Shown: positions 1 through 64,000 of the stretch, piece after piece
How positions within the stretch are numbered: position 1 is the stretch's first letter
Layout of the letters: every line of letters starts with the position of its first letter
Assembly (NCBI GenBank): GCA_029938605.1
Contig: JAOZUO010000003.1
Span: 26,592-90,591 of the forward strand
DNA from: Deltaproteobacteria bacterium
Lineage (GTDB): Bacteria; Myxococcota_A; Polyangia; HGW-17; JAJRWW01
DNA length: 64,000 nucleotides
Direction: 5' to 3'
The notes under the pieces: generated by a model
What the model was told of the DNA's origin: nothing
The model's input: only the letters and a program-made list of their open reading frames with translations
Databases searched by the model: none
Program-made: the position numbers and the translations under genes

Positions 1-817
1 AGCGACGGTTGGGGTCCGGGTCCAGGGCCTGGGCCAGAACCCGGTCCAAGGCCATGGTGACGAGGCCGTCGGTGCGCACCCGGGAGGCACGGCGTGAGGG
101 CTGGGTCACACGGCTGAGGGGATCCCCCACCGCCTTGTCCCAGGGTAGCTTCCCGGTGACCGCCTCGAAGAGCACCGCGGCCAGGGCGAACTGATCCACC
201 CGATGGTCCACGGGGGTTCCGGGCTGCAATAGCTCGGGGGCGGCGTAGTCCGCCGGCACCCCGCTGACCAGCGCCTGCGATTGCGAGCCCTTCTCCATGC
301 CCTTCATGAGCTGCCCCAGCCCGAAGCCCAGGAGCTTCACCGCCGGCGTGCCTGTGGCCAGGTCCACCATCACGTAGTGGGGTGCCAGCTCCATGTGCAG
401 GATGCCACGCTGGTGGGCGTCTCCCAGACCCGCAAGCCCCTGCATGCCGATGGCCACCACCTCCTCGGGAGTGAGCGGGCCGTCCTCGACGAGGATGCGG
501 CGCAGGTCGCGCCCCTCGGCGAGCTCCATGGCCAGGTACACATAGCCTCGATCATCTAGCCCGAAGTCGGAGATCTTCGCGCAGTTGGGGTGGTCCAGCT
601 GGGTGGCCACCCGAGCGACCCGCTGGAACCGAGCCACGTTCTTCTCGCCCGGATCCGTGCTCGCTCGGGCCACCTTGAGGGCCACGTGCTTGTGGATAAG
701 CACATGCTCGGCTTCGTATACATCGGCTCGGCCGGTAGCGTCCAGCCGCGCCCGAATCCGGAACCGACCGCCAATGATCTCATCACTCAGCGGCGTAGCC
801 CGACGATCGCTGCTCAT
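1..817 (-). CDS. Ser/Thr protein kinase-like protein, probably a pseudokinase. The 5' end (ATG at 817) is in the window; the 3' end runs off the window start.
   Basis: I translated the minus strand from the ATG at 817 and found no stop down to position 1. The product reads MSSDRRATPLSDEIIGGRFRIRARLDATGRADVYEAEHVLIHKHVALKVARAS...GILHMELAPHYVMVDL...KLLGFGLGQ...YAAPELL. It has a kinase-like fold with a VALK lysine and an APE motif. The HRDLKPxN catalytic loop is replaced by HMELAPHY and DFG is replaced by GFG. The ORF is absent from the track because it has no stop inside the window. Confidence 0.5.
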   Translation of the reverse strand, partial: MSSDRRATPLSDEIIGGRFRIRARLDATGRADVYEAEHVLIHKHVALKVARASTDPGEKNVARFQRVARVATQLDHPNCAKISDFGLDDRGYVYLAMELAEGRDLRRILVEDGPLTPEEVVAIGMQGLAGLGDAHQRGILHMELAPHYVMVDLATGTPAVKLLGFGLGQLMKGMEKGSQSQALVSGVPADYAAPELLQPGTPVDHRVDQFALAAVLFEAVTGKLPWDKAVGDPLSRVTQPSRRASRVRTDGLVTMALDRVLAQALDPDPNRR

Positions 818-958
818 TATAGGTACCCCTTGGGATCAGCCCCCAGATAATAGACGATCTCTCCAAAGCCCGCCAAACTTTGTTGCAGACCGTGACCCCC
901 AAGAGCAAAAACTGGCAAATCCAGGTATTTAATAGGGAGTAAGAAGGACCCTTGCCAG

Positions 959-1663
959 ATGAGCGCGGTTCCGTATGATGGTACACCTCGGTTTGACTCA
1001 ATCGCCCGATACCGTCGAAAGATCATGAAGAACGCCAAAACAGAACGTCCTCCCACCCGCCGCGAGCGGGAACGCGCACGTCACCGGCAGGAAATCCTGG
1101 ACGCGTCGTGTCAGGTGTTTTCTGAAAAAGGTTTCAAAAGCACCACCATCGCTGACATTTCCAAGCGCAGCGAGTTCTCCATCGCCTCCATCTACAAGCA
1201 CTTCGAAAGCAAGGAGGACATCTACCACTCCCTCATCGAAGACACCCTCGAGATGGCTTACAGCGAGCTGGAGAAGTCCACTCAGGGCGTGGACAGCCCC
1301 CTCCAGCAGATCCACAACGGCATGGACGCGATCCTGGATCTGTTTACGGACAACCGGGCCTTCCTGGAGTTCTTCATCGCCGAGTACCGGCCCAGCGCCG
1401 ATCTGGAGGACAAGCCCCTGGCGCGCAAGTCCATGGACTCCTACCGTCGCTTCCTGGAGTTCTTCGCCGAGCGTTTCGCCCTGGCCATCGAGGCCAAGGA
1501 GGTCGCCGATTTCCCGCCCACCTACCTCGCCATCGGCCTGCTGGGCAACATCTTCACCATGACGTCCTACTGGATCTACTTCGACGCCCTGGACCTCGCC
1601 AAGGCCGAACGCCACCTGATCAAGGAGATCTTCTTCTCCAAGATCGCCCTGGTGGACGCCTAG
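959..1663 (+). CDS. TetR/AcrR family transcriptional regulator
   Basis: N-terminal TetR helix-turn-helix (ILDASCQVFSEKGFKSTTIADISKRSEFSIASIYKHFESKEDI) followed by a helical ligand-binding domain. 234 aa. Confidence 0.85.
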   Translation: MSAVPYDGTPRFDSIARYRRKIMKNAKTERPPTRRERERARHRQEILDASCQVFSEKGFKSTTIADISKRSEFSIASIYKHFESKEDIYHSLIEDTLEMAYSELEKSTQGVDSPLQQIHNGMDAILDLFTDNRAFLEFFIAEYRPSADLEDKPLARKSMDSYRRFLEFFAERFALAIEAKEVADFPPTYLAIGLLGNIFTMTSYWIYFDALDLAKAERHLIKEIFFSKIALVDA

Positions 1664-1708
1664 TTTCAACAGCAAGTATGTAGGAGGAACGGGTCGGGAG
1701 GCCGGGAG

Positions 1709-1954
1709 CTACAGATCCTGCGCGTGCAGGCCCTGCTCACGGATGAAGTCGTTGAGCTTGATGGGGACGTTCTCGTGGAAGCGGACCTTGTCCTTGGCGA
1801 TCTCGCGCAGGGCGGTGACCGCGGGCTTGTTGCTGCACTTCACCAGGGGCTCGAAGCCCTTCTGGAGCTGGCGAGCGCGCATGGCCCCTAAGACCACCAG
1901 CGCGAAGCGGTTGGGTTGTTGCTCGAGACAATCTTCTACGGTTACTCTGGCCAC
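1709..1954 (-). CDS. rpoZ: DNA-directed RNA polymerase subunit omega
   Basis: ARVTVEDCLEQQPNRFALVVLGAMRARQL matches the conserved RpoZ N-terminus. The track ORF extends to 1987 via a TTG, but the GTG at 1954 gives the canonical M-ARVTVEDC start. Confidence 0.8.
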   Translation of the reverse strand: MARVTVEDCLEQQPNRFALVVLGAMRARQLQKGFEPLVKCSNKPAVTALREIAKDKVRFHENVPIKLNDFIREQGLHAQDL

Positions 1955-2018
1955 GTTTCGCCTCCAAGACAGTGCAGTCGAGCACAAGTAGCCCCGACCC
2001 CCTGTTTTGTCAAGGAGT

Positions 2019-2178
2019 TAGGGTCCGCCTCAAAATAACTCGATCGCTCAGGACGCCGCTGCATCCCGGCTCGCTTCGTTTCTTCTCGTTGCATATCAAT
2101 AAGTATGCGCCTCGTCGTGCCTCGCGAGCCGGGCGCATCGACGCCCTGATTCGAGGACTTATTTTGAGACGGACCCTT
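2019..2178. repeat. ~160-bp imperfect palindromic intergenic element (family C/D), lying between the mscS 3' end and the rpoZ 5' end
   Basis: The left arm agggtccgcctcaaaataact... is nearly the reverse complement of the right arm ...agtcctcgaatcaggg...gagacggaccct. The central 74-nt core gcgcccggctcgcgaggcacgacgaggcgcatacttattgatatgcaacgagaag is identical, in inverted orientation, to the core at 34921-34995. Confidence 0.7.
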
Positions 2179-2179
2179 A

Positions 2180-3487
2180 TCACCCTGCGCCCCGGCGGTC
2201 AGCCTCGTCCAGGGACTTCCCGGCGTTCTGATCCTCGGAGTCCTTCCGCCGCTCCTGGAGCATGGCGGCGCACCGCTCATTAAACCGCATGCGCTCGTCG
2301 TCGTCGTTTTGCCGCATGTACACCGCGTGGGATGGGAAAGCAAACTCCACGCCGATCTCGGAGAGGGTCTGCATGAGCCGCAGGTTCAGCGACTCGCGCA
2401 CGGCCAGGAACTCCGCCCAGACGGTGGTCTTGGAAAAGCAGTAGATCATGATCTCCAGGGCGGAGTCGGCGAAGTCCGTGAAGTACACCAGCCAGAAGTC
2501 CTGGCGGATCTCCTCGTGGTTCCGCAGCACGTCCCGGACCCGGGCCAGGGCCTCGCGCATCTGATCCGGCGTGGTCTCGTAGGTCACCCCGATGCGGAAG
2601 GAGATCCGTCGCTTGAACATGCGCGAAAAGTTCTCGATGGCCGATCTGGCGAGCGTATCGTTGGGCACCAACACCAGGGAGTTGCCAAAGGTACGCACCT
2701 TGGTGGATCGGAATCCGATGTCCTCCACGGTGCCCTCCACGTCCTTGGTCTTGATCCAGTCGCCGATGTCGAAGGGGTAGTCCCCGACGATGGTGATGGT
2801 CCCGAAGACATTGGCGAGAGTGTCCTTAGCGGCGAGGGCCACGGCGAGACCGCCGATGCCCAGACCGGCGAGGATGCCGGCGATCTGCACGCCCGACTCC
2901 TGCAGCACCATGAGGCCGGCGACGATCACGATGGCCACCCGCATGACGCGATCCACGAAGGGCACCAGCCGATCGTCGAGCGGGGACTTGGTCTTGGCGG
3001 TCAGCTTCGTGAGAAAGTGCGTGCCGAGGCCCACCGAGCGGGTCAGGGCCCAGGCGCCAATGACGATGAGGGCCACCACCAGCCCCTTGTTGCTAATGGC
3101 GTCGTAGTTTGTGGGGTGGCGCGGGAGCTTGAGGATCGCAAGGGCCGCGTAAATGTTCAACACCTGGAGCACAGCGCCGATGGGGGGCCTAACGGCCTCG
3201 AAGAGCTTGTCGTCCCACTCGGCGTCGGTGCGCTTGGACATCCGGGCTAAAAACCCCATGAGGATGCCCAGGATGTACTTTCGGGCCAGGTAGATCATCA
3301 CCAGCACCCCAAAGGCCGCGGCGATACGCCAGGCGTCAAACCCCACAAACTGCTGTGTGATCATAAACTCGTGCACAGTGTCCCAGATCGATCTCCAGTC
3401 CATATCCGCTCTCCCAACTGGGCAAACGCCCCAACTCCTGGGCCGCGCACAGTGGTCCCACCCTAACGGGGCGCAATGAAATTGCAA
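2180..3487 (-). CDS. mechanosensitive ion channel protein, MscS family
   Basis: N-terminal TM helices followed by the conserved MscS beta-domain (ITIVGDYPFDIGDWIKTKDVEGTVEDIGFRSTKVRTFGNSLVLVPNDTLARSAIENFS) and a C-terminal extension. Confidence 0.8.
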   Translation of the reverse strand: MQFHCAPLGWDHCARPRSWGVCPVGRADMDWRSIWDTVHEFMITQQFVGFDAWRIAAAFGVLVMIYLARKYILGILMGFLARMSKRTDAEWDDKLFEAVRPPIGAVLQVLNIYAALAILKLPRHPTNYDAISNKGLVVALIVIGAWALTRSVGLGTHFLTKLTAKTKSPLDDRLVPFVDRVMRVAIVIVAGLMVLQESGVQIAGILAGLGIGGLAVALAAKDTLANVFGTITIVGDYPFDIGDWIKTKDVEGTVEDIGFRSTKVRTFGNSLVLVPNDTLARSAIENFSRMFKRRISFRIGVTYETTPDQMREALARVRDVLRNHEEIRQDFWLVYFTDFADSALEIMIYCFSKTTVWAEFLAVRESLNLRLMQTLSEIGVEFAFPSHAVYMRQNDDDERMRFNERCAAMLQERRKDSEDQNAGKSLDEADRRGAG

Positions 3488-3567
3488 CCGCGTCGGGTGC
3501 TCACTTGCAACCGATGGCCAGGAAGGGTAATTTTTGAGGAGTATCGAAGGCGTAAGGAAACTAGCTC

Positions 3568-4590
3568 ATGAAAAAAATCCTCCTTCTAATTATTCCTGTG
3601 GTCCTGCTGGCTCCGATGAGCGGTTGCAAGACCAAGAAGAAATCGCAGTCCGGCCCCGACAAGAACCTCGAGGCGCTGCAGCAGTCTGGGGAGAAGCTCA
3701 AGGCCAGCGCGTCGGATCTGCTCAGGCGGCGCGGCAAGCTCCAGACCAACCGCAAGCAGATCGATGCGGCCCGCAAGGCCCTGGAAACCAAGCGTTCCAC
3801 CCTGGCCAAGGACGACATCGAGGGCCACGCCAAGCTCGTCAAGGAGGAGATCGCTCTCAAGAAAAAGGAGACTGACCTACGCATGGCCGAGGGTCAGGTC
3901 AACGACAAGCTCATGGGCGCACTGCAGCGACAGGAGCAGTTCTTCGCCCGGGCCACCGCGGCCCTGAAGGCCAAGAGCACCAGTGGTGGCGGGGACGCCA
4001 CGTCCAATGTGCGTGGTCGGGAGCACGGAGTGGCCCTGCGGGAGAAGGCCGTGGCGCGCCGGGAGAAGGCCGTGGCCCAGCGGGAGAAGGCCTTAAACGA
4101 CCAGTACCGGAAGATCGTCGACTACAAGGCCAAGAAGTGCGCCGTATCCACCACCATGGTCACCACCATCTCCGCGCCCTCCATGCCCGCAAGCGGCGGC
4201 GGGCGCAGCTACACCAAGGCAGACGCCAAGGCCGCCTACGCCAGGGCCATGTCGACCATGTCGAGCAAAGGGATCCGGATATCGGATCTGCCCTCGGGCT
4301 TCTCCAAGCTCATCAGCAACATCAAGAAGTTCATCCGTAAAAAAGAGTACGCCCGGGCCAAGATCGGCGCAGACCAGCTCCGGGCCACCCTGCGCTCCAT
4401 CAAGATCAATCGCGGCTTCGTGGGCGCCAAGATGGGCCGCCTGGCGGCGTACATCCGCCGGAAAAAGCTGAGCACCGCCAAACGCGAGAAGGTCAGCAAG
4501 CTCTTCGTGCAGGTGACCACGGCCTTCACCGACGGCCGGTTCTCCTCGGCCAACGGAAAGATCAACCGCATCTACGGCGTGATCAGGTAA
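3568..4590 (+). CDS. lipoprotein with a long coiled-coil region, function unknown
   Basis: Lipoprotein signal MKKILLLIIPVVLLAPMSGC. Heptad-like, KE-rich sequence and a repeated REKAVA motif. Confidence 0.5.
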   Translation: MKKILLLIIPVVLLAPMSGCKTKKKSQSGPDKNLEALQQSGEKLKASASDLLRRRGKLQTNRKQIDAARKALETKRSTLAKDDIEGHAKLVKEEIALKKKETDLRMAEGQVNDKLMGALQRQEQFFARATAALKAKSTSGGGDATSNVRGREHGVALREKAVARREKAVAQREKALNDQYRKIVDYKAKKCAVSTTMVTTISAPSMPASGGGRSYTKADAKAAYARAMSTMSSKGIRISDLPSGFSKLISNIKKFIRKKEYARAKIGADQLRATLRSIKINRGFVGAKMGRLAAYIRRKKLSTAKREKVSKLFVQVTTAFTDGRFSSANGKINRIYGVIR

Positions 4591-4656
4591 CTGCTCGGAC
4601 GAGCCTGGGTTCCCGTTGACAGGGTCGGCCACCGCGCCTACTGTCCGGCACCAACC

Positions 4657-5148
4657 ATGTACAGACTGTGCTCTCTGATGTTTCTGCTCGCTGGGCCGGG
4701 CGATGCTTCGCCGCTTCCCTCGGCGGAGCTGCCGAGCTACGGAGGGTTACTTCTAAAAACCATTCTGGCGCTGGTGATCGTCATCGGGCTGGCCTACGCG
4801 CTGCTGCGCTGGGGGCTCAAACGACTGATGCCCGGGCACGCGTCCGGTGGTGGCGAGATCAGCATTCTGGATCGGCAGCCCTTGGACAGCCGCCGCCAGG
4901 TGGTGCTGGTCAAAGCCTACGGGCGTTACCTGCTGCTGGGCGTGGGGGACGGATCGGTCACGCTCCTGACAGAGCTGGAGGCCGAAGCGGTGGCCGAGGC
5001 CGAGCGACGACGGGCGGCCCATCCCCCGAAGCGCTTCGCCGACGTGCTGCGCTCGGCCCTGGGGCGTAACAAACCTCCCCCCGAGCCCATCACCCCCAGC
5101 GACCACAGCGATGATCGCCAGGCTGACAAGGACCGGCGCGATGAATAG
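4657..5148 (+). CDS. fliO: flagellar-type export apparatus protein, FliO-like
   Basis: Single TM helix (ILALVIVIGLAYALL) followed by the FliO-like motif EISILDRQPLDSRRQVVLVKAYGRYLLLGVGDGSVTLLTEL. Sits immediately upstream of fliPQR. Confidence 0.55.
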   Translation: MYRLCSLMFLLAGPGDASPLPSAELPSYGGLLLKTILALVIVIGLAYALLRWGLKRLMPGHASGGGEISILDRQPLDSRRQVVLVKAYGRYLLLGVGDGSVTLLTELEAEAVAEAERRRAAHPPKRFADVLRSALGRNKPPPEPITPSDHSDDRQADKDRRDE

Positions 5149-5306
5149 GGTCCGACCAGGAATAGGCCGGTCAGCTCAGGTCGTCGAGGCGCCCCGGTGG
5201 CAAGGACCAAGGAGCGAGGAAATCTCCATGATTCCGAGTGACGAGGGACGCAGTCAGCGGGGATGGATCGGCGGGCTGAGCGATCTGCCTATTGCTGGTC
5301 GGACCC
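5145..5306. repeat. ~160-bp imperfect palindromic element with 16-bp terminal inverted repeats (family A/B), between fliO and fliP
   Basis: The 5' end gggtccgaccaggaat is the reverse complement of the 3' end att(g)ctggtcggaccc. It is ~88% identical to 10900-11062. It contains ggagcgagga-N7-ATG (5211-5230) in frame with fliP. Confidence 0.75.
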
Positions 5307-5311
5307 ATAGA

Positions 5312-6037
5312 GTGCTCTCCCTGGGGCTACTCCTACCTCTGCCCGCCCTGGCCCCTTCCGGAGATCGGCTGCTGGACAGCCCGCTGCTGGCCGTACTCGT
5401 CGTGGCCGCGCTGTCGCTGTTGGGCTTCGCCGTGGTGATGCTCACCAGCTTCGTGAAGGTGGCGGTGGTGCTGTCGGTGTTGCGCTCGGCCATGGGCACA
5501 CCCCAGGTGCCGCCCACCCTGGTGATCACCGGCTTGGCCTTCGTGATCGCGGCCTACGTCATGGCGCCGGTGGTTCGGCAGACCGTGCGTATTGTAGAGC
5601 CCGAGGTGGAGCAGCTCAAGGCTGGGGGCGGCTCCACCGCCGAGCAGGTGCAGCGCTACGCGGCGGCGGGAAAAAAGGCCGCTGGACCCATGCGCGGCTT
5701 CCTCAAAAAACACGCCCATTCCCGGGACCGGGCCTCCTTCCTGGCCATGGCCCGGCGCCTGCACGAGCCCCAGGACCGGACGAAGATCCACAGCGACGAC
5801 TTCCTGGTGCTGGTGCCGGCCTTTCTGACCAGCGAGCTGAAGGAGGCCTTCATCATCGGATTCTTTTTGTTCGTGCCGTTTCTGGTGATCGACCTGGTGG
5901 TGGGGAACATCCTGCTGGCCCTGGGCATGCACATGCTGTCGCCCACGACCATCTCCCTGCCCTTCAAGTTCCTGCTCTTCGTGTTGGTGGACGGGTGGCA
6001 CCTGCTGACCCGGGGCCTCATCGCAGGATACCTATAG
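5312..6037 (+). CDS. fliP: type III secretion / flagellar export gate protein FliP (SctR)
   Basis: The FliP family signature TSFVKVAVVLSVLRSAMGTPQVPPTLVITGLAFVIAAYVMAPV and four TM helices. Start taken at GTG 5312; an in-frame ATG at 5228 inside the upstream repeat is an alternative. Confidence 0.85.
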   Translation: MLSLGLLLPLPALAPSGDRLLDSPLLAVLVVAALSLLGFAVVMLTSFVKVAVVLSVLRSAMGTPQVPPTLVITGLAFVIAAYVMAPVVRQTVRIVEPEVEQLKAGGGSTAEQVQRYAAAGKKAAGPMRGFLKKHAHSRDRASFLAMARRLHEPQDRTKIHSDDFLVLVPAFLTSELKEAFIIGFFLFVPFLVIDLVVGNILLALGMHMLSPTTISLPFKFLLFVLVDGWHLLTRGLIAGYL

Positions 6038-6050
6038 CAGGAAATTTATT

Positions 6051-6329
6051 ATGGAAGACACGATTCTTCGAGTGGCCAGGGAAGGGATGCTCCTGGTGCT
6101 GGTGTGCAGCGCGCCGCCTGTCCTGGCGGCCCTGGTGGTGGGGCTGTTCATGGGCGTGCTCCAGGCGGCCACCCAGGTGCAGGAGCAGACCCTCAACCTG
6201 GTGCCCAAGATCGTCGCGGTGACCGTGGCCCTGCTCGTGGCCGGGCCCTGGATGGGCAGCCAGCTTCTACGCTTCACCGAAGCCCTGATGGTGGCCATCG
6301 CCCAGGTGGGTCGCATGGGCGGGCCGTGA
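6051..6329 (+). CDS. fliQ: export gate protein FliQ (SctS)
   Basis: 92-aa two-TM protein with the FliQ motif GLFMGVLQAATQVQEQTLNLVPKIVAV. Confidence 0.85.
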   Translation: MEDTILRVAREGMLLVLVCSAPPVLAALVVGLFMGVLQAATQVQEQTLNLVPKIVAVTVALLVAGPWMGSQLLRFTEALMVAIAQVGRMGGP

Positions 6330-7138
6330 CCGATCTCCTCTCGGCGCTGCTGGACAGCGGTGAGCTGGAGCAGTACGTGGCCATCTTCTTTCTGGTGGCC
6401 GCCCGGTGGCTACCGCTGACCATCCTGGCGCCCATCTTCGCGGCACGGTCCATGCCCGCCACGGCGCGGCTGGGTTTGGCCTTCGCCCTGACCCTGCTGG
6501 TCTTCGGGGCGGCCCACTCGGCGAGCGGCCCCGTGGCCTCGGGCTCGACGACCCTGGCGCTGCTGGTGGTGCGGGAGGTGCTCGTGGGCGCACTCCTGGG
6601 CCTGGTGGTAGCCATCCCGTTTTACGCCCTGGAGGCCGCCGGACGCCTCATAGACACCGCCCGGGGCGCCCGCATGGCCGAAGTCCTCGCGGCGCCCGCG
6701 GGGATCCGCACCTCACCCACCGGCGCCTTCCTGCTGCTCATGGGTGTGGTGCTCTTTTTGCTGGTGGACGGGCACCTGATGGTGATCAGCGCCGTGGGCC
6801 AGAGCTATCAATCCCTGCCCGTGGGGGCTGAACTACCGCCAGACGCCCCCGCCCGGGTGTTACCCCTGGCCCTGCACCTGGGCTCCGAGCTGCTGCTCGT
6901 GGCCCTGGGAATCGCCGCGCCCGTGCTGGCCACCGCGGTGCTGGTGGATCTGTCCCTGGGCCTCGCCGGACGCCTTGCCCCACGGCTACCCCTGTACTTT
7001 CTCGGCCTGCCCCTCAAGGGCCTCGGTGGCATCGCCGTGCTCCTGCTCACCCTCTCGGTATTGCTCTGGTCCCTGGGCGGACTGTACCGACTCACCCTGC
7101 ACGCCTTGGAGGCGACCCTGGCCACCCTGGGGGGATAG
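6326..7138 (+). CDS. fliR: export gate protein FliR (SctT)
   Basis: Polytopic membrane protein. The GTG at 6326 overlaps the fliQ stop (GTGA). The track ORF 6104-7138 shares the frame, but its upstream part overlaps fliQ. Confidence 0.8.
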   Translation: MTDLLSALLDSGELEQYVAIFFLVAARWLPLTILAPIFAARSMPATARLGLAFALTLLVFGAAHSASGPVASGSTTLALLVVREVLVGALLGLVVAIPFYALEAAGRLIDTARGARMAEVLAAPAGIRTSPTGAFLLLMGVVLFLLVDGHLMVISAVGQSYQSLPVGAELPPDAPARVLPLALHLGSELLLVALGIAAPVLATAVLVDLSLGLAGRLAPRLPLYFLGLPLKGLGGIAVLLLTLSVLLWSLGGLYRLTLHALEATLATLGG

Positions 7139-7213
7139 TGCAAGGTGTCAGGGTGTCAGGGTTAACCCCGTTGGCGTTTCAGGGTATACTTCCGCCCGTA
7201 AAGGACGTGCATC

Positions 7214-9460
7214 ATGGGAAAATGGGAAAAGCTCGCGGATGACATCGAAGACGAAGAGGCGCATACCAAGGTGCCCGAGTTCGAAGACTCAGTGGTGGAC
7301 GTGGTGGATCCAGCAGACGTCACCATGCCGCCAGAGATCCACGGCTGTCAGGTGATCGAGCGGCGCCATCCGGGCGGACAGTCGGAAGTGTTCTACTGCC
7401 GGCCTGACGGCGTGGTCTACTCCGAAGTCCAGGCCACCGAGCTCATGAATGCTTTCCGGGCCGGTGCGGCGGCTGGCGGCCCGCCAGCGGTTAGCGGCCC
7501 GGCGGCCGACATGGTCATCGACACCCTCGGCTCCGGAGAGGACGTGCCCGCGCAGCTCCGAGGCGCGAAGCTGGTGGACCGGGGGGGGAGCTTCTTTTTC
7601 ATCACGGTCGATGGCGGGGAGCTGCCCAAGGAGATAGGCGACAGCCTCTTTGAGGCCTTCGAATCCCCCGAGGTCACCAACCCGGGACTGGAGGTCAAGG
7701 CCGCCGACCTGCCTCAGGAATCCATGCCGGCGCCTCTGCCCACCGAAACGGTCATCGACACCCTGGGCGACGGTCCGGACGTACCTCCGGCGCTCCGCGG
7801 CGCGAACCTGGTGGAGCGGGACGGTAGCTTCTTTTTCATAACACCGGACCAGGAGGCCATCCCCAAGGAGATCGGCGACGATCTGTTCGACGCCTGGGAT
7901 GCGCCGGAAGAGGGGGAGGCCGTCCCCCAGGAACAACCAGCCGCGCCAACGCCGGAGGCTGAGGTACAAGCGCCTGAACCCCAGGCTCAAGAGCCGGAGC
8001 CGGAGCCGGAGCCAGAGCCGGAGCCGGAGCCGGAACCTGAACCCGCACCAGCGCCAGAGTCGGAGGCAGAGGTTCAAGAGCCAGCACCAGCACCAGCGCC
8101 AGAGGCGGAAGCGGAGCCAGAGCCAGAGCCAGAGCCGGAGCCGGAACCAGAGCCGGAGCCGGAGCCGGAACCAGAGCCGGAGCCGGAGCCGGAGCCGGAA
8201 TCAGAACCAGAACCAGAACCAGAACCAGAGGCGGAAGCGGAGCCAGAAGCGGAAGCGGAAGCGGAAGCGGAAGCAAGCAGCCCTGGACCGGAGGAGGAGA
8301 TCCTGGAGTTCCTCGGCACCGGGGAAGAGGTCCCGCCGAGGCTTCGAGGCGGCCGCATGGTCAAACGGGTAGACGGCTTCTATTACGTGACAGCGAACAA
8401 CGAAGTCCTCCCGGCCGATATCGGCGAGGACCTCATTGAGGCCTGGAACTCCGAGGCGGAAGCGGAACCTCCCCCGGCCGACGACCGGGAACCCAACCCC
8501 GTGAACAAACCCTTCGGCTACGGCGACTACGGACCGGTCACCGTCCCGAACTACGTCCTGCCCGAGACCATCGACGTACCCCAGTCAGCCGCTCCAACGG
8601 GGCCGAGCGCCGCGCCCACCGCCGACGAGCCCACCGCCGACGAGCCTACCGCCGACGAACCCACCGCCGACGAGCCCACCGCCGACGAACCCACCGCCGA
8701 CGAGCCCATCGTCGACGAACCCAAAGTCGAGGCAACCTCCGCTCCAGTCACCGAGAAGCTGGAGGCCGGGAGTCTGGAAGATCGGCTCAGACAAGCCGTG
8801 ACCACCGTCCGACGGGAGGCGACCACGGGGGCCTTCAATGTGGCCCAAGCCACCCCCACGCCCGAGCAAATGGAGTCGCTGGTGAACGAGCTCATCGACT
8901 CCGAGCCCACAGACACCATGCTCTCACGCATGGTACTTCGCTCCACCCAACTGACCGAGCAGATCTCCGAAGCCTGGGCGGACGACGAGAGCCGGGGCCG
9001 CCAGGCTCTGCACCGGGACGTAGTCAGCGGCACCTTGCTCGTAGTCGCCGTGAACCCAACCCAACTCAAGGACCTGGATGTGCTCGGCCTGCTCACCCTC
9101 CTTCGCTTTCGCACCACGAAAGGGACCGACCGGGTGGTGGCCGAATTGGCCAAGACCCTACGCTCCAAGCTGGCCGACGATCTCAACCGAGCCATCAAGG
9201 CCTCCTCCCTCACCGACCAGGTCCTGCAGGGCGCACGATCTACGGCCGGCGTCGTCGTCCATGGACAGCTATGGCCCGAGGGGGTCACCCTCCTGGTCGC
9301 CCAGACCATTACCCGCGAGATCTCTCTGACCGTAGGTGAGGTATTGAGCGGCTATCGGGAGAAGGGATACGCCTTCCCGGGCCTTGCGGAAAAGGTCCTC
9401 GAAGCCTATCGTCACTTCGCGACGGATATCGGCGAACGAGTGGCCCGTGCCATCGAGTAG
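7214..9460 (+). CDS. large acidic repeat protein of unknown function
   Basis: 748 aa. It has three tandem ~55-aa repeats ([49 protein letters not shown] and two variants), a long (PE)n/(EPEA)n tract, six PTADE repeats, and a ~230-aa C-terminal region that is not low-complexity. Confidence 0.7.
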
Positions 9461-9496
9461 GCCATACGCCCCTTCGATGACCTGCGAGGAGTCAAC

Positions 9497-9859
9497 ATGT
9501 TCAAAGCCCACCTCAGAACCCCGACCCAACCCAAGGCTTCGTCATTGAGGCGGGTCCTCACCGTCGTACTACTCGCCCTGGGGCTCTGCTTGTCGCCCCT
9601 GCTCGTGGGTGGCTGCAAAAAGAAAGCCCCCAAGCTGAGCAAAAACGAATGCGATCGTTTCTGCAAACGACTGGTTCCCTGCTTCGCCCAGAAGATGGCC
9701 AACTTTTCCATGAAGCAGGAAGAGGACATCCGGGAGTGCATCCAGAACTGCACCAGCAAAGACGCGGCGCAACACGCGCAAACCCTGCGCGCCATGAAAA
9801 AGTGCGGCGACATCAAGGACTGCGCCAAGCTCCGCAAGTGCTTCGGCGAGACCATGTGA
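9497..9859 (+). CDS. small cysteine-rich lipoprotein
   Basis: Signal peptide plus lipobox (LLVGGC), then 9 Cys in 80 aa (CDRFCKRLVPC...CIQNC...CGDIKDC...C). A paralog lies at 24197-24529. Confidence 0.5.
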   Translation: MFKAHLRTPTQPKASSLRRVLTVVLLALGLCLSPLLVGGCKKKAPKLSKNECDRFCKRLVPCFAQKMANFSMKQEEDIRECIQNCTSKDAAQHAQTLRAMKKCGDIKDCAKLRKCFGETM

Positions 9860-9879
9860 CGACACCATCTCAGGCCAAT

Positions 9880-10845
9880 GTGCGCGGACTGCTGTGGTTG
9901 CTGGCGGCGTGGTTTTCGAGCGGCTGCGGCGACGACTCCCCCGCTCCGAAGGATCCGGGTCCCCCCACGAAACTGGCCCAGCAGCGTCTACACGCCCCGG
10001 GAGAGCTACGGCTCACCTCCGCCGGCGAAAAGCCCCGGGTGAAACTCCGCTACCGACTGGAGCCCGGGCAGTTTCAGGGCTTCCGCACACGCGTGAACGT
10101 CAAGCACCAGGCCGCTGGTCAGACCTCCTCGCTTACGACTCTGCTGGACTGGGAGCGTCGGGTGACCGACGTTGCCGCGGGCTGGGCCCAGGCCGAAGTG
10201 ACCGTGAGGAAGGTGCGCCTGGCGCGGCCGCCCTCCATCCGTGAGGACGTGGTGCGACGACTCAAGAACCTCAAGCTGCGCTTTTCCATGACCGCACGCG
10301 GTCGTGTCCGAGGCGCTGAAAAGGACTCAGGGCTCGGTGACCCATTGACCAAGGGGCTGGTCAAAAACCTCACCGCGCCGCTACCCGATGACGCTGTGGG
10401 CGACGGCGCCACCTGGGAGCGATACGAACCCGTGGACCTCACCCTGCCCAAAACCAACCACCCGCTGCGCCTGGGCGTTCGCACCCGGTACACCCTGGCT
10501 CTGGTGAAGCGCGGCGGACGGGAGCGGTTCGCGGTGATCACCAGCCGGATCCAGCTCACAGCCCGGTCGACGACGAGCTCTCCATCCGGCCAACGCATCA
10601 CCGGAGGCGGCAAGGGCACCGGCGAGCTGAAGCTCGACCTGAAGCACGCCACCGTGATCTTGGCCAAGTCAGAGATTACCGTCGAATTGAGCCTCAAGGA
10701 GAAGGGGCGCAACCGCACCCTCAAACAGACCACGACATCCTCCACCCGGGCCATCAAGCTCCGCCCGCGGCCCCCACGCCCCCGCCCCACGGGGTCGGGC
10801 CCTCACCCCTACCCCTACCCCTTCAGACCGGCCACACCCGGGTAG
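9880..10845 (+). CDS. lipoprotein, paralog 1 of a tandem pair
   Basis: GTG start giving M-RGLLWLLAAWFSSGC (lipoprotein signal). Shares an LRYRxxPGQ-containing N-domain with the downstream paralog. Pro-rich tail. Confidence 0.55.
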   Translation: MRGLLWLLAAWFSSGCGDDSPAPKDPGPPTKLAQQRLHAPGELRLTSAGEKPRVKLRYRLEPGQFQGFRTRVNVKHQAAGQTSSLTTLLDWERRVTDVAAGWAQAEVTVRKVRLARPPSIREDVVRRLKNLKLRFSMTARGRVRGAEKDSGLGDPLTKGLVKNLTAPLPDDAVGDGATWERYEPVDLTLPKTNHPLRLGVRTRYTLALVKRGGRERFAVITSRIQLTARSTTSSPSGQRITGGGKGTGELKLDLKHATVILAKSEITVELSLKEKGRNRTLKQTTTSSTRAIKLRPRPPRPRPTGSGPHPYPYPFRPATPG

Positions 10846-10899
10846 TATGTGATCGAGTGTAAAAGTGTGGTAGTACGACCAGCAATGACTCGCATCCAA

Positions 10900-11062
10900 A
10901 ATAGGGTCCGACCAGGAACAAGCAGGTCTGTTCAGGTCGTCGAGGCGCCCCGCTGGCAAGGACAGAGGAGCGAGGAAATCTCATTGATTCCGAGTAACGA
11001 GGGACGCAGTCAGCGGGGATGGATCGGCGGACTGGGCGATCTGGTTATTCCTGGTCGGGCCC
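10900..11062. repeat. second copy of the family A/B imperfect palindromic element, between the two paralogous lipoprotein genes
   Basis: ~88% identical to 5145-5306. TIRs are gggtccgaccaggaac / attcctggtcgggccc. Carries gaggaaatctcaTTG in frame with the downstream gene. Confidence 0.75.
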
Positions 11063-11940
11063 TTAGCCGATGGTCCTTCGGCCTGATCGTCTTCGCTGGG
11101 CTGGTACTAGCCGACGGTGGCTGCTCCAAGAGTCGGGCGGACGATTTCTCGAAGTTCAAGCCGTCAGAGTCCCTCCAGTCCCCGGGCGCCACTCCGCGTA
11201 CGCAGCTACGCTATCGCCCCCCCGCGGGCCAGGACGTGACCTACCAGCTCATCGTGAACCGTCAGTGCCAAGCCCTCGGCCTCCAGGCGAAGATGCGGCT
11301 GCGGGTGGCCTTGAAGGTGGACACCCTGAGCAGCGGTGGAGGCTCCTTTGTGCTGCGCTTGATCAGCCTACAGCGACTGCAACCCCTTCCCCCCGGCGGG
11401 CTGCCTGAGCTGGGACCCGCCTACGTACTGCTCCAGGGCCGAATCGGACCTCGGGGACGATTGACCGAAATTCAGGACGGCGACAGGTTGCCCACACCGG
11501 TGAACCTCGCCCTCGTGTTGCCGCTGCTGCTGCCCCGTTTGCCCGAGTCCTCCGTGGGCATCGGCGCCACCTGGCGCACGTCGGCTAAGCAGCGCTGGAA
11601 GCGCGTCCATTCCGCCGACGCGCTCACCAGCCAGCCGGGCTTCAACGGCTCCACGGAGGTGCTGCTGCACAGCGCCTACAAGCTCACCGCGCTGCAAAAC
11701 GCCAACCAACCCGTGCTCCAGGGCGACCTCAGTTTCAAGCTCCGCAGCCGCACCCGCGCCCTGAGCCACGCTACCCACCATGGAGGTCAAGGCAAAGCCA
11801 CGGCGCGCTACGTTCTGGACCCCACCACCTCTCTCCCCGTCCACGCCAAGGTCACCCTCCAAGGCACGTACAAGCTACACGCCAACGACAAAACCGCCCC
11901 CATCAAAGAGACCATCGAGCTAACCTTCAAACAGGACTGA
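10984..11940 (+). CDS. lipoprotein, paralog 2. The start is uncertain; a TTG inside the repeat element is the first in-frame start.
   Basis: Same frame as track ORF 10849-11940. Has a hydrophobic leader SFGLIVFAGLVLADGGC and TQLRYRPPAGQ resembling paralog 1. No ATG or GTG lies between the repeat and the leader. Confidence 0.45.
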   Translation: MIPSNEGRSQRGWIGGLGDLVIPGRALSRWSFGLIVFAGLVLADGGCSKSRADDFSKFKPSESLQSPGATPRTQLRYRPPAGQDVTYQLIVNRQCQALGLQAKMRLRVALKVDTLSSGGGSFVLRLISLQRLQPLPPGGLPELGPAYVLLQGRIGPRGRLTEIQDGDRLPTPVNLALVLPLLLPRLPESSVGIGATWRTSAKQRWKRVHSADALTSQPGFNGSTEVLLHSAYKLTALQNANQPVLQGDLSFKLRSRTRALSHATHHGGQGKATARYVLDPTTSLPVHAKVTLQGTYKLHANDKTAPIKETIELTFKQD

Positions 11941-11941
11941 G

Positions 11942-13300
11942 CTAGGGTTTCGGCAGGACCCGGGCGACCAGATCGTACTCGGCGCTCTGCTCCACTTCGG
12001 CGCGGACCAGGCGGCCGGGGCGGGGATCTTCCAGATCGGCGAGGTGCACCAGGCCGTCCACCTCGGGGGCCTGTCCCGCGTGGCGGCCGGCGGCCAGCAG
12101 GTCGGTCTCGGGGGACGGCCCGTCTACCAAAACGTCCAGGGTCGCGCCCACGAGTCTAGAGAGCCGCTCGCCGGAAATCTGCTGCTGCTGCGTGAGTAGC
12201 CGCTGTTGACGGGCGAGGGCAACCTCGGAGGGTGGAGCCTCCAGCGCGAAGGCGGGGGTAGACTCCTCGGGGGAGTAGGCGAAGACGCCCACGTGATCCA
12301 ACTGGGCCTGGGCGCAAAAGTCCACGAGGGACGCAAAGGCCGCCTCGTCCTCGCCCGGGTGCCCCACCAGCAAGGTAGTGCGCAAAAAGATATTGTCCAC
12401 GGCGCCACGGAGACGGTCCATGAGACGCCTCACATCGTCGCCTCGATACCCCCGTCGCATGATCCGAAGCACTTTGTCATCCACGTGCTGCACGGGTACG
12501 TCCAGATAGGGCACCACGGGGAGCCCCTCGGCCAGGACCCCGATGAGGGCGTCATCGGCCTCGCTGGGATAGGCGTACAGGAGACGGATCCAGTCCAGCC
12601 CATCCACCCTGCGAAGGTCCCGTAGGAGCCCCGCCAACCCCGGACGCGGCGACAGGTCCCGCCCATAGGCCGTGAGATCCTGAGCCACCAGGTTCACCTC
12701 ACGAACACCGCCTGCAACCAACTGCCGCACCTCGGTGACGATGGACGCCATCGGGCGACTTTGCTGCGACCCACGGATGCCCGGCACGGCGCAAAAGGCG
12801 CACTGGCGGTCGCACCCTTCGGACACCTTCACGTAGGCGGTGTGCGGACCCAGGGAGGGGTTCCGCTCGTAGGTGTGATCGTACAGGAAGGACCGGCCCG
12901 GATCAGCGCGTAGGCGCCCCTGGCCCCCCATGAGGTCCACGACCTCAGCCAGGTTCGCAGTGCCGATGAGCTTGTCGGCCTCGGGCAGCTCCGCGGCCAG
13001 GTCCGCGCCGTAGCGCTGCACCATACAGCCGGCCACCACCAGGGTCTCGCACCTCCCCGTGCGCTTGAGCTCGGCGGCCTCCAGCACGGCGTCCACGGAC
13101 TCGGTCCGCGCCGCCTCGATGAAGCCGCAGGTGTTGACCAGCACCACCTCGGCCTCCTCGGGCTCAGCCACCGGACGGTACCCCGCCGTACGAAGCAGGC
13201 CCAGGAGCACCTCGGAATCCACCCGGTTCTTGGCGCACCCCAGGGAGACGATGTAAATGGTCTTGGACGGGTCGGCGGTCTTGGAGGGGTCAGCGGTCAT
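11942..13300 (-). CDS. rimO: ribosomal protein S12 methylthiotransferase RimO (radical SAM MTTase)
   Basis: MTTase N-domain IYIVSLGCAKNRVDSE...VNTCGFI, radical SAM CDRQCAFC, C-terminal TRAM domain. Confidence 0.75.
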   Translation of the reverse strand: MTADPSKTADPSKTIYIVSLGCAKNRVDSEVLLGLLRTAGYRPVAEPEEAEVVLVNTCGFIEAARTESVDAVLEAAELKRTGRCETLVVAGCMVQRYGADLAAELPEADKLIGTANLAEVVDLMGGQGRLRADPGRSFLYDHTYERNPSLGPHTAYVKVSEGCDRQCAFCAVPGIRGSQQSRPMASIVTEVRQLVAGGVREVNLVAQDLTAYGRDLSPRPGLAGLLRDLRRVDGLDWIRLLYAYPSEADDALIGVLAEGLPVVPYLDVPVQHVDDKVLRIMRRGYRGDDVRRLMDRLRGAVDNIFLRTTLLVGHPGEDEAAFASLVDFCAQAQLDHVGVFAYSPEESTPAFALEAPPSEVALARQQRLLTQQQQISGERLSRLVGATLDVLVDGPSPETDLLAAGRHAGQAPEVDGLVHLADLEDPRPGRLVRAEVEQSAEYDLVARVLPKP

Positions 13301-14127
13301 CAGTCGTCAGACTTCTTACCCTTGGCCGGGATCTTAGTCGAGCTCTCGGTCGGGCTCGGACTCGGGCTCGGGCTCGAGCTCGGGCTCGAGCGCCGAGCCT
13401 CGAGGCGCCCGAGGCGCTTGCGCACCGACAGGGCCAACAGCACCACTCCCAGGGTGGCTCCCAAGCCGAGCAGGAGCCCCAGCAGGCCGAGCAACCGAGC
13501 GAGGCTGTCCATCTTGAAGGACCGCTTGAGTTTGACGAGATCCCGCTGGCGCACCGGGCTGTCCCGCTCGATGACCGCGGTGACGCTGCGACCCGCCATG
13601 GCGTCCATGGTAGGGGTCGGGCCGGACGTCATGCCGGGCGTCATCCCCGGTCCCGGTGTCATGCCCGGGGTCATGGCCGTGACCGCTCCGGGCGGACCCA
13701 GCTCACAGGTAGGCCGGGCGGTGATGGCCTTGCCCCGCACCACGCGGAAAGCCAGAATGCGAGCCTTCTGAAAGTCCGAGGGGCAAAAGACCACGTCGGT
13801 CTTGGTGACATTCACCATGCGCTTGAAAGTCTTCACCGGGGCGCCGATGGCCCGAGCGCGGTACATGTACCGCTTGAGGGTGGGGTTGTCGTCCCGGGCA
13901 AACATCAGCCGCTCCACCCCGGGGGGCGGAGTCGCGTGAACAAGGCGGGGAATGCCACAGCCGGGGATGGCGTCCAGCTTCTGGGGCTTACCCCACTTAC
14001 AGACCACCTTCTGCCTGGGCTGCACCACCTGCGCCATCGCCCGGCCACCGGGAAGGGCCGAGACCAGACCCAGGACCAAGCCGGGGACCAAGCCAATCCA
14101 AAGTTGCCCGCGAATCGAACGCAGCAT
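13300..14127 (-). CDS. hypothetical secreted/membrane-anchored protein
   Basis: N-terminal signal peptide, PGMT repeats, C-terminal TM helix and an SPSPSP tail. Confidence 0.45.
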   Translation of the reverse strand: MLRSIRGQLWIGLVPGLVLGLVSALPGGRAMAQVVQPRQKVVCKWGKPQKLDAIPGCGIPRLVHATPPPGVERLMFARDDNPTLKRYMYRARAIGAPVKTFKRMVNVTKTDVVFCPSDFQKARILAFRVVRGKAITARPTCELGPPGAVTAMTPGMTPGPGMTPGMTSGPTPTMDAMAGRSVTAVIERDSPVRQRDLVKLKRSFKMDSLARLLGLLGLLLGLGATLGVVLLALSVRKRLGRLEARRSSPSSSPSPSPSPTESSTKIPAKGKKSDD

Positions 14128-14285
14128 GACTCCTCCGCTGCAAGCGCCGCCATGGAAGGCGACAGTTTCAGAAAGGCGCAGTGTAGCGCGTCAGGCCGCC
14201 TACGACAAACGCCCATACACGGTTCCTGATACGCTGGTTTGGGGGGTCGGCTTCCCTATCGGAAATCACATTTCTGACCTGCGCC

Positions 14286-15644
14286 CTAGGAACTGGGTTC
14301 GGCGGCGCTCACGGGCACAACGGCCGAAGCAGAGGCAGAAGCCGAGACCGGGGCCAGGGCCGAGGTCGAGCGATACCGATCGCCATGCGAAGCCGCTCCC
14401 AGGTCGCGCGCGCCGGAGGTTGGCCGCCCGGCACGACGCTGGCGCTGATAAAAGTACTGCGCCACGAACGCCATCAACGCCAGGGCGCTGCACACCAGCA
14501 GCACCGGGCGCATGGCCCCCGCGGTGGGCGCGTTGCCAGCAGCCCCGGTGCCGGTGAGCTTGAAGATGAGACTCAGCAGTGGCGCCACCGCGAGCAGCAC
14601 CAACCGCTTGGCCGCGCTCTCGGCCGACAGCACCGTGGCGCGCACGCCGGAATCGGACATCTCCTCGTTGATCAGGGTCTTGACCACCGGCGAGTACACC
14701 CCGGTGACCACGTAGTGACTGACCATGAGCCCCACCACCATGAGCGGCCCAAGCAGGCCCATGAACAGGTAACAGACCACCAGCACGGCCGGCAGCGCCC
14801 ACAGGATGGGCTCCTGCCAACGCTCCCAGTTGGCCCGCCCCAGACGCAGGGCCGCCGCGGCGCCCACGAAGTTGAGCCCAGCGAAGGCCAGCCCGATTCC
14901 CAGGAAATTGAACCCCTGATTCTTGAGCACGGGCTGGAAGAGCGTGCCGCTCAGGATGACCAGGGTAAACAGCAGGGCCGAGTAGACGAGCAACCAACAC
15001 AGGGCCGGGCTCCGGCGAATGGTGTCGAGCCCCTGGCGCATGCCCATCAGCAGCCCCGGCCCCTGGGGTTGGGTGGCCTCACCGCGAACGCGTCCGCGGG
15101 TGGCCGGGAAGAAGAAGGTCACCCCGAAGGCACCGGCACAGGTGACGGCGGTCACCAGGAAAGTGGCGTCAGGACTGCGCACGAAGGCCAGCATTCCCCC
15201 CGCCGCGGCGGCGACGCCAAGGCCCACATACTTCGCCGCGTTGGCGACGGCCTCCCGACGCAGGTACTCTTTGGCCCGGCCGGCGGCTTTGAGTTGATCG
15301 TACAGATAGGCCGAGTCCGCGCCCGAAGTGAGCGTCAAGCCAGCGGCGAAGAGAACCTCGCAAAGAGCCAGCGCGGCGAAACCCGGAGCCACGTAGTACC
15401 CCACCGAGGCCACGGCCATGAGCAAGGAGCCCAGCCGCATGGATCTCCTTCGACCCAGGCGATCCGCCCAGGCACCCGTGGGCACCTCCAGGGTGAAAGC
15501 CGCCGCGGTGAAGATCGTCTGCAACAGCAAGATCTCGGCCATGGACAGGCCCCGGGCCAGGAACACAAAGACGAACACAGCCTTGTGCAGGTGTGCCGTA
15601 CACAGAGCCCGGTAGAGGTTATAAAGCCAGAGAGTCCGCGCCAT
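14286..15644 (-). CDS. MFS transporter
   Basis: ~12 predicted TM helices. MFS motif-like GAWADRLGRRRSM after TM2. Confidence 0.7.
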   Translation of the reverse strand: MARTLWLYNLYRALCTAHLHKAVFVFVFLARGLSMAEILLLQTIFTAAAFTLEVPTGAWADRLGRRRSMRLGSLLMAVASVGYYVAPGFAALALCEVLFAAGLTLTSGADSAYLYDQLKAAGRAKEYLRREAVANAAKYVGLGVAAAAGGMLAFVRSPDATFLVTAVTCAGAFGVTFFFPATRGRVRGEATQPQGPGLLMGMRQGLDTIRRSPALCWLLVYSALLFTLVILSGTLFQPVLKNQGFNFLGIGLAFAGLNFVGAAAALRLGRANWERWQEPILWALPAVLVVCYLFMGLLGPLMVVGLMVSHYVVTGVYSPVVKTLINEEMSDSGVRATVLSAESAAKRLVLLAVAPLLSLIFKLTGTGAAGNAPTAGAMRPVLLVCSALALMAFVAQYFYQRQRRAGRPTSGARDLGAASHGDRYRSTSALAPVSASASASAVVPVSAAEPSS

Positions 15645-15646
15645 GA

Positions 15647-16969
15647 TTACCGCGCCTCCGCTCTAGCTTGGGCCGTCAGGATCACGATGGCCGCCGCGGC
15701 CGTCAGCCGGGCGTTCTCACTGTCCGACGTCAGGTCGGGCGCCATCTTGGCCACCAGGGTTACGTCTCCGTAGGCACGGAGGGCCTGGGCCGCCTCCTCC
15801 CGCAGGGCCGTATGTTCCAAGGCCCGGACCAGGGCCGGGCGCGCCTCGGGAGCACCCAACTTCTGCAGGGCCAAGGCCACCCCCATGTGCATACCCGGCT
15901 CTTTCATGCGCGCCTTGAGCACAGCGAGCCCTATGCGGTCTCCCTTCATACCCAGGGCCACAGCAGCTCGGAGGCGATCGTACGGCGCGCGAGATTTTTG
16001 TAAAACCTCGCGCAGGTAGACCTGCCCCTTCTGATCCCCTAAGCGCACCAGCGCCTCGTAGGAGGTCATACGGTGCTGCCGGAGCCGAGCCAGCTGCCTG
16101 ATAACCCGCATCCCGGCCGAGTCGCCGCAACGAGCCAAGGCAAAGGCCGACGCCCACTGGACCGGTCTGCGGCGGGACACGAGGTCCTTTTTGAGCGCCG
16201 CGTTTCCCTCGGTGTGACCCAGGCGGGCGAGGGCCTCCGCCGCTCTTTGTCGGTTGGGCCACTTGTTGGATGCCAGAGCCTTACGCAAGACATCGAGGGC
16301 CCCGGCGTGCCCTTGCCCAGCGAGCACCCGGGCCGCCGTACGCCAATATCGCCCTGTGGAGTTGGCGAGGAATCCCTCCAAAATGGTCCAGGAACGCTTC
16401 TTGAGGGTCATGAGGCTCGGCCGGCGGCGGGTCCGGGGCGGCTCCACCACCTCCGGTGCCATCTCCCTACCGGCAGGCGCGACGCCGGAATTCACGGGCG
16501 GAGGCGACGAATTCAGGCTGCTCAAAGTGGCCGAAAGCGATGCCCGGTCAGTGGACACCCCGCCCGCAAAAGAGAGGATCAGAACCCCCACGATCACAAG
16601 CACCAGGGAGCACCCTCCCACCATTGTCGACAAGATCACTCGCCGCCGTCGGGACTCCGCCGGCGCGGGTGTCTCCACCGCCAGAGCCGAGACCTGCGGA
16701 GGTCCGGCGGGATCGGCAGCCGCGCCCGGCAGGGCCCGAGGTCGGGCGACGACCGCCGCCGAGGACTCCTCCTCGACGCGCGTACCCGATCCATCGGTGT
16801 CGGGTCGCAGAGCGGAACCAGACGAATCCTGGGACGCGAGCCCCTCGAGCACCCCCTCCCGGCAGGCCTCCGAACAGCACATCACCACACGATCATCCAC
16901 CACGAGGGGCGCATCCCCAAGCAGCGGATGCACCTCGCCGTGGCAACCGGGACAAGAGACCATGGTCAT
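15647..16969 (-). CDS. HEAT-repeat protein with an N-terminal Cys-rich zinc-ribbon-like segment and one TM helix
   Basis: N-terminal CPGCHGE...CCSEAC, then a TM helix (VGGCSLVLVIVGVLILSFAGG). The C-terminal half consists of PBS-lyase/HEAT-like repeats (LARLGHTEG..., LARCGDSAG..., LGMKGDRIG...). Confidence 0.55.
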   Translation of the reverse strand: MTMVSCPGCHGEVHPLLGDAPLVVDDRVVMCCSEACREGVLEGLASQDSSGSALRPDTDGSGTRVEEESSAAVVARPRALPGAAADPAGPPQVSALAVETPAPAESRRRRVILSTMVGGCSLVLVIVGVLILSFAGGVSTDRASLSATLSSLNSSPPPVNSGVAPAGREMAPEVVEPPRTRRRPSLMTLKKRSWTILEGFLANSTGRYWRTAARVLAGQGHAGALDVLRKALASNKWPNRQRAAEALARLGHTEGNAALKKDLVSRRRPVQWASAFALARCGDSAGMRVIRQLARLRQHRMTSYEALVRLGDQKGQVYLREVLQKSRAPYDRLRAAVALGMKGDRIGLAVLKARMKEPGMHMGVALALQKLGAPEARPALVRALEHTALREEAAQALRAYGDVTLVAKMAPDLTSDSENARLTAAAAIVILTAQARAEAR

Positions 16970-18039
16970 GGAAACACCATGGTTCTCTCCCAGCCGTACC
17001 GGGCGATGATCCAGTTGATGTGCTGGACGGCGTAGTTCCGTCGGGAAATGATCATGCGCAGCTCGCGCTCGGACAGCAGCGCCATGGGGGCGCCCGCCTT
17101 CTGGGCCATGCCCTGCTTGAGCCGCTTGTAGGTCAGCGCCTTGAGGTTTCTGAAAAGCTTCCGCGAAAAACGCTGCACGCGCTGCAGGCCCGTGCGTGCG
17201 TTCCTGCCACCCGTCGGTGTCGGGAAGAAGGAGTAGGTGTTGTCCATGAAATACAAGAACTTCGTGTCCGGCGTCCCCATGGTGTTAAACCCGGAGAAAC
17301 GGTCGGGGTTGTTGATCAGGAAATCGTACAGCAGCATGACCGACAGCTGCGCCGTAACCTCGGCGTACCGGGGCGGCAGCCGCTTGTAGGCCTTGAGCCA
17401 CTGGTGCCAGCGCTTGCGCGCTTTCCATCGGTCGATGGGGATGTATCGGATCTTCGGGATCCACCAAGACACCTCGCCCACCAGCCTGCCGCCCTTGCGA
17501 AACCTCGCCTCCTTCTTGAAACGGAAAAAGAACCGCCTCTCCCGGCGATCGATCTTGGCATACAGATCCCGCCAGGTGAGCACGCGCCAGGTGGCCGGCG
17601 GCACCCGACTCAACCCCAGGAGCCGATTGAGGCGGTAGGCGGCGATCTCCTTGCGGGGCACGGTCTGGGGATGGATCTGCTCGGGCTTGAAGGCCGCGCT
17701 GCTCCCGTCCGCCAGACGCAGCCGCAGCGACAGGCTGGATCCACCGCGGTTGAAGGTGATGCGCTTGATGGGCTGCCTTTGCATCCGCCGAAGCAGCACG
17801 TCGTCCGAGATCCCATTCCAGTAGCCCGGACGATCCCGTCGTAGGGTCTCACTGGGGATCTCGGCCACGGACGGCAGGGGCTTTTGGTAGAGCGCAGCCA
17901 GGAACACCTCCCGCTCCGTCGCGCGGGATCCAGCCGGTGCGGATCGGGCCCAGGACACTGTGGACGCCAAAATACCGAACGGAAGACAGAGGACAACCGC
18001 TGCAAGCACACGAAGCATTTGGCGTTTTCTTCTCATCAA
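16966..18039 (-). CDS. secreted protein with a Fam20/four-jointed-like (secretory kinase-like) domain
   Basis: Signal peptide. DFLINNPDRF and MDNTYSF resemble the Fam20C catalytic segment (DxLIxNxDRH ... DN). Lys/Arg-rich. Confidence 0.4.
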   Translation of the reverse strand: MMRRKRQMLRVLAAVVLCLPFGILASTVSWARSAPAGSRATEREVFLAALYQKPLPSVAEIPSETLRRDRPGYWNGISDDVLLRRMQRQPIKRITFNRGGSSLSLRLRLADGSSAAFKPEQIHPQTVPRKEIAAYRLNRLLGLSRVPPATWRVLTWRDLYAKIDRRERRFFFRFKKEARFRKGGRLVGEVSWWIPKIRYIPIDRWKARKRWHQWLKAYKRLPPRYAEVTAQLSVMLLYDFLINNPDRFSGFNTMGTPDTKFLYFMDNTYSFFPTPTGGRNARTGLQRVQRFSRKLFRNLKALTYKRLKQGMAQKAGAPMALLSERELRMIISRRNYAVQHINWIIARYGWERTMVFP

Positions 18040-18325
18040 AACGTCACCATCTTACCATCGATCGTTTGCCATTCGATCCGAGATCCCGTCGCGGCGGATC
18101 CGCTGTCTAGCTGGATCTCAAACAACCTGTGCCCACATTACCACACACTGGCATACATGTCCTACTTTTCGTGCATATTCCCCGGCTTCGTCTCCGACGG
18201 GGCCGGATCATCGGGGAGATCTTCCATAAATTTCGCTCCTCCATCTACTGTGCCTCTACCCAGATTACCCGCTGGTCCGCGGCGATGTTCCCATCCGGAG
18301 TGGAATCCGGACTTGCCGGACTTGA

Positions 18326-19420
18326 ATGGATTATATGGTAGAGTCGTCGAAGCCAACGGGAGAATCCATGTACCCCAGACCTGCACTACGCCAACCGCCG
18401 TTGCTCGTTTTCCTGCTGGTGATCCTGGTGACCACGGCGAGCTGCAACCTGACCCGCTACGCCATTCGGAAAAGCGGACCGGTCCTGGGAAATACCGTGG
18501 CGGTGCTCCAGTCCTATAAGGATCCGGAGATGGCCCGCCAGGCCACGCCGGCCCTGCTCGTGGTGCTCGAGGGGTTGCTCGCCTCGGACCCTGAGAATGC
18601 CACGTTGCTCCGGTTGCTCTGCCGAGGCCTCTATGAATACACCTTCGGTTTTCTGCAGTCCGACTACGAGCGGCTGCGAGAAAGCGATCCTGAGGGCGCC
18701 GAACGCATGCGGCGCCGGGCCCGCGGACAGTACGTAAAGGTGTACGAGCTGGGGCTGCGCCTGCTACGAACCCACGGCGTTCGATTCACCCTCCAAAAGA
18801 CGAAGAAGGAGGAGCTGACGCGGCAGATCGCCGGGCTGGACAAGCGGGCGGTCCCGGCGCTGACCTGGACCGCACTGGGCGCCGGCAGCGCGCTGCTGCT
18901 AGGCATCGATCAGCCCTGGTTGCTGCAGATGATCGGTAAGATCCCGCTGCTGCTCGAGCGCGCCGTGGCCCTGGATCCGAGCTACGCCAACGGTCTCCCC
19001 GTGGGCGGTCTCGCCCTATACTATGGGAGGGATTTGATGACGGGTGGGAGCGCCATCAAATCCCAGCGATACTTCCAGCAGGCCATCAGGATCTCGCGCC
19101 GACGCCACCTGCTGTATCTCGTGCTCTACGCCCGCTACTGGGCGTGGCAGTTCCAGAGCGTCGAGGTGGAACGGGTGGGGCGCGGCCCGTCCGCTCGCAA
19201 GGTCCCCCTTCGCCCCAAAAACAAGCGCGCACTCTTCGTTGCGCTCCTAGAGGAGGTGCTCCGCTTCCGGCTGGAGGACGCGCCCGAATTGCGGCTCTCG
19301 AACACCCTCGCCAAGCACATGGCCAAGCAGCTTATGCGGCGTAAGGACGATTTCCTCGGAATCCAAAGCCCACGAAGCCCACGAAGCCCGCACCACGCGG
19401 CACGCGGAGACCGACCATGA
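18326..19420 (+). CDS. TatT-like TPR lipoprotein (TRAP-transporter-associated)
   Basis: Lipoprotein signal (LLVFLLVILVTTASC) and an all-helical TPR-like fold. Overlaps (ATGA) the downstream DctP-family gene. Confidence 0.55.
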   Translation: MDYMVESSKPTGESMYPRPALRQPPLLVFLLVILVTTASCNLTRYAIRKSGPVLGNTVAVLQSYKDPEMARQATPALLVVLEGLLASDPENATLLRLLCRGLYEYTFGFLQSDYERLRESDPEGAERMRRRARGQYVKVYELGLRLLRTHGVRFTLQKTKKEELTRQIAGLDKRAVPALTWTALGAGSALLLGIDQPWLLQMIGKIPLLLERAVALDPSYANGLPVGGLALYYGRDLMTGGSAIKSQRYFQQAIRISRRRHLLYLVLYARYWAWQFQSVEVERVGRGPSARKVPLRPKNKRALFVALLEEVLRFRLEDAPELRLSNTLAKHMAKQLMRRKDDFLGIQSPRSPRSPHHAARGDRP

Positions 19421-20430
19421 AACGGCTGCTCATAACGATCACCACAGCGACGCTACTTTTCGGCGGCTCCGCCGACGGTCGGGCCGCCCCAGTCACCCTG
19501 AAGATCGCCACGGTAATGCCCCGGGGCGGTCCCTGGGCCAACGCCATGACCCGCATGGCCATCGCGGTAAAAAAGAAAACCAAGGGCAAGGTGGTGTTCA
19601 AGATCTACTTCGGCGCCGTGGCGGGCACCGAGCGGCGCGCCCTCAGCCGCATGAAGGCCAATCAGATCCAGGGACTGGCAGCGGCCTCGGCGGCCCTGTC
19701 CTCCATCGACAGCTCCATCCGGGTGCTGGAGCTGCCCATGCTCTATCGCTCCTACAAAGAGTTCCGCTTCGTGATCAAGTCCATGGAACCCATCTTCAGG
19801 GAGCGCTTCAAAAAACGCGGCTACCGCCTGCTGGCCATGGCGAGCGTGGGCTGGATCTACCTCTACTCCAAAAACCCCATCCGCTCACTTCCTGACATCC
19901 GGCGCTGTAAAATCTGGCGCTGGAAGCACGATCCCATGGTCAATGCGATATTCAAGGTCATGGGCATGCGCACCCAGACGGCACCGGTTACCGACGTGCT
20001 GGCGTCCTTGCAGGCGGGCACCATCGACACCGTCTACGGCATGCCGCACACCACCCAGGCCCTCCAGTGGCACACCAGCGTCAAGTACGCCCTCGACTTC
20101 CGGATCAACATGGCCATCGGATCGGTGCTGATACGCAACGACGCCTTCGCCAAACTCACCGTCGCCCAGCAGAAGGTTGTGCAGGACCAGGGCCGGATCA
20201 TGCAGCGCTTTTTGAACCGAACCTCGGCGTCCATCAACGCCAAGGCCCTACGCTCCATGCAACGCAGCGGCCTGAAGCTACTCAAGCCGTCCGCCTCTTT
20301 CTTCAAGCAGCTCCGGGGCCTCAGGATCAAGCTCCGGAAGAAGCTACGCAACACCATGTACAAGCCGGCCGACCTTAAAAAAATCAAGGCCCTGCTCACC
20401 CTGTGCCGCGTCACCTCCTGCACCATCTGA
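19417..20430 (+). CDS. TRAP transporter solute-binding protein, DctP family
   Basis: Signal peptide plus DctP-family conservation (KIATVMPRGGPWANAM..., WKHDPMVNAIFKVMGMRTQTAPVTDVLASLQAGTIDTV). Confidence 0.7.
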   Translation: MKRLLITITTATLLFGGSADGRAAPVTLKIATVMPRGGPWANAMTRMAIAVKKKTKGKVVFKIYFGAVAGTERRALSRMKANQIQGLAAASAALSSIDSSIRVLELPMLYRSYKEFRFVIKSMEPIFRERFKKRGYRLLAMASVGWIYLYSKNPIRSLPDIRRCKIWRWKHDPMVNAIFKVMGMRTQTAPVTDVLASLQAGTIDTVYGMPHTTQALQWHTSVKYALDFRINMAIGSVLIRNDAFAKLTVAQQKVVQDQGRIMQRFLNRTSASINAKALRSMQRSGLKLLKPSASFFKQLRGLRIKLRKKLRNTMYKPADLKKIKALLTLCRVTSCTI

Positions 20431-21491
20431 GCCGCGCCGCGTACGCGGCCCTGGCAGCAACCCTGGCCACATCCTGGCTTGGCGCCTGCGTGGACAAGCC
20501 CGCGCCAACGGCGCACAGAAGCAAGGTGGTGCTCCCCAACCTCACGGCCTCGGAGCAGGGTCGGGCACCGAAAAGTACCGCGACCCGCCCAGGCCCTACC
20601 ACCTCGGCGGCGTCTCTGAGCCCAGGCCTGGGAGCCGGGCCCGGAACCGTGGACGCGGCCCGGGTACAGCAACGTCTGTCGGGCGCGACCCAATCGATTC
20701 TGGATCTGCGCCCCGCCCGACAGTTCCGTCGTGGCCACCTTCCGGGTGCGCGCAACGACCCGGAGGGGCGCGCGCTCCTGGCGGCGTTGGGCGCGCACCG
20801 ACGCACCGGCGCCCCGGGCAAACCCGGAATTCACCCCGGGGGACCATCCGCCCCGACGGTGGTGCTGGTACACAACGGACGAGATCTTCGCGATCGGGCG
20901 ATTGCGACCCGGGCCTATCTCGTGCTCTACGCCGGTGGTGTCGCCCCCGAGCGCCTGGCCATCCTGCGGGGGGGCTACGCCACCTGGCGCCGACAGCAGC
21001 GGCCTCGGTCCACGGCTGGTCCATCCACCACGGCCACCACGGCCACCACGGCCACCACGGCCACCACGGCGGCTGTCCCGAAAAGCAAGGCCGTGTCCCC
21101 CCGACTACCCCGGTCCCGCCGACAGGTGCTGCTCACCGATCCCGCGGCTCTGGCCGCCGCCCGGAAGCGACCCCGGACCGTGCTGGTACACACTGGCCGA
21201 CGACGCCCAGCGCTCAGTACCCGACGGCCGGCCCCTGCCTGGCTGCGATTCGGCGTGGCACCCCTGGAGCCCGCCCCCGGAGCGTTGCCCCTCACCACCG
21301 CTGAGCTCCGTAAACGCATGGGTCCTGTGCTAACAGCCGGAGACAAGGTTCGACTCATCGCCTTTAGTGAACACGGCCTGTGGGCGAGCCTGGTCTGGTT
21401 CACCCTCAAGAACCGACTCGGTCGTCCCGACCCGCAAAACGCGGTGTACCTGGGTCCCAGCCCGATCCCAAGGAGCATCCCCGCCCGGTGA
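20403..21491 (+). CDS. hypothetical lipoprotein with a possible rhodanese-like segment and a TTATTATTATTA tract
   Basis: Lipoprotein signal (LATSWLGAC). ILDLRPARQFRRGHLPGARN resembles a rhodanese active-site-loop neighbourhood. Low complexity. Confidence 0.4.
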   Translation: MPRHLLHHLSRAAYAALAATLATSWLGACVDKPAPTAHRSKVVLPNLTASEQGRAPKSTATRPGPTTSAASLSPGLGAGPGTVDAARVQQRLSGATQSILDLRPARQFRRGHLPGARNDPEGRALLAALGAHRRTGAPGKPGIHPGGPSAPTVVLVHNGRDLRDRAIATRAYLVLYAGGVAPERLAILRGGYATWRRQQRPRSTAGPSTTATTATTATTATTAAVPKSKAVSPRLPRSRRQVLLTDPAALAAARKRPRTVLVHTGRRRPALSTRRPAPAWLRFGVAPLEPAPGALPLTTAELRKRMGPVLTAGDKVRLIAFSEHGLWASLVWFTLKNRLGRPDPQNAVYLGPSPIPRSIPAR

Positions 21492-21584
21492 CTCTAGGCC
21501 ACCGGGCCCACTGATCTCTCACCGCTTGACGCTCCCGGGGCAATGCACCTAAGCTGAACCGCTGAAACGCGGCGGTTCCGCGCA

Positions 21585-22181
21585 TTGGTAAAGATCATGC
21601 GACCCATCGACATCTGTACGCGCCTCGGTTCGGCGCGAATCACCACCATTTGCGAACAGCTGAACTCAAACCAGCTCAAGACCACCTTGCGTAAGGCCAA
21701 CCTCAACACCAAGGTTCCGTCGCGGGTGGTGTCCCAGAAGGCCCGCCGGAAGATCTGGGCCGAGCGGGTAGTGACGAGCCTCAACAAGGACAACGAAGAG
21801 GTGGCAGACAACCTGCTGTACGAGTGGCTGCTGCACCACCGCCGCAACATGCTCATCGAATACCTCGACTCCATCGGAGTCCGACACCAGGGCGGAGAGA
21901 CAGAGGAGACCTTCACCAAAACGGTCCCGGTGGAGGATCTGCTCAAGGCCGCCCGGAACCTGGCCTCCGTACACCCGGCCGACGAGGTGGCCGCCTACGT
22001 CCTGTACCTGGATCACCATCAGGAGAGTGACGTCTTCACCAGCGCGCCGGACATCGTAGCCCTCCTGGCCCCGGCCCCGGCCCCGGCCCCGGCCCCTGAT
22101 TCCGACTCCGCAACCTCCCCATCCTCCCCATCCTCCCCATCCTCCCCATCCTCCACTGGCGCCACCGACGCCGCCGAATGA
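21585..22181 (+). CDS. hypothetical protein
   Basis: Coding-like composition. Overlaps (ATGA) the downstream TPR gene. SP-rich C-terminal tail. Confidence 0.4.
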   Translation: MVKIMRPIDICTRLGSARITTICEQLNSNQLKTTLRKANLNTKVPSRVVSQKARRKIWAERVVTSLNKDNEEVADNLLYEWLLHHRRNMLIEYLDSIGVRHQGGETEETFTKTVPVEDLLKAARNLASVHPADEVAAYVLYLDHHQESDVFTSAPDIVALLAPAPAPAPAPDSDSATSPSSPSSPSSPSSTGATDAAE

Positions 22182-22957
22182 CCCGCGGCGCGGGCGACAG
22201 CCGGAAGCGCTCTTGTCCCTACCATCCCGGGGTCGTGGCCGACACCCCCTGTGACCACTGTGGTCGGCTGTTTTGCACCGACTGCGTCAAAAGCTGGAAT
22301 GGCAAACACCTCGGTCCCGGGTGCCGTCGGGACCGCGTACGCCGCCGGGTACTCATCGGAATCGTGGTGGCCATAATGCTGGCCGGTCCCGCGGCGGTGA
22401 TCGTCTGGGGATACGATCAGCATCGCCGCTATGGCTCGGCGCGACACCGCATCCACGCCCGGCAAAAGATGCTCCAGAAGTTTCCGCATTCGGCCGGGAT
22501 CCGGCTGCGCCTCGCCCAGGACCTCCTGGGTGCGTCCAGGCCGAAACAGGCCAAGACCCAGCTCGACCGCCTCCTCAAAGACCACCCCAAACATCTGGGC
22601 GGGCTGCTCACTCGCGGGCGGCTGGCCACCTCGGAGGGCGACCACTCCGGGGCGCTGCGCTACTGCACACGCGCGCTCCTTTCGGTGCCGCGATCCCAAG
22701 CGGCCCGCCTCGCCGTTGCTCGCGCCTTTTTGGCCCTGGAACGTCCCGACAAGGCCGAAGCCACCCTACGGGCCGGGCTGAAACGCACCCCCCGGTCGCT
22801 GAACCTGACCTTGGAGCTGGTCAGTATTCTCACAAAGCAAAAACGAACCAAAGAGGCCCTCGAGCTGCTCCGACAAGCCCAACGCCACGCCAGGTCCACC
22901 ACGACCCAAAAATCACTCCACCGCCAGATCCAACAGCTCACGACTTCAGAGAAGTGA
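22178..22957 (+). CDS. TPR-repeat protein with an N-terminal zinc-ribbon (CxxC...CxxC) and one TM helix
   Basis: N-terminal CPYHPGVVADTPCDHCGRLFCTDC, TM helix VLIGIVVAIMLAGPAAVIVWGY, then four or more TPR-like repeats. Confidence 0.6.
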   Translation: MTRGAGDSRKRSCPYHPGVVADTPCDHCGRLFCTDCVKSWNGKHLGPGCRRDRVRRRVLIGIVVAIMLAGPAAVIVWGYDQHRRYGSARHRIHARQKMLQKFPHSAGIRLRLAQDLLGASRPKQAKTQLDRLLKDHPKHLGGLLTRGRLATSEGDHSGALRYCTRALLSVPRSQAARLAVARAFLALERPDKAEATLRAGLKRTPRSLNLTLELVSILTKQKRTKEALELLRQAQRHARSTTTQKSLHRQIQQLTTSEK

Positions 22958-23565
22958 CGTCTCGCAGCCTCACAGCCTCGCAGCGCACTGCATATCCGCT
23001 GAAGGCCCCACGCGGGGAGACGGATCTCTGAATAAGGTCCAAACCGGCAGAAATCGATGTACTTCGTTTTCAGCAGAGTTTCTCCCTGATAAAGAAAAAA
23101 ATCCGAACACCCAGACGTCAGGGGTCACCCACACCGCCAGCGCTACGCACCAGGCTCGCGGTCAACGGCGTGTCAGTACAGTGAGGGCGGAGGAGGATAA
23201 TCGGACGCCAAAGACGTGCTCCACTGCGGCGAGGCAGACGAACGTCGCCACCGGTGGTTCCGCCGCCGGGCAGACGGCCGGCAGGGACCACCGGAACTTC
23301 CCAACTGGGGCCCACCGGCGCTGAAGCGAACGTCGCCCAATCCGGTACTCAGGGATCCCGTGGGCTGTCCCGTCGTGGATCGGCACCCTTCGCAGCTCAC
23401 AGCGGGCGCATACCTGTCTAGGTGCCCAAACCGCATTCCCGATGGTTGAATCCTTGGGTTTTTCCCCGACTGCGCCAACCGCTGGTGAAAAAACTCATCC
23501 CAGCACCACCGATGTTCTCGCCGCCGCCGACACCTACGTCGACCAGCGCTTAGTGGCCGTTGAAT

Positions 23566-23752
23566 GTTTCACTTTTTCGCCAGATAAATCACCTCTGCCA
23601 AATCTGAAACAGAAAGGGCCCTTTGGTGTTCCACTTTCGGCCCAGATGCGTCATCTCAGCCAAATCTGAAATAGATTTGGCCCTTTGGTGTTCCACTTTC
23701 CCGTCAGATAAATCATCCCAACCGATTCTGAAACAAATCTCCGCTGACAGAG
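23566..23752. repeat. ~62-bp tandem repeat x3, each unit carrying a hairpin (ccaaatctgaaatagatttgg), inside a 1.2-kb non-coding region
   Basis: The units begin gtttcactttttcgccagataaatc..., gttccactttcggcccagatgcgtc... and gttccactttcccgtcagataaatc.... The palindrome in the central unit is perfect. Confidence 0.6.
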
Positions 23753-24196
23753 CTGCTACAAAACTCGCGCACGTCATTGCATCCCACATTGCGCTCGACG
23801 TCGCGGTGCAGAACCACACGGGACGTGGCAGGCGTTGGCACACGTCCCTGGCTGACGCGGCCCACTGGACGAAATCGCGGACGCTCGGGCAGCGCTCACC
23901 TTCTTTCAGATCGACGGAAAACCCGGCGCTGCCCATACGTAGGCGGTTTCATCCAGCGTCCGTGCCAGCGTTTGACACTCGACGTCAGGACCTTGTCAGT
24001 CACCCACGGCCATGTGAATGAAGGATGGGTGATCTTACACCACGATTCATCGCCGAGAACCGTTGGACTGTCCCTGAACCTGCGCGAGCAAACCAACAAA
24101 AAATTTGGCAGGGCCCGACGTAGGCGGTTTCACCTGGCGTACGCACCAGCGACCCTAGCCTGGAATTTGAGATCTAACTCTGGTATCACCGCCGAC

Positions 24197-24529
24197 ATGA
24201 TCTGGCTCCGACTCAAACTCCGACGCACGCTCCGACGCACGCTCCAACTCGAGCGCTGGCTGATGATCTGGCCCTTGGTCCTGGGGATCGGGCTGGCCGC
24301 TAGCTGTGGAGACGGGGACATCCGTAAGGGGTGTAAGAACTACTGCAAGTGTCATCGGGGCAAGGACAGCGATTCGGCCTGCCGTTCACGTTGCAGCGAG
24401 CGGCTGCACGCCCTGAAGAAGCGTGACCGACCCCAGGCGCGACAGATCGCGGACTGCCTGGCGGCCAAGGGCGAACGGAAATGCAGTGAGCTGGCCGCCT
24501 GCGCCGGATCCGTCCTGAAATCGAAGTAG
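24197..24529 (+). CDS. small cysteine-rich lipoprotein (paralog of 9497-9859)
   Basis: MIWLRLKLRR...LVLGIGLAASC signal, then CKNYCKCHRG...CRSRC...C...C. The ATG at 24197 lies within the longer track ORF 23777-24529. Confidence 0.45.
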   Translation: MIWLRLKLRRTLRRTLQLERWLMIWPLVLGIGLAASCGDGDIRKGCKNYCKCHRGKDSDSACRSRCSERLHALKKRDRPQARQIADCLAAKGERKCSELAACAGSVLKSK

Positions 24530-24622
24530 TTTCTCTGAAATCTTCAGGTTTCGCCTGGTCCCCTGTAAGACAGTGGGCCCAAGGGGCGTTCCCTAGCTGA
24601 ACTACTCAGCAGGAGGCGCCCC

Positions 24623-25645
24623 ATGGTCCGCAACACTATCGTAGCCATCTCCGTGACATTGCTGGCCTTCGCCGGCTGCGCGGGAAACAAAGCCCACCAG
24701 ACGTACTACCCCCAGCCAGTCGATACCGGCTACAGCGGACAGGGCAGCGCCCGTGGCAGCGCCCGTGGCAGCGCCCGTGGCAGCGCCACCACCACCCAGA
24801 GCTCCGATGGCTATGGCGAGTCGTCCCGGGCCCCGGCGACGAACCGCGGCCGAGGCGCCTACCACCGCACCTCCCGGCCTGGATCCGCAAGTGGAGGCGC
24901 CGCCCAAAAACGCTCCGGGGTTCGCGTTCCTCCACCGGCCCCCGGCGCCTCCCCCACAAACCGACCCTATCGTCGCCGGGAGACGCGCCGCATCGTCCGA
25001 CCGCGGCCCACGCACCGACCGGGCCTGGCCACCGTCTTTGGCGAGCGGGTGCGCAGCCGCGTTTCCTTCACCTCCTTCCGACGAGCGCACACGCGCCCCG
25101 ACAGTCGGGTGTCCATCCACTACAACGACTATCGCGGCCTCGTGGCCATGACCCGTCATCTCCGCCGACGATGCTGTGGAACCCTGTCGCCCTACCGCGT
25201 GCGGGCGGGCGTCACCATCCAACTCGTCGACCAGAATCGGCGCCCCCTGCGCGGCGTACAGCTCGGCGGCCGAACCATCGTCATGGGTCGCTCCGGCACC
25301 CGCTACGGCATCCTCGTCCAGAGCTACTCGAGCCGCCGCTTTGAGATCGTCGCCTCGGTGGACGGCCTGGACGTCATCGACGGCAAGCGCGCCGGGCTCA
25401 CCAAACGAGGCTACATCCTGGCCCCCCACGGCCGCCTGTTCATTCGCGGTTTCCGCACCAGCCGCTACAACGTCGCCGCCTTCCGCTTCGGCTCCGTCTC
25501 CAACAGCTACGCCGCCCGCACCACAGGCAACACCCGCAACGTGGGCGTCGTGGGCCTCGCGGTGTTTGGCGAGTATCGCCCCACGTACACCAGCGAGGCG
25601 ATCCGTCGCCTCCGAGCCCGCCCCTTCGCCCAGCCCCCCCGCTGA
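24623..25645 (+). CDS. hypothetical lipoprotein
   Basis: Signal plus lipobox (LLAFAGC), SARG x3 repeat, Arg-rich linker, beta-rich C-terminal domain. Confidence 0.5.
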   Translation: MVRNTIVAISVTLLAFAGCAGNKAHQTYYPQPVDTGYSGQGSARGSARGSARGSATTTQSSDGYGESSRAPATNRGRGAYHRTSRPGSASGGAAQKRSGVRVPPPAPGASPTNRPYRRRETRRIVRPRPTHRPGLATVFGERVRSRVSFTSFRRAHTRPDSRVSIHYNDYRGLVAMTRHLRRRCCGTLSPYRVRAGVTIQLVDQNRRPLRGVQLGGRTIVMGRSGTRYGILVQSYSSRRFEIVASVDGLDVIDGKRAGLTKRGYILAPHGRLFIRGFRTSRYNVAAFRFGSVSNSYAARTTGNTRNVGVVGLAVFGEYRPTYTSEAIRRLRARPFAQPPR

Positions 25646-25688
25646 TCACCGCAGCTCTAATCCACTTGGCCCACTTGGAGGGAGGAAA

Positions 25689-27788
25689 CTACTTCAGGGA
25701 CCGTTTGGCCTCGGGGAGATCGCCGAGGGCGGCGGCGCGGAGGTGGGCACGGGCTGCCTTGTTGTGGCCGGCGGCGTACAGGAGTCGAGCGGCGAGGAAG
25801 AGATTGCGAGACCAGTGGCCGATGAGCACCCGTCGCCTCCAGCGGAGCGGAGGGCCGCGAAGGACGCCGGCGCGGGTGACTTTGAGGTTCGACGGCGACA
25901 GCGCGGGACGGTAGGCGGGGGGGACGCCGGCGCGAAGGGCGCGGAGGGCATCGGCAGGGCGTCCGAAACGCCAGAGGATATCTCCCCGCTCCAGGGAGAT
26001 CCCTGCGGCTACATCGGCGGAGGGAGCAGAGCCCTCGGCCACGTCTCGGGAGTGGCGCTCAAGAGCTGGGGCCATGGCGTCGGGGCTGTTTGCGAAGGCG
26101 AACCGGCAGGAAGCATCATCAGCCACGAGCCAGACCCCCGGGCAGCCAGGGCGACGGCCCAGGGCGAGGGCATAACCGTAGTGCTCATAGAGCACCGGGC
26201 GGCGGGGGTTGGCGGCGAGGAAACGCTTGATGCGGCCCAGCCGACCACCGGGGCCGCGCAATTTGAACCGGCGCAGATCAGCATGATGTTGGTGGAGGAG
26301 ACGCCAGTACCAGGACGCGCCCGACAGCCCCACGGGCAGAATCACCACATCGGGACGGAGCCTTTCGGCCCGGTGCAGGTACAGCAGCGGAAAGACCCAG
26401 TGGTCCGACTTCACGATCAGAATCGCCCTGGTGGGGGCCGTCTTGAGGGCACCGGCGGCCATGGTGCGCGCGAGGCGATCATTGTGGCGTTTGCGCTGAT
26501 GGATGGCGGGGTGCGCTACGGCCACGCCCAGCAGCAAAGCCACGCCCAGACCCGCGGCCAGCCATCGGAATCGACCGCCCAGGCCCGCCAGGCGCACCAC
26601 ACCGGCGCAAGCGCCGGCCCCCAGGACCCCCACGGAGAGGGCGAGGTAGCCCACGTAGTCCGGAATGGACGGCCAGAAGATCACGTTCTGGATGAGCATG
26701 GCCAAACCCAGGCCGAAGGCGAGAACGGCGAATCCACGGCCCAGCCCGGAGCGGCGCGCCAGGAGGAAGTGGGCCACGAGGCCGACTAGGACCAAGGGGA
26801 GGAGCAGGTGGGTACCGGCCCAGGACACCCAGCGGCTCAGGTTGTCCGCGATCTGCGCTGCGGCGATGCCCTGGTTGTGCACGAAGTCGGCGTTGGTGAG
26901 GTAGCGACGCAGGGAATCACCGCCCGTGGGCGCGCCCCAGACAAAGACGTCCGCGCGGCCGGCCACCAGAGGAATGTACAGGAAGGGCGCCAGGCCGACG
27001 ATTCCGCCACCCACACCGCGCAGCACGTCGAAAAGACGGACCCGGCGCCCGTGGACGGTCACCGCGAAGGCCGGCGCCAGGGCGAGGGCCGCCGACAGGG
27101 CAATAATGGCATTGACCGAGGCTGAGAGCCCGAGGGCAACTCCCACCGCGAACCAACTCCACCCGTGGGTGAGCTCCTGCGCCCGGGCCCCATGGACACG
27201 ATCCTCGCCGGGGACGGAGGCGGGGGGCAAGGAGGGGGGGGGCAAGGAGAGGGGAGGTACGAAGAGAGGCGCTGCCCGAGCCACGGCCCAGGTGGCCAGC
27301 AGCGTAGCCAGGCTGTAGACCTCTATGCGGGTGGCGTTCTCCCACAGGGCGGGCTGCAGAGCGAGGAGGCCCACGCCCGCCGGCAGGATCACCTCCGGAC
27401 AAAAACATGGGTGGCTCGACGAATCCGACGGTTGGGGGGCGCCGTCGGCGGGCTTGCACAGCGCCTCGGCGATGCTGACCAGAGGCACCACGGTCAGCGC
27501 CGCCGCCAGCGCGGACAACAGGTTCAACCCCACCAGCCCCGAGATCCCGGGCAGACGCGAAAAGAGCCAGCCGAGCATCGTGTGCAACGGCTGTCCCAGG
27601 GGATGACCCAGGCCCCCGTTCACGGCCACCAGAGCCAGCTCCGGGCTGTCGTAGAAGGACAGATCCCGGGACATGGTCAGCAGGTAGTACAAAAAGACCG
27701 CCCCCGAGGCGATCCAGGCGTTACGACGGGCCCCGAGGGGCAATCCCAACGAGCTCCAGGAAGGGGCCGCCGACGAATTCTCGGTCAC
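25689..27788 (-). CDS. large polytopic membrane protein, DUF2723/glycosyltransferase-39-like, with a C-terminal TPR-like region
   Basis: At least 10 TM helices followed by a helical repeat tail. The start is set at the GTG overlapping (GTGA) the stop of the upstream acyltransferase. The track ORF extends to 28121 but that part overlaps the acyltransferase gene. Confidence 0.5.
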   Translation of the reverse strand: MTENSSAAPSWSSLGLPLGARRNAWIASGAVFLYYLLTMSRDLSFYDSPELALVAVNGGLGHPLGQPLHTMLGWLFSRLPGISGLVGLNLLSALAAALTVVPLVSIAEALCKPADGAPQPSDSSSHPCFCPEVILPAGVGLLALQPALWENATRIEVYSLATLLATWAVARAAPLFVPPLSLPPPSLPPASVPGEDRVHGARAQELTHGWSWFAVGVALGLSASVNAIIALSAALALAPAFAVTVHGRRVRLFDVLRGVGGGIVGLAPFLYIPLVAGRADVFVWGAPTGGDSLRRYLTNADFVHNQGIAAAQIADNLSRWVSWAGTHLLLPLVLVGLVAHFLLARRSGLGRGFAVLAFGLGLAMLIQNVIFWPSIPDYVGYLALSVGVLGAGACAGVVRLAGLGGRFRWLAAGLGVALLLGVAVAHPAIHQRKRHNDRLARTMAAGALKTAPTRAILIVKSDHWVFPLLYLHRAERLRPDVVILPVGLSGASWYWRLLHQHHADLRRFKLRGPGGRLGRIKRFLAANPRRPVLYEHYGYALALGRRPGCPGVWLVADDASCRFAFANSPDAMAPALERHSRDVAEGSAPSADVAAGISLERGDILWRFGRPADALRALRAGVPPAYRPALSPSNLKVTRAGVLRGPPLRWRRRVLIGHWSRNLFLAARLLYAAGHNKAARAHLRAAALGDLPEAKRSLK

Positions 27789-28282
27789 CGGCGCTGCCTC
27801 ACCACCCGGGCGGGTACGCCTACGGCCACGCTGAAGGCCGGGAGATCCTCTCGCACCACCGCGCCGGCGCCCACCTGGACGCCCCGGCCGATGGTCACGC
27901 CCCCAAGGACCACGGCGTTGCACCCGAGGTCGCTGCCGTCCCCGATACGCACGGGCAAAAAGTCCAGGGGACCGCCCATGATGGGCTGGTCGGGACCGGG
28001 GTCTCGGTGCGCGGAGGTGAGTATGCGGCACCCTGAACCCACGCCCACCTCGGCGCCCAGGACCAAGCCCCCGGCGCCGTGCAACAGACAGTGCTGCCCG
28101 ATCCAGGTGTCCGGGCCGCAAATGAGCTCGCCCGCGTGGTAGCCGTTGAGCACAGCGTAGTGCCCCACGTAAACGTTGTCGCCCAAAGAGACGTTCTCAG
28201 GATGCAGGATCACGGCTCCGGGCTCAATGATCACTCCATCGCCGCAGGATCTCAGATCTTCGGGTCGAACCATAGCCTCCAT
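27785..28282 (-). CDS. hexapeptide-repeat (left-handed beta-helix) acyltransferase
   Basis: Repeated [LIV]G-x4 hexapeptides (VYVGHYAVLNG, CLLHGAGGLVLGAEVGVGSGCRI, VVLGGVTIGRGVQVGAGAVV). Confidence 0.7.
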   Translation of the reverse strand: MEAMVRPEDLRSCGDGVIIEPGAVILHPENVSLGDNVYVGHYAVLNGYHAGELICGPDTWIGQHCLLHGAGGLVLGAEVGVGSGCRILTSAHRDPGPDQPIMGGPLDFLPVRIGDGSDLGCNAVVLGGVTIGRGVQVGAGAVVREDLPAFSVAVGVPARVVRQRR

Positions 28283-28473
28283 CCTGTCTCGTACGCTTCT
28301 CCATGAGTGGTCAGAGTTTAAACAATAGCCAGGCCTTTGGCTAGCTGACCTACTTATTCCTGGCCAAATTCTATGGCAAAACCTATGGCCAATTCCCTTG
28401 ACTTGGGGGGCTGAAATGCTATCAATTTGGCCTCGATCGCCGGAAGCAACAAAAACATAAGGAAAACGACCTC

Positions 28474-29937
28474 ATGGACGAATCACACCTCCAACTCAAG
28501 CTGGAGTCGCCGAGCCCGGTAACCCGCACCATTACGGGTGAAATCGCATGGGAGCCCGTGCGCGAAAAGCTGGACGAAGCCTACAAAGAGCTGGGGAAGA
28601 CCATCACCCTCAAGGGCTTCCGCAAAGGCAAAGTGCCCAAGGGTATGCTCAAAAAGATGTTCCACAAGCGCATCGCCGCTGAGATCTCCCATACCCTCGT
28701 GCAAGAGGCCCTGGTGGACGCCATCACCCGCTTGGAGCTGCGACCCGTGTCGCCCATTCCGGACTGGGACGTCGACGAGAAGGACATCGTGGAGGGCGAG
28801 TCCCTGGGCTTCTCCGCCACCCTGGAGGTGTTGCCCGAGGTGGAGATCACCGAGTATGAGGGGCTGGAGGTCAAGCGTCGGGAGGCCGCGGTCAGCGACG
28901 AGGATGTGGAGCGCTTCCTGGAGTCGAAACAGAACGAGCTGACCCAGTACCTCCCGGTGGAGGAGACCGACATGGTCGTGGGCCACATCGTGCGCTGCGA
29001 CGTCATGGGCAAGATCGGCGGCGAGCCCGTAAGCATGGAGGGTTTGACCTTCCAGCTCAACGATCCCCAGAGCGACGAAGAGTCCGGTCCCGACCCCGAC
29101 CCCGAGCGAGCGGCCATGATCGCCAAGATCACCAGCGAGCTCGTGTCCACCCGCCCCGAGGACGCCGAGCGCGACCTGACGTTCACCTGGGCCGAGGACG
29201 CGCCCGAGGCGTGGGCGTCCAAGGAGGCCCAGCTCCTGGTGGAGATCGAGGCCGTACGAGAGCGAAAAACGCCGGAGCTCGACGACGAGTTCGCCCGGGA
29301 CATCGGGGAGGCCGAAACGCTGTCGGACTACCGGGAGATCGTACGTAAGCAGCTGCTGGAAGCCGATGAGGAGCGCGTGAAGCAGGATCTGCGCCGGTCG
29401 GTGGAAGAGGCGTTGATCGAGAAGAACCCCGTTGAGGTCTCTGCCACGCTGGTGGAGCGGCAGCTCAACTCGGTCATGGAACGCGCCCAGATGGCCTTCC
29501 AAATGCGAGGGGTCTCTCCCGACATCTTCGGCATGGACAACGAAAAGCTCCGGGACCAGTTCCGAAGCTCGGCCGAGTCGGAGGTCAAAAAGACTCTGCT
29601 GACAGACGCCTTGGCCAAGAAGTTGGACGTGAAGGTCTCCGACGAGGAGCTCGAGGAGCGGCTCAAGGAGATCGCCGAGGCCCGTAGCGAAAGCTTGGAG
29701 CGGGTCAAGGCTGAGTATGAAAAGAACGCCGGAAGCGAGGCTCTGCGGGTGGTCATGCGCGAGGAGAAGGTCCTTGACTTGCTCCTAGACAGTGCCCATG
29801 TTACGACAGTGCAAGGGTCGGATGAGGCCGAGACCGAAGACCTGGAAAACGCGAAGAAATCCAGTAGGGACGCGGGTAAAGAGGACGGTTCCGAGGCCCC
29901 ATCCGAGTCCGAAGACAGCGAGCAGAAGGAGTCGTAG
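28474..29937 (+). CDS. tig: trigger factor
   Basis: Trigger-factor N-domain (GFRKGKVPKGMLKKMF), PPIase-like middle region and C-domain. Sits in the conserved tig-clpP-clpX-lon context. Confidence 0.9.
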   Translation: MDESHLQLKLESPSPVTRTITGEIAWEPVREKLDEAYKELGKTITLKGFRKGKVPKGMLKKMFHKRIAAEISHTLVQEALVDAITRLELRPVSPIPDWDVDEKDIVEGESLGFSATLEVLPEVEITEYEGLEVKRREAAVSDEDVERFLESKQNELTQYLPVEETDMVVGHIVRCDVMGKIGGEPVSMEGLTFQLNDPQSDEESGPDPDPERAAMIAKITSELVSTRPEDAERDLTFTWAEDAPEAWASKEAQLLVEIEAVRERKTPELDDEFARDIGEAETLSDYREIVRKQLLEADEERVKQDLRRSVEEALIEKNPVEVSATLVERQLNSVMERAQMAFQMRGVSPDIFGMDNEKLRDQFRSSAESEVKKTLLTDALAKKLDVKVSDEELEERLKEIAEARSESLERVKAEYEKNAGSEALRVVMREEKVLDLLLDSAHVTTVQGSDEAETEDLENAKKSSRDAGKEDGSEAPSESEDSEQKES

Positions 29938-29940
29938 ATC

Positions 29941-30614
29941 TTGTCCAACCCCTCAGGCCTGAGGCCACTGAACTCCATGCTGATCCCAACGGTCATCGAA
30001 CAGACCCACCGCGGTGAGCGGGGTTGGGACATCTTCTCGAGGCTGCTCAAGGATCGGATCATCTTTCTCGGCACCGAGATCGACGACACCGTGGCCAACA
30101 TCGTCATCGCGCAGCTGCTCTTTCTGGAATCCGAGGATCCAGACAAAGACGTCATGCTGTACCTCAACTCCCCCGGGGGGATTGTCTCGGCGGGCCTCGC
30201 GATCTACGACACCATGCAGTATGTGCGCTGCGACGTCTCCACCATCTGCATGGGCCAGTCGGCCTCTATGGCGGCGGTGCTCCTGACGGCGGGCGAAAAG
30301 GGCAAGCGCTTCATGCTGCCCCACGCCCGGATCATGATCCACCAGCCCAAGGGCGGCGCCATGGGTCAGGCCTCGGACATCGAGATCCAGGCCAAGGAGA
30401 TCCTGAAGAACCGAGAGCTGCTCAACGAGATCCTGGCGCGGCACACGGGCCAGAAGATCACGCGCGTACGCAAAGACTCGGACCGGGACTACTACATGAA
30501 CGCCACCGAAGCCATCGAGTACGGCATCGTGGACAGCCTGCTCGTGCGCGCCCAGGCCGATGAGGACAGTCCGGAGGCGGCCGCCGGTACGTCCGGCAAA
30601 AAGAGCGGCGGCTG

Positions 30615-30615
<1 letters not shown>
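29941..30615 (+). CDS. clpP: ATP-dependent Clp protease proteolytic subunit
   Basis: [24 protein letters not shown]...NSPGG...[12 protein letters not shown]...IMIHQP with the Ser-His-Asp catalytic triad context. The true start may be an internal ATG at ~29977. Confidence 0.9.
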
Positions 30616-31859
<1,244 letters not shown>

Positions 31860-31961
31860 CCCCTCCCCTTCCCCCACGCTGTTTTCTTGCGCCCCAGGCA
31901 CGGACGCGGCAAAGTGACCCGGTAAAGACTCTCCAGACCCTATCGGATGAGGTAGACGGCC

Positions 31962-34520
<2,559 letters not shown>

Positions 34521-34649
34521 GAAAACCCGTTTCGGGTCGAGGATATGAGAGGATCTGATCCAGTCTGAACTATGGCATTCATTGCGCTTGACACCCAGAA
34601 GAGGTACTGCTAGAAATCTGCCGACGTTGCGGTAGGTGGTCGGTGGTCC

Positions 34650-34721
34650 GGGCGGGTAGCTCAGTGGGAGAGCGTCGGCCTTACAAGCCGAGGGTCACAG
34701 GTTCAAGCCCTGTTCCGCCCA
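34650..34721 (+). tRNA. tRNA-Val (anticodon TAC)
   Basis: Cloverleaf: acceptor GGGCGGG/TCCGCCC, D-arm GCTC-AGTGGGA-GAGC, anticodon arm TCGGC-CTTACAA-GCCGA, T-arm ACAGG-TTCAAGC-CCTGT. Confidence 0.85.
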
Positions 34722-34738
34722 CTTTTCGATGTACGTTT

Positions 34739-34812
<74 letters not shown>

Positions 34813-34842
34813 CTTTTTCCCATTATTTTGTTTCGTTTGATG

Positions 34843-34878
34843 ACCCGGTTCAGAAATGAACCGGGTCAACTCGTTTTG
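34843..34878 (+). terminator. probable intrinsic terminator after tRNA-Asp
   Basis: Hairpin acccggttc-agaaat-gaaccgggt followed by caactcgtttt. Confidence 0.45.
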
Positions 34879-34879
34879 G

Positions 34880-35056
34880 GGCTAAGGGCCCGCTCGAATA
34901 TTAGTTGTCCAGTTCAGGGCGTTGAGGCGCCCGGCTCGCGAGGCACGACGAGGCGCATACTTATTGATATGCAACGAGAAGTAACGAAGCGAGCCAGCGA
35001 TGCATCGGCGGCCTGAGTGATCAAGTAATATTCGATCGGGTCCTAAGGGCCCTAAT
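34880..35056. repeat. ~175-bp imperfect palindromic element (family C/D), second copy, downstream of the tRNA pair
   Basis: Shares the 74-nt core (34921-34995) with 2019-2178 in inverted orientation. Its arms end in gggccc-containing termini and are self-complementary at ~65%. Confidence 0.7.
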
Positions 35057-35238
35057 AAGTCATTGCCTGAAAAATCCGCAGTCTCTTAGGATCTAGTTTT
35101 TTTGTGATGCATCTTGCTCCTTTCTTGTCGCCCATATTTCATTATAACCCCACAGAAACCCATCTTAGTGTGTAATATATAAGCACAATTTCGTTCCCCC
35201 TTGACAGGGTGCTCTTCCTGCGGCCAAATCGAGCAACG

Positions 35239-36267
35239 ATGACTTTCTCTCCGCAGATTGAAGCTGCTAAGCCCTTGGCAAAACGGCTGGTGGCCGAGAG
35301 CCCGGCCATGGTGCCCGTGGTAGAAGCCATCACCCAGGCTGCCAAGAATGACGCCCCGATTCTGCTCGAGGGCGAACAGGGCGTTGGCAAGGAGTTCATC
35401 GGCCGGCTCATCCACTTGAGCAGCTATCGCTGGGAGCACGCCTTCGAGACCATGCTGCCGCCTGCGCTGCCCGCCTCCCTGGCCGCCGAGGAGCTTTTTG
35501 GCGTCCAGGCGCGCAAGCTTCGACAAGCTTCAGGGGGCACCCTGCTGCTCAAGGAGGTCTGGCGTTTCCCCTGCGCGGTTCAGCAGCGGCTCGCCCACGC
35601 ACTTACCCTGGACACCACGGGAGACCAAACCCCCATCGCCGTCCACGATGTCTGGCTGATGATGTCCTCCCGGGTAGCCCTGGAGGACGCCTCCCGGGAG
35701 GGGCTACTCGCATCGCCACTGGCCAGCTGGCCCCGCGCCATGTGGAAAAACGTCCAGCGCATCGCCGTACCTCCGCTCCGGCGCCGTCCTGCGGACGTCC
35801 CCCTGTTGGTGGAGCAGTTCAACAAGGAGCACGCGCTGGAGATGCAGCACGAGCCACTGGTCATCCCATCTCAGATCATCGACCGCTTCATCGGCTATTC
35901 CTGGCCGGGTAATGTGTCCGAGCTAAGAAGCGTGATCTACCGGCTACACACCACCTTGCGAAGTCCCCAGGTAGAGGAGTCGCACCTCTCAGGGCTGGTG
36001 CCACAGGTGGAGGATGAGCTGCCCCTGAGTCGCTTCGGGCTCGAGGACCTCGTTCGGGCGAAGCTGCGCACCTTCCTGTCCCGCATCAAGGGCTACCACG
36101 TGGAGGACCTTCACGCGCAGGTCATCAGTCAGGTGGAGAGACCGCTGGTGGAGTTGGTCCTCGAACAGACCAGGGGCAACCAGCTACAGGCTGCCAAGGT
36201 GCTCGGCATCAACCGAAACACCCTCCGGAAAAAGATCCGAAACCTCGGCATTCGACTCCCGCGTTAA
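35239..36267 (+). CDS. sigma-54-activator-like (bEBP AAA+) regulator with a C-terminal Fis-type HTH. Degenerate: no receiver domain and no GAFTGA loop.
   Basis: Walker-A-like GEQGVGKE, ELFG then VQARKLRQA in place of the GAFTGA loop, WPGNVSEL sensor-II region, C-terminal HTH (AAKVLGINRNTLRKKIRNLGI). Confidence 0.55.
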   Translation: MTFSPQIEAAKPLAKRLVAESPAMVPVVEAITQAAKNDAPILLEGEQGVGKEFIGRLIHLSSYRWEHAFETMLPPALPASLAAEELFGVQARKLRQASGGTLLLKEVWRFPCAVQQRLAHALTLDTTGDQTPIAVHDVWLMMSSRVALEDASREGLLASPLASWPRAMWKNVQRIAVPPLRRRPADVPLLVEQFNKEHALEMQHEPLVIPSQIIDRFIGYSWPGNVSELRSVIYRLHTTLRSPQVEESHLSGLVPQVEDELPLSRFGLEDLVRAKLRTFLSRIKGYHVEDLHAQVISQVERPLVELVLEQTRGNQLQAAKVLGINRNTLRKKIRNLGIRLPR

Positions 36268-36276
36268 CGTAGTCCC

Positions 36277-37518
36277 CTACCTTGAAAACATCCATCGAAG
36301 GCCGCCGAAGGTAATCACCACCGCCGGCCCGGCCAAAATCCAGACGCGGGTGTGGGGCCAGATGAGGGTGAGCAGCGCCGTGAGCAGTAACGCCATCACC
36401 GTCCCGATAAGGAGCGTGCTGAAGCTGATCAGCAGCACCGGCGAAGCCTCCACCTGGTGGGGGTCTTCCACTTCCAACTCTTCGTCCACATCCACGCTCT
36501 GGGTGGATGGCGCCCGGGGAGGTGGGCTTCGGGGCCCACCCGGTATTCCCAAGAAAGGCGATGGTCCCGCGCCGTTGTCCCCCGCGCCGTTGTCCCCCGC
36601 GCCGTTGTCCCCCGCACCGTTGCCTCTGGAGTGGGCCAATCCTTTTTCGACGGGGTGGGACTCCTCGAAGTCCTCCATGGCCGCCATGGCGCGGAGCCGC
36701 TCACGCCGCTTTCGCACAAAGCCCAGGATCAGCAGCATCGCGGCGAATACCCAAAGAAACAGTCCCGAAGTGACCATGGGCACCAGCACGCGCTCCCAGT
36801 TCCACTTCTCTCGCCAGCGGGTGGACAGCTGTCCGGGGGTGATGTCGTAGACCTCCTTGAGCGCGCGGTCGAAGGGGATCCCATCAGCCAGCCGCCGGAT
36901 GAACCGTCGGAAGGCAATGGAATCGTCGAGGGACCGTAGGAACCGCACCAGATCATAGCTCTGCTGATAGCTCTGGGAGGCCCGATGCTTATCGTGCCCC
37001 AGGTTCCGGTGCAACTCCGCCAACGGTAGGGCGCCGCGACCGCTCCAACTCCGCGGATCCCCGACATAGGGAGCCATGGCCTGGAGATCGGCGAATCCTT
37101 CGACGAACCAGGTGGGCAACCGGCGAAACCGCGTCGCATGGGCGAGAGCCACGTGGGAGTATTCGTGGGCGAAAAGCACATTCCGATCCGCCCGCCGGCC
37201 CCCGGCTCGACCCGGACCCAAGATGATGAGGTTCCGACGAGCGTACGCCACACCCGCCACCCAACCCGGCAAGGGCCTCCCGGGCTGGGCCCGCCGAAAC
37301 TCCGCCGCGGTGGCCGTCACCACCACCACCGTAGGGCTGGGCGGCGCTCGTCCCAGATCCGCCAGGATACGCAACCGTACCCGCTCAGCCCGTTTTGCCA
37401 GAGAGAGGGCGTCAGCCTCAGCGGCCGCCGAATACCGGAAGGTGAAGTGCTCGGTGTGGTACTGCTCAGGCGGCGTCCAGGACGCTAGGATCACAGCCAT
37501 GGTCAGCGCAAGCTGCAT
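36277..37518 (-). CDS. putative zinc metallopeptidase (HExxH) with a C-terminal TM helix and GAGDN repeats
   Basis: Signal peptide, HEYSHVALAH zinc-binding motif, TM helix (LFLWVFAAMLLILGFV), (NGAGD)4 and an acidic tail. Confidence 0.45.
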   Translation of the reverse strand: MQLALTMAVILASWTPPEQYHTEHFTFRYSAAAEADALSLAKRAERVRLRILADLGRAPPSPTVVVVTATAAEFRRAQPGRPLPGWVAGVAYARRNLIILGPGRAGGRRADRNVLFAHEYSHVALAHATRFRRLPTWFVEGFADLQAMAPYVGDPRSWSGRGALPLAELHRNLGHDKHRASQSYQQSYDLVRFLRSLDDSIAFRRFIRRLADGIPFDRALKEVYDITPGQLSTRWREKWNWERVLVPMVTSGLFLWVFAAMLLILGFVRKRRERLRAMAAMEDFEESHPVEKGLAHSRGNGAGDNGAGDNGAGDNGAGPSPFLGIPGGPRSPPPRAPSTQSVDVDEELEVEDPHQVEASPVLLISFSTLLIGTVMALLLTALLTLIWPHTRVWILAGPAVVITFGGLRWMFSR

Positions 37519-37530
37519 GGTCCGTCCTGT

Positions 37531-38868
37531 CTACGGCCGGGTCACCCGGAGGAGTACCTTCTCCTCGGTCAAACTATCCTTGATGGCGAAAGCGCCCACC
37601 ACGCCAGCCACAAGGGCAGCGGCGACCCAAAAATACCATTTCTTCCAAAGCACCGCCGGCTTGGCCTTGGACTTTTTGCGGGGAGGCTGGGCCAAACCCT
37701 CGGCACGCTTGCGCTCCGCTCGCGCGACCTTGGAGAAAGCCACCAAAACAGGTTTACGAAGGTCGCCAGCGCCGGGGCGAGGCAGCGAGAGCACGGGCGA
37801 AGCGAACTTGCCCAGCCGCGCCGAGTACCAACGCGCCTTGAGGCTGCCGCCGGCGAGAACGCACACCAGCAACTGGTCAATGCGCAGTCGCTTGGCCAGG
37901 CTCTTGATGCGCGCCGAACCCCATCGGCCCGATGCGCGCCGAACCGAGGACAGGTCCTTGCGGATGTCGGCGAAGGCGTCTGCGACCCGGGGCACCATGG
38001 ACACCAGCACCTTGGAACCGGCGGTCCCGGCCGCCACCACCTGGTGAAAAACGCGGTGTCCCTCCAGCTCTACCCGGAGGCGGTGAGCGCTAGGCCCCAC
38101 CTGGAGCGTCCGCGGTCCCAGCCCGGCCGGCTGGTCGTCGAGAAACACCCGCGCCTTGGCAGCCACCTTCACCTCGAGCTTCCGCCGGGGTAACAGGGGC
38201 AGGGGCACCAGGGGATATGCGGACCAGATCCCAGCGGGTACGCCCTTGGGAACCTTGCCGGCCAACAGCTCCCGCAGCCGGGCGGCGACCTTCCGTGCCG
38301 CCGCCTTGTGTCCGAGGGCATGGTGACACAAAAGCAGGTAGGTGCAGGCCTCCACCAGGGCCCCGCGGGCCTGGCTCCAGGCCACGTGGCCGTCGTACAT
38401 GGCGATGGCCCGAGCGAATGCCTCCGCCGCCTGACCACGCTTAAGGGAGGAGAACAGCCGCTTGCCACGGCTCAAGGCGGCGGCGGCCACGGATTTCGCC
38501 TCGTCGTGGGGTAGGCCCACCAGAGCGCGGCGCAGGGCGCCACCCTGAATCGGCGAGGACAGCTTGGTCCGGGGGACCTTCTGCGCCCTTGCCCGTGCGC
38601 GGGGTCGTTTGCGCGACGCGTCGGGCACCGGGGCCCCCTTGCCCACTTTGCGGCGAGGCGGCGGGGACACGGGCGATGCCTTCGGCACCGGCTTCTTCTT
38701 CGGAGACAGCAGGTCGTAGAGTCGGAGCAGTCGCTGTGCGGTGTCGTGGTCCGCGGGGCCGGCGTTCACCACAGCGTAGCGAGGCGCCCGCGCTTCGACC
38801 ACAGAGGTGGCCCCCAGCAAGAGTACCGCGACCGCACCAAGACCCAAAACAGAAGGAAGACGTCTCAT
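37531..38868 (-). CDS. PEGA-domain protein, secreted, with a C-terminal TM anchor
   Basis: Signal peptide, Lys/Arg-rich linker, a PEGA-like segment (ARVFLDDQPAGLGPRTLQVGPSAHRLRVELEGHRVFHQVV) and a C-terminal TM helix. Confidence 0.45.
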   Translation of the reverse strand: MRRLPSVLGLGAVAVLLLGATSVVEARAPRYAVVNAGPADHDTAQRLLRLYDLLSPKKKPVPKASPVSPPPRRKVGKGAPVPDASRKRPRARARAQKVPRTKLSSPIQGGALRRALVGLPHDEAKSVAAAALSRGKRLFSSLKRGQAAEAFARAIAMYDGHVAWSQARGALVEACTYLLLCHHALGHKAAARKVAARLRELLAGKVPKGVPAGIWSAYPLVPLPLLPRRKLEVKVAAKARVFLDDQPAGLGPRTLQVGPSAHRLRVELEGHRVFHQVVAAGTAGSKVLVSMVPRVADAFADIRKDLSSVRRASGRWGSARIKSLAKRLRIDQLLVCVLAGGSLKARWYSARLGKFASPVLSLPRPGAGDLRKPVLVAFSKVARAERKRAEGLAQPPRKKSKAKPAVLWKKWYFWVAAALVAGVVGAFAIKDSLTEEKVLLRVTRP

Positions 38869-38962
38869 GGTTCACCAATCGTTGGTGCGAATGCGCACCG
38901 CCGCTCGCAGCATAGCAAAAGGGCTCACCGGTGAGAAGTGGGCTTCGGTTAGGGCTGCACGG

Positions 38963-39733
38963 TTAGGACATCTGACTACGCAGGGTGGCCAGCAGTTGCC
39001 GCGCCTCGTCTGGAATATCGTCGAGGTTGGGATACGGGGGTGCGCCCGACAGGTCGGCGTCGATGGCCTTGGAGTCGTAGGGCAGCACACCCAGGACCGA
39101 TATGGGCGCCAAGGCCTTGGTTACTGCGGCGGTGTCGGCACCATCGCGCACCTTGTTCACCACGGCGGCAATGTTCTTGATCCCGATCTCGGCGGCCAGC
39201 TCAGCGACCCTTTGGGCGGTCTTGATGGACCGCGCCCCGGGCTCCACCACCACGATCATCAGGTCCACGGCCGTGGCCGTGGCGCGGCCGAGGTGCTCCA
39301 CTCCCGCCTCCATGTCCATAATGAGGTGGTCCTTCTGGCCGAGTATAAGGTGGGTCACCAGGGCCTTGAGCATGACGCTCTCGGGGCAAATGCAGCCCGA
39401 TCCTCCATGATCCACGGTGCCCATGAGCAGCAGGTGTACGCCGTCCTTCTCTACGGAGAGCTTGTCGGGCAGATCGTCCACTGTGGGGTTCAGCTTGAAA
39501 AAGGACCCAATGGCACCTGGCTTCGCGCCCGTGCGCTCCTCGATGAGCTCCTTGAGCTCGGTGACCGGAGCGATCTCATCACCATTTTCGATGCCCAGGG
39601 CGGACGCCAGGCAGGGCGCGGGGTCCGCGTCCACGGCGATAACCCGATCTCCCTCGGCCGCCAGCAACCGGGCCAACAGCGCCGCCACGGTGGTCTTGCC
39701 CACGCCACCTTTTCCACTGATTCCAATCTTCAT
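38963..39733 (-). CDS. cooC: CO dehydrogenase/acetyl-CoA synthase nickel-insertion ATPase (CooC/AcsF family)
   Basis: MKIGISGKGGVGKTT deviant Walker A. MinD/ParA-like. Lies within the acs operon. Confidence 0.8.
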   Translation of the reverse strand: MKIGISGKGGVGKTTVAALLARLLAAEGDRVIAVDADPAPCLASALGIENGDEIAPVTELKELIEERTGAKPGAIGSFFKLNPTVDDLPDKLSVEKDGVHLLLMGTVDHGGSGCICPESVMLKALVTHLILGQKDHLIMDMEAGVEHLGRATATAVDLMIVVVEPGARSIKTAQRVAELAAEIGIKNIAAVVNKVRDGADTAAVTKALAPISVLGVLPYDSKAIDADLSGAPPYPNLDDIPDEARQLLATLRSQMS

Positions 39734-39817
39734 GATCTCTCTCCATAAACGTCTGGTCTAGAACCTAAACACACATGGCACCAGAGCAATACAGAATTGA
39801 ACGTTCGCGCTGACACA

Positions 39818-40110
39818 TCGCTCGCTTAGCCCCCGCTACGGATGTTCCCCTTGCCGCTCCAGCGGGGCGCTGCAAGAGCGGCTGCGGAGAAATCCTCCAC
39901 GGGGGCGACGCTCGCTGGGTGGTGCTTACACGGAAATTTGCGAGGCATACGATACTCGATGATACGCGCTGTGCCGCTCGCTTAGCCCCCGTTCCGGATG
40001 TTCCCCTTGCCGCTCCAGCGGGGCGCTGCAAGAGCGGCTGCGGAGAAATCCTCCACGGGGGCGACGCTCGCTGGGTGGTGCTTACACGGAAATTTGCGAG
40101 GCATACGATC
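39818..40110. repeat. tandem direct repeat, 2 x 156 bp, in the cooC-acsE intergenic region
   Basis: The unit ctcgcttagcccccg(c/t)t(a/c)cggatgttccccttgccgctccagcggggcgctgcaagagcggctgcggagaaatcctccacgggggcgacgctcgctgggtggtgcttacacggaaatttgcgaggcatacgat recurs at 39821 and 39977. Each unit holds the hairpin gccgctc...gagcggc. Confidence 0.8.
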
Positions 40111-40174
40111 AACGGAGCGGACGCGGAGCGGACTATCCGAGCTCGGTAACGAGGAAAACGGCTCTACATAAGTG

Positions 40175-40262
40175 AGCGGAGCCCGCACGGAGGATTTCAC
40201 GGCAGCCGCTCTCGCAGCGCTTCGCTGGAGCGGCAGAGTGAATCCTTCGTGTGGGCGAAGCG
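40175..40262. repeat. partial third copy of the 156-bp unit, in inverted orientation
   Basis: cggaggatttcacggcagccgctctcgcagcgcttcgctggagcggcagagtgaatcc is the reverse complement of the unit core with a few substitutions. Confidence 0.65.
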
Positions 40263-40325
40263 AACGGTTCTACGGCGGGATCTACAGCCCGAAGGTGTGT
40301 TTTGAGGGAGGCTGGGGGGGGGGAG

Positions 40326-41219
40326 CTAGAGATCTAGCCAGGAGTCGGAGTAGAGCTTTTGGCCGAGGAGGACCTGGGTGGTCTTGACGTAGTCGGTCTC
40401 TTCCTTGGACAGGCCGGCCATATCGGGTACGTCGCCGTCCATGATCTTGCCCACGATGGTCTCGATGTCCTTGCGCTTACCGCGGGCGATGTCCATGAGG
40501 CCCTTGTCGAGGGGATCCACGATGGCGCCCTTGAGGCCGGCCCTCAGGAGCATGGCAAAGTAGGTCTGGTTCACCAGCGGGCGAAGCTTATCCGGGCAGC
40601 CATTAGAGATGTTGGACAGGCCACAGGTGGACATGCACTCGGGGAACATGTCGGGCATCATGAGCATGAAGTTGGTGCAGCCCTGGGCCTCGATCTGCTG
40701 GGAGCTGACCGGCACCACGATGGGATCCACCCAGATATCCTCACCCGCTAGACCCGCCTCCTGGGCGGGGTACACGATCTCGGAGGCGAGCACGCCGCGC
40801 TCATTCTCGTCCCGGGGGATGCCCTCGGGGCCCCACAGAAGCGCCACCATGCCGGCGTCGTACTTCTTGGTGAAGGGCATGAGCTTCTCCATCCGGTCCG
40901 GGCGCGCCATGATGGAGTTGATGACGGCCTTGCCGCCCTTGTTCTTGTAGACCTTGAGCCCCGCCTCCATGGCGTCTACGTTCATGGTGTCTAGGTACAG
41001 CGGCAGATCAGAGACCTCCTGCACCGCGCCGACGACAAACTGCATGAGCTCGTCGCCCTTTTTGCGGGCCGGCCCCAGATTGACGTCCAGATAGTCCGCC
41101 CCCGCCTCGGTGAGCCTCACCGCGAGATCCTGGATAGGTTTGACGTCCCGGTTCTTCATGGCCGGGCCGATGGACTTGGACATCACGTTGATGTTTTCAG
41201 CGATTACCTTGAAGGACAT
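40326..41219 (-). CDS. acsE: methyltetrahydrofolate:corrinoid/iron-sulfur protein methyltransferase
   Basis: Pterin-binding TIM-barrel signature (IGERINV-like MSFKVIAENINVMSK..., GADYLDVN, VDPLV-like IVDPLD). Confidence 0.85.
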   Translation of the reverse strand: MSFKVIAENINVMSKSIGPAMKNRDVKPIQDLAVRLTEAGADYLDVNLGPARKKGDELMQFVVGAVQEVSDLPLYLDTMNVDAMEAGLKVYKNKGGKAVINSIMARPDRMEKLMPFTKKYDAGMVALLWGPEGIPRDENERGVLASEIVYPAQEAGLAGEDIWVDPIVVPVSSQQIEAQGCTNFMLMMPDMFPECMSTCGLSNISNGCPDKLRPLVNQTYFAMLLRAGLKGAIVDPLDKGLMDIARGKRKDIETIVGKIMDGDVPDMAGLSKEETDYVKTTQVLLGQKLYSDSWLDL

Positions 41220-41295
41220 TGGGATCTCCTCGGTGGCGCAACCCTAAGCGCCAGGCAATAATGTCGTCTTGATTCCTAACGCCTGGTCTGCACGA

Positions 41296-42645
41296 CTAGG
41301 CGAAGTGCTGCTTGAGGTAGGCCGGGATGAAGCTGGCCTCACGAGGACCGACCATGACCTCCCACTCGTCACCCAGCTCCTCTTCGAGGTCACCGCTGAT
41401 GATGGCCGCCAGACCGGGGATGACGATCTTCTTGTTGGCGATCTTGTCGTTGCAGCCCTGCTTCTTCATGGATTCGCCGATGGAGTCACCCACGAACTTG
41501 CCTGCCGCCCATGCGGTCAGCACGGAGAGGCCGTCGGTGTCCTTGACGTAGAGCCAGCACGGGATCCGGCTGTTCTCGATCTCGCCACTCACGATGAAGT
41601 AGGTGAGCGAGAAGTTCGAGGTCACCACCACGGGGCTGTCCGCCGTAGCGTCGTTCATGGAGTAGAAACCCTCGTCGGTCTTCATGGGCCGCTGCGGGTC
41701 GGTGTAGATGTTCAGTCGCTCCAGGAGCAGCGGGAACAGGTACTGGCCCTGGAAGTCGGACAGAATGATGATGCCGGCGTACTTGGCGATGCCGGCGGCG
41801 GCAAGGACCGCCTCCTTCATCGGGGTGTCAGCCATGTCGCACACCGGGGCGATGGTCGGGAAGCCGAAGGTGCGGTCCTTGGCCGTGAGGGCCAGGCGCC
41901 GGATGGCGGTCTGGTCCCGAAGCTGATCGCCGGCGGTGCGGGCACCGGAGTCGAAAACCACGTCCTTGATGCCGGCCTTTTCTGCCGCCTCGGACAGCTC
42001 TTTGATCTCGTCCAAGCCGTTGCCGATGACGCCCAGCGACGCGCCGTGCTCCTTGGCCAGTCCACCCATGGCGTCCAGGTTGTCCTTGGTCACACCGTAG
42101 ATGAGCACCTTGGAGTCGTCTCGCTCGGCCAGACCAGCTTTGATCATGTCCGGGTTGTCGGACCAGAGGATCAGCCCAGCGTCCGTAGCGCCGCGCACCT
42201 TCTTGACCAAGGCAGCGTAGGTGTCAGCGTTGCCGGACTCAGCCTTGAGGGCGAACAGATCGCCCTTGAGGAGAAGACCCACCCGCTCGTACTGGTGGTC
42301 GACGAAGCACTTGAGCTTACGGTCGACCTCTTCGGCGGAGTCGCTGTCGCTGATCTTCAGGGCCAGACCCGTGGGGTTGAAGAAAGTCTTCTCGTGACGG
42401 AACATCACGAGCTCGCCACCGGTCTTGAAAGCGTCTTTTCCGGCGCCGATCGCCACGGGGCGGATGGGCGGCGCGGAGGCCTCCGACAGCATGGCCTTGG
42501 CCTCGTCACTCACGTAGGGACATGCGCTCAGCTCAGCCTTACCTGCGGCGAGGTTCATGGCAAACGCCAGGCACGTAGGGACGCCGCACTCCTTGCAGTT
42601 CGTCTTGGGCAGCAACTTAAAAATCTGGATTCCGGTCAATCCCAT
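41296..42645 (-). CDS. acsC: corrinoid iron-sulfur protein large subunit (AcsC/CdhE)
   Basis: N-terminal 4Fe-4S motif TNCKECGVPTCLAFAMNLAAGKAELSACPYVS. Confidence 0.85.
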   Translation of the reverse strand: MGLTGIQIFKLLPKTNCKECGVPTCLAFAMNLAAGKAELSACPYVSDEAKAMLSEASAPPIRPVAIGAGKDAFKTGGELVMFRHEKTFFNPTGLALKISDSDSAEEVDRKLKCFVDHQYERVGLLLKGDLFALKAESGNADTYAALVKKVRGATDAGLILWSDNPDMIKAGLAERDDSKVLIYGVTKDNLDAMGGLAKEHGASLGVIGNGLDEIKELSEAAEKAGIKDVVFDSGARTAGDQLRDQTAIRRLALTAKDRTFGFPTIAPVCDMADTPMKEAVLAAAGIAKYAGIIILSDFQGQYLFPLLLERLNIYTDPQRPMKTDEGFYSMNDATADSPVVVTSNFSLTYFIVSGEIENSRIPCWLYVKDTDGLSVLTAWAAGKFVGDSIGESMKKQGCNDKIANKKIVIPGLAAIISGDLEEELGDEWEVMVGPREASFIPAYLKQHFA

Positions 42646-42747
42646 GTGCCGTTCTCCTAATCGATGGTCTCGGCAGACCTTTGGTGGCCTATCGGGTTCT
42701 TGAGAATTGTTGCCCCCCCGGCGAAGAGCCGAGGGGGGGGGAAATCA

Positions 42748-44961
42748 CTACATCATCGGGTCCATGGTGATCGCCGGGTGACCCTTCTCGGTCAGCCACT
42801 CGAGGATCTCCATCTCATCGGTGGACACGGTCTCGTCGCAGATGAGCTCGGCGAAGTTCTCCGACAGGCCCTGCTTGACGGCCTGGGCGTTGATCCTGTC
42901 CTTGAGCTCTTCTTTGAGGTTCTTGGGCAGCCAGACCAGCCGCCCGATGCCGCCTTCGGCCCTGATGAACTTGCCGGACACCACATACAGCTTGGAGTGG
43001 CCCACAAAGCCCGGGGTCACCGCGCCGCCGCCCACGGTGCCGGCCAGGGTGGTGAACTTCATACCCGAGGGGGTCATGCCGCCGTAGTCGCGATCCACGG
43101 TCATGATGCCGTTACACATGGGCATGATGGCGCTGATGGCCTCGAAGCAGCCGCAGGAAGTCATGGGCTCTTCCATGATGGAATAAGCGTTGTACAGCTC
43201 CACCGTGCCGCGAGAGGCCTGGCGCACGAATTCGTTGACACCCTCCCACTGGCCGCGCTTCTCGTCGATGACGCGCCCCTTCTCGATGGGCTGGTTCGGC
43301 CCCGTGGGGGTGATTTCGAAAGAGGCCTTGCAGTCCAACCAGGAGTAGGCACCACAGAGGCCCGTCCGCTCAGGGGTCACCACGCACACGTGGCTCGGAG
43401 CGAAGGACTGGCAGAGAGTACAGCTGTAGTAGGTCTCCTCGTCCTCGTCGACCATGCCCTCCACACGGGCGTCACGCACGGCGTAGGATGCCCGCGCCAA
43501 CTTGAGGATCTTCTTGGCGTCCTCTTCCTTGGTGAAGATGGTCACCTTCACCTTGTCGAGAATGGCGCCGAACTCGCTGTGGTACTTGGCCCAGATGATC
43601 TCGCCAATATGCTTGAAGCGGAAGCCCTTCTCGTAGGCGGTCTTGGAGATACGGAACCAGGCGATGTCGCGCTGGCCAATGTGCATGCTGCCCTGGGCGA
43701 AGTTCACCAGGTGGTGGATCTGCCGCTCCAGGATGGGCTCGAAGTCGGCCTGGAACTCGCGGCCCGCCACTTCGACCTTAATGCCCAGGGAGCACTTGGA
43801 GTTCTCGCCGAGCTCATCGAGATCGGGACCAATGAGCTGAATGTCGTGGTCCTCGATGGCGTCCATCTCGGCCGAGGTGGTCCACTCCACGGCGAAGGTG
43901 CCGCCACGACCGCCACCGCCCTCGAAGTAGATGTCCGGCCCACGCACGCGCTCGCCCTCGAAGGCGGCACCGTAGGCTACGGGAACCTCTACCTTGGACA
44001 CGTTGACCTTCAGACCACGGACCTCCACCGAACGCTGAACGATTTCGTCGTGGGGCACATTGGAGACCACATGCTCGTAGGTACACACGCCCGTGGGCAG
44101 GATCTGCGGAATGGGTGTGTCGGCGATAACCGGGAAGCCGTAGTTCACGCACATGAGGCCGTTGGCGTACCACTGGTCGGTGACGTGACCCAGGGTCATG
44201 GCGAAGGCGAAAACGCGGTCCTTGTTGTAGATGAGGACCCTGCGGTAGTCGCCGGGCTCGATGCCGCCGAAGGTCAGGGCCGCACGGGTGGCGAACCCCG
44301 CGGCGAACACCGCCGCGGAGACGTCCGGGCCGAAGGAGACCAGCCGGGTGCCCCAGCCGATCTCCACACCCGCCTCTACGAGCTGCTCGGAGAAGCGCAC
44401 GCCGTTGTGCTCGCCTGCCATGAAGACGTACAGGTTCTTCTGCTGCAGCTCCAAGGCGATCTGAACGGCGATCTCCGTGGTGGGCGCGGCACCTAGGATA
44501 GCGGCAAAGCCCGGGGCCGTGCCGTCGACGAACTCCACGCCGCGTTTCCGCAGGATCACGTCGTCGGCGGCGCCAAGCCAGATGTTATCGTCAGTGACAT
44601 CCTCGCCCCGGACATAGAAGTCGGGGAACTCGAGGTACCTCATGCACTCTTCCATCTCCTGGGCGAACAAGGCCACTGCGCCCGCGTCCAGGGCTGGGCC
44701 CAGGTAGGGCAGATGCACATGCTCCTTGACCAGGGGCGGCAGGAGCATCCGACAGCGGTCGAAGACGGGACCCATGTCTTCCAGCGTCTCGATCTTGTGA
44801 CCGAGCAGGCCGTAGATGCTGGGCAGGTAGTAGCCGGTGTTGGGGAACCCAACCTCGGTCTTACCGCCGTGCGTATCCATCATCTCGGTATATTTTTTTC
44901 GCACGCGCTCCACGATTGCGTGGGCGCCACGGATTCCAGCGGATGCGATGATCTTAGACAT
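42748..44961 (-). CDS. acsB: acetyl-CoA synthase catalytic subunit (AcsB/CdhC)
   Basis: 737 aa with global AcsB architecture. C-terminal A-cluster region with the CGAYSWLDCK...CTLCQSFAPSHVC motifs. Confidence 0.85.
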   Translation of the reverse strand: MSKIIASAGIRGAHAIVERVRKKYTEMMDTHGGKTEVGFPNTGYYLPSIYGLLGHKIETLEDMGPVFDRCRMLLPPLVKEHVHLPYLGPALDAGAVALFAQEMEECMRYLEFPDFYVRGEDVTDDNIWLGAADDVILRKRGVEFVDGTAPGFAAILGAAPTTEIAVQIALELQQKNLYVFMAGEHNGVRFSEQLVEAGVEIGWGTRLVSFGPDVSAAVFAAGFATRAALTFGGIEPGDYRRVLIYNKDRVFAFAMTLGHVTDQWYANGLMCVNYGFPVIADTPIPQILPTGVCTYEHVVSNVPHDEIVQRSVEVRGLKVNVSKVEVPVAYGAAFEGERVRGPDIYFEGGGGRGGTFAVEWTTSAEMDAIEDHDIQLIGPDLDELGENSKCSLGIKVEVAGREFQADFEPILERQIHHLVNFAQGSMHIGQRDIAWFRISKTAYEKGFRFKHIGEIIWAKYHSEFGAILDKVKVTIFTKEEDAKKILKLARASYAVRDARVEGMVDEDEETYYSCTLCQSFAPSHVCVVTPERTGLCGAYSWLDCKASFEITPTGPNQPIEKGRVIDEKRGQWEGVNEFVRQASRGTVELYNAYSIMEEPMTSCGCFEAISAIMPMCNGIMTVDRDYGGMTPSGMKFTTLAGTVGGGAVTPGFVGHSKLYVVSGKFIRAEGGIGRLVWLPKNLKEELKDRINAQAVKQGLSENFAELICDETVSTDEMEILEWLTEKGHPAITMDPMM

Positions 44962-45008
44962 TGCTTCTCCTCAATTGGGCGTTCGCTTCGCAGCTAGTAG
45001 ACCGGGGC

Positions 45009-46964
45009 CTAGGCCTCGATGTCGGCCTCCGCACGGCGCATCTCCATGTCCATGAGGACACGTTCCTTCTTCTTGTCGATGCCGAGCGCTTTTCGTTTCT
45101 CGTCGATATGGGCGATCATGAGCTGCGCGGCCTTGACGGGGTCCGGCTCAAAGTCCCACTTGCCGCCGACCTTCTCGGCAATGCCGTCGAACAGGTATTC
45201 GGTGAGCTTCTTGGCGCCCAGGGTCGGGAAGGAGACTCCGAACACGGTATAGACGCCCGAGGCCACGAAGTAATGGCCGATGGAGATGGCCTTCTCGGAC
45301 ATCCACTCCGGCGCGGCACCCGCGGCGGGGAGGTCCGAGATGTCGTCTCCCAGGCCCCCCTCCTTGACCACCGCGGCGGCGGCCATGAGGATACGGGAGT
45401 TGTCCACGCAGGAGCCCATGTGGAGCACCGGTGGGATGCCCACGGTCTCACAGACCTCGCGCAGGCCGGGACCGGCAAACTCCAGACCCTTCACCGGATC
45501 CATCAGCCCCTCCTTGGCACAAGCGATGGCGCTGCACCCGGTCTGAAGCACAATCACATCGTTTTTGACCAGCTCCTTGACCATTTCGATGTGATAGAGG
45601 TCATGCGGCACCTTGGCGTTGTTACAGCCCACCACGCCGGCGATGCCGCGGATCTTGCCGTTGATGATATTGTCGTTGAGCGGCCGATACGAGGCGCGGA
45701 AGGAACCCCCCAGCAGATAGTTGATCGTCTCGTGGGAGAAGCCGGCGACCAGATCGATGGTATCGAAGACCGTCTTCTTGGCGTCCTTCTGCCGGTTCTG
45801 GTAGTTGTCGCAAGCGACCTTGACGATCTCCTTGGCCGACTCGAGCGCACGGTCCTCGTGGAACTCGATGTGCTGGGCGTCGGGCATCCTGGCGATACGG
45901 CTCGTGGTGAGGATTTTGGTGTGGTAGTGCTTGGCCACCTGGGGCAGAGACTGCATAATGCACTGGATGTCCACCACCATGGCCTCCACCAGGCCGGTCA
46001 CCATGGCAACCTCCTGCTGGAGGAAATCGCCGGCAACCGGAATGCCGTGCCGCATCAGGATCTCGTTGGCCGTGCAGCACATGCCGCCCAGGTTGATGCC
46101 GCCGGTGGCACCCTTGGAGGCGGCGTACTCCTTCATCTCGTCAGTCATGGACACGGCCACGATCATCTCGGAGAGCAGCGGCTCGTGCCCATGCAAGATG
46201 ATGTTCACCTGGTCCTCCTCCAAGAACCCCAGGTTGACCTTACTGACCACTGGAACCGGAGTGCCGAACAGGATGTCCTGAAGCTCCGTGGCCAGCATGG
46301 ATCCACCCCAGCCATCGCCCAACGCGGCGCGGCTGCCGTGGTCGATCAGGTGATGGTACTCCTGGTCCACGCCCATGTGCGTCCGGTGCATGATCTCCAC
46401 GATCTCGCGGTCGATGCCCCGGGGCATGATGCCCTGCTCCCGCCACAGCTGCTGGCGTTTGAGCGGCGCGCGCTGGCACATGACGAGCTCACCCTCCTGC
46501 TGGCCCCACTGAGCCAGGGCGAGCTTGCCCACTTCCAGCGCGATGTCATTGATGGCGCGATCCCCAATTTCGACCTCGAAGTCCATGGCCAAGGCGAGGA
46601 GCTTCTGCTCGTCTTGGATGGAGTAGCCCGGAGCCTTGCCCTCGGCCACCTCGATGAAGGTCTCGGCCACGGCCCGACCGTGGTCGGAGTGTGCCGCGGC
46701 GCCGGCGGCGATCATCCGGATAAAGTTCCGCGCGGCGATGGTGTCGGAATCAGCGCCACACACGCCCCGCTGGGGCCCGTTGCCGTAGGGATCGGTCTGA
46801 CACGGTCCCATGGCACAGATCCGACAGCACACGCCCAGATTCCCAAAGCCACACTGCGGACTCTGCTGTTCCAAACGGTCCCAACAGAGCTCGACACTTT
46901 CTTCACATGCCTGGCCGATAAGCTGCGCGGTAACAGGATCGCCACTCTTCATTTTCTCGTTCAT
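45009..46964 (-). CDS. cooS: anaerobic carbon-monoxide dehydrogenase catalytic subunit (CooS/AcsA)
   Basis: B/D-cluster motif CGFGNLGVCCRICAMGPCQ. 651 aa. Confidence 0.9.
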   Translation of the reverse strand: MNEKMKSGDPVTAQLIGQACEESVELCWDRLEQQSPQCGFGNLGVCCRICAMGPCQTDPYGNGPQRGVCGADSDTIAARNFIRMIAAGAAAHSDHGRAVAETFIEVAEGKAPGYSIQDEQKLLALAMDFEVEIGDRAINDIALEVGKLALAQWGQQEGELVMCQRAPLKRQQLWREQGIMPRGIDREIVEIMHRTHMGVDQEYHHLIDHGSRAALGDGWGGSMLATELQDILFGTPVPVVSKVNLGFLEEDQVNIILHGHEPLLSEMIVAVSMTDEMKEYAASKGATGGINLGGMCCTANEILMRHGIPVAGDFLQQEVAMVTGLVEAMVVDIQCIMQSLPQVAKHYHTKILTTSRIARMPDAQHIEFHEDRALESAKEIVKVACDNYQNRQKDAKKTVFDTIDLVAGFSHETINYLLGGSFRASYRPLNDNIINGKIRGIAGVVGCNNAKVPHDLYHIEMVKELVKNDVIVLQTGCSAIACAKEGLMDPVKGLEFAGPGLREVCETVGIPPVLHMGSCVDNSRILMAAAAVVKEGGLGDDISDLPAAGAAPEWMSEKAISIGHYFVASGVYTVFGVSFPTLGAKKLTEYLFDGIAEKVGGKWDFEPDPVKAAQLMIAHIDEKRKALGIDKKKERVLMDMEMRRAEADIEA

Positions 46965-47037
46965 TCGAGACTCCTTGCTCTATCTTCGCCTGTCCCGGAA
47001 GCACCGCCGAAGCGGCCCCGGGGCGCCGGGCGTCAAG

Positions 47038-47802
47038 TTACATGTGTCCTTCTGCCATGGCCTGCTTGGCGTAGAACTCCCGCCGGCAGGTGGGGCAGAC
47101 CGACCGCACATCCTCGTCCATATTGACGGTCTTCTTCAGGTGCGCCAGGTGCTTCTCCGTGGCCACGGCCTTGCCGCAGATGCGGCAGCGCACCAGCTTG
47201 TGTATGGCGCGCCAACGGGGCAGCTCCCGCGTATCAGCCGTGTCGATGACCTCAATGCACTGCGTGGGACAGACCGAGGCGCAGGAGGCACATCCGATGC
47301 ACTCCTTGGACAGGTCGTCAAAGGGCGTGCCCACGTCCTTTTTGTCCCCGCGGCCGATGAAGCCCAGGGCCTCGACGCCCATGACGTCCTTGCACACCTG
47401 AATACACAGGCCGCACAGGATGCACTCCTCACCGCTCACCGGGTAGGCCTGGGCATCGACGCCGTACTCGGCGGCAAGCTCTCGGACCCGCTTGGCCTTG
47501 GGCGCCCGCGCGATGAGCAGCTCGAGTACACCCTTGCGATTCTCTCGGATGTTCTCGGAGTCGGTGACCACCTCGATGCCCGGCAGCACCGGGTAGTTGC
47601 AGGAGGTGGTCAGCTTAGTCTTCTTGCGGCCGTGGGACTCAGCAGTGACCTCCACCAGGCACAACCGGCAGGCCCCATAGGCCTCCACTGCGGGGTGGTA
47701 GCACAGGTGCGGGATATCGATCCCGTTGTCCAGAGCGGTCTGTAGCAGGCTCGCGCCTTGCTCCGCCTGGATGGTTTTTCCGTCGATGACGATGTCAATC
47801 AT
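47038..47802 (-). CDS. iron-sulfur protein with a 2Fe-2S ferredoxin-like N-domain plus 4Fe-4S clusters (NuoG/HndD N-terminal-fragment-like)
   Basis: MIDIVIDGKTIQAEQGASLLQTALDNGIDIPHLCYHP...CRLCLVEV plus CILCGLCIQVC and CIGCASCASVCP. Start set at the ATG 47802, which avoids a 359-bp overlap of the track ORF with the upstream gene. Confidence 0.6.
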   Translation of the reverse strand: MIDIVIDGKTIQAEQGASLLQTALDNGIDIPHLCYHPAVEAYGACRLCLVEVTAESHGRKKTKLTTSCNYPVLPGIEVVTDSENIRENRKGVLELLIARAPKAKRVRELAAEYGVDAQAYPVSGEECILCGLCIQVCKDVMGVEALGFIGRGDKKDVGTPFDDLSKECIGCASCASVCPTQCIEVIDTADTRELPRWRAIHKLVRCRICGKAVATEKHLAHLKKTVNMDEDVRSVCPTCRREFYAKQAMAEGHM

Positions 47803-47842
47803 CTGTAGATGCTCCCTGTTAAATAAATCGACAACCGTGGCC

Positions 47843-49780
47843 CTAACCCTGGGTCCCTGTCCGGATGTCGATCGCATCGAACTTGCAGGACTGATAGCAG
47901 ATCCTGCACTTCGTACATTTGTCTTGGTCGATCTTGTAGGTGTCGCCCTTCTTTTTCTCGCCGCTGATGGCATCGTAGGGGCAGTTGAGTGCACAAAGAT
48001 TGCAGCCGTTGCACTCGGCAGTGATGTGGAAGGAGATGAGCGGCTTGCACACGCGCCCGATACACTCGCCCCGTTCGATGTGTCCCTCGTACTCTTCACG
48101 GTAGTACTTGAGCGTCGACAGGACCGGGTTGGCCGCCGTCTGTCCGAGGGCGCAGAGCGACCCATCCATAACCACCTTGGCCAACGACTCGAGCTTCTCA
48201 ATGTGCTTCTGGGTTCCGCGCCCTTCGCAGATGTCGTTGGTGAGCTCCCACATGCGCTTGAGTCCCTCGCGGCAGGTGGTGCACTTGCCGCAGGACTCGT
48301 CGCGGAGGAAGTTCAAGAAGTACCGGGCAAAGTCCACCATGCAGGTGTCTTCGTCCATGACGATCATGCCGCCCGAGCCCATCATGGACCCGGCCTTGGT
48401 CAGCTCGTCAAAGTCCACGGGCTGGTCCAGGAACTTCTCGGGCAGACAGCCGCCGGAGGGACCGCCGGTCTGCACGCCCTTGAACTTCTTACCGTCGCGA
48501 ATGCCCCCGCCGATGTCGAAGATGATCTGGCGCAGGGTCGCGCCCATGGGCACCTCCACCAGGCCGGTGTTGTTGACCTTGCCCACCAGGGAGAAGATCT
48601 TGGTGCCCTTGGAGCCGCCCCAGGGGTTCTTGGACACGTCGCCGGTGCCGATTCCGGTGAACCAGTCGACACCCTTGTTGATGATAAGAGGCACGTTGGC
48701 CCAGGTCTCGACGTTGTTCAGGTTCGAAGGCTGATCGTACAGTCCCTGCTCCACCGTATGGATGTGCTTGGCCCGGGGCTCGCCCACATACCCCTCGAGG
48801 GAGGCCATGAGCGCCGTGGACTCGCCGCACACAAAAGCACCACCGCCCCGCACGACCTTGATGTCGAAGCTGAAGTCCGAGCCCAGAATGGACTTGCCCA
48901 GCAGCCCCATGGCCCGCGCCTGCTCCAAGGCGGTAGTCAGGTTGCTCACCGCCAGGGGATACTCGTTACGAACGTAGACGTAGCCCTGGCTTGAGCCGAT
49001 GGCGAAGGCACCAATGATCATGCCCTCGATGATGAGGTGCGGATTGCCCTCGAGCAGCGACCGGTCCATGTAGGCGCCGGGATCGCCCTCATCAGCGTTG
49101 CAAATGACGTAACGCTGCTCGCCCGGGGCGTCCTTGCAGGTGCGCCACTTCACGCCGGTGGGGAATCCACCACCGCCACGACCCCGCAGGCCGCTTTTCG
49201 TGATCTGGTCGATGACCTCATCGCCCTTCATCTCGCCAAGCACCTTGACCAGGGCGCTGTAACCGTCGCGAGCGATGTAGTCGTCGATCTTGCGGGGATC
49301 GAGCATCCGCCCGCCATGCATCAGCTCCTGCTGCTGGTGCTTGTAGAAAGGAATGTCGTTCTCTTTGGTGCATTTCTTGCCGCTGACCGGATCTACGAAG
49401 AGCAGCTCTTCGATGACTTCGCCCTTGGCGAGGGTCTTGGCGACGATGTCCGCGGCGTTCTCCGACTTGACCTTCTGGTAGAGGATCTCCTCGGGGTAGA
49501 TGACCATGAGCGCACCGCGCTCACAGAAGCCGTGGCAACCCGTGGCCACGATCTCCACCTTCTCTTCCAGACCGGCCTTGCAGACCTCGTCGCGGAGGGC
49601 CTCGGCGAGGCTATCGCATTTATAGGCCTTGCAGCCGGTGCCAGTGCACACCGAGACAATCTTACGATCAGGGTTCTTGTCGCCCTGCAGCTTGGCGCGG
49701 TACTCGGCGAGATCTCCCCCGGAGTTCAGCAGCTTGAGCTTGGAAAGGTCGATGGACGTATGTTCCGGAGAGCAGCTCAT
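47843..49780 (-). CDS. NuoF/HndC-like NAD(P)H-binding flavoprotein subunit with a fused N-terminal thioredoxin-like 2Fe-2S domain and C-terminal 2x4Fe-4S
   Basis: GRGGGGFPTGVKW (FMN/NADH site), SCGKCTTCREG (N3 cluster), C-terminal CNGCNLCALNCP...CTKCRICYQSC. Confidence 0.8.
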   Translation of the reverse strand: MSCSPEHTSIDLSKLKLLNSGGDLAEYRAKLQGDKNPDRKIVSVCTGTGCKAYKCDSLAEALRDEVCKAGLEEKVEIVATGCHGFCERGALMVIYPEEILYQKVKSENAADIVAKTLAKGEVIEELLFVDPVSGKKCTKENDIPFYKHQQQELMHGGRMLDPRKIDDYIARDGYSALVKVLGEMKGDEVIDQITKSGLRGRGGGGFPTGVKWRTCKDAPGEQRYVICNADEGDPGAYMDRSLLEGNPHLIIEGMIIGAFAIGSSQGYVYVRNEYPLAVSNLTTALEQARAMGLLGKSILGSDFSFDIKVVRGGGAFVCGESTALMASLEGYVGEPRAKHIHTVEQGLYDQPSNLNNVETWANVPLIINKGVDWFTGIGTGDVSKNPWGGSKGTKIFSLVGKVNNTGLVEVPMGATLRQIIFDIGGGIRDGKKFKGVQTGGPSGGCLPEKFLDQPVDFDELTKAGSMMGSGGMIVMDEDTCMVDFARYFLNFLRDESCGKCTTCREGLKRMWELTNDICEGRGTQKHIEKLESLAKVVMDGSLCALGQTAANPVLSTLKYYREEYEGHIERGECIGRVCKPLISFHITAECNGCNLCALNCPYDAISGEKKKGDTYKIDQDKCTKCRICYQSCKFDAIDIRTGTQG

Positions 49781-50253
49781 GCGGCACCTTCCTTCGCGTC
49801 GGCCTTACGGACTTTTTTGACGAGCCGCGAGACCTGGGCAGACTTCTGGTTGCCGTGGTACTCGCCGTCGACGATGACCAGCGGCCCCAGGGCGCAGGCG
49901 CCCACGCAGTTGACCGTCTCGAGGGTAAACTGCATGTCCTCGGTGGTGCCGCCGGCCTTCACCTCGAGAATGCGCTCGAACTCCTCGACCAGCATGGGCG
50001 CGCCCCGCACGTGGCAGGCGGTGCCCATGCACACAGTGCAGATGTGCTTGCCCCGCTCCTCCAGGGAGAAGGCGGAAAAGAAGGTCGCCATGTAGTTGAT
50101 ACGGCTGCGCGACACCCCCATCACCTCGGACACTCGCTCGAGAGCCGGACGCGGCAGGTAGTTGTACTCAGCCTGGATATCCATCAGGACCGCTAGCAGC
50201 TCGGCCTCTTCGGCACCGTAGCGGTCTATGATCTTGTCCACTGTTCTTTGCAT
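49777..50253 (-). CDS. NuoE/HndA-like 2Fe-2S thioredoxin-like ferredoxin subunit
   Basis: HICTVCMGTACHVRGA...VNCVGACALGP. 158 aa. Confidence 0.8.
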   Translation of the reverse strand: MQRTVDKIIDRYGAEEAELLAVLMDIQAEYNYLPRPALERVSEVMGVSRSRINYMATFFSAFSLEERGKHICTVCMGTACHVRGAPMLVEEFERILEVKAGGTTEDMQFTLETVNCVGACALGPLVIVDGEYHGNQKSAQVSRLVKKVRKADAKEGAA

Positions 50254-50347
50254 CGGTGGTCCCTTTGCTTCGTTCGATCCGCGCCTCTATGAAATCCCCG
50301 GCGCACGCGGAAGAGGCAGTCCGCTCGCACGTCGTGTGACCGGACTC

Positions 50348-50845
50348 CTACAGATTACGCCAGGGGCGGTACTGTTTGGGTGCCTCATCCTCCACCACCT
50401 GCGAGAACTCAAGGGCGCCCGTGGGGCACGCCTCGGCGCAGGCGGGGATCCGGTCCTCCCGGAGCCGGTGCACGCACAGATCACACTTGGTGATCTGCTC
50501 GCCCTGCAGGTGCGCCTCGGGCACACCGTAGGGACAGGCGAGCACGCAGGAGCGACAGCCGATGCACAGCTCGTCGTCCACGATCACCGGGCCACCGAGG
50601 CCCAGCTTCTGCATGGCGCCCGTGGGACACACCGTCACGCATGCCGCAGCTTCACAATGGCGGCACTCCGTAGGTACGCAGGCCCCCTCCACCTCGTGGA
50701 GCTTCACCCGCGGTCGTGGGGGCGGAACCTCATAGATGGCTTCGAAAAGCGATTTGCTCTTGGAGTGCTCGAGCGCGCAAGCCTGCACACAGCGGCTACA
50801 GGCGACGCAAATATCGGAGTTTACCTTGACCAGACCAGTAAGCAT
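50348..50845 (-). CDS. cooF: CooF-like 4x[4Fe-4S] ferredoxin
   Basis: Four CxxCxxCxxxCP-type motifs in 165 aa. Confidence 0.65.
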   Translation of the reverse strand: MLTGLVKVNSDICVACSRCVQACALEHSKSKSLFEAIYEVPPPRPRVKLHEVEGACVPTECRHCEAAACVTVCPTGAMQKLGLGGPVIVDDELCIGCRSCVLACPYGVPEAHLQGEQITKCDLCVHRLREDRIPACAEACPTGALEFSQVVEDEAPKQYRPWRNL

Positions 50846-50869
50846 CGTAGATGCCTCCGTTCGCAGTAG

Positions 50870-51817
50870 CTATTTGGCGGGCAGAGTTTCGATCATCTCG
50901 CGGATGAGCTTCACCGCCTCGGGGTGCCGCATCACGAGCACGTCGGCGCCCGCCAGCAGCAGCGAGGTGGCGGTCACCGCCTCCATGACAATACCGCGTT
51001 GCTCCGCATCACCCATGGTGGGCGCTTCCTCTTCAGTCAGAGCGGCCTCTTTGACCTTCCACACCTCCTTGCCGAGGTTGCAATACAGGGGGTACTGCAG
51101 CTTCGCGTCCTGCTGGGTCAAGGCCGCCTGCCGGCAGCGCTCGATGACCGTATAGGAGTATTCGAGGCCGTAGCCGAGCCCGCCCGTGGTGGGATCGATG
51201 AGCACCGAATCCACCGGCACGCCCAGATTCTCGGTGAGGATGTTGAGCTGCTTGGCGAGGTTGATGTCGATGGGCGACGAATTGATGGCCACGTGACCGT
51301 CGCTAATGACCGACGCGCCGATCTGCTTGTAGTTGGTGTCCTGAAGCGGACCGATACCCGCCCGACGCCCGCGCAGCGCGTCGGACACGGCGCGAAGCAC
51401 TTCGGTGTCCTTCTCGACGTTGGCTGTACCCCACGCTACGATGGGCACCTTCACGGCGTCCGCCACGGCCTTGGCCACGGTGGCGGCGTGAGCGGCGTCC
51501 TTGTCGGCGCCATTGGGGTCGGTGCCGGAGAAGTCAATGTGGATGATATCCGCGCCGAACTCCTCCACGCACTTCTTGGCCCAGGCCGCCGGGTCACCCC
51601 AAACGTCCTCATACTGCTTTTTAAGCGCCGCCGGCCAGTGGTCGGGAGCCACATCGGGCACCTCAAAGGCGATGATGGGCCGGTGCGGCGCATCCCCCTC
51701 GAAGTCATGGAACGCATAGGCGCTGGCGCCGCCCATGGTCACGGCGTTGTCGTCGGCGCCCAACGTGATTTCGTTGATGGCGCCGGAGTAGGTAACTTTC
51801 GGAATCTGGGTGGCCAT
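50870..51817 (-). CDS. acsD: corrinoid iron-sulfur protein small subunit (AcsD/CdhD)
   Basis: TIM-barrel AcsD similarity throughout. Start at the ATG 51817 preceded by the strong SD ggaggagag; the track ORF extends to 51871. Confidence 0.8.
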   Translation of the reverse strand: MATQIPKVTYSGAINEITLGADDNAVTMGGASAYAFHDFEGDAPHRPIIAFEVPDVAPDHWPAALKKQYEDVWGDPAAWAKKCVEEFGADIIHIDFSGTDPNGADKDAAHAATVAKAVADAVKVPIVAWGTANVEKDTEVLRAVSDALRGRRAGIGPLQDTNYKQIGASVISDGHVAINSSPIDINLAKQLNILTENLGVPVDSVLIDPTTGGLGYGLEYSYTVIERCRQAALTQQDAKLQYPLYCNLGKEVWKVKEAALTEEEAPTMGDAEQRGIVMEAVTATSLLLAGADVLVMRHPEAVKLIREMIETLPAK

Positions 51818-51822
51818 GCTGG

Positions 51823-51831
51823 CTCTCCTCC
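51823..51831 (-). promoter_or_regulatory. Shine-Dalgarno sequence for acsD
   Basis: Minus-strand GGAGGAGAG, 5 nt upstream of the ATG at 51817. Confidence 0.45.
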
Positions 51832-51888
51832 CGTAAATGGCGTACGTCGGCCCCGGGGGCCGGAGATCCACCTGGAATCAAATTCGTC

Positions 51889-52101
51889 CTAGGCGGGCGT
51901 CTTGCGCTTCTCGCTGCCGTACCCCTCTTCGGCGTACCAGTAACGCTCACCGGTCTCGAGGTACTTGAGCATCTCCTCGCGGTTTGCCATATGCTCTCGC
52001 CACAGGCCCTTGCTCTCGGGTTTGCCGGCTTCGTAGTCGGGCCCAATGACCTCGACGTCGGCTCCGGTGTGGGACTTTTTCTTGATCAGATCAGAGGACA
52101 T
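51889..52101 (-). CDS. small hypothetical protein (70 aa) between cooC and acsD
   Basis: ORF with moderate, non-repetitive composition (…WREHMANREEMLKYLETGERYWYAEEGYG…) in a tight operon gap. Could be a spurious GC-frame ORF. Confidence 0.3.
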   Translation of the reverse strand: MSSDLIKKKSHTGADVEVIGPDYEAGKPESKGLWREHMANREEMLKYLETGERYWYAEEGYGSEKRKTPA

Positions 52102-52258
52102 GGTTCGTCTCCTGCGTGCAGTGTCTTTTTTCGGTTTCTATGCCGACACATTTGCAAAAAAAAACATTTTATAAAAGCCCAAAGATGGCTGTTTCTCAAT
52201 GCATACGATGTTTTTTTTCGTATGCATGAGCCAGGCTTAGTTAATACCCGCAAACCCA

Positions 52259-53047
52259 TCAAGTTGCAGTATTTAGAAAATTCAACACCTTTTGTGCCGC
52301 CACGGCAGCGGGTGAGGAGGCCTGAAGGTCAAGCAACGACTTCTGAGCCAGATCCGCGGCGGTAACATCGGAATCCATTGGAACTACAGTGAAAATGTCT
52401 ATACCTAGCTTCTTCGCCTCCGCCAGAACCGCTTCGTTGAGTCCCTTTTCGGGGTCGGTTAGCGAGCCCTCACCAACTATTTGGTTCACCAAAACGAGCT
52501 GCTGAAGAACTTCGATCCCCATTTCCTCCACCAGCCCAATGACGCGATGCGCCGACCGAATGCCCCGTACAGAGTGATCGGACATGATCACCATGAGATC
52601 TACATGGGCCGCCGTACGCCGGCTCAGGTGCTCCAAACCGGCCTCGTTGTCCACCACTACGTACTTGTAATTTTCGGACAGGGTCTCCACCGCGCCCCGC
52701 AGCAGATTGTTCACATAGCAGTAGCAACCGGCACCCTCGGGGCGACCCATGACGAGTAGATCCATCCCCTCGTCCTCTACGATGATTTCGTTGAGCTTGT
52801 ACTCGAAGAACTGCCCCTTGGTCATACCCGCCGGAAGGGTGCCCGAGGCCGCGCCAAACTCTTCCCGAACCATGCCGATGGTCTTGGGTGCCTCGAGCCC
52901 GAGGGCCTCGGAGAGGGTGGCGTTGGGATCGGCGTCCACGGCGAGCACCGGGGCCTGACCGCTTTCGATCAGACCTCGGATGATCATCGCCGCAAAGGTG
53001 GTCTTGCCGGTGCCGCCCTTGCCGGCCATTGCAATCAGCTTCGCCAT
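52259..53047 (-). CDS. cooC: second CooC/AcsF-family nickel-insertion ATPase
   Basis: MAKLIAMAGKGGTGKTT deviant Walker A. MinD-like. Paralog of 38963-39733. Confidence 0.8.
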   Translation of the reverse strand: MAKLIAMAGKGGTGKTTFAAMIIRGLIESGQAPVLAVDADPNATLSEALGLEAPKTIGMVREEFGAASGTLPAGMTKGQFFEYKLNEIIVEDEGMDLLVMGRPEGAGCYCYVNNLLRGAVETLSENYKYVVVDNEAGLEHLSRRTAAHVDLMVIMSDHSVRGIRSAHRVIGLVEEMGIEVLQQLVLVNQIVGEGSLTDPEKGLNEAVLAEAKKLGIDIFTVVPMDSDVTAADLAQKSLLDLQASSPAAVAAQKVLNFLNTAT

Positions 53048-53171
53048 GGTGCTCCCTTATATTGGTACTGGGTTGTGGATGAGAGGGACAAGCAGTGGAG
53101 CTCGTCGGAAAGTAGGGTTTCGCGCAGTTCGTCGGGCATTGTGTAAATGCCCTATGGCCTCTGGGCCACTG

Positions 53172-54059
53172 CTAGTCAATGTTGTGATGCATTTTAGAAG
53201 CTTTGACGGTGTTGACCATGAGCATGGTGATGGTCATGGGGCCCACGCCGCCGGGAACGGGCGTGATGGCCGACGCCACCTCGACGGCCTCGTCGAAGTC
53301 CACATCGCCGGCCAGCTTGGCCTTACCACTATCCGTGGTGCCAATACGGTTCACGCCCACGTCGATGACCACAGCGCCCGGCTTGATCCAATCGCCCTTG
53401 ACGTACTTGGGCACGCCGGCGGCCACAATGAGGATGTCGGCCTTTTTGCAATGGGAGGGCACGTCCTTGGTGCGGGTGTGCACCAGGGTCACCGTGGCGT
53501 TGGCCCCCTCGGACTTCTGCAACAGGATGTTGGCGATGGGCTTGCCCACGATGTTGGAGCGACCCACCACGCAGACCTCCGCGCCCGACGTCTCGACGCC
53601 CGAACGGATGAGGATCTGCTGGATGCCCGCCGGGGTGCACGGCAGGAAGTCAGCCTCGCCCACGACCATCTTGCCCACATTCACCGGATGGAACCCGTCA
53701 ACGTCCTTGGCCGGATCGATGGCCATGAGGATCTTGGACTCGTCCACGTGCTTGGGCAGGGGGAGCTGCACCAGGATACCGTCGATCTTGGGATCGTTGT
53801 TCAACCGGTCGATGAGCTGGAGCAGGTCGGCCTCGGTGGTCTCCGCGTCAAGGTTGATCTGCTCGGAGTGCATGCCCAACTTCTTGGACGTGCGGTTCTT
53901 GCTCTTCACATAGGACTGCGAGGCGGGGTTCTCGCCCACCAGCACCGTGGCCAAGCCCGGCACCACGTCGTGCTTGGCCTTGAGCTCGGCGATCTCCTCC
54001 GTGAGCTCGGCCCGAATCTGCTTCGCAATGTCTTTTCCTGACAGGATCTTCGCGCTCAT
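53172..54059 (-). CDS. folD: bifunctional methylene-THF dehydrogenase / methenyl-THF cyclohydrolase
   Basis: AKILSGKDIAKQIRAEL...PGLATVLVGENPASQSYVKSK...DGILVQLPLP. Start at the ATG 54059; the track ORF extends to 54134. Confidence 0.85.
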   Translation of the reverse strand: MSAKILSGKDIAKQIRAELTEEIAELKAKHDVVPGLATVLVGENPASQSYVKSKNRTSKKLGMHSEQINLDAETTEADLLQLIDRLNNDPKIDGILVQLPLPKHVDESKILMAIDPAKDVDGFHPVNVGKMVVGEADFLPCTPAGIQQILIRSGVETSGAEVCVVGRSNIVGKPIANILLQKSEGANATVTLVHTRTKDVPSHCKKADILIVAAGVPKYVKGDWIKPGAVVIDVGVNRIGTTDSGKAKLAGDVDFDEAVEVASAITPVPGGVGPMTITMLMVNTVKASKMHHNID

Positions 54060-54375
54060 CCGGTTTCTCCTTGAAAACGTGTTGTCCCGACGATTCCGGC
54101 GGGAAGATATCAATGACTGGGTCACTTGAATCACACGGCCATGGCAATGTCAACGGCGCAACCATGGCAACGGCGGCGGCTCAATTACGCCGGTGGATCC
54201 GGTGGTCTGGCGCCGGGGGATCCAAAGCCTTTTAGCCAAGCAGATCCTGTCACGGATCCCGGCACGGAGATCCTACTACTTCTCCGGTAGTCACCATTGG
54301 CAATCACTCTTGGCCCCCTTGGCACCCCTATCGATCACCCTTGACATCTGTTCAGTCCCTGCTAGGCTCGAATGT

Positions 54376-55488
54376 ATGGCGAGAGCTGAGCCAAATATCA
54401 TTCCAGAGGGTCTGCGGCCCCTCGAAGGGCGCTGTGGCGACCTCTGGGATCTGAACCTGTTTCGGGAGTGCGGCTGCGGCTGTCTCACCTGCTCCGGTGA
54501 CACGAAGGACAGCCCCGACAAAGCTGCGCCCCAGGCGAGCTTCTACGACTACACCCGCTCTCGGAACATGCTCGGCACCCCGGACGGGCTAGGCCTCAAT
54601 CGGCATCTGCCTCAGCAGCTGCAAGCGTGGATCCGTTCCCTTGGAGAGGACCGGCCGAGCTTCGTTACCCTGGGCTATTCCGTCGAGCCCTTGCCCGGGT
54701 TCCCCGAGGCCGAAGAGATCCTGGACCAGTGCCTGCGGGTGATCTTTGGGGCGTCCATCGGGGTTTCGTTGCAGACGCGACGCCTGGTGCCCGAACGGAT
54801 CCTGGACACCCTGGGCGACCACGCCCCCCTGGCACGGGTTTCCCTCCCTCTACCCACCCTGTCTGACGCTGAGCTGAAACTCTGGGAACCGGGCACGGCC
54901 CTGGCGAATCAACGACTGTGGAACGCGCAGCAGCTACGGTTGCGGCGGGTGGAGGTGACTCTCTCCATCCAGGCGCTCATCCCCTACGTCAATGATGATC
55001 GTGCCCATCTGGCCCCCCTGGTGGGCGCGGCGGCCGACGTGGGGGTGGCGCGCCTGACCGCGGAGTTCATGCGACTCACCCCCACCGTACGCGCGCGCCT
55101 GGAGGCTCGATCCCCGGTGTCCACCCAGCTCATCTTCGGCGCCTATGTACGGCGGGAGCTGGACCACAGACAGGATTGGAGCCTCCCAAACCTGAACCGG
55201 CGCCGGACCGTGTATCGCCTCCTGGCGAACCTGGCCGCCAAACGCCGGCTGCGGTTCTCCCTGTGTCGCTGCGCAGACCCTCTGTTGGGCCGTCATTCCT
55301 GCGCGCTGTGGCCTGGCGACACCCCTGGGCCGGCCCCAAGGCCAGAGACCAAGATGGAAATCAAGATGGAAACCGAGCCAGGATCCCAGCCGGAGCCCAC
55401 GCGACAGTCGCGTGCACGCACCCATCGTCGCCCCATGCGAGCAGCGTCCCAGGTAGGTTTTTCCGAATTCTTCGACAGCAAGCAATAG
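54376..55488 (+). CDS. possible radical SAM domain protein (SplB/photolyase-like), uncertain
   Basis: A CX3CX2C arrangement (C-GCG-C-LT-C) near the N-terminus. Start taken at MARAEP (54376) within track ORF 54193-55488. Confidence 0.35.
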   Translation: MARAEPNIIPEGLRPLEGRCGDLWDLNLFRECGCGCLTCSGDTKDSPDKAAPQASFYDYTRSRNMLGTPDGLGLNRHLPQQLQAWIRSLGEDRPSFVTLGYSVEPLPGFPEAEEILDQCLRVIFGASIGVSLQTRRLVPERILDTLGDHAPLARVSLPLPTLSDAELKLWEPGTALANQRLWNAQQLRLRRVEVTLSIQALIPYVNDDRAHLAPLVGAAADVGVARLTAEFMRLTPTVRARLEARSPVSTQLIFGAYVRRELDHRQDWSLPNLNRRRTVYRLLANLAAKRRLRFSLCRCADPLLGRHSCALWPGDTPGPAPRPETKMEIKMETEPGSQPEPTRQSRARTHRRPMRAASQVGFSEFFDSKQ

Positions 55489-55546
55489 ACAGCGGCCTCC
55501 TCTTTCGTCATAACGGAGCGGGACCGACGCTTCGGACGTCGCCTAG

Positions 55547-55706
55547 TTCCCACCCCAGAAGTGGGTTCGAAGCGAAAACGTGCCAGGTGCGTCGGTTGTG
55601 CATTACCAGATCTTGTGGTTGTACCGGGTGTACTACCCCAGATCTGGTGGTGTGCAGACGGCGTGCCTGGTGCGCTTGCAGCCGAAGTCCACTTCTGGGG
55701 TGGGAA
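55547..55706. repeat. 160-bp imperfect palindromic element (third family) immediately upstream of pcnB
   Basis: Perfect 17-bp termini tcccaccccagaagtgg / ccacttctggggtggga. The arms are ~65% self-complementary. Inner palindrome ccagatct...agatctgg. Confidence 0.65.
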
Positions 55707-55716
55707 CTGTTTACCA

Positions 55717-57051
55717 ATGTCCACACTGTCTATTGAAATCGAACCGGAAAAAATCGACGCCGACGCCGACAAGGTAGTACGGCGTCTCCAGCGGCACGGT
55801 TACGAGGCCTACCTGGTGGGTGGCTGCGTGCGGGACCTGCTGCTCGGCTGCTCGCCCAAGGACTTCGACGTCGCCACCTCGGCTACCCCCAACGAGGTTC
55901 GCGGGCTCTTTCGGAACTCGCGCGTCATCGGTCGCCGCTTCCGACTGGTGCACATCTTCTTCGGGCCCAAAATCATCGAAACGGCCACCTTCCGGCAAAA
56001 CCCGCGGCCCGAGACCGACAGCGCAAACACCGACGCCGACAAGGACACCAGCACCAACACCGACGCCGACGACGACGCGCTGCTCATTCGCCGGGACAAC
56101 GTCTGGGGCACGGCGCAGGACGACGCCCTCCGCCGGGACTTCACCCTCAACGGCCTGTTCTACGATCCTGTAAAATGCGAGGTCATTGACTTCGTCGAAG
56201 GCTTGGGCGACCTGGCGAACCGCTCCATCGCCACCATCGGGGCTCCGGACATCCGCTTCCTGGAGGACCCGGTGCGTATCCTGCGAGCCATCAAGTTCGC
56301 CGCCCGCCTGGACCTGTCCATAGAGCCACGCACCTTGGAGGCCCTCAAGGAGCACGTGGACCGGATCATGGCCTGCGCCCATGCGCGGGTCCTCGAAGAG
56401 ATCTATCGACTCCTGCGAGAAGGCGCCTCGGCGCAGGCGATGACGCTGCTGGAAGAGACGGGCGTCCGCGCAGTGCTGTTCCCCGAGCTCGACTGTGTGG
56501 CCGCGGACCCCGACCGATGGGATCGGCTGATGACCCGCCTGACGGCGCTGGACACACTGGCCAAAGAGACCTCGCTCACCCGACCGCTCTCCAACCCCGT
56601 GCTCATCGGAGCGCTGTACTTCGATACGATCCTCGATAGCCGACGACTCTTCGGCCCCGGGGTGGACGGGCCCACCGAGCTGGTGGAGGGGCTGCGGTCC
56701 GTGCTGTCCGAGTGGGTTCCCTCCCGCAGGGACCGGGACCGAACGCGGCAGATCCTCATGGCCCAGCGGCGCCTGCGGCCCAGCGAAAGCCACAGCAACG
56801 GCGACAGCAGCAAAAAGAAACGTAGCCGCCGCCGCCCCATGGCGCTGGCATCCCAGGAGTACTTCCACGAGGCCCTCACGCTGCATCGGCTCCTGTGCCA
56901 GACCGGCGAGGCGGACTCGTCAACCCTGGACAAGTGGATGACCCTGGCGGAGTCCATCCCACCCCCCACCTCCGAAAGAGGCCAACGCCGACGCGGCCGC
57001 CAGTCCCACCGAAGGCGAAGACCCCGACACCGCGGCGGCAAGGACAGGTAG
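55717..57051 (+). CDS. pcnB: poly(A) polymerase I / tRNA nucleotidyltransferase family
   Basis: Pol-beta NTase head (YLVGGCVRDLLLG...KDFDVAT), Arg-rich C-terminal tail typical of PcnB. Confidence 0.75.
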   Translation: MSTLSIEIEPEKIDADADKVVRRLQRHGYEAYLVGGCVRDLLLGCSPKDFDVATSATPNEVRGLFRNSRVIGRRFRLVHIFFGPKIIETATFRQNPRPETDSANTDADKDTSTNTDADDDALLIRRDNVWGTAQDDALRRDFTLNGLFYDPVKCEVIDFVEGLGDLANRSIATIGAPDIRFLEDPVRILRAIKFAARLDLSIEPRTLEALKEHVDRIMACAHARVLEEIYRLLREGASAQAMTLLEETGVRAVLFPELDCVAADPDRWDRLMTRLTALDTLAKETSLTRPLSNPVLIGALYFDTILDSRRLFGPGVDGPTELVEGLRSVLSEWVPSRRDRDRTRQILMAQRRLRPSESHSNGDSSKKKRSRRRPMALASQEYFHEALTLHRLLCQTGEADSSTLDKWMTLAESIPPPTSERGQRRRGRQSHRRRRPRHRGGKDR

Positions 57052-57890
57052 CCACCATCCGGAGCCTGCGCACCGCCCTGCAACGAGGAACCGCGGAGCA
57101 CTACTCCGATCCCCGCCTCTACGATCACGAGTACAAGCGCCGCCGAGCCGACGTGCGCTTCTACCGGGACTACTGCCGGGAGCACTTCCGGGAGCACTTC
57201 GGAGAACACGCTTCAATGGCCCGCCCGCCCATTCTGGAGCTGGGCTGCGGCACGGGCCGGATCACCACGCCCCTGCTCAAAGCCGGCCACACCGTGGTGG
57301 GAATCGACCTCAGTCAATCCATGCTCATCCGCTGCACCGAGCGTCTCCGCTGGGCCGGACGCCGGGTCCAGGGATCAAGTCTCCTGATTCGCGGTGACAT
57401 GCGCAGCCTCCCCCTCGGCGGCCCCTTCGGGCTCATCTTGTGCCCCTTCAACGCCTTCATGCACCTGTACCGTCACGCGGATGTGGCCGCCTGCCTCGGA
57501 GAGGTCCGCCGTCTGTTGGAGCCCGACCAGGGCCGCTTCCTCTTCGACGTCCAGAACCCCGACCTGCGCTGGCTCCTGAGGGACCCCAAAAAGCGCTGGG
57601 CCCGCACCAGGTTCAAGCACCCGGTCACCGGCAAGACCATGGTCTATTCCACCAACCACATCTACGACGCCAAGCGTCAGCTCACCCACATCAAGCTCTA
57701 CTACGACTGCCCCGAAGATCCCTCGGCCGCGTCCACCGTCTCCCTGGCCCACCGCCAGTTCTTCCCCCAGGAGCTCCGCCTCCTCCTTCAAACAAACGGC
57801 TTCACCATCGAATCCGAATTCGGCTACTTCGACGGCCGCCCCTTCGAGTCCGACTCCGAAACCCAACTCCTGGTCTGCCGCCCAACCTGA
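56895..57890 (+). CDS. class I SAM-dependent methyltransferase
   Basis: Motif I ILELGCGTGRITTPL, motif post-I VVGIDLS. Start uncertain: no ATG, GTG or TTG occurs between the pcnB stop and the methyltransferase core, so the gene must begin inside pcnB. Confidence 0.65.
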   Translation: MPDRRGGLVNPGQVDDPGGVHPTPHLRKRPTPTRPPVPPKAKTPTPRRQGQVATIRSLRTALQRGTAEHYSDPRLYDHEYKRRRADVRFYRDYCREHFREHFGEHASMARPPILELGCGTGRITTPLLKAGHTVVGIDLSQSMLIRCTERLRWAGRRVQGSSLLIRGDMRSLPLGGPFGLILCPFNAFMHLYRHADVAACLGEVRRLLEPDQGRFLFDVQNPDLRWLLRDPKKRWARTRFKHPVTGKTMVYSTNHIYDAKRQLTHIKLYYDCPEDPSAASTVSLAHRQFFPQELRLLLQTNGFTIESEFGYFDGRPFESDSETQLLVCRPT

Positions 57891-57915
57891 TTCACAGGGC
57901 CCTCAGAGCCCTTCG

Positions 57916-59073
57916 TCATTCGGCTTTGGGTTGGCCTATGCTGAAGCGGAACTCGATGCGGCGGTTGGCTTTTTTGCCCTCGGGGGTTTCAGAGCGTTTC
58001 ACGGGCGCGCTGACGCCGTAGCCCTTAACGAAGAGTCGGGTCCTGGGCACGCCCATCTGGACCATCTTGTCGCGAACGATCTGGGCCTGCTTCAGGGAAA
58101 GCTTCAGGTTGTCTTCCACGCTGCCGGGCTCGTCGGTGTGACCGCCGATCTCCACCCTGACCTCGGCGTGGGACTTGATGATCTCGGCCATGCGCCGGAC
58201 CAGAAAGACCGCGCTGGGGATAAGAGTGGTGGTGCCTGGCTTGAAACGCAGACCGGGGAACATCATCTTGCCCCGAATGTATTCGCAGCCGTTCTCGTCC
58301 ACCTTGGCTTGGGGAGGCGTGGACGGGCACTTGTCGATGCCGTCGCCCACGAAGTCGCCGTCGCGATCCCCCTGACGACCTACGATGTTCGCCCGGGGCT
58401 GGGGCCGGGGTCGTTTGTAAACCCGCACGACCCTGGGGATCTTCTTTGGGTAACCAAAAGAGATGGAGACCCCCAAACAGACGAAGGCGGGGAACTCCTT
58501 TTTGACGAAGACCTGTCGATAAGAAAGGTAGGGGCCCATCTGCAGGGGGCCGGCCAGGGAGAACTCGTAGCCGACGCCGAGATCGAGGGCAAACCAGTGG
58601 GACACGCCACCTGCCGTGGGCGCGTGGGCGTATCCGAGGTTCAACTCCACCCAGAGGTTGCCCCAGGGATTGCCCCGGGGGAGGCTGGGCCACAGGTTGG
58701 CCAGGTAGCCCTTCTCGTCGTTGACCAGTCGCATCCGGGCGCCGACCATGATCATGTTTACGCCGGACTCGGCCGAACCGGAGCCTGGCAGGTAGATGAG
58801 CCCGTAGCCAATTTGCGGCGCCACCCAGCGGTGCACGGGCACGTCCACCTTGAAGTTGACGTCGAAACCGGCGCTGCGGATCCCGTCGGCCGCGGCGTCG
58901 TTGGTCAGCACCGCGGCACCGAAGGAGAGGTGCGCGTTGAACAGTCCTTCCTCGGCCGCGACCGGGGGTGCACCGAGGACCAGGATCAGCAGTCCGAGGA
59001 TGACTCCCACATGGACAGGGCCAGGGCGATGAAATTTGGCGGTTCGGGAGAATTCACGGGGAACTTGGGACAT
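57916..59073 (-). CDS. OmpA-family outer membrane protein with a thrombospondin-type-3-like Asp-rich repeat
   Basis: Signal peptide, beta-barrel-like N-domain, DRDGDFVGDGIDKCP, and OmpA C-domain (VEIGGHTDEPGSVEDNLKLSLKQAQIV...NRRIEF). Confidence 0.75.
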   Translation of the reverse strand: MSQVPREFSRTAKFHRPGPVHVGVILGLLILVLGAPPVAAEEGLFNAHLSFGAAVLTNDAAADGIRSAGFDVNFKVDVPVHRWVAPQIGYGLIYLPGSGSAESGVNMIMVGARMRLVNDEKGYLANLWPSLPRGNPWGNLWVELNLGYAHAPTAGGVSHWFALDLGVGYEFSLAGPLQMGPYLSYRQVFVKKEFPAFVCLGVSISFGYPKKIPRVVRVYKRPRPQPRANIVGRQGDRDGDFVGDGIDKCPSTPPQAKVDENGCEYIRGKMMFPGLRFKPGTTTLIPSAVFLVRRMAEIIKSHAEVRVEIGGHTDEPGSVEDNLKLSLKQAQIVRDKMVQMGVPRTRLFVKGYGVSAPVKRSETPEGKKANRRIEFRFSIGQPKAE

Positions 59074-59185
59074 GGGGCGCTGGTCTCCTGTTGGCAGTAT
59101 GTCCTAGTCCGTCAAGACGACTCGGTCAAGGGCAGGTCGGGCTACTTAGCCCTACATCTCGAATCAATCTTCCGGGGCGACGTAC

Positions 59186-61489
59186 TCAGGAAGCCGTTGG
59201 GTCTGGGCGCTCATCTTCTACGCCCTCGCCATCTGGAGTCAGGTCGTCCACCTCCAGCAGCTCAGTGGTCTCGTTGTGAATGACTGGCTGCAGGGGAGGT
59301 GCAACCGTCTGGTCAGTGCCGGCCGTAAGGTCCGTGTCGATCGCCGGGTCCGAGGGGACCGCCGGATTCGCGCCGGCCATAGAATCCGCGTTGGCCGTCG
59401 GGTCAGTCCCGGCCGTCGGGTCAGTCCCGGCCGTCGAATCCGCGTTGGCCTTCAAGTCCATGCCGGCCTTGTGCTCAGCGCTGGCCTTCAGGTCCATACC
59501 GGCCTTGTGCTCAGCGCTGGCCTTCAGGTCCATGCCGGCCTTGTGCTCAGCGTTGGCAGCAAGGTCCGTATCAGTGGTCGGATCATGGGTGCCCTCCAGG
59601 TTCGCGCCGGCCGCACGGTCCGTGTCGGTCGCAGGGTCCGAGGGGACCTCCGAGTTCGTGCCGGCCTCCGGGTTCGTGCCGGCCTCCGGGTTCGTGCCGG
59701 CTTCCGGGTAGGTCGCGGCCTCGTTCTCGAGGTCGCCCACTTCGAGCAGCGCCGTGGCATCGTCCGACAGAGACGGCTGAGGCGGCTGAGACGGTAGACC
59801 GGAACCGGAGTCTTCGATCTGAGCCGTGGGGAGCTCATGGAAGCTCACGGGCGACAAGGGCGTGTCGGAGTTGGACTTGCCCTCTAGATCCGCCAGGTCC
59901 GGGTCCGCTGGGTCCAGCCCGGGATCCAGCCCGGCGTCCGGGGCAGCCACCAACGGCATCTCCGCCGTATCCGGGGCCACCGGTCGCTGCCGCCGGGCCA
60001 CACGATCGGCAGACTGCTGTATGGCTTCCCGGTTTGCCTCCAGGTCCAGAATGACGGTGTTGGCCGTGTGCAGACCGACACCGCTCGGTCCCGGAGCCGG
60101 AGCCGGCCCCGGACCCGGGGTCGGGGGCAATGTGGGCTCAGTGGCAGGGGATTGAACGTCAGGCTGAGCCTTGGCCTGAGCCTCGGGTTCTGCCTCGGGT
60201 TGCGCCGAGACCCGGGCCACCTCGCCAAAGCCATCGCCCTTGCTCCACAGCACCTCCGACACAGGTTGCAACACCTCGGGATTGGTGGATTCGAGCCGCC
60301 GGATCCCGCTGTTGTCGAGGATCACCGTGGGCTCGGCCGACATTGCCGGGTCGTGCACCCGAGAGCCTCCACCGTCGCCCACCTCCACCTCGCCGTCCCG
60401 CGGGGGCTGCATGAACTCGCCCTCCTCCGCTCCGGCAGGAATGGGCGAGAACTTGGAGAAGTCAGCATCCGGACCCAGGGCATCGGCGATGAGATTCGTG
60501 CCGATCTTGGTGCTGTCGGCGCTGTCGACCACAAACTCTTCGAGGGCCCGCAACTCCTTTTCGATGTCTTCGGCGAAGAGCTGCCGCACAAACCGTCCCA
60601 GGTGAGACCGGGTGAGATCCGGCGCGTGTACCACCAGGAAGTTGTGCAGGGCGTTGGCGAAGTCCTCGGCGGTCTGGTAGCGATCCGACGGCTTGCGGCT
60701 CATGGCCGTGTCCGCGATGGCCGCCAGGGCCGGCGGGATCATGGGATTGCGCTCTCGCACGGGGGTGTAGCGCGTCTCCCGCACCAGCACCAGCAGCTCC
60801 ATCTCGTTGGGCGCCAGGAAGGGCGGCACCCGGGTCAACAGCTCGTAGAGCACCGACCCCCCGGAGAAGATGTCCGTGCGGGGATCCAGCTTGCGCCCCA
60901 TGGCCTGCTCCGGGCTCATGTACTTGACCTTGCCCTTGATCACCCCGGAGCGGGTCTGCACGGTGGAGAGGGTCGCCTTGGCGATGCCGAAGTCACAGAG
61001 CTTCACCTCGCCGGCGTAGGAGCAGATCACATTGGACGGGCTCACGTCCCGGTGAATGAGATGGAGCGGCCGCCCCTCCCGGTCTTTCTGTATGTGCGCC
61101 TGATGCAGCCCCCGCATGATGTGCATCATGATGAAGGCGCAGATCTCCTGCGGGATCCAGCGACGCTGCGCCCGACAGCGGTCCAAGATCGTTCGGCCGT
61201 CCTTGCCGTCCACGTACTCCATGGCGATGAAATACTCACCGTGGGCGAAGCAAAACTCGTAGACCCGGGCGATGGACTCGTGCTCCATGAGGCTCGTGAT
61301 CTTCGCCTCGTCCACGAGCATCTTGATAAACTCCTCGTCCCGGGCGAGGTGGGACAGGATCCGCTTCACCGCCACCATATGCACCCGCCCCTCCTCGTCG
61401 AAGGTCTTGGCGCGATAGATCTCCGCCATGCCGCCGAAGGCGATCCGATCCAACAGGTGATATCGACCGAGCTGTAGCGCTTTTGCCAT
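59186..61489 (-). CDS. Ser/Thr protein kinase with a ~500-aa disordered repetitive C-terminal region
   Basis: Complete Hanks kinase domain (GGMAEIYRA, AVKRI, HRDVSPSNV, DFG, SPEQ). The C-terminus has SAEHKAGMDLKA x3 and GTNPEA x3. Start at MAKALQLGRY (61489). Confidence 0.8.
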   Translation of the reverse strand: MAKALQLGRYHLLDRIAFGGMAEIYRAKTFDEEGRVHMVAVKRILSHLARDEEFIKMLVDEAKITSLMEHESIARVYEFCFAHGEYFIAMEYVDGKDGRTILDRCRAQRRWIPQEICAFIMMHIMRGLHQAHIQKDREGRPLHLIHRDVSPSNVICSYAGEVKLCDFGIAKATLSTVQTRSGVIKGKVKYMSPEQAMGRKLDPRTDIFSGGSVLYELLTRVPPFLAPNEMELLVLVRETRYTPVRERNPMIPPALAAIADTAMSRKPSDRYQTAEDFANALHNFLVVHAPDLTRSHLGRFVRQLFAEDIEKELRALEEFVVDSADSTKIGTNLIADALGPDADFSKFSPIPAGAEEGEFMQPPRDGEVEVGDGGGSRVHDPAMSAEPTVILDNSGIRRLESTNPEVLQPVSEVLWSKGDGFGEVARVSAQPEAEPEAQAKAQPDVQSPATEPTLPPTPGPGPAPAPGPSGVGLHTANTVILDLEANREAIQQSADRVARRQRPVAPDTAEMPLVAAPDAGLDPGLDPADPDLADLEGKSNSDTPLSPVSFHELPTAQIEDSGSGLPSQPPQPSLSDDATALLEVGDLENEAATYPEAGTNPEAGTNPEAGTNSEVPSDPATDTDRAAGANLEGTHDPTTDTDLAANAEHKAGMDLKASAEHKAGMDLKASAEHKAGMDLKANADSTAGTDPTAGTDPTANADSMAGANPAVPSDPAIDTDLTAGTDQTVAPPLQPVIHNETTELLEVDDLTPDGEGVEDERPDPTAS

Positions 61490-61728
61490 GGGGACTCCTA
61501 CAGTAACCCGAGTGGAGGTCCGCCGTCGACTGGGATTCGACTGTTTGTGTAAGGGTCCGCGAATGGACAACTCCGTCGCCCTAGCCGCCGATCCATCCCG
61601 CTGGGCGGCCATCATCGATCGAGTTGTCTATTCGCGGACCCTAAGTCTACTCTACGGGCTTGCCGCGGACGCTGGTTCATGTCATGGATACGTTCTGCGG
61701 CTGGCCACCGGCCCGAGGATATGGCAAC

Positions 61729-62943
<1,215 letters not shown>

Positions 62944-63104
62944 GCCTCTAGCCTCCCTACGTCCTGTTGGCCAAAGAACCAAAGGACCAAAGGACCAAAG
63001 GACTTTGGGACGCCGTTGAAATACCGGTTGTTCTCGCACCGATTCCCTTTGACACTTCTTTTGTAATCTAGCTACTATCCGGACCACGCAACATTCACGT
63101 CCCG

Positions 63105-63515
63105 GTGACCACATACGCAATGGAAGACCTGAACACCGAACAGTACGAGCAACTCGCCGACCTCCTTGCGAACCAGCAGACTGAGCTGCTCGTCAAGGCC
63201 CGGGATGGGCTGGAGCTCAGCATGAACCGCGAACGCGACGGCGGGCGGGACTCTCTGGACGAGTCCACCGAGGAGGAGTTGATCTCCACGGAGCTCCGGC
63301 TGCGAGACCGGGAAAAAAAGCTGCTCACCAAGATCCGGGACGCCCAGCAGAGGCTGGAAACCATGACCATCAACGAATGCGAAGATTGTGGTGAGGCCAT
63401 CGGATTCAAACGGCTCATCGTACGCCCGGTAACCACGCTGTGCATCTCCTGCAAGGAGCTCAGCGAGGAGCACGAGGCCGCCTCTGACGGGTCCACCACG
63501 AGGGGTCGCCTCTAG
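63105..63515 (+). CDS. DksA/TraR-family C4 zinc-finger protein
   Basis: C-terminal CEDCGEAIGFKRLIVRPVTTLCISC zinc finger. Coiled-coil N-region. Confidence 0.7.
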   Translation: MTTYAMEDLNTEQYEQLADLLANQQTELLVKARDGLELSMNRERDGGRDSLDESTEEELISTELRLRDREKKLLTKIRDAQQRLETMTINECEDCGEAIGFKRLIVRPVTTLCISCKELSEEHEAASDGSTTRGRL

Positions 63516-63560
63516 AACCAGTAGACACACGTCTGCTCCGACGGCGATGCCCGGGGCAGT

Positions 63561-64000
63561 GGCAGAGATCCATGGCCGAGGAACAAAAATACAAAATCCT
63601 CAATAAGCTCGACGCGGGCGGCATGGCCGAGGTGTTTGTGGCCGAGTCGGAGTCCATGAAGGGCTTCAAAAAGCGCGTGGCCATCAAGCGCATCCTGCCG
63701 CACCTGAGCAAGAACCAGAAGTTCGTCCAGATGTTCCTGGACGAAGCCAAGCTCTGCCTCCAGCTCGAACACGCCAACATCGTCAACGTGTTCGACATCG
63801 GGAAAGCCGACGCCGCGTTCTTCATCGTGATGGAGTACGTGGAGGGGACCAACCTGAAGAAGGTCATCGAGTCCCATCGGCGCGCGGGCAAGATCATACC
63901 CATCGAGCAGTCCATCTACGTACTCAGAGAGGTGTGTGAGGGTCTCGCCTACGCCCACGACTCCACGGACATGACCACGCACGAGCCGTTGGGCCTGGTG
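63561..64000 (+). CDS. Ser/Thr protein kinase, N-terminal part (3' end beyond the window)
   Basis: ATG at 63561. GGMAEVFVA glycine loop, VAIKRI, LEHANIVNVFD. No stop before the window end, so it is absent from the ORF track. Confidence 0.65.

Follow-up and report, generated by a model that had tools for sequence, protein, structure and literature searches.

A probable MITE-like family of hairpin elements, with one copy between mscS and rpoZ, in an uncultured Myxococcota-like bacterium

Two long palindromes in a 64-kb window (the whole stretch of DNA analysed here, 64,000 nt) probably represent a previously undescribed family of MITE-like, non-autonomous elements of about 156 nt, a further instance of a type already known. 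They come from an uncultured, Myxococcota-like bacterium with a G+C content of 64–68%, whose MscS protein has its best match among GTDB genomes in a Myxococcales MAG, at 45% identity. The two palindromes (copies C and D) and the related elements A and B of the same window are recent insertions of mobile DNA, absent at the orthologous sites of relatives with 80 to >90% identical proteins. This mobility, with duplication of a TAA target, had been missed by the original prediction, which had described the palindrome as ERIC-like and under selection as a hairpin. The family is ERIC-like or bcr1-like in architecture only. Covariation between its arms suggests that proliferating copies must keep the whole hairpin.

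Copies C and D and their family

Both palindromes of the original prediction were present, and we refined their boundaries using 16 copies. Each is imperfect; C measures 156 nt and D 158 nt, and C is reversed relative to D. The window holds the following features.

1709..1954, minus strand: rpoZ, 81 aa, GTG start, PF01192
1985..2013, minus strand: rpoZ promoter, −35 TTGACA at 2013–2008, 17-nt spacer, −10 TACTTG at 1990–1985; outside the element
2018..2020, minus strand: TAA direct repeat, downstream side of C
2021..2176, minus strand: copy C (GGGTCCG...CGGACCC), model R1 177 bits; between the mscS stop and the rpoZ promoter
2068..2149, minus strand: inner arms and core common to C and D, 82 nt at 96%, with a 55-nt exact run
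2091..2108, minus strand: apical mini-hairpin GCATAC-TTATT-G(A)TATGC, invariant, identical in 16/16 copies
2177..2179, minus strand: TAA direct repeat on the upstream side of C, immediately following the mscS TGA
2180..3403, minus strand: mscS-family channel gene, 407 aa; protein P0001 100% identical
5148..5306, plus strand: element A, arms shared, core different; ATA/ATA direct repeat; in frame in codon 3 of fliP
10904..11062, plus strand: element B, 89% identical to A; ATA/TTA flanks; absent in L028
34841..34878, plus strand: intrinsic terminator of a tRNA pair, 12-bp stem and T-run; kept in relatives; upstream of D
34883..34885, plus strand: TAA direct repeat left of D
34886..35043, plus strand: copy D, model R1 161 bits; 17 nt downstream of the tRNA terminator stem
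35044..35046, plus strand: TAA direct repeat right of D, then GGGCCCTAA, a footprint-like string
61553..61641, minus strand: element E, an arms-only short member of 89 nt; TAA/TAA direct repeat; between divergent genes

An alignment of C and D has 158 columns, of which 31 differ; just three of the 31 fall in columns 42–118. The shared centre is real, but its description as an identical stretch of 74 nt was overstated: the string quoted for it is 55 nt long and is the longest exact run within the common 82 nt. The centre had also been called palindromic, which holds for the small GCATAC/(G)TATGC stem around an AT-rich loop and not for the other ~45 nt of the core, which are asymmetric. The arms, by contrast with the first estimate of 65% for D, are more complementary than supposed, with ~85% of the D pairs being Watson–Crick. 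Over 46 modelled pairs, C has 42 Watson–Crick and 3 G:T pairs and D has 39 and 5. Twelve paired positions differ between the two copies; both sides have changed in eight of these, and seven of the eight are paired in both copies. The predicted RNA folds reach −94.3 kcal/mol for C (z = −10.0) and −90.4 kcal/mol for D (z = −6.8), and 0 of 200 shuffles was as stable in either case, placing both palindromes far beyond chance.

A 23-mer of the core matched 14 loci of metagenome Ga0272441, which gives 16 core-bearing copies with C and D, all 155–158 nt long; a further five superfamily members lie beyond these 16. Model R1 recognized five members in the window (A, B, C, D and E) and two further variants in the loci; all copy counts cover the window and the retrieved loci of Ga0272441 and relatives. 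Its scores for A (91 bits), B (101 bits) and E (42 bits; 41.7) bear out the suggestion that the A/B elements form one superfamily with C and D, and extend it to E.

Every copy is a single long hairpin in which three zones can be told apart: the termini with the outer arms, the inner arms and the core. The termini, GGGnCCG...CGGnCCC, are conserved as terminal inverted repeats, and the outer arms (~20 nt) are variable yet mutually complementary. In the conserved inner arms TCAGGnCGTCGAGGCGCCCGGCTCGC pairs with GCGAGCCGGGATGnATCGGCGGnCTGA. The core of ~50 nt is asymmetric and near-invariant and has the AT-rich mini-hairpin within it, flanked at the apex by four direct CGAGnnGC-like repeats with 10-nt spacing. 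Arms account for 40 of the 46 modelled pairs and the apical mini-hairpin for 6. Since the arms differ from copy to copy, so do the reading frames that cross the element. No open reading frame in the core is conserved between copies, as judged by inspection and not by a formal coding test, and the element gave no Rfam or protein-family signal. Inspection by eye and a consensus scan gave no convincing match for an IHF site, a promoter or a small open reading frame in the core.

Conservation increases inwards, with 63% identity in the outer arms and 97% in the core. The copies L007 and L013 illustrate this gradient, with a central 77 nt that is 100% identical and outer arms that are just 58% identical. 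Across two organisms with ~85% identity between orthologous proteins, the core remains 97–100% identical, and the arms form discrete subfamilies common to both organisms: outer-arm identity is 85% between C and L008 and 77% between D and L013, compared with 57% between C and D. In the core, the two window copies, which differ in arm type, both have A at alignment column 60 (GGCACG instead of GGCGCG), a substitution that occurs in 0/14 copies of the other organism.

Insertion sites and gene context

Orthologous loci without the elements define the insertions. C is absent in L028 and L029; D is absent in L035, L033 and L037, and also in L038 (shorter gene spacing; no R1 match); A and B are absent in L028, and A is absent also in L029. 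Model R1 found no copy in any of the syntenic loci of relatives. The empty site of C in L028 reads GCGGGG-TAA-CCCCTTGACA and the window reads GGGTGA-TAA-(156 nt)-TAA-CTCCTTGACA; the single TAA of L028 is the mscS stop codon there. The insertions are recent and datable from four empty sites, with one insertion in frame in fliP, as a 54-codon insert, and one onto a stop codon, which it regenerated.

Insertion targets are A/T-rich trinucleotides, mostly TAA, that are present on both sides of the element. Perfect direct repeats flank only 6 of ~20 copies, namely C, D, E and L015 (TAA), A (ATA) and L010 (TCA), and most others are one base off. Apart from stop codons and gene ends, the genome has few such A/T-rich trinucleotides. 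Many copies begin 1–8 nt from a stop codon, and all are intergenic except A, which lies inside fliP. Contexts are varied, including upstream of start codons, past the tRNA terminator and in the gap separating divergent genes. A second, independent short-read assembly of the organism is interrupted within C and within A, exactly at the points from which arm sequence is common to several copies; the element explains such interruptions in short-read assemblies. The string TAAGGGCCCTAA beside D, considered as a possible excision footprint, has just one instance in all collected sequence.

C lies between mscS and rpoZ, as the original prediction had it, with the mscS stop TGA at 2180–2182 and rpoZ running from 1954 to 1709 on the same strand. 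It had further been proposed that the palindrome terminates mscS, carries the promoter of rpoZ, or both. Its location, precisely in the gap from the mscS stop to rpoZ, and its very stable predicted hairpin would suit such a role, which we nevertheless regard as very unlikely. The rpoZ promoter, read from the sequence and not detected by a strict consensus scan, is outside the element: TTGACA-17 nt-TACTTG, then GGAGG and GTG, is conserved in the element-free loci L028 and L029, and the mscS–rpoZ spacer in element-free orthologous loci is 65 nt. A consensus scan found no promoter on the gene strand (minus) within C (2021–2176) and none on either strand of D; the sole match at C is on the opposite strand and partially overlaps the variable outer arm. 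No T-run follows the hairpin in any copy, the right flanks being, for example, TAACTCC and TAAGGGC, and a scan for intrinsic terminators flagged nothing at C or D. The same element is found after an existing terminator (D) and in a coding region (A). Transcription of mscS presumably continues into C at the 3′ end, and C is a neutral or mildly regulatory passenger that supplies neither the rpoZ promoter nor a canonical terminator. In annotation, the palindrome belongs among repeats or mobile elements and should not be entered as a terminator, a promoter or a small RNA gene.

Where one gene end abuts the element, the sense orientation is seen 7:2 within the family and 9:2 with A and B included, a modest bias that we read as a trend only (two-sided p ~0.07 for 9:2). 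Strict co-orientation with genes, which had first appeared as 7/7, was rejected when a Pfam check of L010 and L011 gave 7:2.

Covariation and strand asymmetry

We measured covariation over 46 pairs in 15 copies, with slid-frame controls and 500 shuffles. Pairing was found in 94.6% of 689 pair cells, compared with 33–43% in the slid controls. Changes on both sides affected 17 pairs and 59 cells, compared with at most 8 pairs and at most 13 cells in the controls, and 0 of the 500 shuffles reached any of the covariation measures. Compensation of arm changes, claimed before from C and D, is thus significant across the 15 copies. The most variable and best-compensated positions are columns 4–13 and 146–155. 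Ten compensated changes are private to single copies, and those at 42/118, 46/112 and 53/105 lie 42–53 nt from the end, beyond the usual footprint of a transposase. Helix 4 (apical, 6 pairs) is invariant and therefore gives no covariation evidence either way.

The two strands are not equivalent. G:T mismatches fill 59 cells in 17 columns and A:C mismatches 10 cells in 8 columns, an excess that traces to few independent events and three fixed columns; column pair 44/116 is G:T in 15/15 copies and 37/123 in 12/15. Since G:T outnumbers A:C, one strand seems to matter. Bulges and internal loops are fixed at columns 5, 16, 19, 22–27/133–137 and 39–41/119–121, and the predicted fold of the sense strand is the more stable one in 20/21 copies. 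The conserved G:T wobbles and bulges suggest that the form that matters would be that of one strand, either the mRNA-sense RNA or the same strand as single-stranded DNA. Selection on a hairpin, as originally argued, is a plausible reading. Its one serious competitor, joint evolution of both ends with a transposase, is excluded only in part.

Known systems and competing explanations

The family has the size, terminal inverted repeats, target duplication and dispersed copies with empty sites of a MITE. Bacterial MITEs (Correia/nemis, Chunjie and Nezha) are likewise small and non-coding with terminal inverted repeats and short direct repeats, and likewise have many dispersed intergenic copies, orthologous sites that are occupied in some genomes and empty in others, and a predicted hairpin of great stability. 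For Chunjie the folding energy is about −98 to −130 kcal/mol (PMC3184786), compared with a predicted −72 to −100 kcal/mol for most copies here. The direct repeat differs, at 3 nt (TAA) here, TA in Correia and ERIC and 9 bp in Chunjie, and the textbook gradient of a MITE is reversed, with the ends most variable and the centre most conserved. The family resembles no sequence in the databases searched and has no known parent insertion sequence.

In architecture, the comparison with ERIC (~127 bp) is fair, as ERIC is likewise an imperfect palindrome with a conserved central part in transcribed intergenic places near gene ends. It does not extend to sequence: blastn of C (word size 11, E ≤ 0.01) gave no match in 20,395 E. 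coli records (5,426 genomes), and ERIC differs in its enterobacterial host phylum, in length and in having TA flanks, compared with the 3-nt TAA here. The bcr1 element of the Bacillus cereus group (~155 bp) carries compensatory base changes that keep a double-stranded transcript structure (PMC3184786). Compared by description only, it shares the size, mobile-element features and compensatory changes of the present family and differs in its 5-bp direct repeats, two-stem cruciform-like fold and low-G+C Gram-positive host. REPINs, too, show compensatory changes across a hairpin, and their structure has been proposed to act in single-stranded DNA or mRNA (PMC3116915). As here, what replicates is a hairpin whose two sides compensate each other's changes; REPINs differ in having conserved ends (REPs), a variable spacer, no target duplication, GTAG/CGTC tags and a linked RAYT gene, whereas the ends here are variable, begin and close with GGG/CCC without a GTAG or CGTC tag, and are flanked by a duplicated TAA.

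We suggest that the family is moved by a transposase acting in trans, which would make a 3-nt staggered cut as do enzymes of the IS5 family (IS427/IS1031-type) or of the Harbinger type. Tourist/Harbinger elements duplicate a 3-nt TAA/TTA target, and the 3-nt TAA/TNA duplication of the IS5 family and Harbinger is what we found at these insertions. IS1237, of the IS5 family, duplicates TAA on insertion (PMC2516522), and its ends (GAGGTGGTTTCAG...) are unlike the GGGnCCG of the present family. The link to IS5-family and Harbinger elements is by target duplication only, because the ends differ and no transposase was found next to any copy. Scans with the arm motif over ~508 kb of loci, in search of an autonomous partner, returned only the elements described here, and tblastn with an approximate E. 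coli IS5 InsH query over the same ~508 kb, a weak test, returned nothing. The core 23-mer had no match in GTDB (one genome per species) or in IMG/VR, and blastn of C or D had none among PLSDB plasmids and INPHARED phages. With this family, a lineage of uncultured Myxococcota-like bacteria that is poorly known gains a well-behaved superfamily of MITE-like elements. Their reversed conservation and strand-specific wobbles make them a compact test case for repeats of the ERIC, bcr1 and REPIN types, in which the old question is whether the hairpin persists because it serves mobilization of the element itself or because it has an RNA function in the host.

The covariation could have arisen without any hairpin if both inverted repeats had co-evolved with different cognate transposases, one insertion sequence serving each subfamily and both ends having to fit one protein. 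Columns 4–13 and 146–155 are indeed the usual zone of a transposase-binding inverted repeat, and the discrete arm subfamilies in two organisms (C with L008, D with L013) are of the kind expected. Complementarity, however, spans the whole 54-nt arm, private compensated changes extend well inwards from the ends, and an asymmetry of G:T over A:C would be pointless for double-stranded protein-binding sites. The at least six arm types would also need six transposases, and none was seen in the arm scans or by tblastn. We therefore consider this explanation unlikely. Mechanical upkeep of the arms, by snap-back synthesis of one arm from the other whenever the element transposes or by mismatch repair in an extruded hairpin, is the least probable of the alternatives. 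It is in keeping with near-perfect compensation between subfamilies and with unpaired cells that are mostly private to single, seemingly decaying copies such as L005; but such homogenization would erase the conserved G:T pairs at 44/116 and 37/123 and the fixed bulges, and it is largely refuted by them.

Other readings take the single-strand form as their starting point. The family could be a structured RNA useful to the host at transcript 3′ ends, in RNase III/RNase E processing or stabilization of mRNA; selection on such an RNA would preserve hairpin and invariant core, with mobility a mere means of spread. The greater stability of the sense strand, the G:U excess, the sense orientation at abutting gene ends and the near-identity of the core across two organisms all point this way, and there are precedents in Correia, ERIC, REP and bcr1: RNases process the transcripts of ERIC and Correia, and bcr1 shows compensatory changes at the RNA level (PMC3184786, PMC10969869). 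Against this, relatives lack the element at 4/4 sites examined, the copies stand in very different contexts and no RNA family matches the element (Rfam returned two tRNAs only for the window at gathering score, and just one 12-bit chance match for the element at E ≤ 10). On balance we think such a host function improbable. Movement as single-stranded DNA by an HUH/Y1 enzyme, in the style of REPIN/RAYT or IS200/IS605, with TAA as target plus an element-borne cleavage site, would account for arms that conserve structure over sequence, for a favoured strand and for left and right trinucleotides that are often one base apart; REPINs likewise show compensatory changes (PMC3116915). It is harder to reconcile with the single TAA at the empty site of C, against two at the occupied one, as a staggered cut predicts, with the true inverted-repeat termini GGGnCCG/CGGnCCC lacking a GTAG or CGTC tag, and with a conservation pattern opposite to that of REPINs. 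No Y1 transposase or RAYT gene was noticed in the neighbourhoods of the copies, and we judge this route quite unlikely. The TAA could alternatively be target plus element-borne end, as in single-strand transposons.

Instead of an ordinary MITE driven by transposase recognition of its ends, the family might be a structure-specific mobile hairpin, a reading that we hold to be improbable. The invariant, asymmetric apex would be what is recognized, and pairing on one strand would be all that is required of the arms; mobilization might then pass through an intermediate of single-stranded DNA or RNA and involve a type of enzyme with no established connection to such repeats. Alternatively, the apex might be a domesticated RNA- or protein-binding module whose identity across species is maintained by selection or gene conversion. 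The cross-organism identity of the core, the column-60 substitution and the arm divergence between L007 and L013 are compatible with this reading.

Hairpin preservation in copies C and D

The window holds two copies, C and D, of a palindromic repeat with a common core, whose boundaries we refined from 16 copies, and relatives with other cores. The latter were detected with a covariance model, R1, that was trained on 15 copies and recovered all 15.

1954 to 1709, minus strand: rpoZ, GTG start
2021-2176, minus strand (orientation opposite to D): copy C, 156 nt
3403 to 2180, minus strand: MscS-family gene, TGA stop at 2180-2182
5148-5306: element A, R1 score 91 bits
10904-11062: element B, R1 score 101 bits
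34841-34878: conserved tRNA terminator, with D just downstream
34886-35043: copy D, 158 nt
61553-61641: element E, a short member, R1 score 42 bits
8540-8775 of metagenome locus L014: other-core variant found by R1
2357-2536 of metagenome locus L011: other-core variant found by R1

Both elements of the original prediction exist, with these refined ends, and C has the predicted gene context of mscS upstream followed by rpoZ, both on the minus strand. The centre said to be identical over 74 nt is indeed common to both copies, but the string quoted for it has 55 nt; the longest exact run common to C and D is 55 nt, and similarity extends over 82 nt at 96%. C and D differ in 31 of 158 aligned columns, just 3 of them within columns 42-118. 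Each copy folds as one long hairpin, C at -94.3 kcal/mol (z = -10.0) and D at -90.4 kcal/mol (z = -6.8), with 0 of 200 dinucleotide shuffles as stable in either case. Among 46 modelled pairs, C forms 42 Watson-Crick and 3 G:T pairs and D forms 39 and 5; the arms are complementary as predicted, but the 65% proposed for D was too low. Both sides have changed at 8 of the 12 paired positions that vary between C and D, and 7 of these 8 are paired in both copies, bearing out the within-copy compensation that had been proposed.

The 15-copy alignment gave the covariation expected of such a hairpin. Across 46 pairs, 94.6% of cells were paired, compared with 33-43% when partners were slid by 1-3 columns. 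Two-sided changes involved 17 pairs (59 cells); the slid controls never exceeded 8 pairs or 13 cells, and none of 500 column shuffles matched any covariation measure. The outer helix (columns 1-21 with 138-158) accounts for 13 of the 17 pairs, and the other four lie outside it. Ten compensated changes are private to one copy. Three of these ten, 42/118 and 53/105 in metagenome locus L010 and 46/112 in L008, are 42-53 nt away from the ends, deeper than a transposase-binding inverted repeat usually extends. Pairwise identity averages 63% in the outer arms, 85% in the middle and inner arms and 97% in the core. We conclude that the hairpin has been preserved through compensated change.

Mispairs were unevenly distributed, with G:T in 59 cells of 17 columns and A:C in 10 cells of 8 columns. 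At three column pairs, most or all copies have G:T (15 of 15 at 44/116), and A:C predominates at none. In accord with this excess, the RNA fold of the aligned strand, which has the mRNA sense at C, D, A and B, is more stable than that of its complement in 20 of 21 members, usually by 10-30 kcal/mol. Complementarity could also arise if one arm were simply copied from the other, or through repair within the hairpin, but either process would erase the conserved wobbles, bulges and internal loops, which therefore argue against both. Copies abutting a single gene end are in sense orientation in C, D, L004, L006, L007, L009, L012, A and B, and antisense in L010 and L011. This 9:2 bias is a trend only, and the two antisense copies rule out the strict sense co-orientation seen at first (7/7).

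Core, arms and distribution of the family

The predicted palindromic nature of the centre holds for an invariant GCATAC/(G)TATGC mini-hairpin and nowhere else in its ~50 nt. Read by eye from the alignment, the core has four direct CGAGnnGC-like units at 10-nt spacing, with the mini-hairpin between the second and the third. Two family members, at L002 6900-7098 and L011 2357-2536, have an additional G/C-rich mini-palindrome, CCCCCCTGnnTCTTGGGGGGG, inserted in the core (doubled in L002); a second small repeat may be nested here.

The invariant 23-mer of the core, GCGCATACTTATTGATATGCAAC, had no match in GTDB (one genome per species) or in IMG/VR. It occurred 14 times in the JGI metagenome collection, always in sample Ga0272441, which contains a related organism (the ortholog of D's neighbour gene is 85% identical in protein); 0 of these 14 copies occupy sites orthologous to C or D. 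Copies from different arm subfamilies can match 100% over the central 77 nt with outer arms at 51-58% (L007 versus L013 or L015, for instance), and subfamilies are common to both organisms: the outer arms of C match those of L008 at 85% identity and the outer arms of D match those of L013 at 77%, compared with 57% between C and D. Both window copies carry GGCACG for GGCGCG in the core, a substitution found in 0 of the 14 Ga0272441 copies. This mosaic of core and arms suggests either very strong core constraint or within-genome concerted evolution, by gene conversion or from a single recent master. An unusual and rather improbable reading is that the invariant apex is recognised by its structure, or that the element is an RNA module that has become domesticated.

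Detection of A, B and E by R1 upholds the proposed superfamily with A and B. Its members have in common the arms TCAGGnCGTCGAGGCGCC and GGATGnATCGGCGGnCTGA, the cores being specific to each family. Two members lie back to back, 3 nt apart, at L014 8382-8536 and 8540-8775 with convergent genes on either side; each is sense relative to its nearer gene, and the second is 236 nt long with a different core. In an independent short-read assembly (Logan, SRR21545381) of the window's organism, contigs break off 27 nt inside C on one side, 38 nt from C's opposite end and 58 nt inside A, at points where the arms turn common to many copies. These repeats thus fragment assemblies of this genome. The contig stretches ending inside A and C are L001 1-41 and L027 1-58 and 3027-3056.

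Insertion at TAA-type trinucleotides

In relatives with 80 to >90% identical proteins, gene order is kept and the elements are missing. In relative locus L028 the mscS-rpoZ spacer is 65 nt and reads ...GCGGGG TAA CCCCTTGACAAAT..., compared with ...GCAGGGTGA TAA (156 nt) TAA CTCCTTGACAAAA... in the window; C therefore inserted at the TAA that is the relative's mscS stop codon, leaving TAA on both sides. D is absent downstream of the conserved tRNA terminator in L035 (from Ga0272441 itself), L033 and L037. Judged from gene spacing it is also absent in L038, a relative belonging to the same 90%-identity protein cluster. A is absent in L028 and L029 and B in L028, and an R1 search of the relatives' syntenic loci returned 0 members. 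L038 also encodes, at 14826-21029, the CO dehydrogenase/acetyl-CoA synthase subunits CdhC and CdhD, a pterin-binding protein and a Prismane-family protein, gene content that hints at an anaerobic, Wood-Ljungdahl-capable lifestyle of this Myxococcota-like lineage.

Identical trinucleotides flank C, D, E and L015 (TAA), A (ATA) and L010 (TCA); those of most other copies are one base apart. TAA is rare outside gene ends in this 64-68% G+C genome, so copies often start 1-8 nt from a stop codon (adjoining gene calls were checked against Pfam). We conclude that the elements insert at TAA-type trinucleotides, which then flank them on both sides, and that they have been recently active in the window's lineage. 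Directly after D, TAAGGGCCCTAA (35044-35055) consists of TAA, the element's first and last three bases and TAA, and looks like an excision footprint; no further string of this type occurs in the window and loci examined.

The original prediction had also suggested possible roles for C as terminator and as carrier of rpoZ promoter signals, and neither is supported. The rpoZ signals (TTGACA-17 nt-TACTTG, GGAGG and GTG at 2013-1952) lie outside C, whose end is 5 nt upstream of the -35 box, and are conserved where the element is missing. A promoter consensus scan found no match on the gene strand inside C or on either strand in D; at C, the sole match lies on the opposite strand and overlaps the variable outer arm of C only in part. 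The element is not a canonical terminator either: no copy has a T-run 3' of its stem, and D follows a terminator that the tRNA already has. The simplest reading of C is as a passenger in the 3' region of mscS. A known RNA family is likewise excluded, as an Rfam scan of window and element gave no relevant match. The term ERIC-like fits the architecture, as ERIC too is a long imperfect palindrome whose centre is conserved (PMC3184786, PMC10969869), but not the sequence, which has 0 matches across 5,426 E. coli genomes; known plasmids and phages gave no match.

In kind, the family is a bacterial MITE. Mobilisation in trans by an enzyme making 3-nt staggered cuts would account for its spread, and the hairpin may matter as one single strand, either in transcripts that run on from the upstream gene or as the corresponding DNA strand while the element transposes. 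Harbinger/Tourist elements duplicate TAA. The same is true of IS5-family elements of IS427/IS1031 type, among them IS1237 (PMC2516522). In the ~508 kb examined, tblastn with an approximate E. coli IS5 InsH query, a weak test, found no matching transposase gene, and arm-motif scans found no longer element with the same ends. Besides ERIC, its closest counterparts in architecture are bcr1 and REPINs. The family resembles bcr1 in length (~155 bp) and in compensatory changes at the RNA level (PMC3184786), and REPINs in compensatory changes and in having a hairpin as replicative unit (PMC3116915), but it differs from these and from ERIC in its own sequence, host, 3-nt TAA duplication and reversed conservation gradient.

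Elements A and B at genes and other window repeats

Element A (region 5141-5312) lies in frame inside fliP. Without meeting a stop, the window FliP reads MNR, 54 residues from A and its ATA repeat and then VLSLGLLLPLPALAPS, compared with MLRLCSLGLLLPLPALAPS for the L028 ortholog. Either the insert extends the N terminus in front of the hydrophobic leader, or translation restarts at GTG 5313-5315. Because the stop codon of fliO overlaps the start codon of fliP (ATGA), A may affect their translational coupling. An ATG start codon follows element B at a distance of 7 nt; B takes the place of the purine-rich stretch GGGAAAAAGA that L028 has ahead of this codon.

Another repeat family occupies 39819-40242, with direct 135-nt copies at 39819-39953 and 39975-40109 (99% identity) and an inverted partner at 40171-40242 (81%). 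Three tandem 62-nt units (72-76% identity) at 23554-23735 are apparently non-coding. Long in-frame runs of 9-18-nt tandem repeats at 7978-8294, 8593-8742, 59293-59738 and 21013-21082 (GAGCCG, CCGACGAGCCCAC and CCACGG types) are probably low-complexity protein segments.

Follow-up and report, generated by a model that had tools for sequence, protein, structure and literature searches.

A FliO-FliP-FliQ-FliR export-gate operon of non-flagellar, Myxococcota affinity, set apart from other type III genes in a Polyangia-like lineage

The gate operon and its neighbours

The window analysed here, that is, the whole stretch of 64 kb, carries the genes fliO, fliP, fliQ and fliR in this order, all on one strand and with coupled or overlapping starts. 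With their neighbours they are laid out as follows:

2180-3487, minus strand: MscS gene, upstream neighbour
3568..4590, plus strand: lipo340, encoding a 340-aa coiled-coil lipoprotein (lipobox LAPMSGC); conserved, directly upstream of fliO
4657..5148, plus strand: fliO, putative SctR-assembly chaperone, 163 aa; Pfam FliO PF04347, E=4.5e-17
5141..6037, plus strand: fliP/sctR, 298 codons (244 native plus 54 inserted); Pfam FliP PF00813, E=1.6e-62
5148-5306: MITE of 159 bp in the 5' end of fliP, repeat family D6
6051..6329, plus strand: fliQ/sctS, 92 aa; Pfam Bac_export_3 PF01313, E=2e-28
6326..7138, plus strand: fliR/sctT, 270 aa, GTG start; Pfam Bac_export_1 PF01311, E=7.9e-54
7214..9460, plus strand: acidic repeat protein, 748 aa; conserved downstream neighbour

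All four gate proteins score far over the curated Pfam gathering cut-offs, which bears out the earlier description of a complete FliOPQR module. With the NCBIfam models, FliO passes TIGR03500 (66.2 for a cut-off of 55.25), FliQ passes both the flagellar and the SctS model (TIGR01402 and TIGR01403), and FliR stays under both equivalog cut-offs (155.6 against 168.6 for fliR, 141.1 against 163.05 for SctT). The true start of fliP is the ATG at 5141, and it overlaps the fliO stop in ATGAATAG. A gap of 13 nt with an AGGAAA ribosome-binding site separates fliP from fliQ, and the GTGA in which the fliQ stop overlaps the fliR start, pointed out before, is indeed read in the sequence. FliP aligns to the solved FliP and SpaP structures with the GMxMLSP gasket region retained: its LALGMHMLSP stands opposite MGMMMLSP, the Met-rich gasket loop of solved FliP, and G-M-x-M is invariant in 16 members of the clade to which the window belongs. 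The FliQ translation shows QEQTL...PKIV at the charged pair positions, which we take to be those of E46 and K54 in Salmonella FliQ. The alignment of FliR with solved FliR and SpaR covers the whole protein.

The neighbours are as first described, with mscS and a coiled-coil lipoprotein upstream and an acidic repeat protein downstream. Lipo340 has no match in Pfam or NCBIfam. It is syntenic in three related loci (L001, L005 and L009), where it is separated from fliO by 10-89 nt, and it may be co-transcribed with fliO. The family is small, with 176 representatives in 1.84 billion. An AF2 model made from a 61-sequence alignment (pLDDT 88) consists of three long helices and a six-helix C-terminal domain; its fold is matched best by the IpaB coiled coil, a match that cannot be told apart from those to generic coiled coils. 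The acidic protein, syntenic in L001, L005 and L010, contains three repeats of ~100 nt at the DNA level, PE/PA tracts and seven PTADE units. It finds no Pfam, NCBIfam or PDB match, a homologue search with its C-terminal domain came back empty, and the single-sequence AF2 model of that domain is uninformative (pLDDT 41). A weak promoter-like site lies before its gene, at 7162-7190, and other promoter and terminator scans stayed at background. Rfam recognized only two tRNAs over the window. We also considered whether the flanking genes might be type III parts in disguise; this was rejected, as they have no sequence match in Pfam, NCBIfam or the PDB and no homologue in the fetched type III loci.

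A MITE within fliP

The module had also been called intact. This holds for the reading frames, which are all open, but the earlier note missed a MITE lying inside fliP, directly after codon 3. The element bears terminal inverted repeats (GGGTCCGACCAGG), its insertion is marked by a 3-bp target duplication (ATA), and it adds 54 codons in frame, without stops. In two loci of ~96% nucleotide identity (L001 and L002) the site is empty and FliP is an uninterrupted protein of 244 aa, so that the MITE is uninformative on the lineage as a whole. When folded, the MITE forms an almost perfect hairpin (dG -104 kcal/mol, z = -9.9), whose apex carries an internal AGGAGCGAGGAAA-N6-ATG (5229), read from the sequence. 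It may impair fliP expression in this particular strain.

Search for type III partners

The Pfam scan covered about 55 likely genes of the window. In addition, FlhA, FliI, FlhB and SctQ queries were run against all six-frame ORFs of 60 aa or more, and 14 other window proteins, mostly devoid of a Pfam match, were compared with all ORFs of the fetched type III loci. These comparisons revealed no type III gene other than fliO, fliP, fliQ and fliR, and none for FlhA, FlhB, the ATPase, the C-ring, a ring, a rod, a hook or a secretin in the 64 kb, and the isolation of the O-P-Q-R module, which had been asserted at the outset, was thereby confirmed by profile and ORF searches. SctU, SctV, SctN, SctQ and SctJ are missing both from the window and from the extra ~10 kb that L005 provides upstream. 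The window contains no flagellum-specific gene (rod, hook, MS ring, switch, stator or flagellin), nor does any locus of its clade.

At a larger scale, no gene for SctU, SctV, SctN, SctQ or SctJ could be tied to the window lineage. Scanning genome contigs with the FliP alignment gave nothing closer than 56% identity among the matches listed. Metagenomes were scanned for other contigs of the lineage with a 25-mer of the MITE, which gave no match, and with the window FliP, which gave no clade member among the matches listed, the universal FVLVDGWH pattern dominating. A protein search with the FlhB of a sister clade as the query returned 69 FlhB homologues, none of which is assignable to the window clade. 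The five candidates that were looked up come from other samples: P0151 belongs to a true flagellar cluster, P0158 and P0155 to orphan flhB modules in unrelated metagenome assemblies, and P0125 to the organism of locus L011 (see below). The fifth, P0137, had been suggested by its position in the tree and was dropped because identity calibration puts it inside the L011/L012 clade.

Non-flagellar affinity of the gate genes

The affinity of the FliOPQR genes is non-flagellar and lies with Myxococcota. FliP passes the SctR models TIGR01102 (222.3, cut-off 208.6) and NF009438 (244.1, cut-off 179) and falls below the cut-off of the flagellar FliP model TIGR01103 (182.8 for 217.45), scoring as an SctR and not as a flagellar FliP. 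Among named homologues, the closest to it are the SctR of MAGs from Polyangia, Myxococcota and Deltaproteobacteria. A neighbour-joining tree of FliP, which carries no bootstrap support, includes no injectisome SctR and is unreliable in its deeper branching, places the window clade within a Myxococcota group, apart from flagellar FliP. The same tree grouped the window clade with the second type III system of M. xanthus; we did not retain this grouping, given the lack of support values and the raw identities among the matches listed, which do not favour it. FliO had been regarded as specific to flagella. This view is contradicted by its presence in the fetched non-flagellar loci of Myxococcota, and FliO has been reported for both non-flagellar systems of M. 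xanthus (PMC12248157).

Conservation and selection in the window clade

The orphan layout is repeated in at least four related lineages, whose FliP is 69-96% identical to that of the window (L001, ~96% at the nucleotide level; L005/L006, 89%; L009, 78%; L010, 69%). The synteny conserved in these loci runs lipoprotein-O-P-Q-R-acidic protein-Cys-rich lipoprotein-two paralogous lipoproteins-rimO, and in each of the lineages sampled the fliO, fliP, fliQ and fliR frames are open. When the window is compared with L005, FliP, FliQ and FliR are 89-90% identical, against 61-86% for the products of the flanking genes, which makes P, Q and R the best-conserved genes of the neighbourhood. The dN/dS ratio is 0.15-0.22 for P, Q and R, 0.10-0.24 for the gate genes overall and 0.26 for rimO; purifying selection on P, Q and R is at least as strong as that on this housekeeping gene.

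Scattered gate genes in the sister clades

Outside the window clade, the nearest relatives, with FliP 53-63% identical, are Polyangia-type loci, which come in several arrangements. Three of them (L026, L021 and L017) read rpoA-rplQ-(pilZ)-fliO-P-Q-R-...-flhB-NTP transferase. In L012 the same gate genes are interleaved with unrelated genes, and L011 holds only fliO and fliP at that site, the matching flhB being found in the same metagenome, ERZ978390, but on a different contig (L099), followed by a gene for an LcrH-like TPR chaperone. Like the window, these loci contain gate genes only, amid housekeeping genes, with the ATPase, the C-ring and SctV absent within ~8-10 kb. Unlike the window, they have kept flhB, either adjoining fliR or on another contig. 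They also lie beside the ribosomal alpha operon, whereas in the window clade O-P-Q-R sits in a tetR-rpoZ-mscS ... rimO neighbourhood with no flhB nearby, the acidic protein occupying the slot that flhB has in the sister clades.

Published genome bins point in the same direction. In the Polyangiales bins E1_bin041 and H1_840 (~94% complete), SctR and SctU are 14 genes apart, and the gene numbers of SctV, SctJ and, as listed for E1_bin041, SctS and SctT lie far off (PMC11821767 Table S5). Where bins are fragmented, such numbers show non-adjacency only. The loose homology thresholds of this survey could plausibly over-call SctN, SctL and SctD. MAG surveys report full type III gene sets as mostly confined to the class Myxococcia (10.64898/2026.07.10.737566).

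Comparison with known systems

At the level of the phylum, the window shares its SctR/S/T family and a FliO homologue with the needle-less T3SS* of M. xanthus (MXAN_2434-2464) and with the second system of this bacterium (MXAN_5643-5651). Both systems, as well as the long and short 'Myxo' loci (Abby and Rocha, 2012), are non-flagellar and have no associated secretin or needle gene. The fetched Myxococcaceae loci (L014-L016, L019, L020 and L024) read SctN..SctQ-FliO-R-S-T-U..TPR chaperones..SctV. In the window, whose FliP is ~47-56% identical to that of Myxococcaceae among the matches listed, only O-R-S-T stand together, SctQ upstream and SctU downstream being replaced by unrelated, lineage-specific genes. 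The single cluster with SctN, SctL, SctQ, SctRSTUV, SctJ/D and LcrH-type chaperones is therefore not found in the window, and, compared with a M. xanthus-type cluster, there is no ATPase, SctV, SctJ or chaperone within 64 kb.

Complete but scattered non-flagellar systems are an accepted category in the Chlamydiales, whose functional type III system has its core genes distributed over several loci (PMC3459982), so that clustering is not obligatory. The chlamydial system differs from the window in belonging to another family, with a secretin, a needle and a translocon; moreover, each of the core-gene loci of Chlamydia holds several core genes together, while for the window lineage no second locus has been seen. 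The flagellar FliOPQR of Salmonella and Vibrio (PDB 6F2D, 6S3L and 8Z5S) resembles the window in fold family, gene order and translational coupling, and the window proteins align with the solved flagellar chains over nearly their full length. They part ways in the failure of FliP on the flagellar equivalog, the lack of flhB after fliR and of any flagellar gene, and the non-flagellar placement. Finally, a role outside motility has been proposed for the Bacillus subtilis 'CORE' nanotube platform (FliOPQR-FlhBA), with mention of orphan core components (PMC6456723). FlhA and FlhB are part of the B. subtilis CORE, which is none other than the flagellar apparatus, and nothing here ties the window genes to nanotubes.

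What the isolated gate may represent

Three readings of the isolated gate were proposed in the earlier note: a remnant of a type III system, a split locus or a repurposed minimal export gate. The second is the best supported of the three, only indirectly, and we consider it somewhat probable that O-P-Q-R is a split locus of a needle-less type III system of the Myxococcota kind. This reading rests on the scattering of the gate genes in the sister clades, together with the dispersed SctR/S/T/U/V/J homologues of the published Polyangiales bins. The gate genes would then be physically separated from the rest of the system in this Polyangia-like lineage. Judging from the solved FliPQR and SctRST structures, FliO would act as a transient scaffold for FliP, and five FliP, one FliR and four FliQ subunits would make up a helical channel at the core of the apparatus. 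Export through this channel would require SctU/FlhB, the substrate switch that clamps the base of the gate, and the SctV/FlhA nonamer, which would couple export to the proton-motive force, both presumably encoded elsewhere in the genome. On this reading, SctU, SctV and the other parts would be present in the genome and the system would secrete proteins. Against it count the failure to tie any SctU, SctV, SctN, SctQ or SctJ gene to the lineage, the 69 FlhB homologues of which none is assignable to the window clade, and the reported concentration of full gene sets in Myxococcia (10.64898/2026.07.10.737566).

It is unlikely, in our opinion, that SctV, SctU and the ATPase have been lost genome-wide and that FliOPQR is a stand-alone membrane or periplasmic assembly maintained by selection. 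Such an assembly would work with lineage-specific partners, namely lipo340 upstream and, downstream, the acidic repeat protein and three lipoproteins; its use might be that of a conduit, of an envelope scaffold or of a 'CORE' platform of the nanotube type. It would be a channel or scaffold derived from type III machinery and operating in a new way. It might be the end point of a stepwise reduction, from a full cluster through O-P-Q-R-FlhB by the ribosomal operon to O-P-Q-R alone. Several observations speak in its favour: the layout is strictly conserved across the clade with the same neighbours, selection on O, P, Q and R is purifying despite their having no partner nearby, none of the 69 FlhB homologues could be assigned to the clade, and the fold of the lipoprotein is matched best by the coiled coil of a translocator, IpaB. 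The scarcity of type III genes outside Myxococcia in surveys (10.64898/2026.07.10.737566) and the non-flagellar role proposed for 'orphan CORE components' (PMC6456723) are in keeping with it as well. The acidic protein gene lies exactly at the flhB position of the sister clades, and on this reading it would have replaced flhB.

Decay of a lost type III system, or a recent disabling of the gate by the MITE in this strain, is quite improbable. It would agree with the lack of partners in 64 kb, with the FliR scores under both NCBIfam equivalog cut-offs, with the hairpin (-104 kcal/mol) and the 54 added codons that the MITE places right at the beginning of fliP, and with the former annotation of the M. 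xanthus type III loci as relics (PMC3459982). Against it stand the four frames open in every lineage sampled, a layout kept down to 69% FliP identity and the retained functional motifs. The MITE itself is in frame, stop-free, provided with an internal ribosome-binding site and ATG, and absent from genomes ~96% identical. Since P, Q and R are the best-conserved genes of the region, with the dN/dS values given above (at or below that of rimO for the gate genes), the locus is not a decaying remnant.

That a flagellated organism carries flhBA and basal-body genes elsewhere, the window holding one part of a split flagellar operon, is highly improbable: the presence of FliO, the pass of FliQ on the flagellar equivalog and the slightly better scores against solved flagellar chains (147 bits for FliP versus 128 for SpaP, 77 bits for FliR versus 65 for SpaR) are outweighed by the SctR assignment of FliP and its failure on the flagellar equivalog, by the nesting of the clade among non-flagellar Myxococcota loci that also have FliO, and by the lack of flagellar-specific genes in the window and all related loci, slightly flagellar-leaning scores being expected for the early-branching 'Myxo' group of Abby and Rocha.

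Implications of a scattered gate

The needle-less type III systems of myxobacteria are considered to stand near the intermediate between flagellum and injectisome, and one such system of Myxococcus contributes to prey lysis. In a large and mostly uncultured Polyangia-like group, only the gate genes are found in one place, under purifying selection, in two arrangements: with flhB beside the ribosomal-protein operon, or, in the window clade, as bare O-P-Q-R in a new neighbourhood. If the partners are encoded elsewhere, as the split-locus reading has it, this would be an extreme scattering of a non-flagellar type III system outside the Chlamydiae, and detectors based on clusters will overlook or wrongly score systems of this kind. 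Should the partners really be lacking, the FliPQR core by itself would have a function, something that is not predicted by any current model. On a smaller scale, the strain-specific, frame-preserving MITE constitutes a small natural experiment on the tolerance of the FliP N-terminus.

The gate operon and its partners

The four gate genes recognized by the earlier note were confirmed by an ORF listing and profile searches (Pfam matches with E=4.5e-17 to 1.6e-62), and all run in one direction:

4657-5148, fliO (Pfam FliO, E=4.5e-17)
starting at 5141, fliP (Pfam FliP, E=1.6e-62)
6051-6329, fliQ (Pfam, E=2e-28)
6326-7138, fliR (Pfam, E=7.9e-54)

ATGAATAG is the overlap of fliO with fliP, whose start is at 5141; 13 nt, including a ribosome-binding site, AGGAAA, separate fliP from fliQ, and the GTGA overlap of fliQ with fliR that had been described is present in the sequence. 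The claim that type III partners are missing from the 64 kb also stands. A Pfam scan of the ~55 likely genes, queries of all six-frame ORFs with FlhA, FliI, FlhB and SctQ (the FlhA and FliI queries both found the correct proteins in control loci), and a comparison of 14 other window proteins, mostly devoid of Pfam matches, with all ORFs from the type III loci that had been fetched revealed no type III-related gene outside 4657-7138.

The finding is real and somewhat unusual, and its most probable explanation is an ordinary one for this phylum: by analogy with relatives, the operon is probably one of several loci over which a needle-less, non-flagellar type III system is scattered. Myxococcaceae-type loci hold SctN..SctQ-FliO-R-S-T-U..TPR chaperones..SctV in one cluster, whereas the window has O-P-Q-R only. 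In five Polyangia-type MAG lineages, O-P-Q-R (with flhB, except in L011) directly follows rpoA-rplQ, the last genes of the ribosomal-protein superoperon, a neighbourhood for type III genes that, to our knowledge, has not been described before:

L026:3830-12897, secY-map-(rpmJ, rpsM, rpsK)-rpsD-rpoA-rplQ-fliO-P-Q-R-flhB (rpmJ, rpsM and rpsK presumed)
L021:4-7082, rpoA-rplQ-pilZ-fliO-P-Q-R-x-flhB-NTP transferase-priA
L017:1-9068, rpoA-rplQ-pilZ-fliO-P-Q-R-x-flhB-NTP transferase
L012:4454-18513, gate genes and flhB interleaved with unrelated genes, an NTP-transferase gene following flhB
L011:1-10699, only fliO and fliP left at the rpoA-rplQ site

In L026, L021 and L017, gate genes and flhB come straight after the alpha ribosomal operon, and genes for an ATPase, C-ring or SctV are absent within about 8-10 kb. 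The groundwater metagenome of L011 (ERZ978390) has the matching flhB on a different contig (L099:827-2713); two small genes come after it, and the second of these encodes a TPR protein with homology to LcrH-type chaperones from M. xanthus-type clusters. Similar orphan flhB genes with two small ORFs occur in otherwise unrelated contexts (L096:4472-6392, L097:3407-5339, L103:859-2641); the second small ORF of L096 is TPR-like (LcrH/SycD) by a faint Pfam match. Members of this part of the phylum thus tend to keep the system while dispersing its genes step by step, and the window clade (the window lineage and related loci with a bare O-P-Q-R operon) would be the case in which O-P-Q-R left both flhB and the ribosomal operon behind.

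No relatives of FHIPEP proteins (SctV) are known from outside type III secretion, and the SctV calls of a published survey of Myxococcota bins should therefore be reliable. This survey of 46 activated-sludge bins (PMC11821767) gives in its Table S5, for every bin, the homologues of the individual M. xanthus T3SS genes. Gene numbers, which in fragmented bins indicate non-adjacency only, are consecutive in a Myxococcaceae bin (00381-00401) and non-consecutive in ~94%-complete Polyangiales bins, such as E1_bin041 (SctR 03784, SctU 03770, SctS/T 06190/06191, SctV 04308, SctJ 05002, FliO 00187) and H1_840 (SctR 04125, SctU 04139, SctV 06343, SctJ 00977), with similar dispersal in E1_bin338 and H1_Bin.72 (PMC11821767). 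At the thresholds of the survey, the SctN, SctL and SctD calls may include F-type ATPases and FHA proteins. A 2026 preprint reports full T3SS sets as mainly restricted to Myxococcia (10.64898/2026.07.10.737566), which leaves room for Polyangia systems that are either reduced or scattered.

Of the FlhB homologues recovered, none was assignable to the window clade. FliPQR/SctRST depend universally on FlhB and FlhA in the systems studied; this, and the analogy with the sister clades and published bins, suggests that the partners of the window gate are encoded elsewhere in the genome. A gate repurposed to act alone is an unlikely reading. Interest in the locus would be much higher if complete genomes of the clade proved to lack SctV and SctU.

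Conservation of the locus and the insertion in fliP

A decaying remnant is rejected for the lineage (a T3SS remnant was one of three readings in the earlier note), because the layout recurs, FliP, FliQ and FliR are the best conserved proteins of the region, dN/dS is low and motifs are kept. Exact and near matches gave five further contexts: L001, L005/L006 (on 163-kb and 116-kb contigs, FliP 89% identical to that of the window), L009 (78%) and L010 (69%). These contigs, partly truncated, combine into a common order: (kinase)-tetR-rpoZ-(mscS)-340-aa lipoprotein-fliO-P-Q-R-acidic protein-Cys-rich lipoprotein-two paralogous lipoproteins-rimO; the window and L005-L007 have mscS, and L009 does not. 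Between the window and L005, FliP, FliQ and FliR are 89-90% identical and the flanking genes 61-86%. Nei-Gojobori dN/dS values are 0.22 (fliP), 0.15 (fliQ), 0.21 (fliR) and 0.24 (fliO), against 0.26 for rimO and 0.32 for mscS. The FliP gasket loop and the FliQ charged pair are retained in the window proteins.

The module had been called intact, and all four frames are indeed open, but fliP carries a 159-bp hairpin element (MITE). Native FliP, as judged from L001, a sister MAG (GCA_030594985.1, ~96% nucleotide identity to the window), has 244 aa and begins MNRILSLGL. The element occurs as follows:

5148-5306, 159 bp, directly after fliP codon 3; 13-bp terminal inverted repeats, 3-bp target duplication ATA
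10904-11062, second copy, 89% identical, at the 5' end of a secreted-protein (lipoprotein) gene (10885-11940), same reading phase
about 61550-61599, degenerate half copy near the 5' end of a kinase gene (59186-61615)

Because the MITE and its duplication total 162 nt, the fliP frame is kept, with 54 codons and no stop added. Both full copies lie just 3' of the start codons of secreted or membrane protein genes, bring exactly 54 stop-free codons each, and hold, at the apex of the hairpin, an internal ribosome-binding site with an ATG or TTG; in fliP these are the Shine-Dalgarno-like AGGAGCGAGGAAA and an ATG at 5229. The target duplication is a 3-bp WTA, and the fold is a near-perfect hairpin (dG -104 kcal/mol, z = -9.9). 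A 25-mer of the MITE had no match in JGI metagenome contigs. The insertion is missing from L001 and L002 and present in L003, a Logan contig that matches the window at 100% identity; hence it is a recent event, specific to this strain. Overall, a gate that is a remnant or was disabled recently is an unlikely reading, slightly less probable than a repurposed one. L001 has another, unrelated insertion of ~150 nt between fliP and fliQ (L001:2446-2608), where the window has 13 nt.

Affinity of the gate proteins

FliP passes the NCBIfam SctR models (TIGR01102, 222.3 against a cut-off of 208.6; NF009438, 244.1 against 179) and does not reach the flagellar FliP cut-off (182.8 against 217.45). FliQ scores above both flagellar and SctS models, FliR falls under both equivalog cut-offs and FliO passes TIGR03500. 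The proteins nearest to FliP are unnamed metagenomic ones, the named matches being "SctR" of Polyangia, Myxococcota or Deltaproteobacteria MAGs. Solved flagellar structures score slightly higher than injectisome ones (FliP 147 bits, SpaP 128; FliR 77 bits, SpaR 65), in keeping with the "Myxo" group, an early branch in the work of Abby and Rocha (PMC3459982).

FliO had been taken as flagellar-specific. It sits, however, between SctQ and SctR in all the non-flagellar Myxococcaceae-type loci fetched and is reported in both M. xanthus systems (2025 study, PMC12248157), so it is no evidence of a flagellum. The FliP phylogeny that had been called for, a neighbour-joining tree of 87 loci that carries no support values or injectisome SctR and so places FliP only relative to flagellar and Myxococcota sequences, puts L011/L012 as sister to the window clade and L026/L017/L021 next, all Myxococcota or Polyangia MAGs, apart from both the Myxococcaceae cluster type and flagellar FliP. 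A split flagellar operon is very improbable, with FliP under the flagellar cut-off and over those for SctR, and FliO not limited to flagella.

Neighbouring genes and the rest of the window

The conserved flanking genes, for which Pfam, NCBIfam and PDB sequence searches gave no match, occur in the window clade only, among all fetched loci. In the acidic protein (7214-9460, 748 aa; 738-865 aa across window-clade contigs), three ~50-aa repeats (motif VIDTLG-x-DVPP-LRGA-LV-R-G-FFF...PKEIGD-LF) are accompanied by seven PTADE units, by long tracts of PE/PA and by a C-terminal domain of ~250 aa that is conserved. A signal peptide is absent, and in the fetched loci its homologues are confined to the clade; homologue search and modelling of its C-terminal domain gave no match and no usable model. 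An MscS-family gene (2180-3487, minus strand) adjoins the gate operon in the window clade, and a shorter MscS-like gene (L008:6449-7288), weakly similar to it (E about 1e-9), lies inside a fuller T3SS cluster, flanked by SctQ and the gene for a 1049-aa protein; the two positions may reflect old synteny or chance.

The remaining window encodes housekeeping and metabolism: tetR, rpoZ, mscS, rimO, a TRAP transporter, tig-clpP-clpX-lon, Ser/Thr kinases, and a CO dehydrogenase/acetyl-CoA synthase (Wood-Ljungdahl) cluster:

40326-54134, CdhD, CdhC/ACS, prismane-type CODH, corrinoid protein, FolD, NuoF-like protein, ferredoxin, CooC-like ATPases

As judged from gene content, this cluster in a genome with Myxococcota/Polyangia-type T3SS genes implies a putatively anaerobic, Wood-Ljungdahl-capable myxobacterial lineage. 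The intergenic region upstream of it (39819-40242) holds two direct 135-nt copies, 99% identical, and an inverted 72-nt partial copy. Two ClpX paralogues (30615-31859 and 61660-62943) share 100-250-nt stretches of 74-75% identity. An intergenic 82-nt inverted repeat pair (2068-2149 and 34914-34995), 96% complementary over a distance of 32.8 kb, has one arm between rpoZ and mscS and the other just after two tRNA genes (34650-34812), neither being notably structured alone (z about -1). Intergenic 23555-23740 consists of a 62-nt unit repeated three times in tandem, with 71% identity to the first, and an array of 18-nt periodicity (59293-59738, repeat family D1) lies within an 809-aa Ser/Thr kinase gene.

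Follow-up and report, generated by a model that had tools for sequence, protein, structure and literature searches.

What is the sequence that separates the fliO stop codon from the hydrophobic leader of fliP in this genome, and does it provide fliP with a new translation start? The first-pass annotation of the analyzed stretch of DNA (64 kb; referred to below as the window) placed 162 bp between the two genes and described them as a MITE-like mobile element that can donate a start site. Very probably, a non-autonomous DNA transposon (MITE) inserted here recently, and the 162 bp comprise its 159 nt and a 3-bp target-site duplication. The insertion does not lie between fliO and fliP, as had been stated, but inside the ancestral fliP open reading frame, after its second codon, with the ancestral ATG at position 5141 overlapping the fliO stop.

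Structure of the inserted element

The interval from 5145 to 5306 consists of the 3-bp ATA duplication and an imperfect palindrome of 159 nt, referred to here as copy A (Table 1). Its junctions in the window read GATGA-ATA-(159 nt)-ATA-GAGTG, for a total of 162 nt. The termini, GGGTCCGACCAGGAAT and ATTGCTGGTCGGACCC, are complementary at 15 of 16 positions, which agrees with the 16-bp terminal inverted repeats reported previously, with the correction that the palindromic element itself spans 159 nt and the other 3 bp are the duplication. The + strand of copy A is predicted to fold into a single long RNA hairpin of -104 kcal/mol (z = -10.2), and none of 200 dinucleotide shuffles folds as well. 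Folding in both orientations had been proposed in the first-pass annotation; the - strand reaches only -75 kcal/mol.

A search against Rfam 15 shows no family at copy A, even at E values of up to 10 (positions 5100 to 5350), and the only matches in the whole window at the gathering score are two tRNAs. A scan for promoter and terminator consensus sequences finds no signal inside the element and no terminator-like site on the + strand between 4600 and 5700. A role of copy A as an intrinsic terminator was rejected, as there is no T-run (U-tract) after position 5306.

Table 1. Features of the fliO-fliP locus and copies of the hairpin family in the window
Feature	Position	Strand	Description
fliO	4657..5148	+	Intact; stop codon TAG rebuilt from the duplication and the first G of the element
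fliP/sctR ORF from the ancestral ATG	5141..6037	+	298 aa, 54 of them from the insert; FliP domain intact (Pfam FliP, 1.5e-62)
Ancestral fliP/sctR ATG	5141..5143	+	Overlaps the fliO stop (ATGAATAG); AAGGA 8 nt upstream; gene calls in relatives L001, L002, and L021 begin here
Left target-site duplication, ATA	5145..5147	+	Overlaps the fliO stop TAG (5146-5148); empty site GATGAATAGG in L001 and L002, filled in the window
Copy A	5148..5306	+	Hairpin MITE, 159 nt; termini GGGTCCG...CGGACCC; in frame behind the second fliP/sctR codon; nhmmer E = 7e-36
Element-internal SD-like GGAGCGAGGA (5211-5220), 7 nt, ATG (5228-5230)	5211..5230	+	Weakly paired hairpin apex; start of the public gene call (269 aa)
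Right target-site duplication, ATA	5307..5309	+	
Copy B	10904..11062	+	Subfamily of copy A, 89% identical; located past about the sixth codon of a gene for a putative lipoprotein (ATG 10885)
Copy B flanking duplication, ATA / TTA	10901-10903 / 11063-11065	+	
Copy C	2021..2176	-	156 nt, second subfamily; on the stop of an MscS-family gene, upstream of rpoZ; TAA duplicated; site empty in L021
Copy D	34886..35043	+	158 nt, subfamily of copy C; follows two tRNA genes; TAA duplicated
Copy E	61553..61641	-	89 nt, internally deleted; in the divergent region that separates clpX from a Ser/Thr kinase gene; TTA duplicated

Empty sites in related genomes

Contigs of related organisms were obtained by an exact-sequence look-up of the neighboring fliQ product. 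The comparison with insertion-free relatives, which the first-pass annotation had suggested, reveals empty sites for both copy A and copy B. L001 (GCA_030594985.1) lacks the 162 nt of copy A, and its flanks are 96 to 97% identical to those in the window. Copy A is also absent in L002 and in L021, the latter with flanks that are ~87% identical. In these relatives, fliO and fliP overlap directly (ATGAATAGG in L001 and L002 and ATGCTTAGG in L021), and the FliP called is 244 aa long. The site of copy B is empty in L001 and L021, where the start of the lipoprotein-like gene is uninterrupted (ATGAATCGCATTAAGATTAGCCGATGG in L001); the window has an additional 162 nt there, flanked by ATA and TTA. At both sites the gap relative to the relatives is exactly 162 nt. 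The site of copy C is empty in L021, where the sequence reads GGGG-TAA-CCCCTTGAC. Within the cluster of FliP proteins formed at 90% identity, 9 of the 10 members are 244 to 247 aa long and the longer form is found solely in the genome that contains the window. L003, an assembly from an independent sequencing run, matches the right junction of copy A with 100% identity, so this junction is not an assembly artifact. The L003 contig begins within the element, which represents a repeat-induced assembly break.

Copy B sits in frame in a putative lipoprotein gene, ahead of the stretch that encodes the hydrophobic core of its predicted signal peptide, and adds 54 residues in front of ...SRWSFGLIVFAGLVLADGGC. 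The two copies differ at 17 of 159 nt; the identity of 89% is close to the ~88% reported earlier for the stretch from 10900 to 11062, although the bounds of the copy are 10904 and 11062. Only one of the six frames is stop-free, with 53 codons open, and it is the same frame in copies A and B. Of the 15 codons that differ between the two, 10 carry non-synonymous and 5 synonymous changes, in keeping with the earlier statement that the sequence is not conserved as protein.

A local segmental duplication of the 162-bp stretch, with the two loci 5.7 kb apart, could explain why the exact A/B subfamily is seen in only two copies, both within the window. However, the duplications of the two copies are separate, as are their exact empty sites in the relatives, and elements of the same architecture occupy three more sites in the window and 14 unrelated contigs. 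Further, copies A and B differ by 10.7%, whereas the flanks differ from those in the insertion-free L001 by only 3 to 4%, which suggests that the two copies come from different source copies that had already diverged. The empty sites and the dispersed relatives refute a local duplication, which has almost no chance of being correct. The earlier assignment of the 162 bp to MITE-like mobile elements, in contrast, holds up well, with target-site duplications, empty sites of exactly 162 nt, and related copies dispersed in the window and in Myxococcota contigs.

A family of hairpin elements in Myxococcota

The window contains 5 copies of the hairpin family. A profile built from 13 copies yields ~17 matches on 14 contigs outside the window, with nhmmer E values down to 1e-45, and no match on the insertion-free relatives L001, L002, L004, and L021. 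In a pattern scan of species-representative genomes, all matches come from MAGs of Myxococcales/Polyangia, and the source species is not among them. A pattern scan of metagenome contigs retrieves 13 loci; viral contigs, scanned with an independent two-arm pattern, show no match.

All full copies have the termini GGGNCCG...CGGNCCC, with 14 to 16 of the 16 terminal bases complementary in each copy. They are built alike, with an outer stem that varies, an inner stem that is conserved (CGTCGAGGCGCCC paired with GGGATGGATCGGCGG), an interior that is rich in purines and not palindromic, and a small hairpin at the apex. Conservation of the family ends is limited to the terminal 7 to 8 bp, and the next ~20 bp are variable, with compensatory changes. 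This pattern would be unusual for a transposase that reads a long terminal repeat and counts against the favored explanation of the 162 bp.

Copies range from 89 to 160 nt in length, the full ones from 156 to 160 nt, and their lengths are not always multiples of 3. Frame +2 is open only in copies A, B, and C and in L008 and L011; other copies have one or two stops in it, so that no frame is open family-wide. A search of the translated 54-residue insert against 5.8 billion proteins finds no other carrier protein; the translated insert is therefore no recurrent protein module. The family is previously uncatalogued, with no Rfam family and no paper in the literature searched, where queries on MITEs in Myxococcota returned nothing relevant. 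It adds to the known repertoire a hairpin MITE family of uncultured Myxococcota whose recent activity is documented by empty sites.

Target sites and mode of mobilization

The trinucleotides that flank the family members are direct repeats that vary from copy to copy (TAA/TAA, TTA/TTA, TCA/TCA, TGA/TGA, and ATA/ATA). As these repeats are not complements of one another, they are target duplications located outside the palindrome, and in most copies they are of the TNA type. In copy C and in L007, L015, L018, and L019, the stop codon of a gene doubles as the duplication. The ATA target of copy A, which overlaps the fliO TAG, follows this pattern; because the fliO stop overlaps the fliP start, the element came to rest after the second codon of fliP. 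Most family copies are intergenic and located at stop codons. In a genome with 64% G+C, TNA targets would be expected to cluster at stop codons and at the AT-richer first codons of genes, and copy A struck the fliO stop, where it is overlapped by the first codons of fliP/sctR.

The IS1031 and IS427 subgroups of IS5 likewise produce 3-bp duplications of the TNA/TWA type. Such duplications are present in the hairpin family. The IS5-related PIF/Harbinger superfamily is characterized by a 3-bp TWA/TNA duplication (PMC4482050). Judging from the size and sequence of the duplication, a DDE transposase of the IS5/PIF-Harbinger type would mobilize the hairpin family in trans. A search of 215 kb of DNA for an autonomous parent IS, with GGGNCCG termini and identical 3-bp flanks 0.06 to 3 kb apart, recovers only the MITEs and three chance pairs of low complementarity; at spacings of 0.6 to 3 kb, no matching termini with a duplication are found.

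Comparison with known palindromic elements

By the defining features tested, the hairpin family is a MITE family, and the insertion in fliP is a known kind of event that involves no new mechanism. At 89 to 160 nt, its members fall below ~500 bp and have no transposase coding capacity. Terminal inverted repeats are present in all full copies, and so are target-derived duplications in the family, with exact empty sites in relatives for copies A, B, and C. The family shares with prokaryotic MITEs derived from IS5/PIF-Harbinger (Tourist-like) elements a size of ~90 to 160 bp, the lack of a transposase gene, terminal inverted repeats, and the 3-bp TNA/TWA duplication, as well as copies dispersed over the window and other contigs, insertions recent enough to have empty sites in relatives, and internally deleted derivatives, represented here by copy E. 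In contrast to those MITEs, each member consists of a single long, covarying hairpin whose inner stem is conserved, and not of two joined IS ends, only 7 to 8 terminal bp are conserved, and no cognate IS is found in the 215 kb scanned.

In-frame fusions through intragenic MITEs are already known (PMC10969869). Rickettsia palindromic elements (RPEs), ~150 bp long, are found in frame within protein-coding genes, which carry them as extra peptide segments without being destroyed (PMC10969869). The in-frame insertion into genes is common to RPEs and to copies A and B, each of which adds 54 codons. However, RPEs encode conserved peptides and are often intragenic, whereas the hairpin family has no frame open throughout and is mostly intergenic. 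Its two genic copies are in disposable N-terminal parts of predicted signal peptides, its full copies are 156 to 160 nt long, and its host taxon and sequence are unrelated to those of RPEs. An RPE-like coding adaptation was rejected, as no frame is conserved across the family.

Correia elements of Neisseria and ERIC/IRU elements of Enterobacteriaceae are also imperfect palindromes of 100 to 160 bp that are flanked by duplications and form long RNA hairpins cotranscribed with the neighboring genes. They are known to affect how mRNAs are processed or how stable these are and, at times, to provide expression signals or intragenic ORFs. Both families duplicate TA (2 bp), compared to the 3-bp duplication seen here. 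The hairpin family shows no sequence similarity to them and no Rfam match at E values of up to 10, and IHF sites, promoters, and RNase cleavage are not evidenced for it.

The REP/BIME elements, mobilized by RAYT (TnpA-REP), are likewise short, structured, and often found just past stop codons, and they have covarying stems. REPs are 20 to 40 nt long, with a conserved GTAG-type head, no target-site duplication, and no terminal inverted repeats like those of the hairpin family. Membership in REP/BIME was rejected for hairpins of 156 to 160 nt with direct 3-bp duplications. These duplications argue against a single-strand HUH mechanism, and both REP/RAYT and integron attC-like single-strand elements were rejected on account of them.

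Choice of the fliP start codon

The first-pass annotation proposed that the element supplies fliP with a translation start. The SD-like GGAGCGAGGA in copy A is indeed followed, after 7 nt, by an ATG in the fliP frame, and reading from this ATG adds 28 residues (MIPSDEGRSQRGWIGGLSDLPIAGRTHR) before VLSLGLLL, as described there. The public, NCBI-sourced gene calls begin inside the elements, with FliP starting at 5228 (269 aa) and the lipoprotein at 10984 (318 aa). This shift of both gene starts into the element is a warning for automated annotation. A third candidate start of fliP, GTG at 5312, has no SD, and the stretch upstream of it is sequestered in the stem, with a mean unpaired probability of 0.09.

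The ancestral ATG at 5141 and the AAGGA upstream of it are intact and in frame through the element, and the hairpin begins 7 nt downstream. Because the insertion has changed neither the ATG and its frame nor the AAGGA and the overlap with the fliO stop, a donated start is not required. Translation of fliP would then most likely begin at the ancestral ATG and read through the element, with a gain of 54 residues. Such a start at 5141 has about an even chance of being the one used; the internal SD and ATG 5228 are a less probable candidate, and both starts may be in use. The hairpin of -104 kcal/mol located 7 nt past the ancestral ATG could hinder initiation at this codon, which counts against read-through.

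If the element served as a portable translation-initiation cassette, ATG 5228 would now be the functional start of fliP/sctR and TTG 10984 that of the lipoprotein gene. The SD-like motif, the 7-nt spacing, and the position of the in-frame ATG at the least-paired apex of the hairpin are consistent with this, as are the public gene calls, the presence of the AAGGAGCGAGGAG motif in another subfamily, and the potential of the hairpin base to occlude the ancestral start. However, the codon is not conserved: its counterpart in copy B is TTG (10984-10986), and the other subfamilies lack a start codon there. The ancestral ATG is still in place and in frame, together with its AAGGA and the overlap between stop and start, the family copies are mostly intergenic, no family-wide frame is kept open, and the translated peptide has no other carrier protein. 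Of 17 copies, 13 are oriented along the flanking genes and 4 are antisense to their neighbors, the latter a point against the cassette. Altogether, the internal SD and ATG, although real and used by the public gene call, are not a family property; their use as a start is possible, if unproven, and a cassette function is a tentative proposal that ranks below read-through from the ancestral ATG.

Tolerance of the insertions

In both genes, the insert measures 162 nt (3 x 54), which is exactly 54 codons, and it precedes the hydrophobic core of the predicted signal peptide. The fliP product read from 5141 is MN-(54 residues)-RVLSLGLLLPLPALAPSGDR..., and the downstream Q and R genes are intact. Three properties would have allowed the fliP insertion to survive. 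The element and its duplication add up to a multiple of 3; in the orientation of copy A, the frame that is read is the stop-free one of the six; and the extra residues are added to the N-terminal region of the signal peptide, which is predicted to be cleavable, and would thus be absent from the mature protein. Cleavage of the signal peptide is predicted, as is its capacity to accommodate an N-terminal region of 56 residues. Placement ahead of the hydrophobic core probably explains why both insertions are tolerated. Survivorship of in-frame, stop-free insertions accounts for the common orientation and frame of copies A and B, and a designed property is unnecessary. These two copies provide a natural example of how a MITE persists within genes: TNA targets occur at stop/start overlaps, and the survivors are in frame, stop-free, and confined to a disposable N-terminal part of the signal peptide.

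The insertion might also be neutral or deleterious damage, with the hairpin and the 54 residues impairing the expression or targeting of fliP/sctR in a lineage where the cluster is decaying. A very stable hairpin that begins 7 nt past the start codon would fit such a scenario, and the insertion is present in just 1 of the 10 members of the FliP cluster. Three new insertions in 11 kb relative to the relatives suggest a recent burst, which would have left little time for purging. Against this, the open reading frame is uninterrupted, the FliP domain is complete, and the genes that follow are undamaged. In addition, both genic insertions use the sole stop-free frame and spare the mature protein, which is the pattern expected under purifying selection. 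Damage is therefore an improbable explanation of the locus compared to a tolerated insertion.

Covariation and strand asymmetry of the stem

In an alignment of 13 copies, which are related by descent so that the counts are not independent events, standard pairs fill 93.7% of the cells, compared to 79% in shuffles and at most 42% when the partners are slid; none of 500 shuffles equals the observed value. Changes on both sides of a pair (compensatory changes) are seen in 23 of the 45 pairs. One G.U pair is invariant in all 13 copies and a U.G pair almost invariant (11 of 13), but part of the right arm was used to search for copies, and the invariance of this arm is thus partly an effect of ascertainment. 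In the stems, G.U cells outnumber A.C cells by 41 to 5, or by 17 to 5 outside the two conserved columns. The + strand folds better than the - strand by 5 to 32 kcal/mol in 12 of 12 full-length copies. Co-orientation with flanking genes is only a weak bias, at 11 versus 4 when copies A and B are set aside.

The covariation and the strand bias hint at a constraint on one strand, acting on it as RNA or as single-stranded DNA. One interpretation is that the hairpin is a structured module selected on the + strand, for instance for RNase III/E processing or mRNA stability, which spreads by transposition and regulates the fliOPQR-like transcript. The pairing statistics, the conserved G.U and U.G pairs, the excess of G.U over A.C, and the superior folding of the + strand in every full-length copy all point in this direction, and so does the prevalent orientation along the flanking genes. 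Correia and ERIC elements provide a precedent, being known substrates of RNase III/E (PMC10969869). However, the shared descent of the copies and the use of the right arm as a search pattern weaken these counts, the orientation bias is slight, and an excess of G.U on the sense strand could stem from a transcription-linked C-to-T mutation bias. The absence of an Rfam match and of terminator or promoter signals also speaks against a regulatory module, which is an unlikely addition to the transposon insertion favored here.

A broader version would view the whole family as a mobile strand-specific structured module, active as RNA or, during transposition, as single-stranded DNA, with its long hairpin kept by selection. 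By landing at stop codons and gene starts, such a module might rewire mRNA processing, stability, or the choice of start site in host operons, including that of a T3SS export gate. This version is still more speculative than regulation of the fliOPQR-like transcript. The family poses a new mechanistic question only if the strand-specific structural constraint proves functional.

Identity of the export gene cluster

The protein annotated as FliP is closer to SctR than to FliP by the NCBIfam cut-offs: it scores 222 bits with the SctR model, above the cut-off of 208.6, and 183 bits with the FliP model, below the cut-off of 217. Among the other components, FliO scores above its own NCBIfam cut-off and FliQ above those of both FliQ and SctS. 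Considering these scores and the fact that the related contigs belong to Myxococcota, the best description of the operon is a type III export-gate cluster of the FliO/FliP(SctR)/FliQ/FliR type, which is not necessarily flagellar.

Type III export-gate operon

The product of fliP, the fliP/sctR gene that carries the hairpin element in its first codons, scores above the NCBIfam cut-off for SctR and below that for FliP, and the contigs with related hairpins come from Myxococcales/Polyangia MAGs. Taken together, these two observations identify the fliO-P-Q-R-like operon as a type III export-gate cluster, either flagellar or injectisome-like, in a phylum classically held to be non-flagellated.

Between fliP and fliQ, the contig L001, from a close relative with no hairpin insertion at the fliO/fliP junction, has ~150 extra nucleotides (positions 2448 to 2609; the matching site in the window is 6039 to 6051), which are absent from the window and from L002, another such relative. 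Their sequence is unrelated to the hairpin family, and they are possibly a different mobile element.

Features of the window and of other contigs
Feature	Location	Description
fliO-P-Q-R-like operon	window 4657-7138	
748-aa ORF	window 7214-9460	long tandem-repeat runs
Tandem array	window 23555-23740	three 62-nt units, ~71% alike
Repeat cluster	window 39819-40242	two direct 135-nt copies, inverted 72-nt partial copy
Hairpin-family copy	L009 5129-5184	half
Hairpin-family copy	L014 763-832	half
Hairpin-family copy	L012 892-989	half
Hairpin-family copy	L010 4410-4643	interrupted

Truncated and interrupted copies

In L009 and L014, a right-half hairpin copy starts precisely at the stop codon of a gene. 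The interrupted copy in L010 has ~80 nt of unrelated sequence between its arms. Such half and interrupted copies suggest that internal deletion or replacement is frequent in this family. Copy D, a full-length member downstream of two tRNA genes, is followed, 3' of its right duplication, by TAA-GGGCCC-TAA-TAAG (window 35044 to 35055). This second, terminus-like GGGCCC, with TAA on both sides, might be what is left of a further event, either an insertion or an excision.

Other repeats

The direct copies of the repeat cluster (39819 to 39953 versus 39975 to 40109) are 99% identical; the inverted partial copy lies at 40171 to 40242. The cluster has no Rfam match and is unrelated to the hairpin family.

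The 748-aa ORF has no Pfam match. Its tandem repeats are of 12 nt (Glu/Pro-rich) and 15 nt (PTADE-like), and it also contains three internal repeats of 100 nt.

The tandem array sits in a locally AT-richer stretch, and every unit holds CCAAATCTGAAA-like and GGCCCTTTGGTGTTCCACTTT-like blocks.

Follow-up and report, generated by a model that had tools for sequence, protein, structure and literature searches.

A palindromic MITE carried in frame near the start of a lipoprotein gene in a GC-rich bacterium

Introduction

Several groups of short repeats bear on the locus described here. Correia elements give rise to long mRNA hairpins that are RNase III substrates, and MIRU repeats occupy the junctions between operon genes, where the ends of their small open reading frames (ORFs) overlap the flanking stop and start codons. 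Rickettsia palindromic elements were reportedly described by Ogata et al. in 2000. Fusion in frame to genes, 5' extensions included, is documented for RPE, BRE, BOX, RUP and ERIC-like palindromic repeats (Delihas, 2011; PMC3184786), while Neisseria REP2 and Borrelia inverted repeats can place a promoter, a ribosome-binding site (RBS) and an ATG immediately upstream of genes (PMC3184786). A 3-bp target-site duplication (TSD) of TWA type, either TTA or TAA, is the hallmark of PIF/Harbinger elements (PMC2213677).

The element considered here is a 159-bp palindrome at positions 10904-11062 of the window, that is, of the whole 64-kb stretch of DNA analysed. The host is GC-rich (64%), with an SctR-type secretion operon and serine/threonine kinase genes nearby. 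Sequence comparison makes it very likely that the palindrome is a MITE whose in-frame insertion into a lipoprotein gene has been tolerated, with the ancestral ATG lying upstream of it and no start inside the element required. It very likely belongs to a previously undescribed family of palindromic MITEs of about 157 bp, from a poorly sampled lineage. Neither elements of this kind nor effects of this kind are new.

The closest functional counterparts are RPE, BRE, BOX and RUP, which are likewise short (about 100-150 bp) palindromic mobile repeats that sit in frame, add a peptide and keep the ORF, but which have no sequence similarity to this family and belong to another host lineage. The present family is set apart by its clear 3-bp A/T TSDs and GGGYCCG termini, and by coding insertions that, in the three intact cases seen, appear to lie in cleaved n-regions rather than in mature protein segments. 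Stop-free, in-frame insertion into coding sequence is shared with RPE, yet the host is a 64% GC organism rather than Rickettsia and neither an Rfam nor a protein-level match was found; the resemblance to RPE is functional only. Neisseria REP2, the Borrelia repeats and Correia elements are comparable as repeats able to supply translation or transcription signals to an adjacent gene. The present element differs from the Neisseria and Borrelia repeats in its unrelated sequence, in showing no promoter-like site, in having the host gene's own start upstream, and in that its internal SD and TTG are candidates. Tourist-like MITEs of the PIF/Harbinger-IS5 superfamily share a TWA TSD, G-rich termini, small size and a preference for genes, but are eukaryotic, whereas this family also has ATA TSDs and no identified transposase partner. 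An IS5 (IS1031/ISL2-like) assignment, drawn from TSD lengths, is taken here as a lead only. MIRU is brought to mind by a second copy placed exactly on the stop/start overlap of two operon genes, but MIRU consists of tandem, minisatellite-like units without terminal inverted repeats (TIRs), TSDs or a hairpin.

Element structure and empty sites

The window harbors two copies of subfamily A on its plus strand, copy 1 at 5148-5306 and copy 2 at 10904-11062. Each is 159 bp long, and the two agree at 142 of 159 positions (89%; nhmmer E about 1e-40), confirming a preliminary description in which the latter figured as the second copy of an A/B element with TIRs and an internal block. Copy 2 is a near-perfect palindrome with a left TIR, GGGTCCGACCAGGAA, at 10904-10918 and a right TIR at 11048-11062 that reads GGGCCCGACCAGGAA on the minus strand. 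The GGGTCCGACCAGGAA repeat is present at all four ends of the two copies with zero or one mismatch; the pattern has 10 matches in the window against 3.4 expected, and matches of this quality occur only at the four element ends. The internal block, CAGGTCGTCGAGGCGCCCC, is exact in both copies, where chance would give 0.15 matches. Both copies run from GGGTCCG to CGGRCCC between 3-bp A/T duplications, which are ATA (10901-10903) and TTA (11063-11065) for copy 2 and ATA/ATA (5145-5147 and 5307-5309) for copy 1. Each folds from end to end into a single hairpin, at -97 kcal/mol for copy 2 (z = -10) and -104 kcal/mol for copy 1 (z about -10). A hairpin element of REP/REPIN or IS200/IS605 type was considered and rejected because such elements make no TSD.

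The state of the locus before insertion is preserved in a syntenic contig, L004 (GCA_030594985.1), which aligns with the window over 10.4 kb at 96.2% DNA identity. The alignment of L004 with the window breaks exactly at the ends of both A elements, and both sites are empty in L004, each with one copy of the target triplet, giving the window a net gain of 162 bp per site (159 bp plus a 3-bp duplication, equal to 54 codons). At the lipoprotein gene, L004 reads ATGAATCGCATTAAGA-TTA-GCCGATGG, with a single TTA, where the window reads ...AAAATA[159 bp]TTAGCCGATGG; at the FliP/SctR gene, L004 reads GATGAATAGGATCC where the window reads GATGAATA[159 bp]ATAGAGTG. By these alignments, both A elements are insertions of 159 bp plus a 3-bp duplication, and both insertions are younger than the 3.8% DNA divergence from L004. 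Empty element sites are seen in L004, L005 and L011.

A search for Logan contigs of the same locus returned one, L003 (from SRR21545381), which ends 26 nt inside the element's right arm (L003:8656-8681). A break within the element is expected in a short-read contig if the element is repeated in that sample, and since L003 reaches 26 nt into the element, the insertion allele exists in an independent public dataset.

The lipoprotein gene

The preliminary description placed copy 2 between two paralogous lipoprotein genes. Copy 2 lies instead within the 5' end of the downstream gene, which spans 10885-11940 on the plus strand and comprises 351 codons, or 297 without the insertion. Both genes do encode lipoproteins; their paralogy is weakly supported, with a BLASTP E of 3e-4 over 36 aa.

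The starts of homologues and the DNA alignment with L004 identify the ATG at 10885-10887 (plus strand) as the ancestral start. This ATG is in frame, 19 nt 5' of the element and six codons before the insertion point, which falls in the n-region of the lipoprotein signal peptide. The frame that it opens continues across all 53 element codons, and the insertion adds 54 stop-free codons after codon 6. Removal of the element with one flanking triplet yields MTRIQNSRWSFGLIVFAGLVLADGGC..., a standard lipoprotein signal peptide, at the head of a 297-aa protein. A search with this reconstructed protein found 13 homologues at 38-97% identity, mostly 296-298 aa long (range 284-311). The 13 homologues begin at the equivalent of ATG 10885, and alignment with them shows one insert in the window protein, 54 residues long and placed behind residue 6. 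The lipobox Cys (codon 11122-11124) is invariant in 14 of 14 aligned sequences, and the nearest homologue, P0001 (97%), is encoded on L004. A frameshift or sequencing error behind an ORF from an ATG at 11070 was ruled out, since the frame-1 protein is conserved in the 13 homologues.

The FliP/SctR gene carrying copy 1

Copy 1 lies at the stop of a FliO-domain gene (TAG 5146-5148) and after codon 2 of a FliP/SctR-family gene. The ancestral ATG of the FliP/SctR gene (5141-5143, plus strand) sits two codons before copy 1, in a ATGAATAG overlap with the upstream stop. In four of four relatives (L004, L005, L006/L007 and L011/L012), the FliP/SctR start is an ATG that overlaps the stop of the FliO-domain gene. 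The protein is 244 aa long in relatives and 298 aa (244 + 54) when read from ATG 5141 in the window. A GTG at 5312 was tried as the ancestral start and rejected, as all relatives examined use the stop-overlapping ATG.

The protein encoded at 5312-6037 scores above the NCBIfam cut-off as SctR/YscR and below it for flagellar FliP. It keeps a FliP-like N-terminal signal peptide, and the upstream gene (4657-5148) has a FliO domain.

Two further features of the operon were observed. At the position between the sctR stop and the sctS start, L004 carries a different insert of about 150 bp (L004:2446-2606, corresponding to window 6038-6050), with imperfect inverted ends GAGCATCCCGACAAAA and GAGCTTCCCTACAAAT, where the window has 13 bp; small mobile elements seem to insert preferentially at the junctions of this secretion operon. 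A 748-aa ORF at 7214-9460, 3' of a sctT-like gene, is without a Pfam or NCBIfam match. This ORF contains long runs of 6-, 12- and 15-nt coding repeats at 7978-8294 and 8593-8742, made of GAGCCG-type units together with ACCGCCGACGAGCCC, which encodes TADEP, and the length of the protein in relatives is 689-761 aa.

Family members and hairpin covariation

Eight family members are available, seven of them full-size and one of 89 bp. Subfamily A consists of copies 1 and 2, and subfamily B of the remaining five full-size copies. Three members beyond the A copies lie in the window, all of them intergenic. A 156-bp subfamily-B member at 2021-2176 (minus strand; TSD TAA/TAA) directly follows the TGA of an MscS-like gene, and a 158-bp subfamily-B member at 34886-35043 (plus strand; TSD TAA/TAA) lies 3' of two tRNA genes. 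The 89-bp derivative at 61553-61641 (plus strand; GGGTCCG...CGGACCC ends, TSD TAA/TAA) lies upstream of clpX, in the divergent intergenic region between the start of a minus-strand gene (about 61490) and that of clpX (ATG 61729). This derivative has a GGGATGGATCGGCGG block in common with subfamily A. The preliminary description had based its case on two of two copies lying in frame with the downstream gene. The in-frame arrangement does hold for both A copies, but the count was incomplete by at least these three.

Related loci and metagenomes supply the other members. A subfamily-B copy at L006:1035-1191 adjoins the stop codon of the MscS gene in L006/L007, a more distant relative than L004. 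Its orientation is opposite to that of the window copy at the MscS-like gene, which marks the two as independent insertions. A six-frame concatenated peptide search uncovered two metagenomic proteins that contain an element, P0014 and P0015, at loci L009 and L010. The subfamily-B copy at L009:2289-2444 is inserted in frame, in reverse orientation, into the signal-peptide region of a gene for a TPR lipoprotein (pre-insertion sequence MMRILQDPRTFTLFALGLVGLMAAGC, TSD TTA/TTA). The ancestral ATG of this gene follows a strong SD, gaggagg. The L009 element has no internal SD yet is, to judge from its reading frame, translated through in this unrelated lipoprotein gene. The subfamily-B copy at L010:644-799 lies in the middle of a methyltransferase gene, which is split by a TGA that the element introduces in frame.

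TIRs, TSDs, small size, dispersed copies and empty sites together match the definition of a MITE. Both ends carry GGGTCCGACCAGGAA and the whole element is self-complementary; 3-bp A/T flanks occur in eight of eight elements and two orthologous sites are empty; the elements measure 89-159 bp, have no transposase gene and contain a longest reading of 53 codons; and five copies are dispersed in the 64-kb window, with others in L006/L007, L009 and L010. The TSDs are perfect in five of eight elements (ATA, TAA three times, and TTA) and differ by one base in three. The 3-bp TWA duplication associated with IS5 and PIF/Harbinger is seen in five of the eight, as TAA or TTA, and the rest are ATA or TAT-like.

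Against a MITE stands the lack of an autonomous transposase with matching ends in the window or the examined loci, where no pair of matching ends was found up to 3 kb apart. The central 20-mer had two chance matches among 185,579 genomes (a Novosphingobium MAG and Variovorax), neither of them element-like. A TIR-gap-TIR pattern had no matches in JGI metagenomes, the A and B cores had none in IMG/VR, and back-translated peptide patterns gave 257 pattern matches in metagenomes, of which 0 were confirmed. The element's open reading has no homologue among 5.8 billion proteins, and when the B-type reading was run with HMMER against 1.84 billion representatives, only P0015 and one weak match were returned; all searches combined, the B-type reading is contained in two or three proteins only. 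A promoter and terminator scan around the element gave nothing relevant and no promoter-like site, and a literature search with the accessions and for MITEs of Myxococc* gave nothing relevant.

Subfamilies A and B share the termini GGGYCCG...CGGRCCC and internal blocks, and their sub-terminal arms vary from copy to copy. Covariation between the arms is strong though conservation is limited to the outer 7 nt: 91.5% of cells are paired and both sides have changed in 19 of 57 pairs, a level reached by 0 of 500 shuffles, with 31-41% pairing in slid controls. Owing to shared G-U pairs, the fold of each of the seven full-size copies is 5-32 kcal/mol more stable on the model strand than on the complementary one. 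The subfamily-B core (roughly 80 nt) has hardly changed between genomes that share only about 70% identity in the proteins encoded alongside the element. The arm covariation, the strand bias and the invariant B core hint at a hairpin-dependent transposition step or at selection at the RNA level.

The same observations could be accommodated by a structured RNA selected by the host, either an element that governs mRNA processing or stability or a regulatory leader for the secretion operon, for which mobility would be secondary. Covariation maintains the stem, and the four full-size window copies are all co-oriented with local transcription. This interpretation is nonetheless very unlikely. Rfam reports only two tRNAs, both at the gathering threshold and at E <= 1, and leaves the element unmatched; orthologous sites are empty in close relatives; the copies occupy unrelated contexts in both orientations, and one disrupts a gene; and the strand asymmetry comes largely from a few inherited G-U positions. 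The TSDs, moreover, indicate transposition, and a mobile MITE family remains the preferred reading.

Repeats of other kinds are also present in the window. Two 135-nt direct repeats at 39819-40242 are 99% identical and 156 nt apart, and the same segment contains a 72-nt inverted partial copy (81% complementary). Three tandem 62-nt units at 23555-23740 (about 71% identical) are A/T-richer than their surroundings and each contains CCAAATCTGAAAYAGA; candidate interpretations are iteron-like repeats, binding-site repeats and an array of small RNAs.

In-frame arrangement and location at 5' ends

The length of the element together with its TSD is a multiple of three in five of seven full-size copies, both A copies (162 bp) included. 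The downstream frame is then kept automatically, and a stop-free reading becomes decisive. Only one of the six readings of each A copy is stop-free (+2), and both copies use it. The L009 copy has two stop-free readings and uses one, whereas the L010 copy is read in a stop-containing reading and its gene is broken. If unselected, three stop-free readings would arise with a chance of about 1/108, which favours survivorship under purifying selection rather than design. Survival of the tolerated insertions of a mobile element explains the in-frame arrangement, which the preliminary description had correctly recognised, better than does a dedicated module for translation starts.

The location at 5' ends follows from the scarcity of A/T-only targets within GC-rich genes, combined with selection against disruptive insertions. 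Counts of TAA, TTA, ATA and TAT in 51 called genes of related loci gave 0.0042 target sites per nt in gene bodies, 0.0135 in the first 16 codons, 0.026 in the last six codons and 0.025 in intergenic DNA. The first 16 codons exceed gene bodies 3.2-fold in the density of target trinucleotides, and stop regions and intergenic DNA exceed them about sixfold. Seven of eight elements lie at such target-rich places, the exception being the L010 copy. The three intact coding insertions all appear, from their predicted signal peptides, to lie in the n-region, which is of FliP type for copy 1 and of lipoprotein type for copy 2 and the L009 copy.

In standard Sec/Lsp biology the signal-peptide n-region is removed on maturation, and probable loss of the insert at that step would account for the tolerance of the insertion. 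In the preferred explanation, copy 2 entered the lipoprotein gene after codon 6 at an A/T-only target of the kind that the family duplicates (TAA, TTA or ATA), and its 162 bp, read in the only stop-free reading, left the frame from ATG 10885 to the stop at 11940 intact. The lipoprotein gene is probably still expressed. Ribosomes that begin at ATG 10885 would translate through the element and produce a precursor with a long Arg-rich n-region, and part of the ribosomes may begin at the element's GAGG-N7-TTG at the hairpin apex. Since the extra residues lie upstream of the lipobox Cys, they would be removed with the signal peptide and the mature lipoprotein would be unchanged. The resulting n-region, of roughly 63 residues, would be unusual in its length for a lipoprotein signal peptide and could disturb targeting, which counts against this explanation.

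The two insertions might alternatively be recent accidents, effectively neutral or mildly harmful, in genes that have little expression or are decaying into pseudogenes, with the in-frame, stop-free state a matter of luck. The family does break genes, as at L010, and the insertions are young by comparison with L004. A length divisible by three keeps the downstream frame automatically, and the -97 kcal/mol mRNA hairpin could hinder translation or invite RNase III cleavage. Luck is nevertheless a quite unlikely explanation, given that both A copies use their single stop-free reading of six and the L009 copy one of its two, with the chance of about 1/108 given above. Apart from the insertions, the host ORFs (244 and 297 codons) show no damage and are 97% identical to uninterrupted orthologues, and the three intact cases all seem to fall in a signal-peptide n-region that is cleaved. 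Survivorship of tolerated insertions accounts for these observations more readily.

Choice of start codon

The preliminary description had pointed to an RBS and a TTG start at 10984 inside copy 2. Both are present: an SD-like GAGG (10973-10976) lies 7 nt upstream of a TTG (10984-10986) at the hairpin apex (10973-10986, plus strand), and this candidate internal start is in frame with the downstream ORF. It was likewise correct that no ATG or GTG precedes the hydrophobic leader downstream of the element; the segment from 11063 to the leader also has no in-frame TTG. The conclusion drawn from this, that for want of another start translation initiates inside the element, does not follow, because ATG 10885 is in frame upstream and the homologues begin at it. 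Initiation inside the element therefore loses the argument from a missing start and keeps an SD and TTG that are accessible in silico.

The two candidates differ in their predicted properties. ATG 10885 has no recognisable SD, whereas TTG 10984 has GAGG. The TTG lies in a weakly paired apex of roughly 45 nt, and opening it is estimated to cost 13.0 kcal/mol, compared with 7-14 kcal/mol for other genes here. The estimated opening cost of ATG 10885 is 10.5 kcal/mol with the element and 10.8 kcal/mol without it; its accessibility is unchanged because the hairpin begins at +19. In copy 1, where the counterpart of TTG 10984 is ATG 5228, the hairpin begins at +7 of ATG 5141 and raises the opening cost of that start from 12.8 to 28.4 kcal/mol. 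The alternatives, ATG 5228 and GTG 5312, have opening costs of 14.0 and 14.9 kcal/mol. Given the cost modelled for ATG 5141, copy 1 seems a better candidate than copy 2 for internal or downstream initiation, unless coupling to a terminating upstream ribosome opens the stem.

These properties raise the possibility that the apex is a portable RBS and start, from which the lipoprotein and FliP/SctR would be translated mainly from inside the element. In both A copies GAGG stands 7-8 nt before the TTG or ATG, GGAG, GAGG and AAGGA motifs are used by most genes here, and the opening costs at the apex (13-14 kcal/mol) resemble those of other genes, and at copy 1 the hairpin is predicted to make the ancestral start harder to open. 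A GAGG-N(8-10)-WTGAT motif is retained in six of seven copies, across both subfamilies. A public gene call, P0017 (318 aa), begins at TTG 10984 and matches the window ORF read from that codon without a difference, and a start at this codon would give an n-region of about 30 aa rather than about 63 aa. A precedent exists in the promoter, RBS and ATG of the Neisseria REP2 and Borrelia repeats (PMC3184786). Initiation mainly inside the element is still somewhat doubtful. The in-frame ancestral ATG 10885 has been left intact and is predicted to be no less accessible than in the empty allele, TTG is weak as a start codon, and a gene caller's choice is no evidence of initiation. Across the family, copy cY has in-frame stops after its apex TTG and the L010 copy has CTG instead, most members are intergenic or oppositely oriented so that the motif is unable to serve a gene, and the L009 copy appears to be translated through without an internal SD. 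Translation from the ancestral ATG through a tolerated insertion is the preferred reading for copy 2, and the two starts, ATG 10885 and TTG 10984, are not mutually exclusive.

A stronger proposal is that the family evolved to be coding-compatible, with a frame-preserving length, a stop-free Arg-rich reading able to serve as a signal-peptide n-region, and an SD and start at the open apex, so that re-initiation would rescue insertions into the early codons of genes for exported proteins. This proposal is unlikely. If it were true, the MITE would be a mobile cassette that replaces translation starts, and it could rewire the expression of secretion-system and lipoprotein genes.

Significance

For annotation, the ancestral ATGs of both genes (10885 and 5141) lie upstream of the elements, and the P0017 gene call begins at a transposon-borne TTG. 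For biology, the locus provides a clean case, verified by empty sites, of in-frame insertion by a bacterial MITE. A simple rule for GC-rich genomes may follow, namely that such insertions are tolerated where the early codons of a cleaved signal peptide are rich in A/T. Should the internal start prove functional, the element would be a natural mobile RBS and start cassette.
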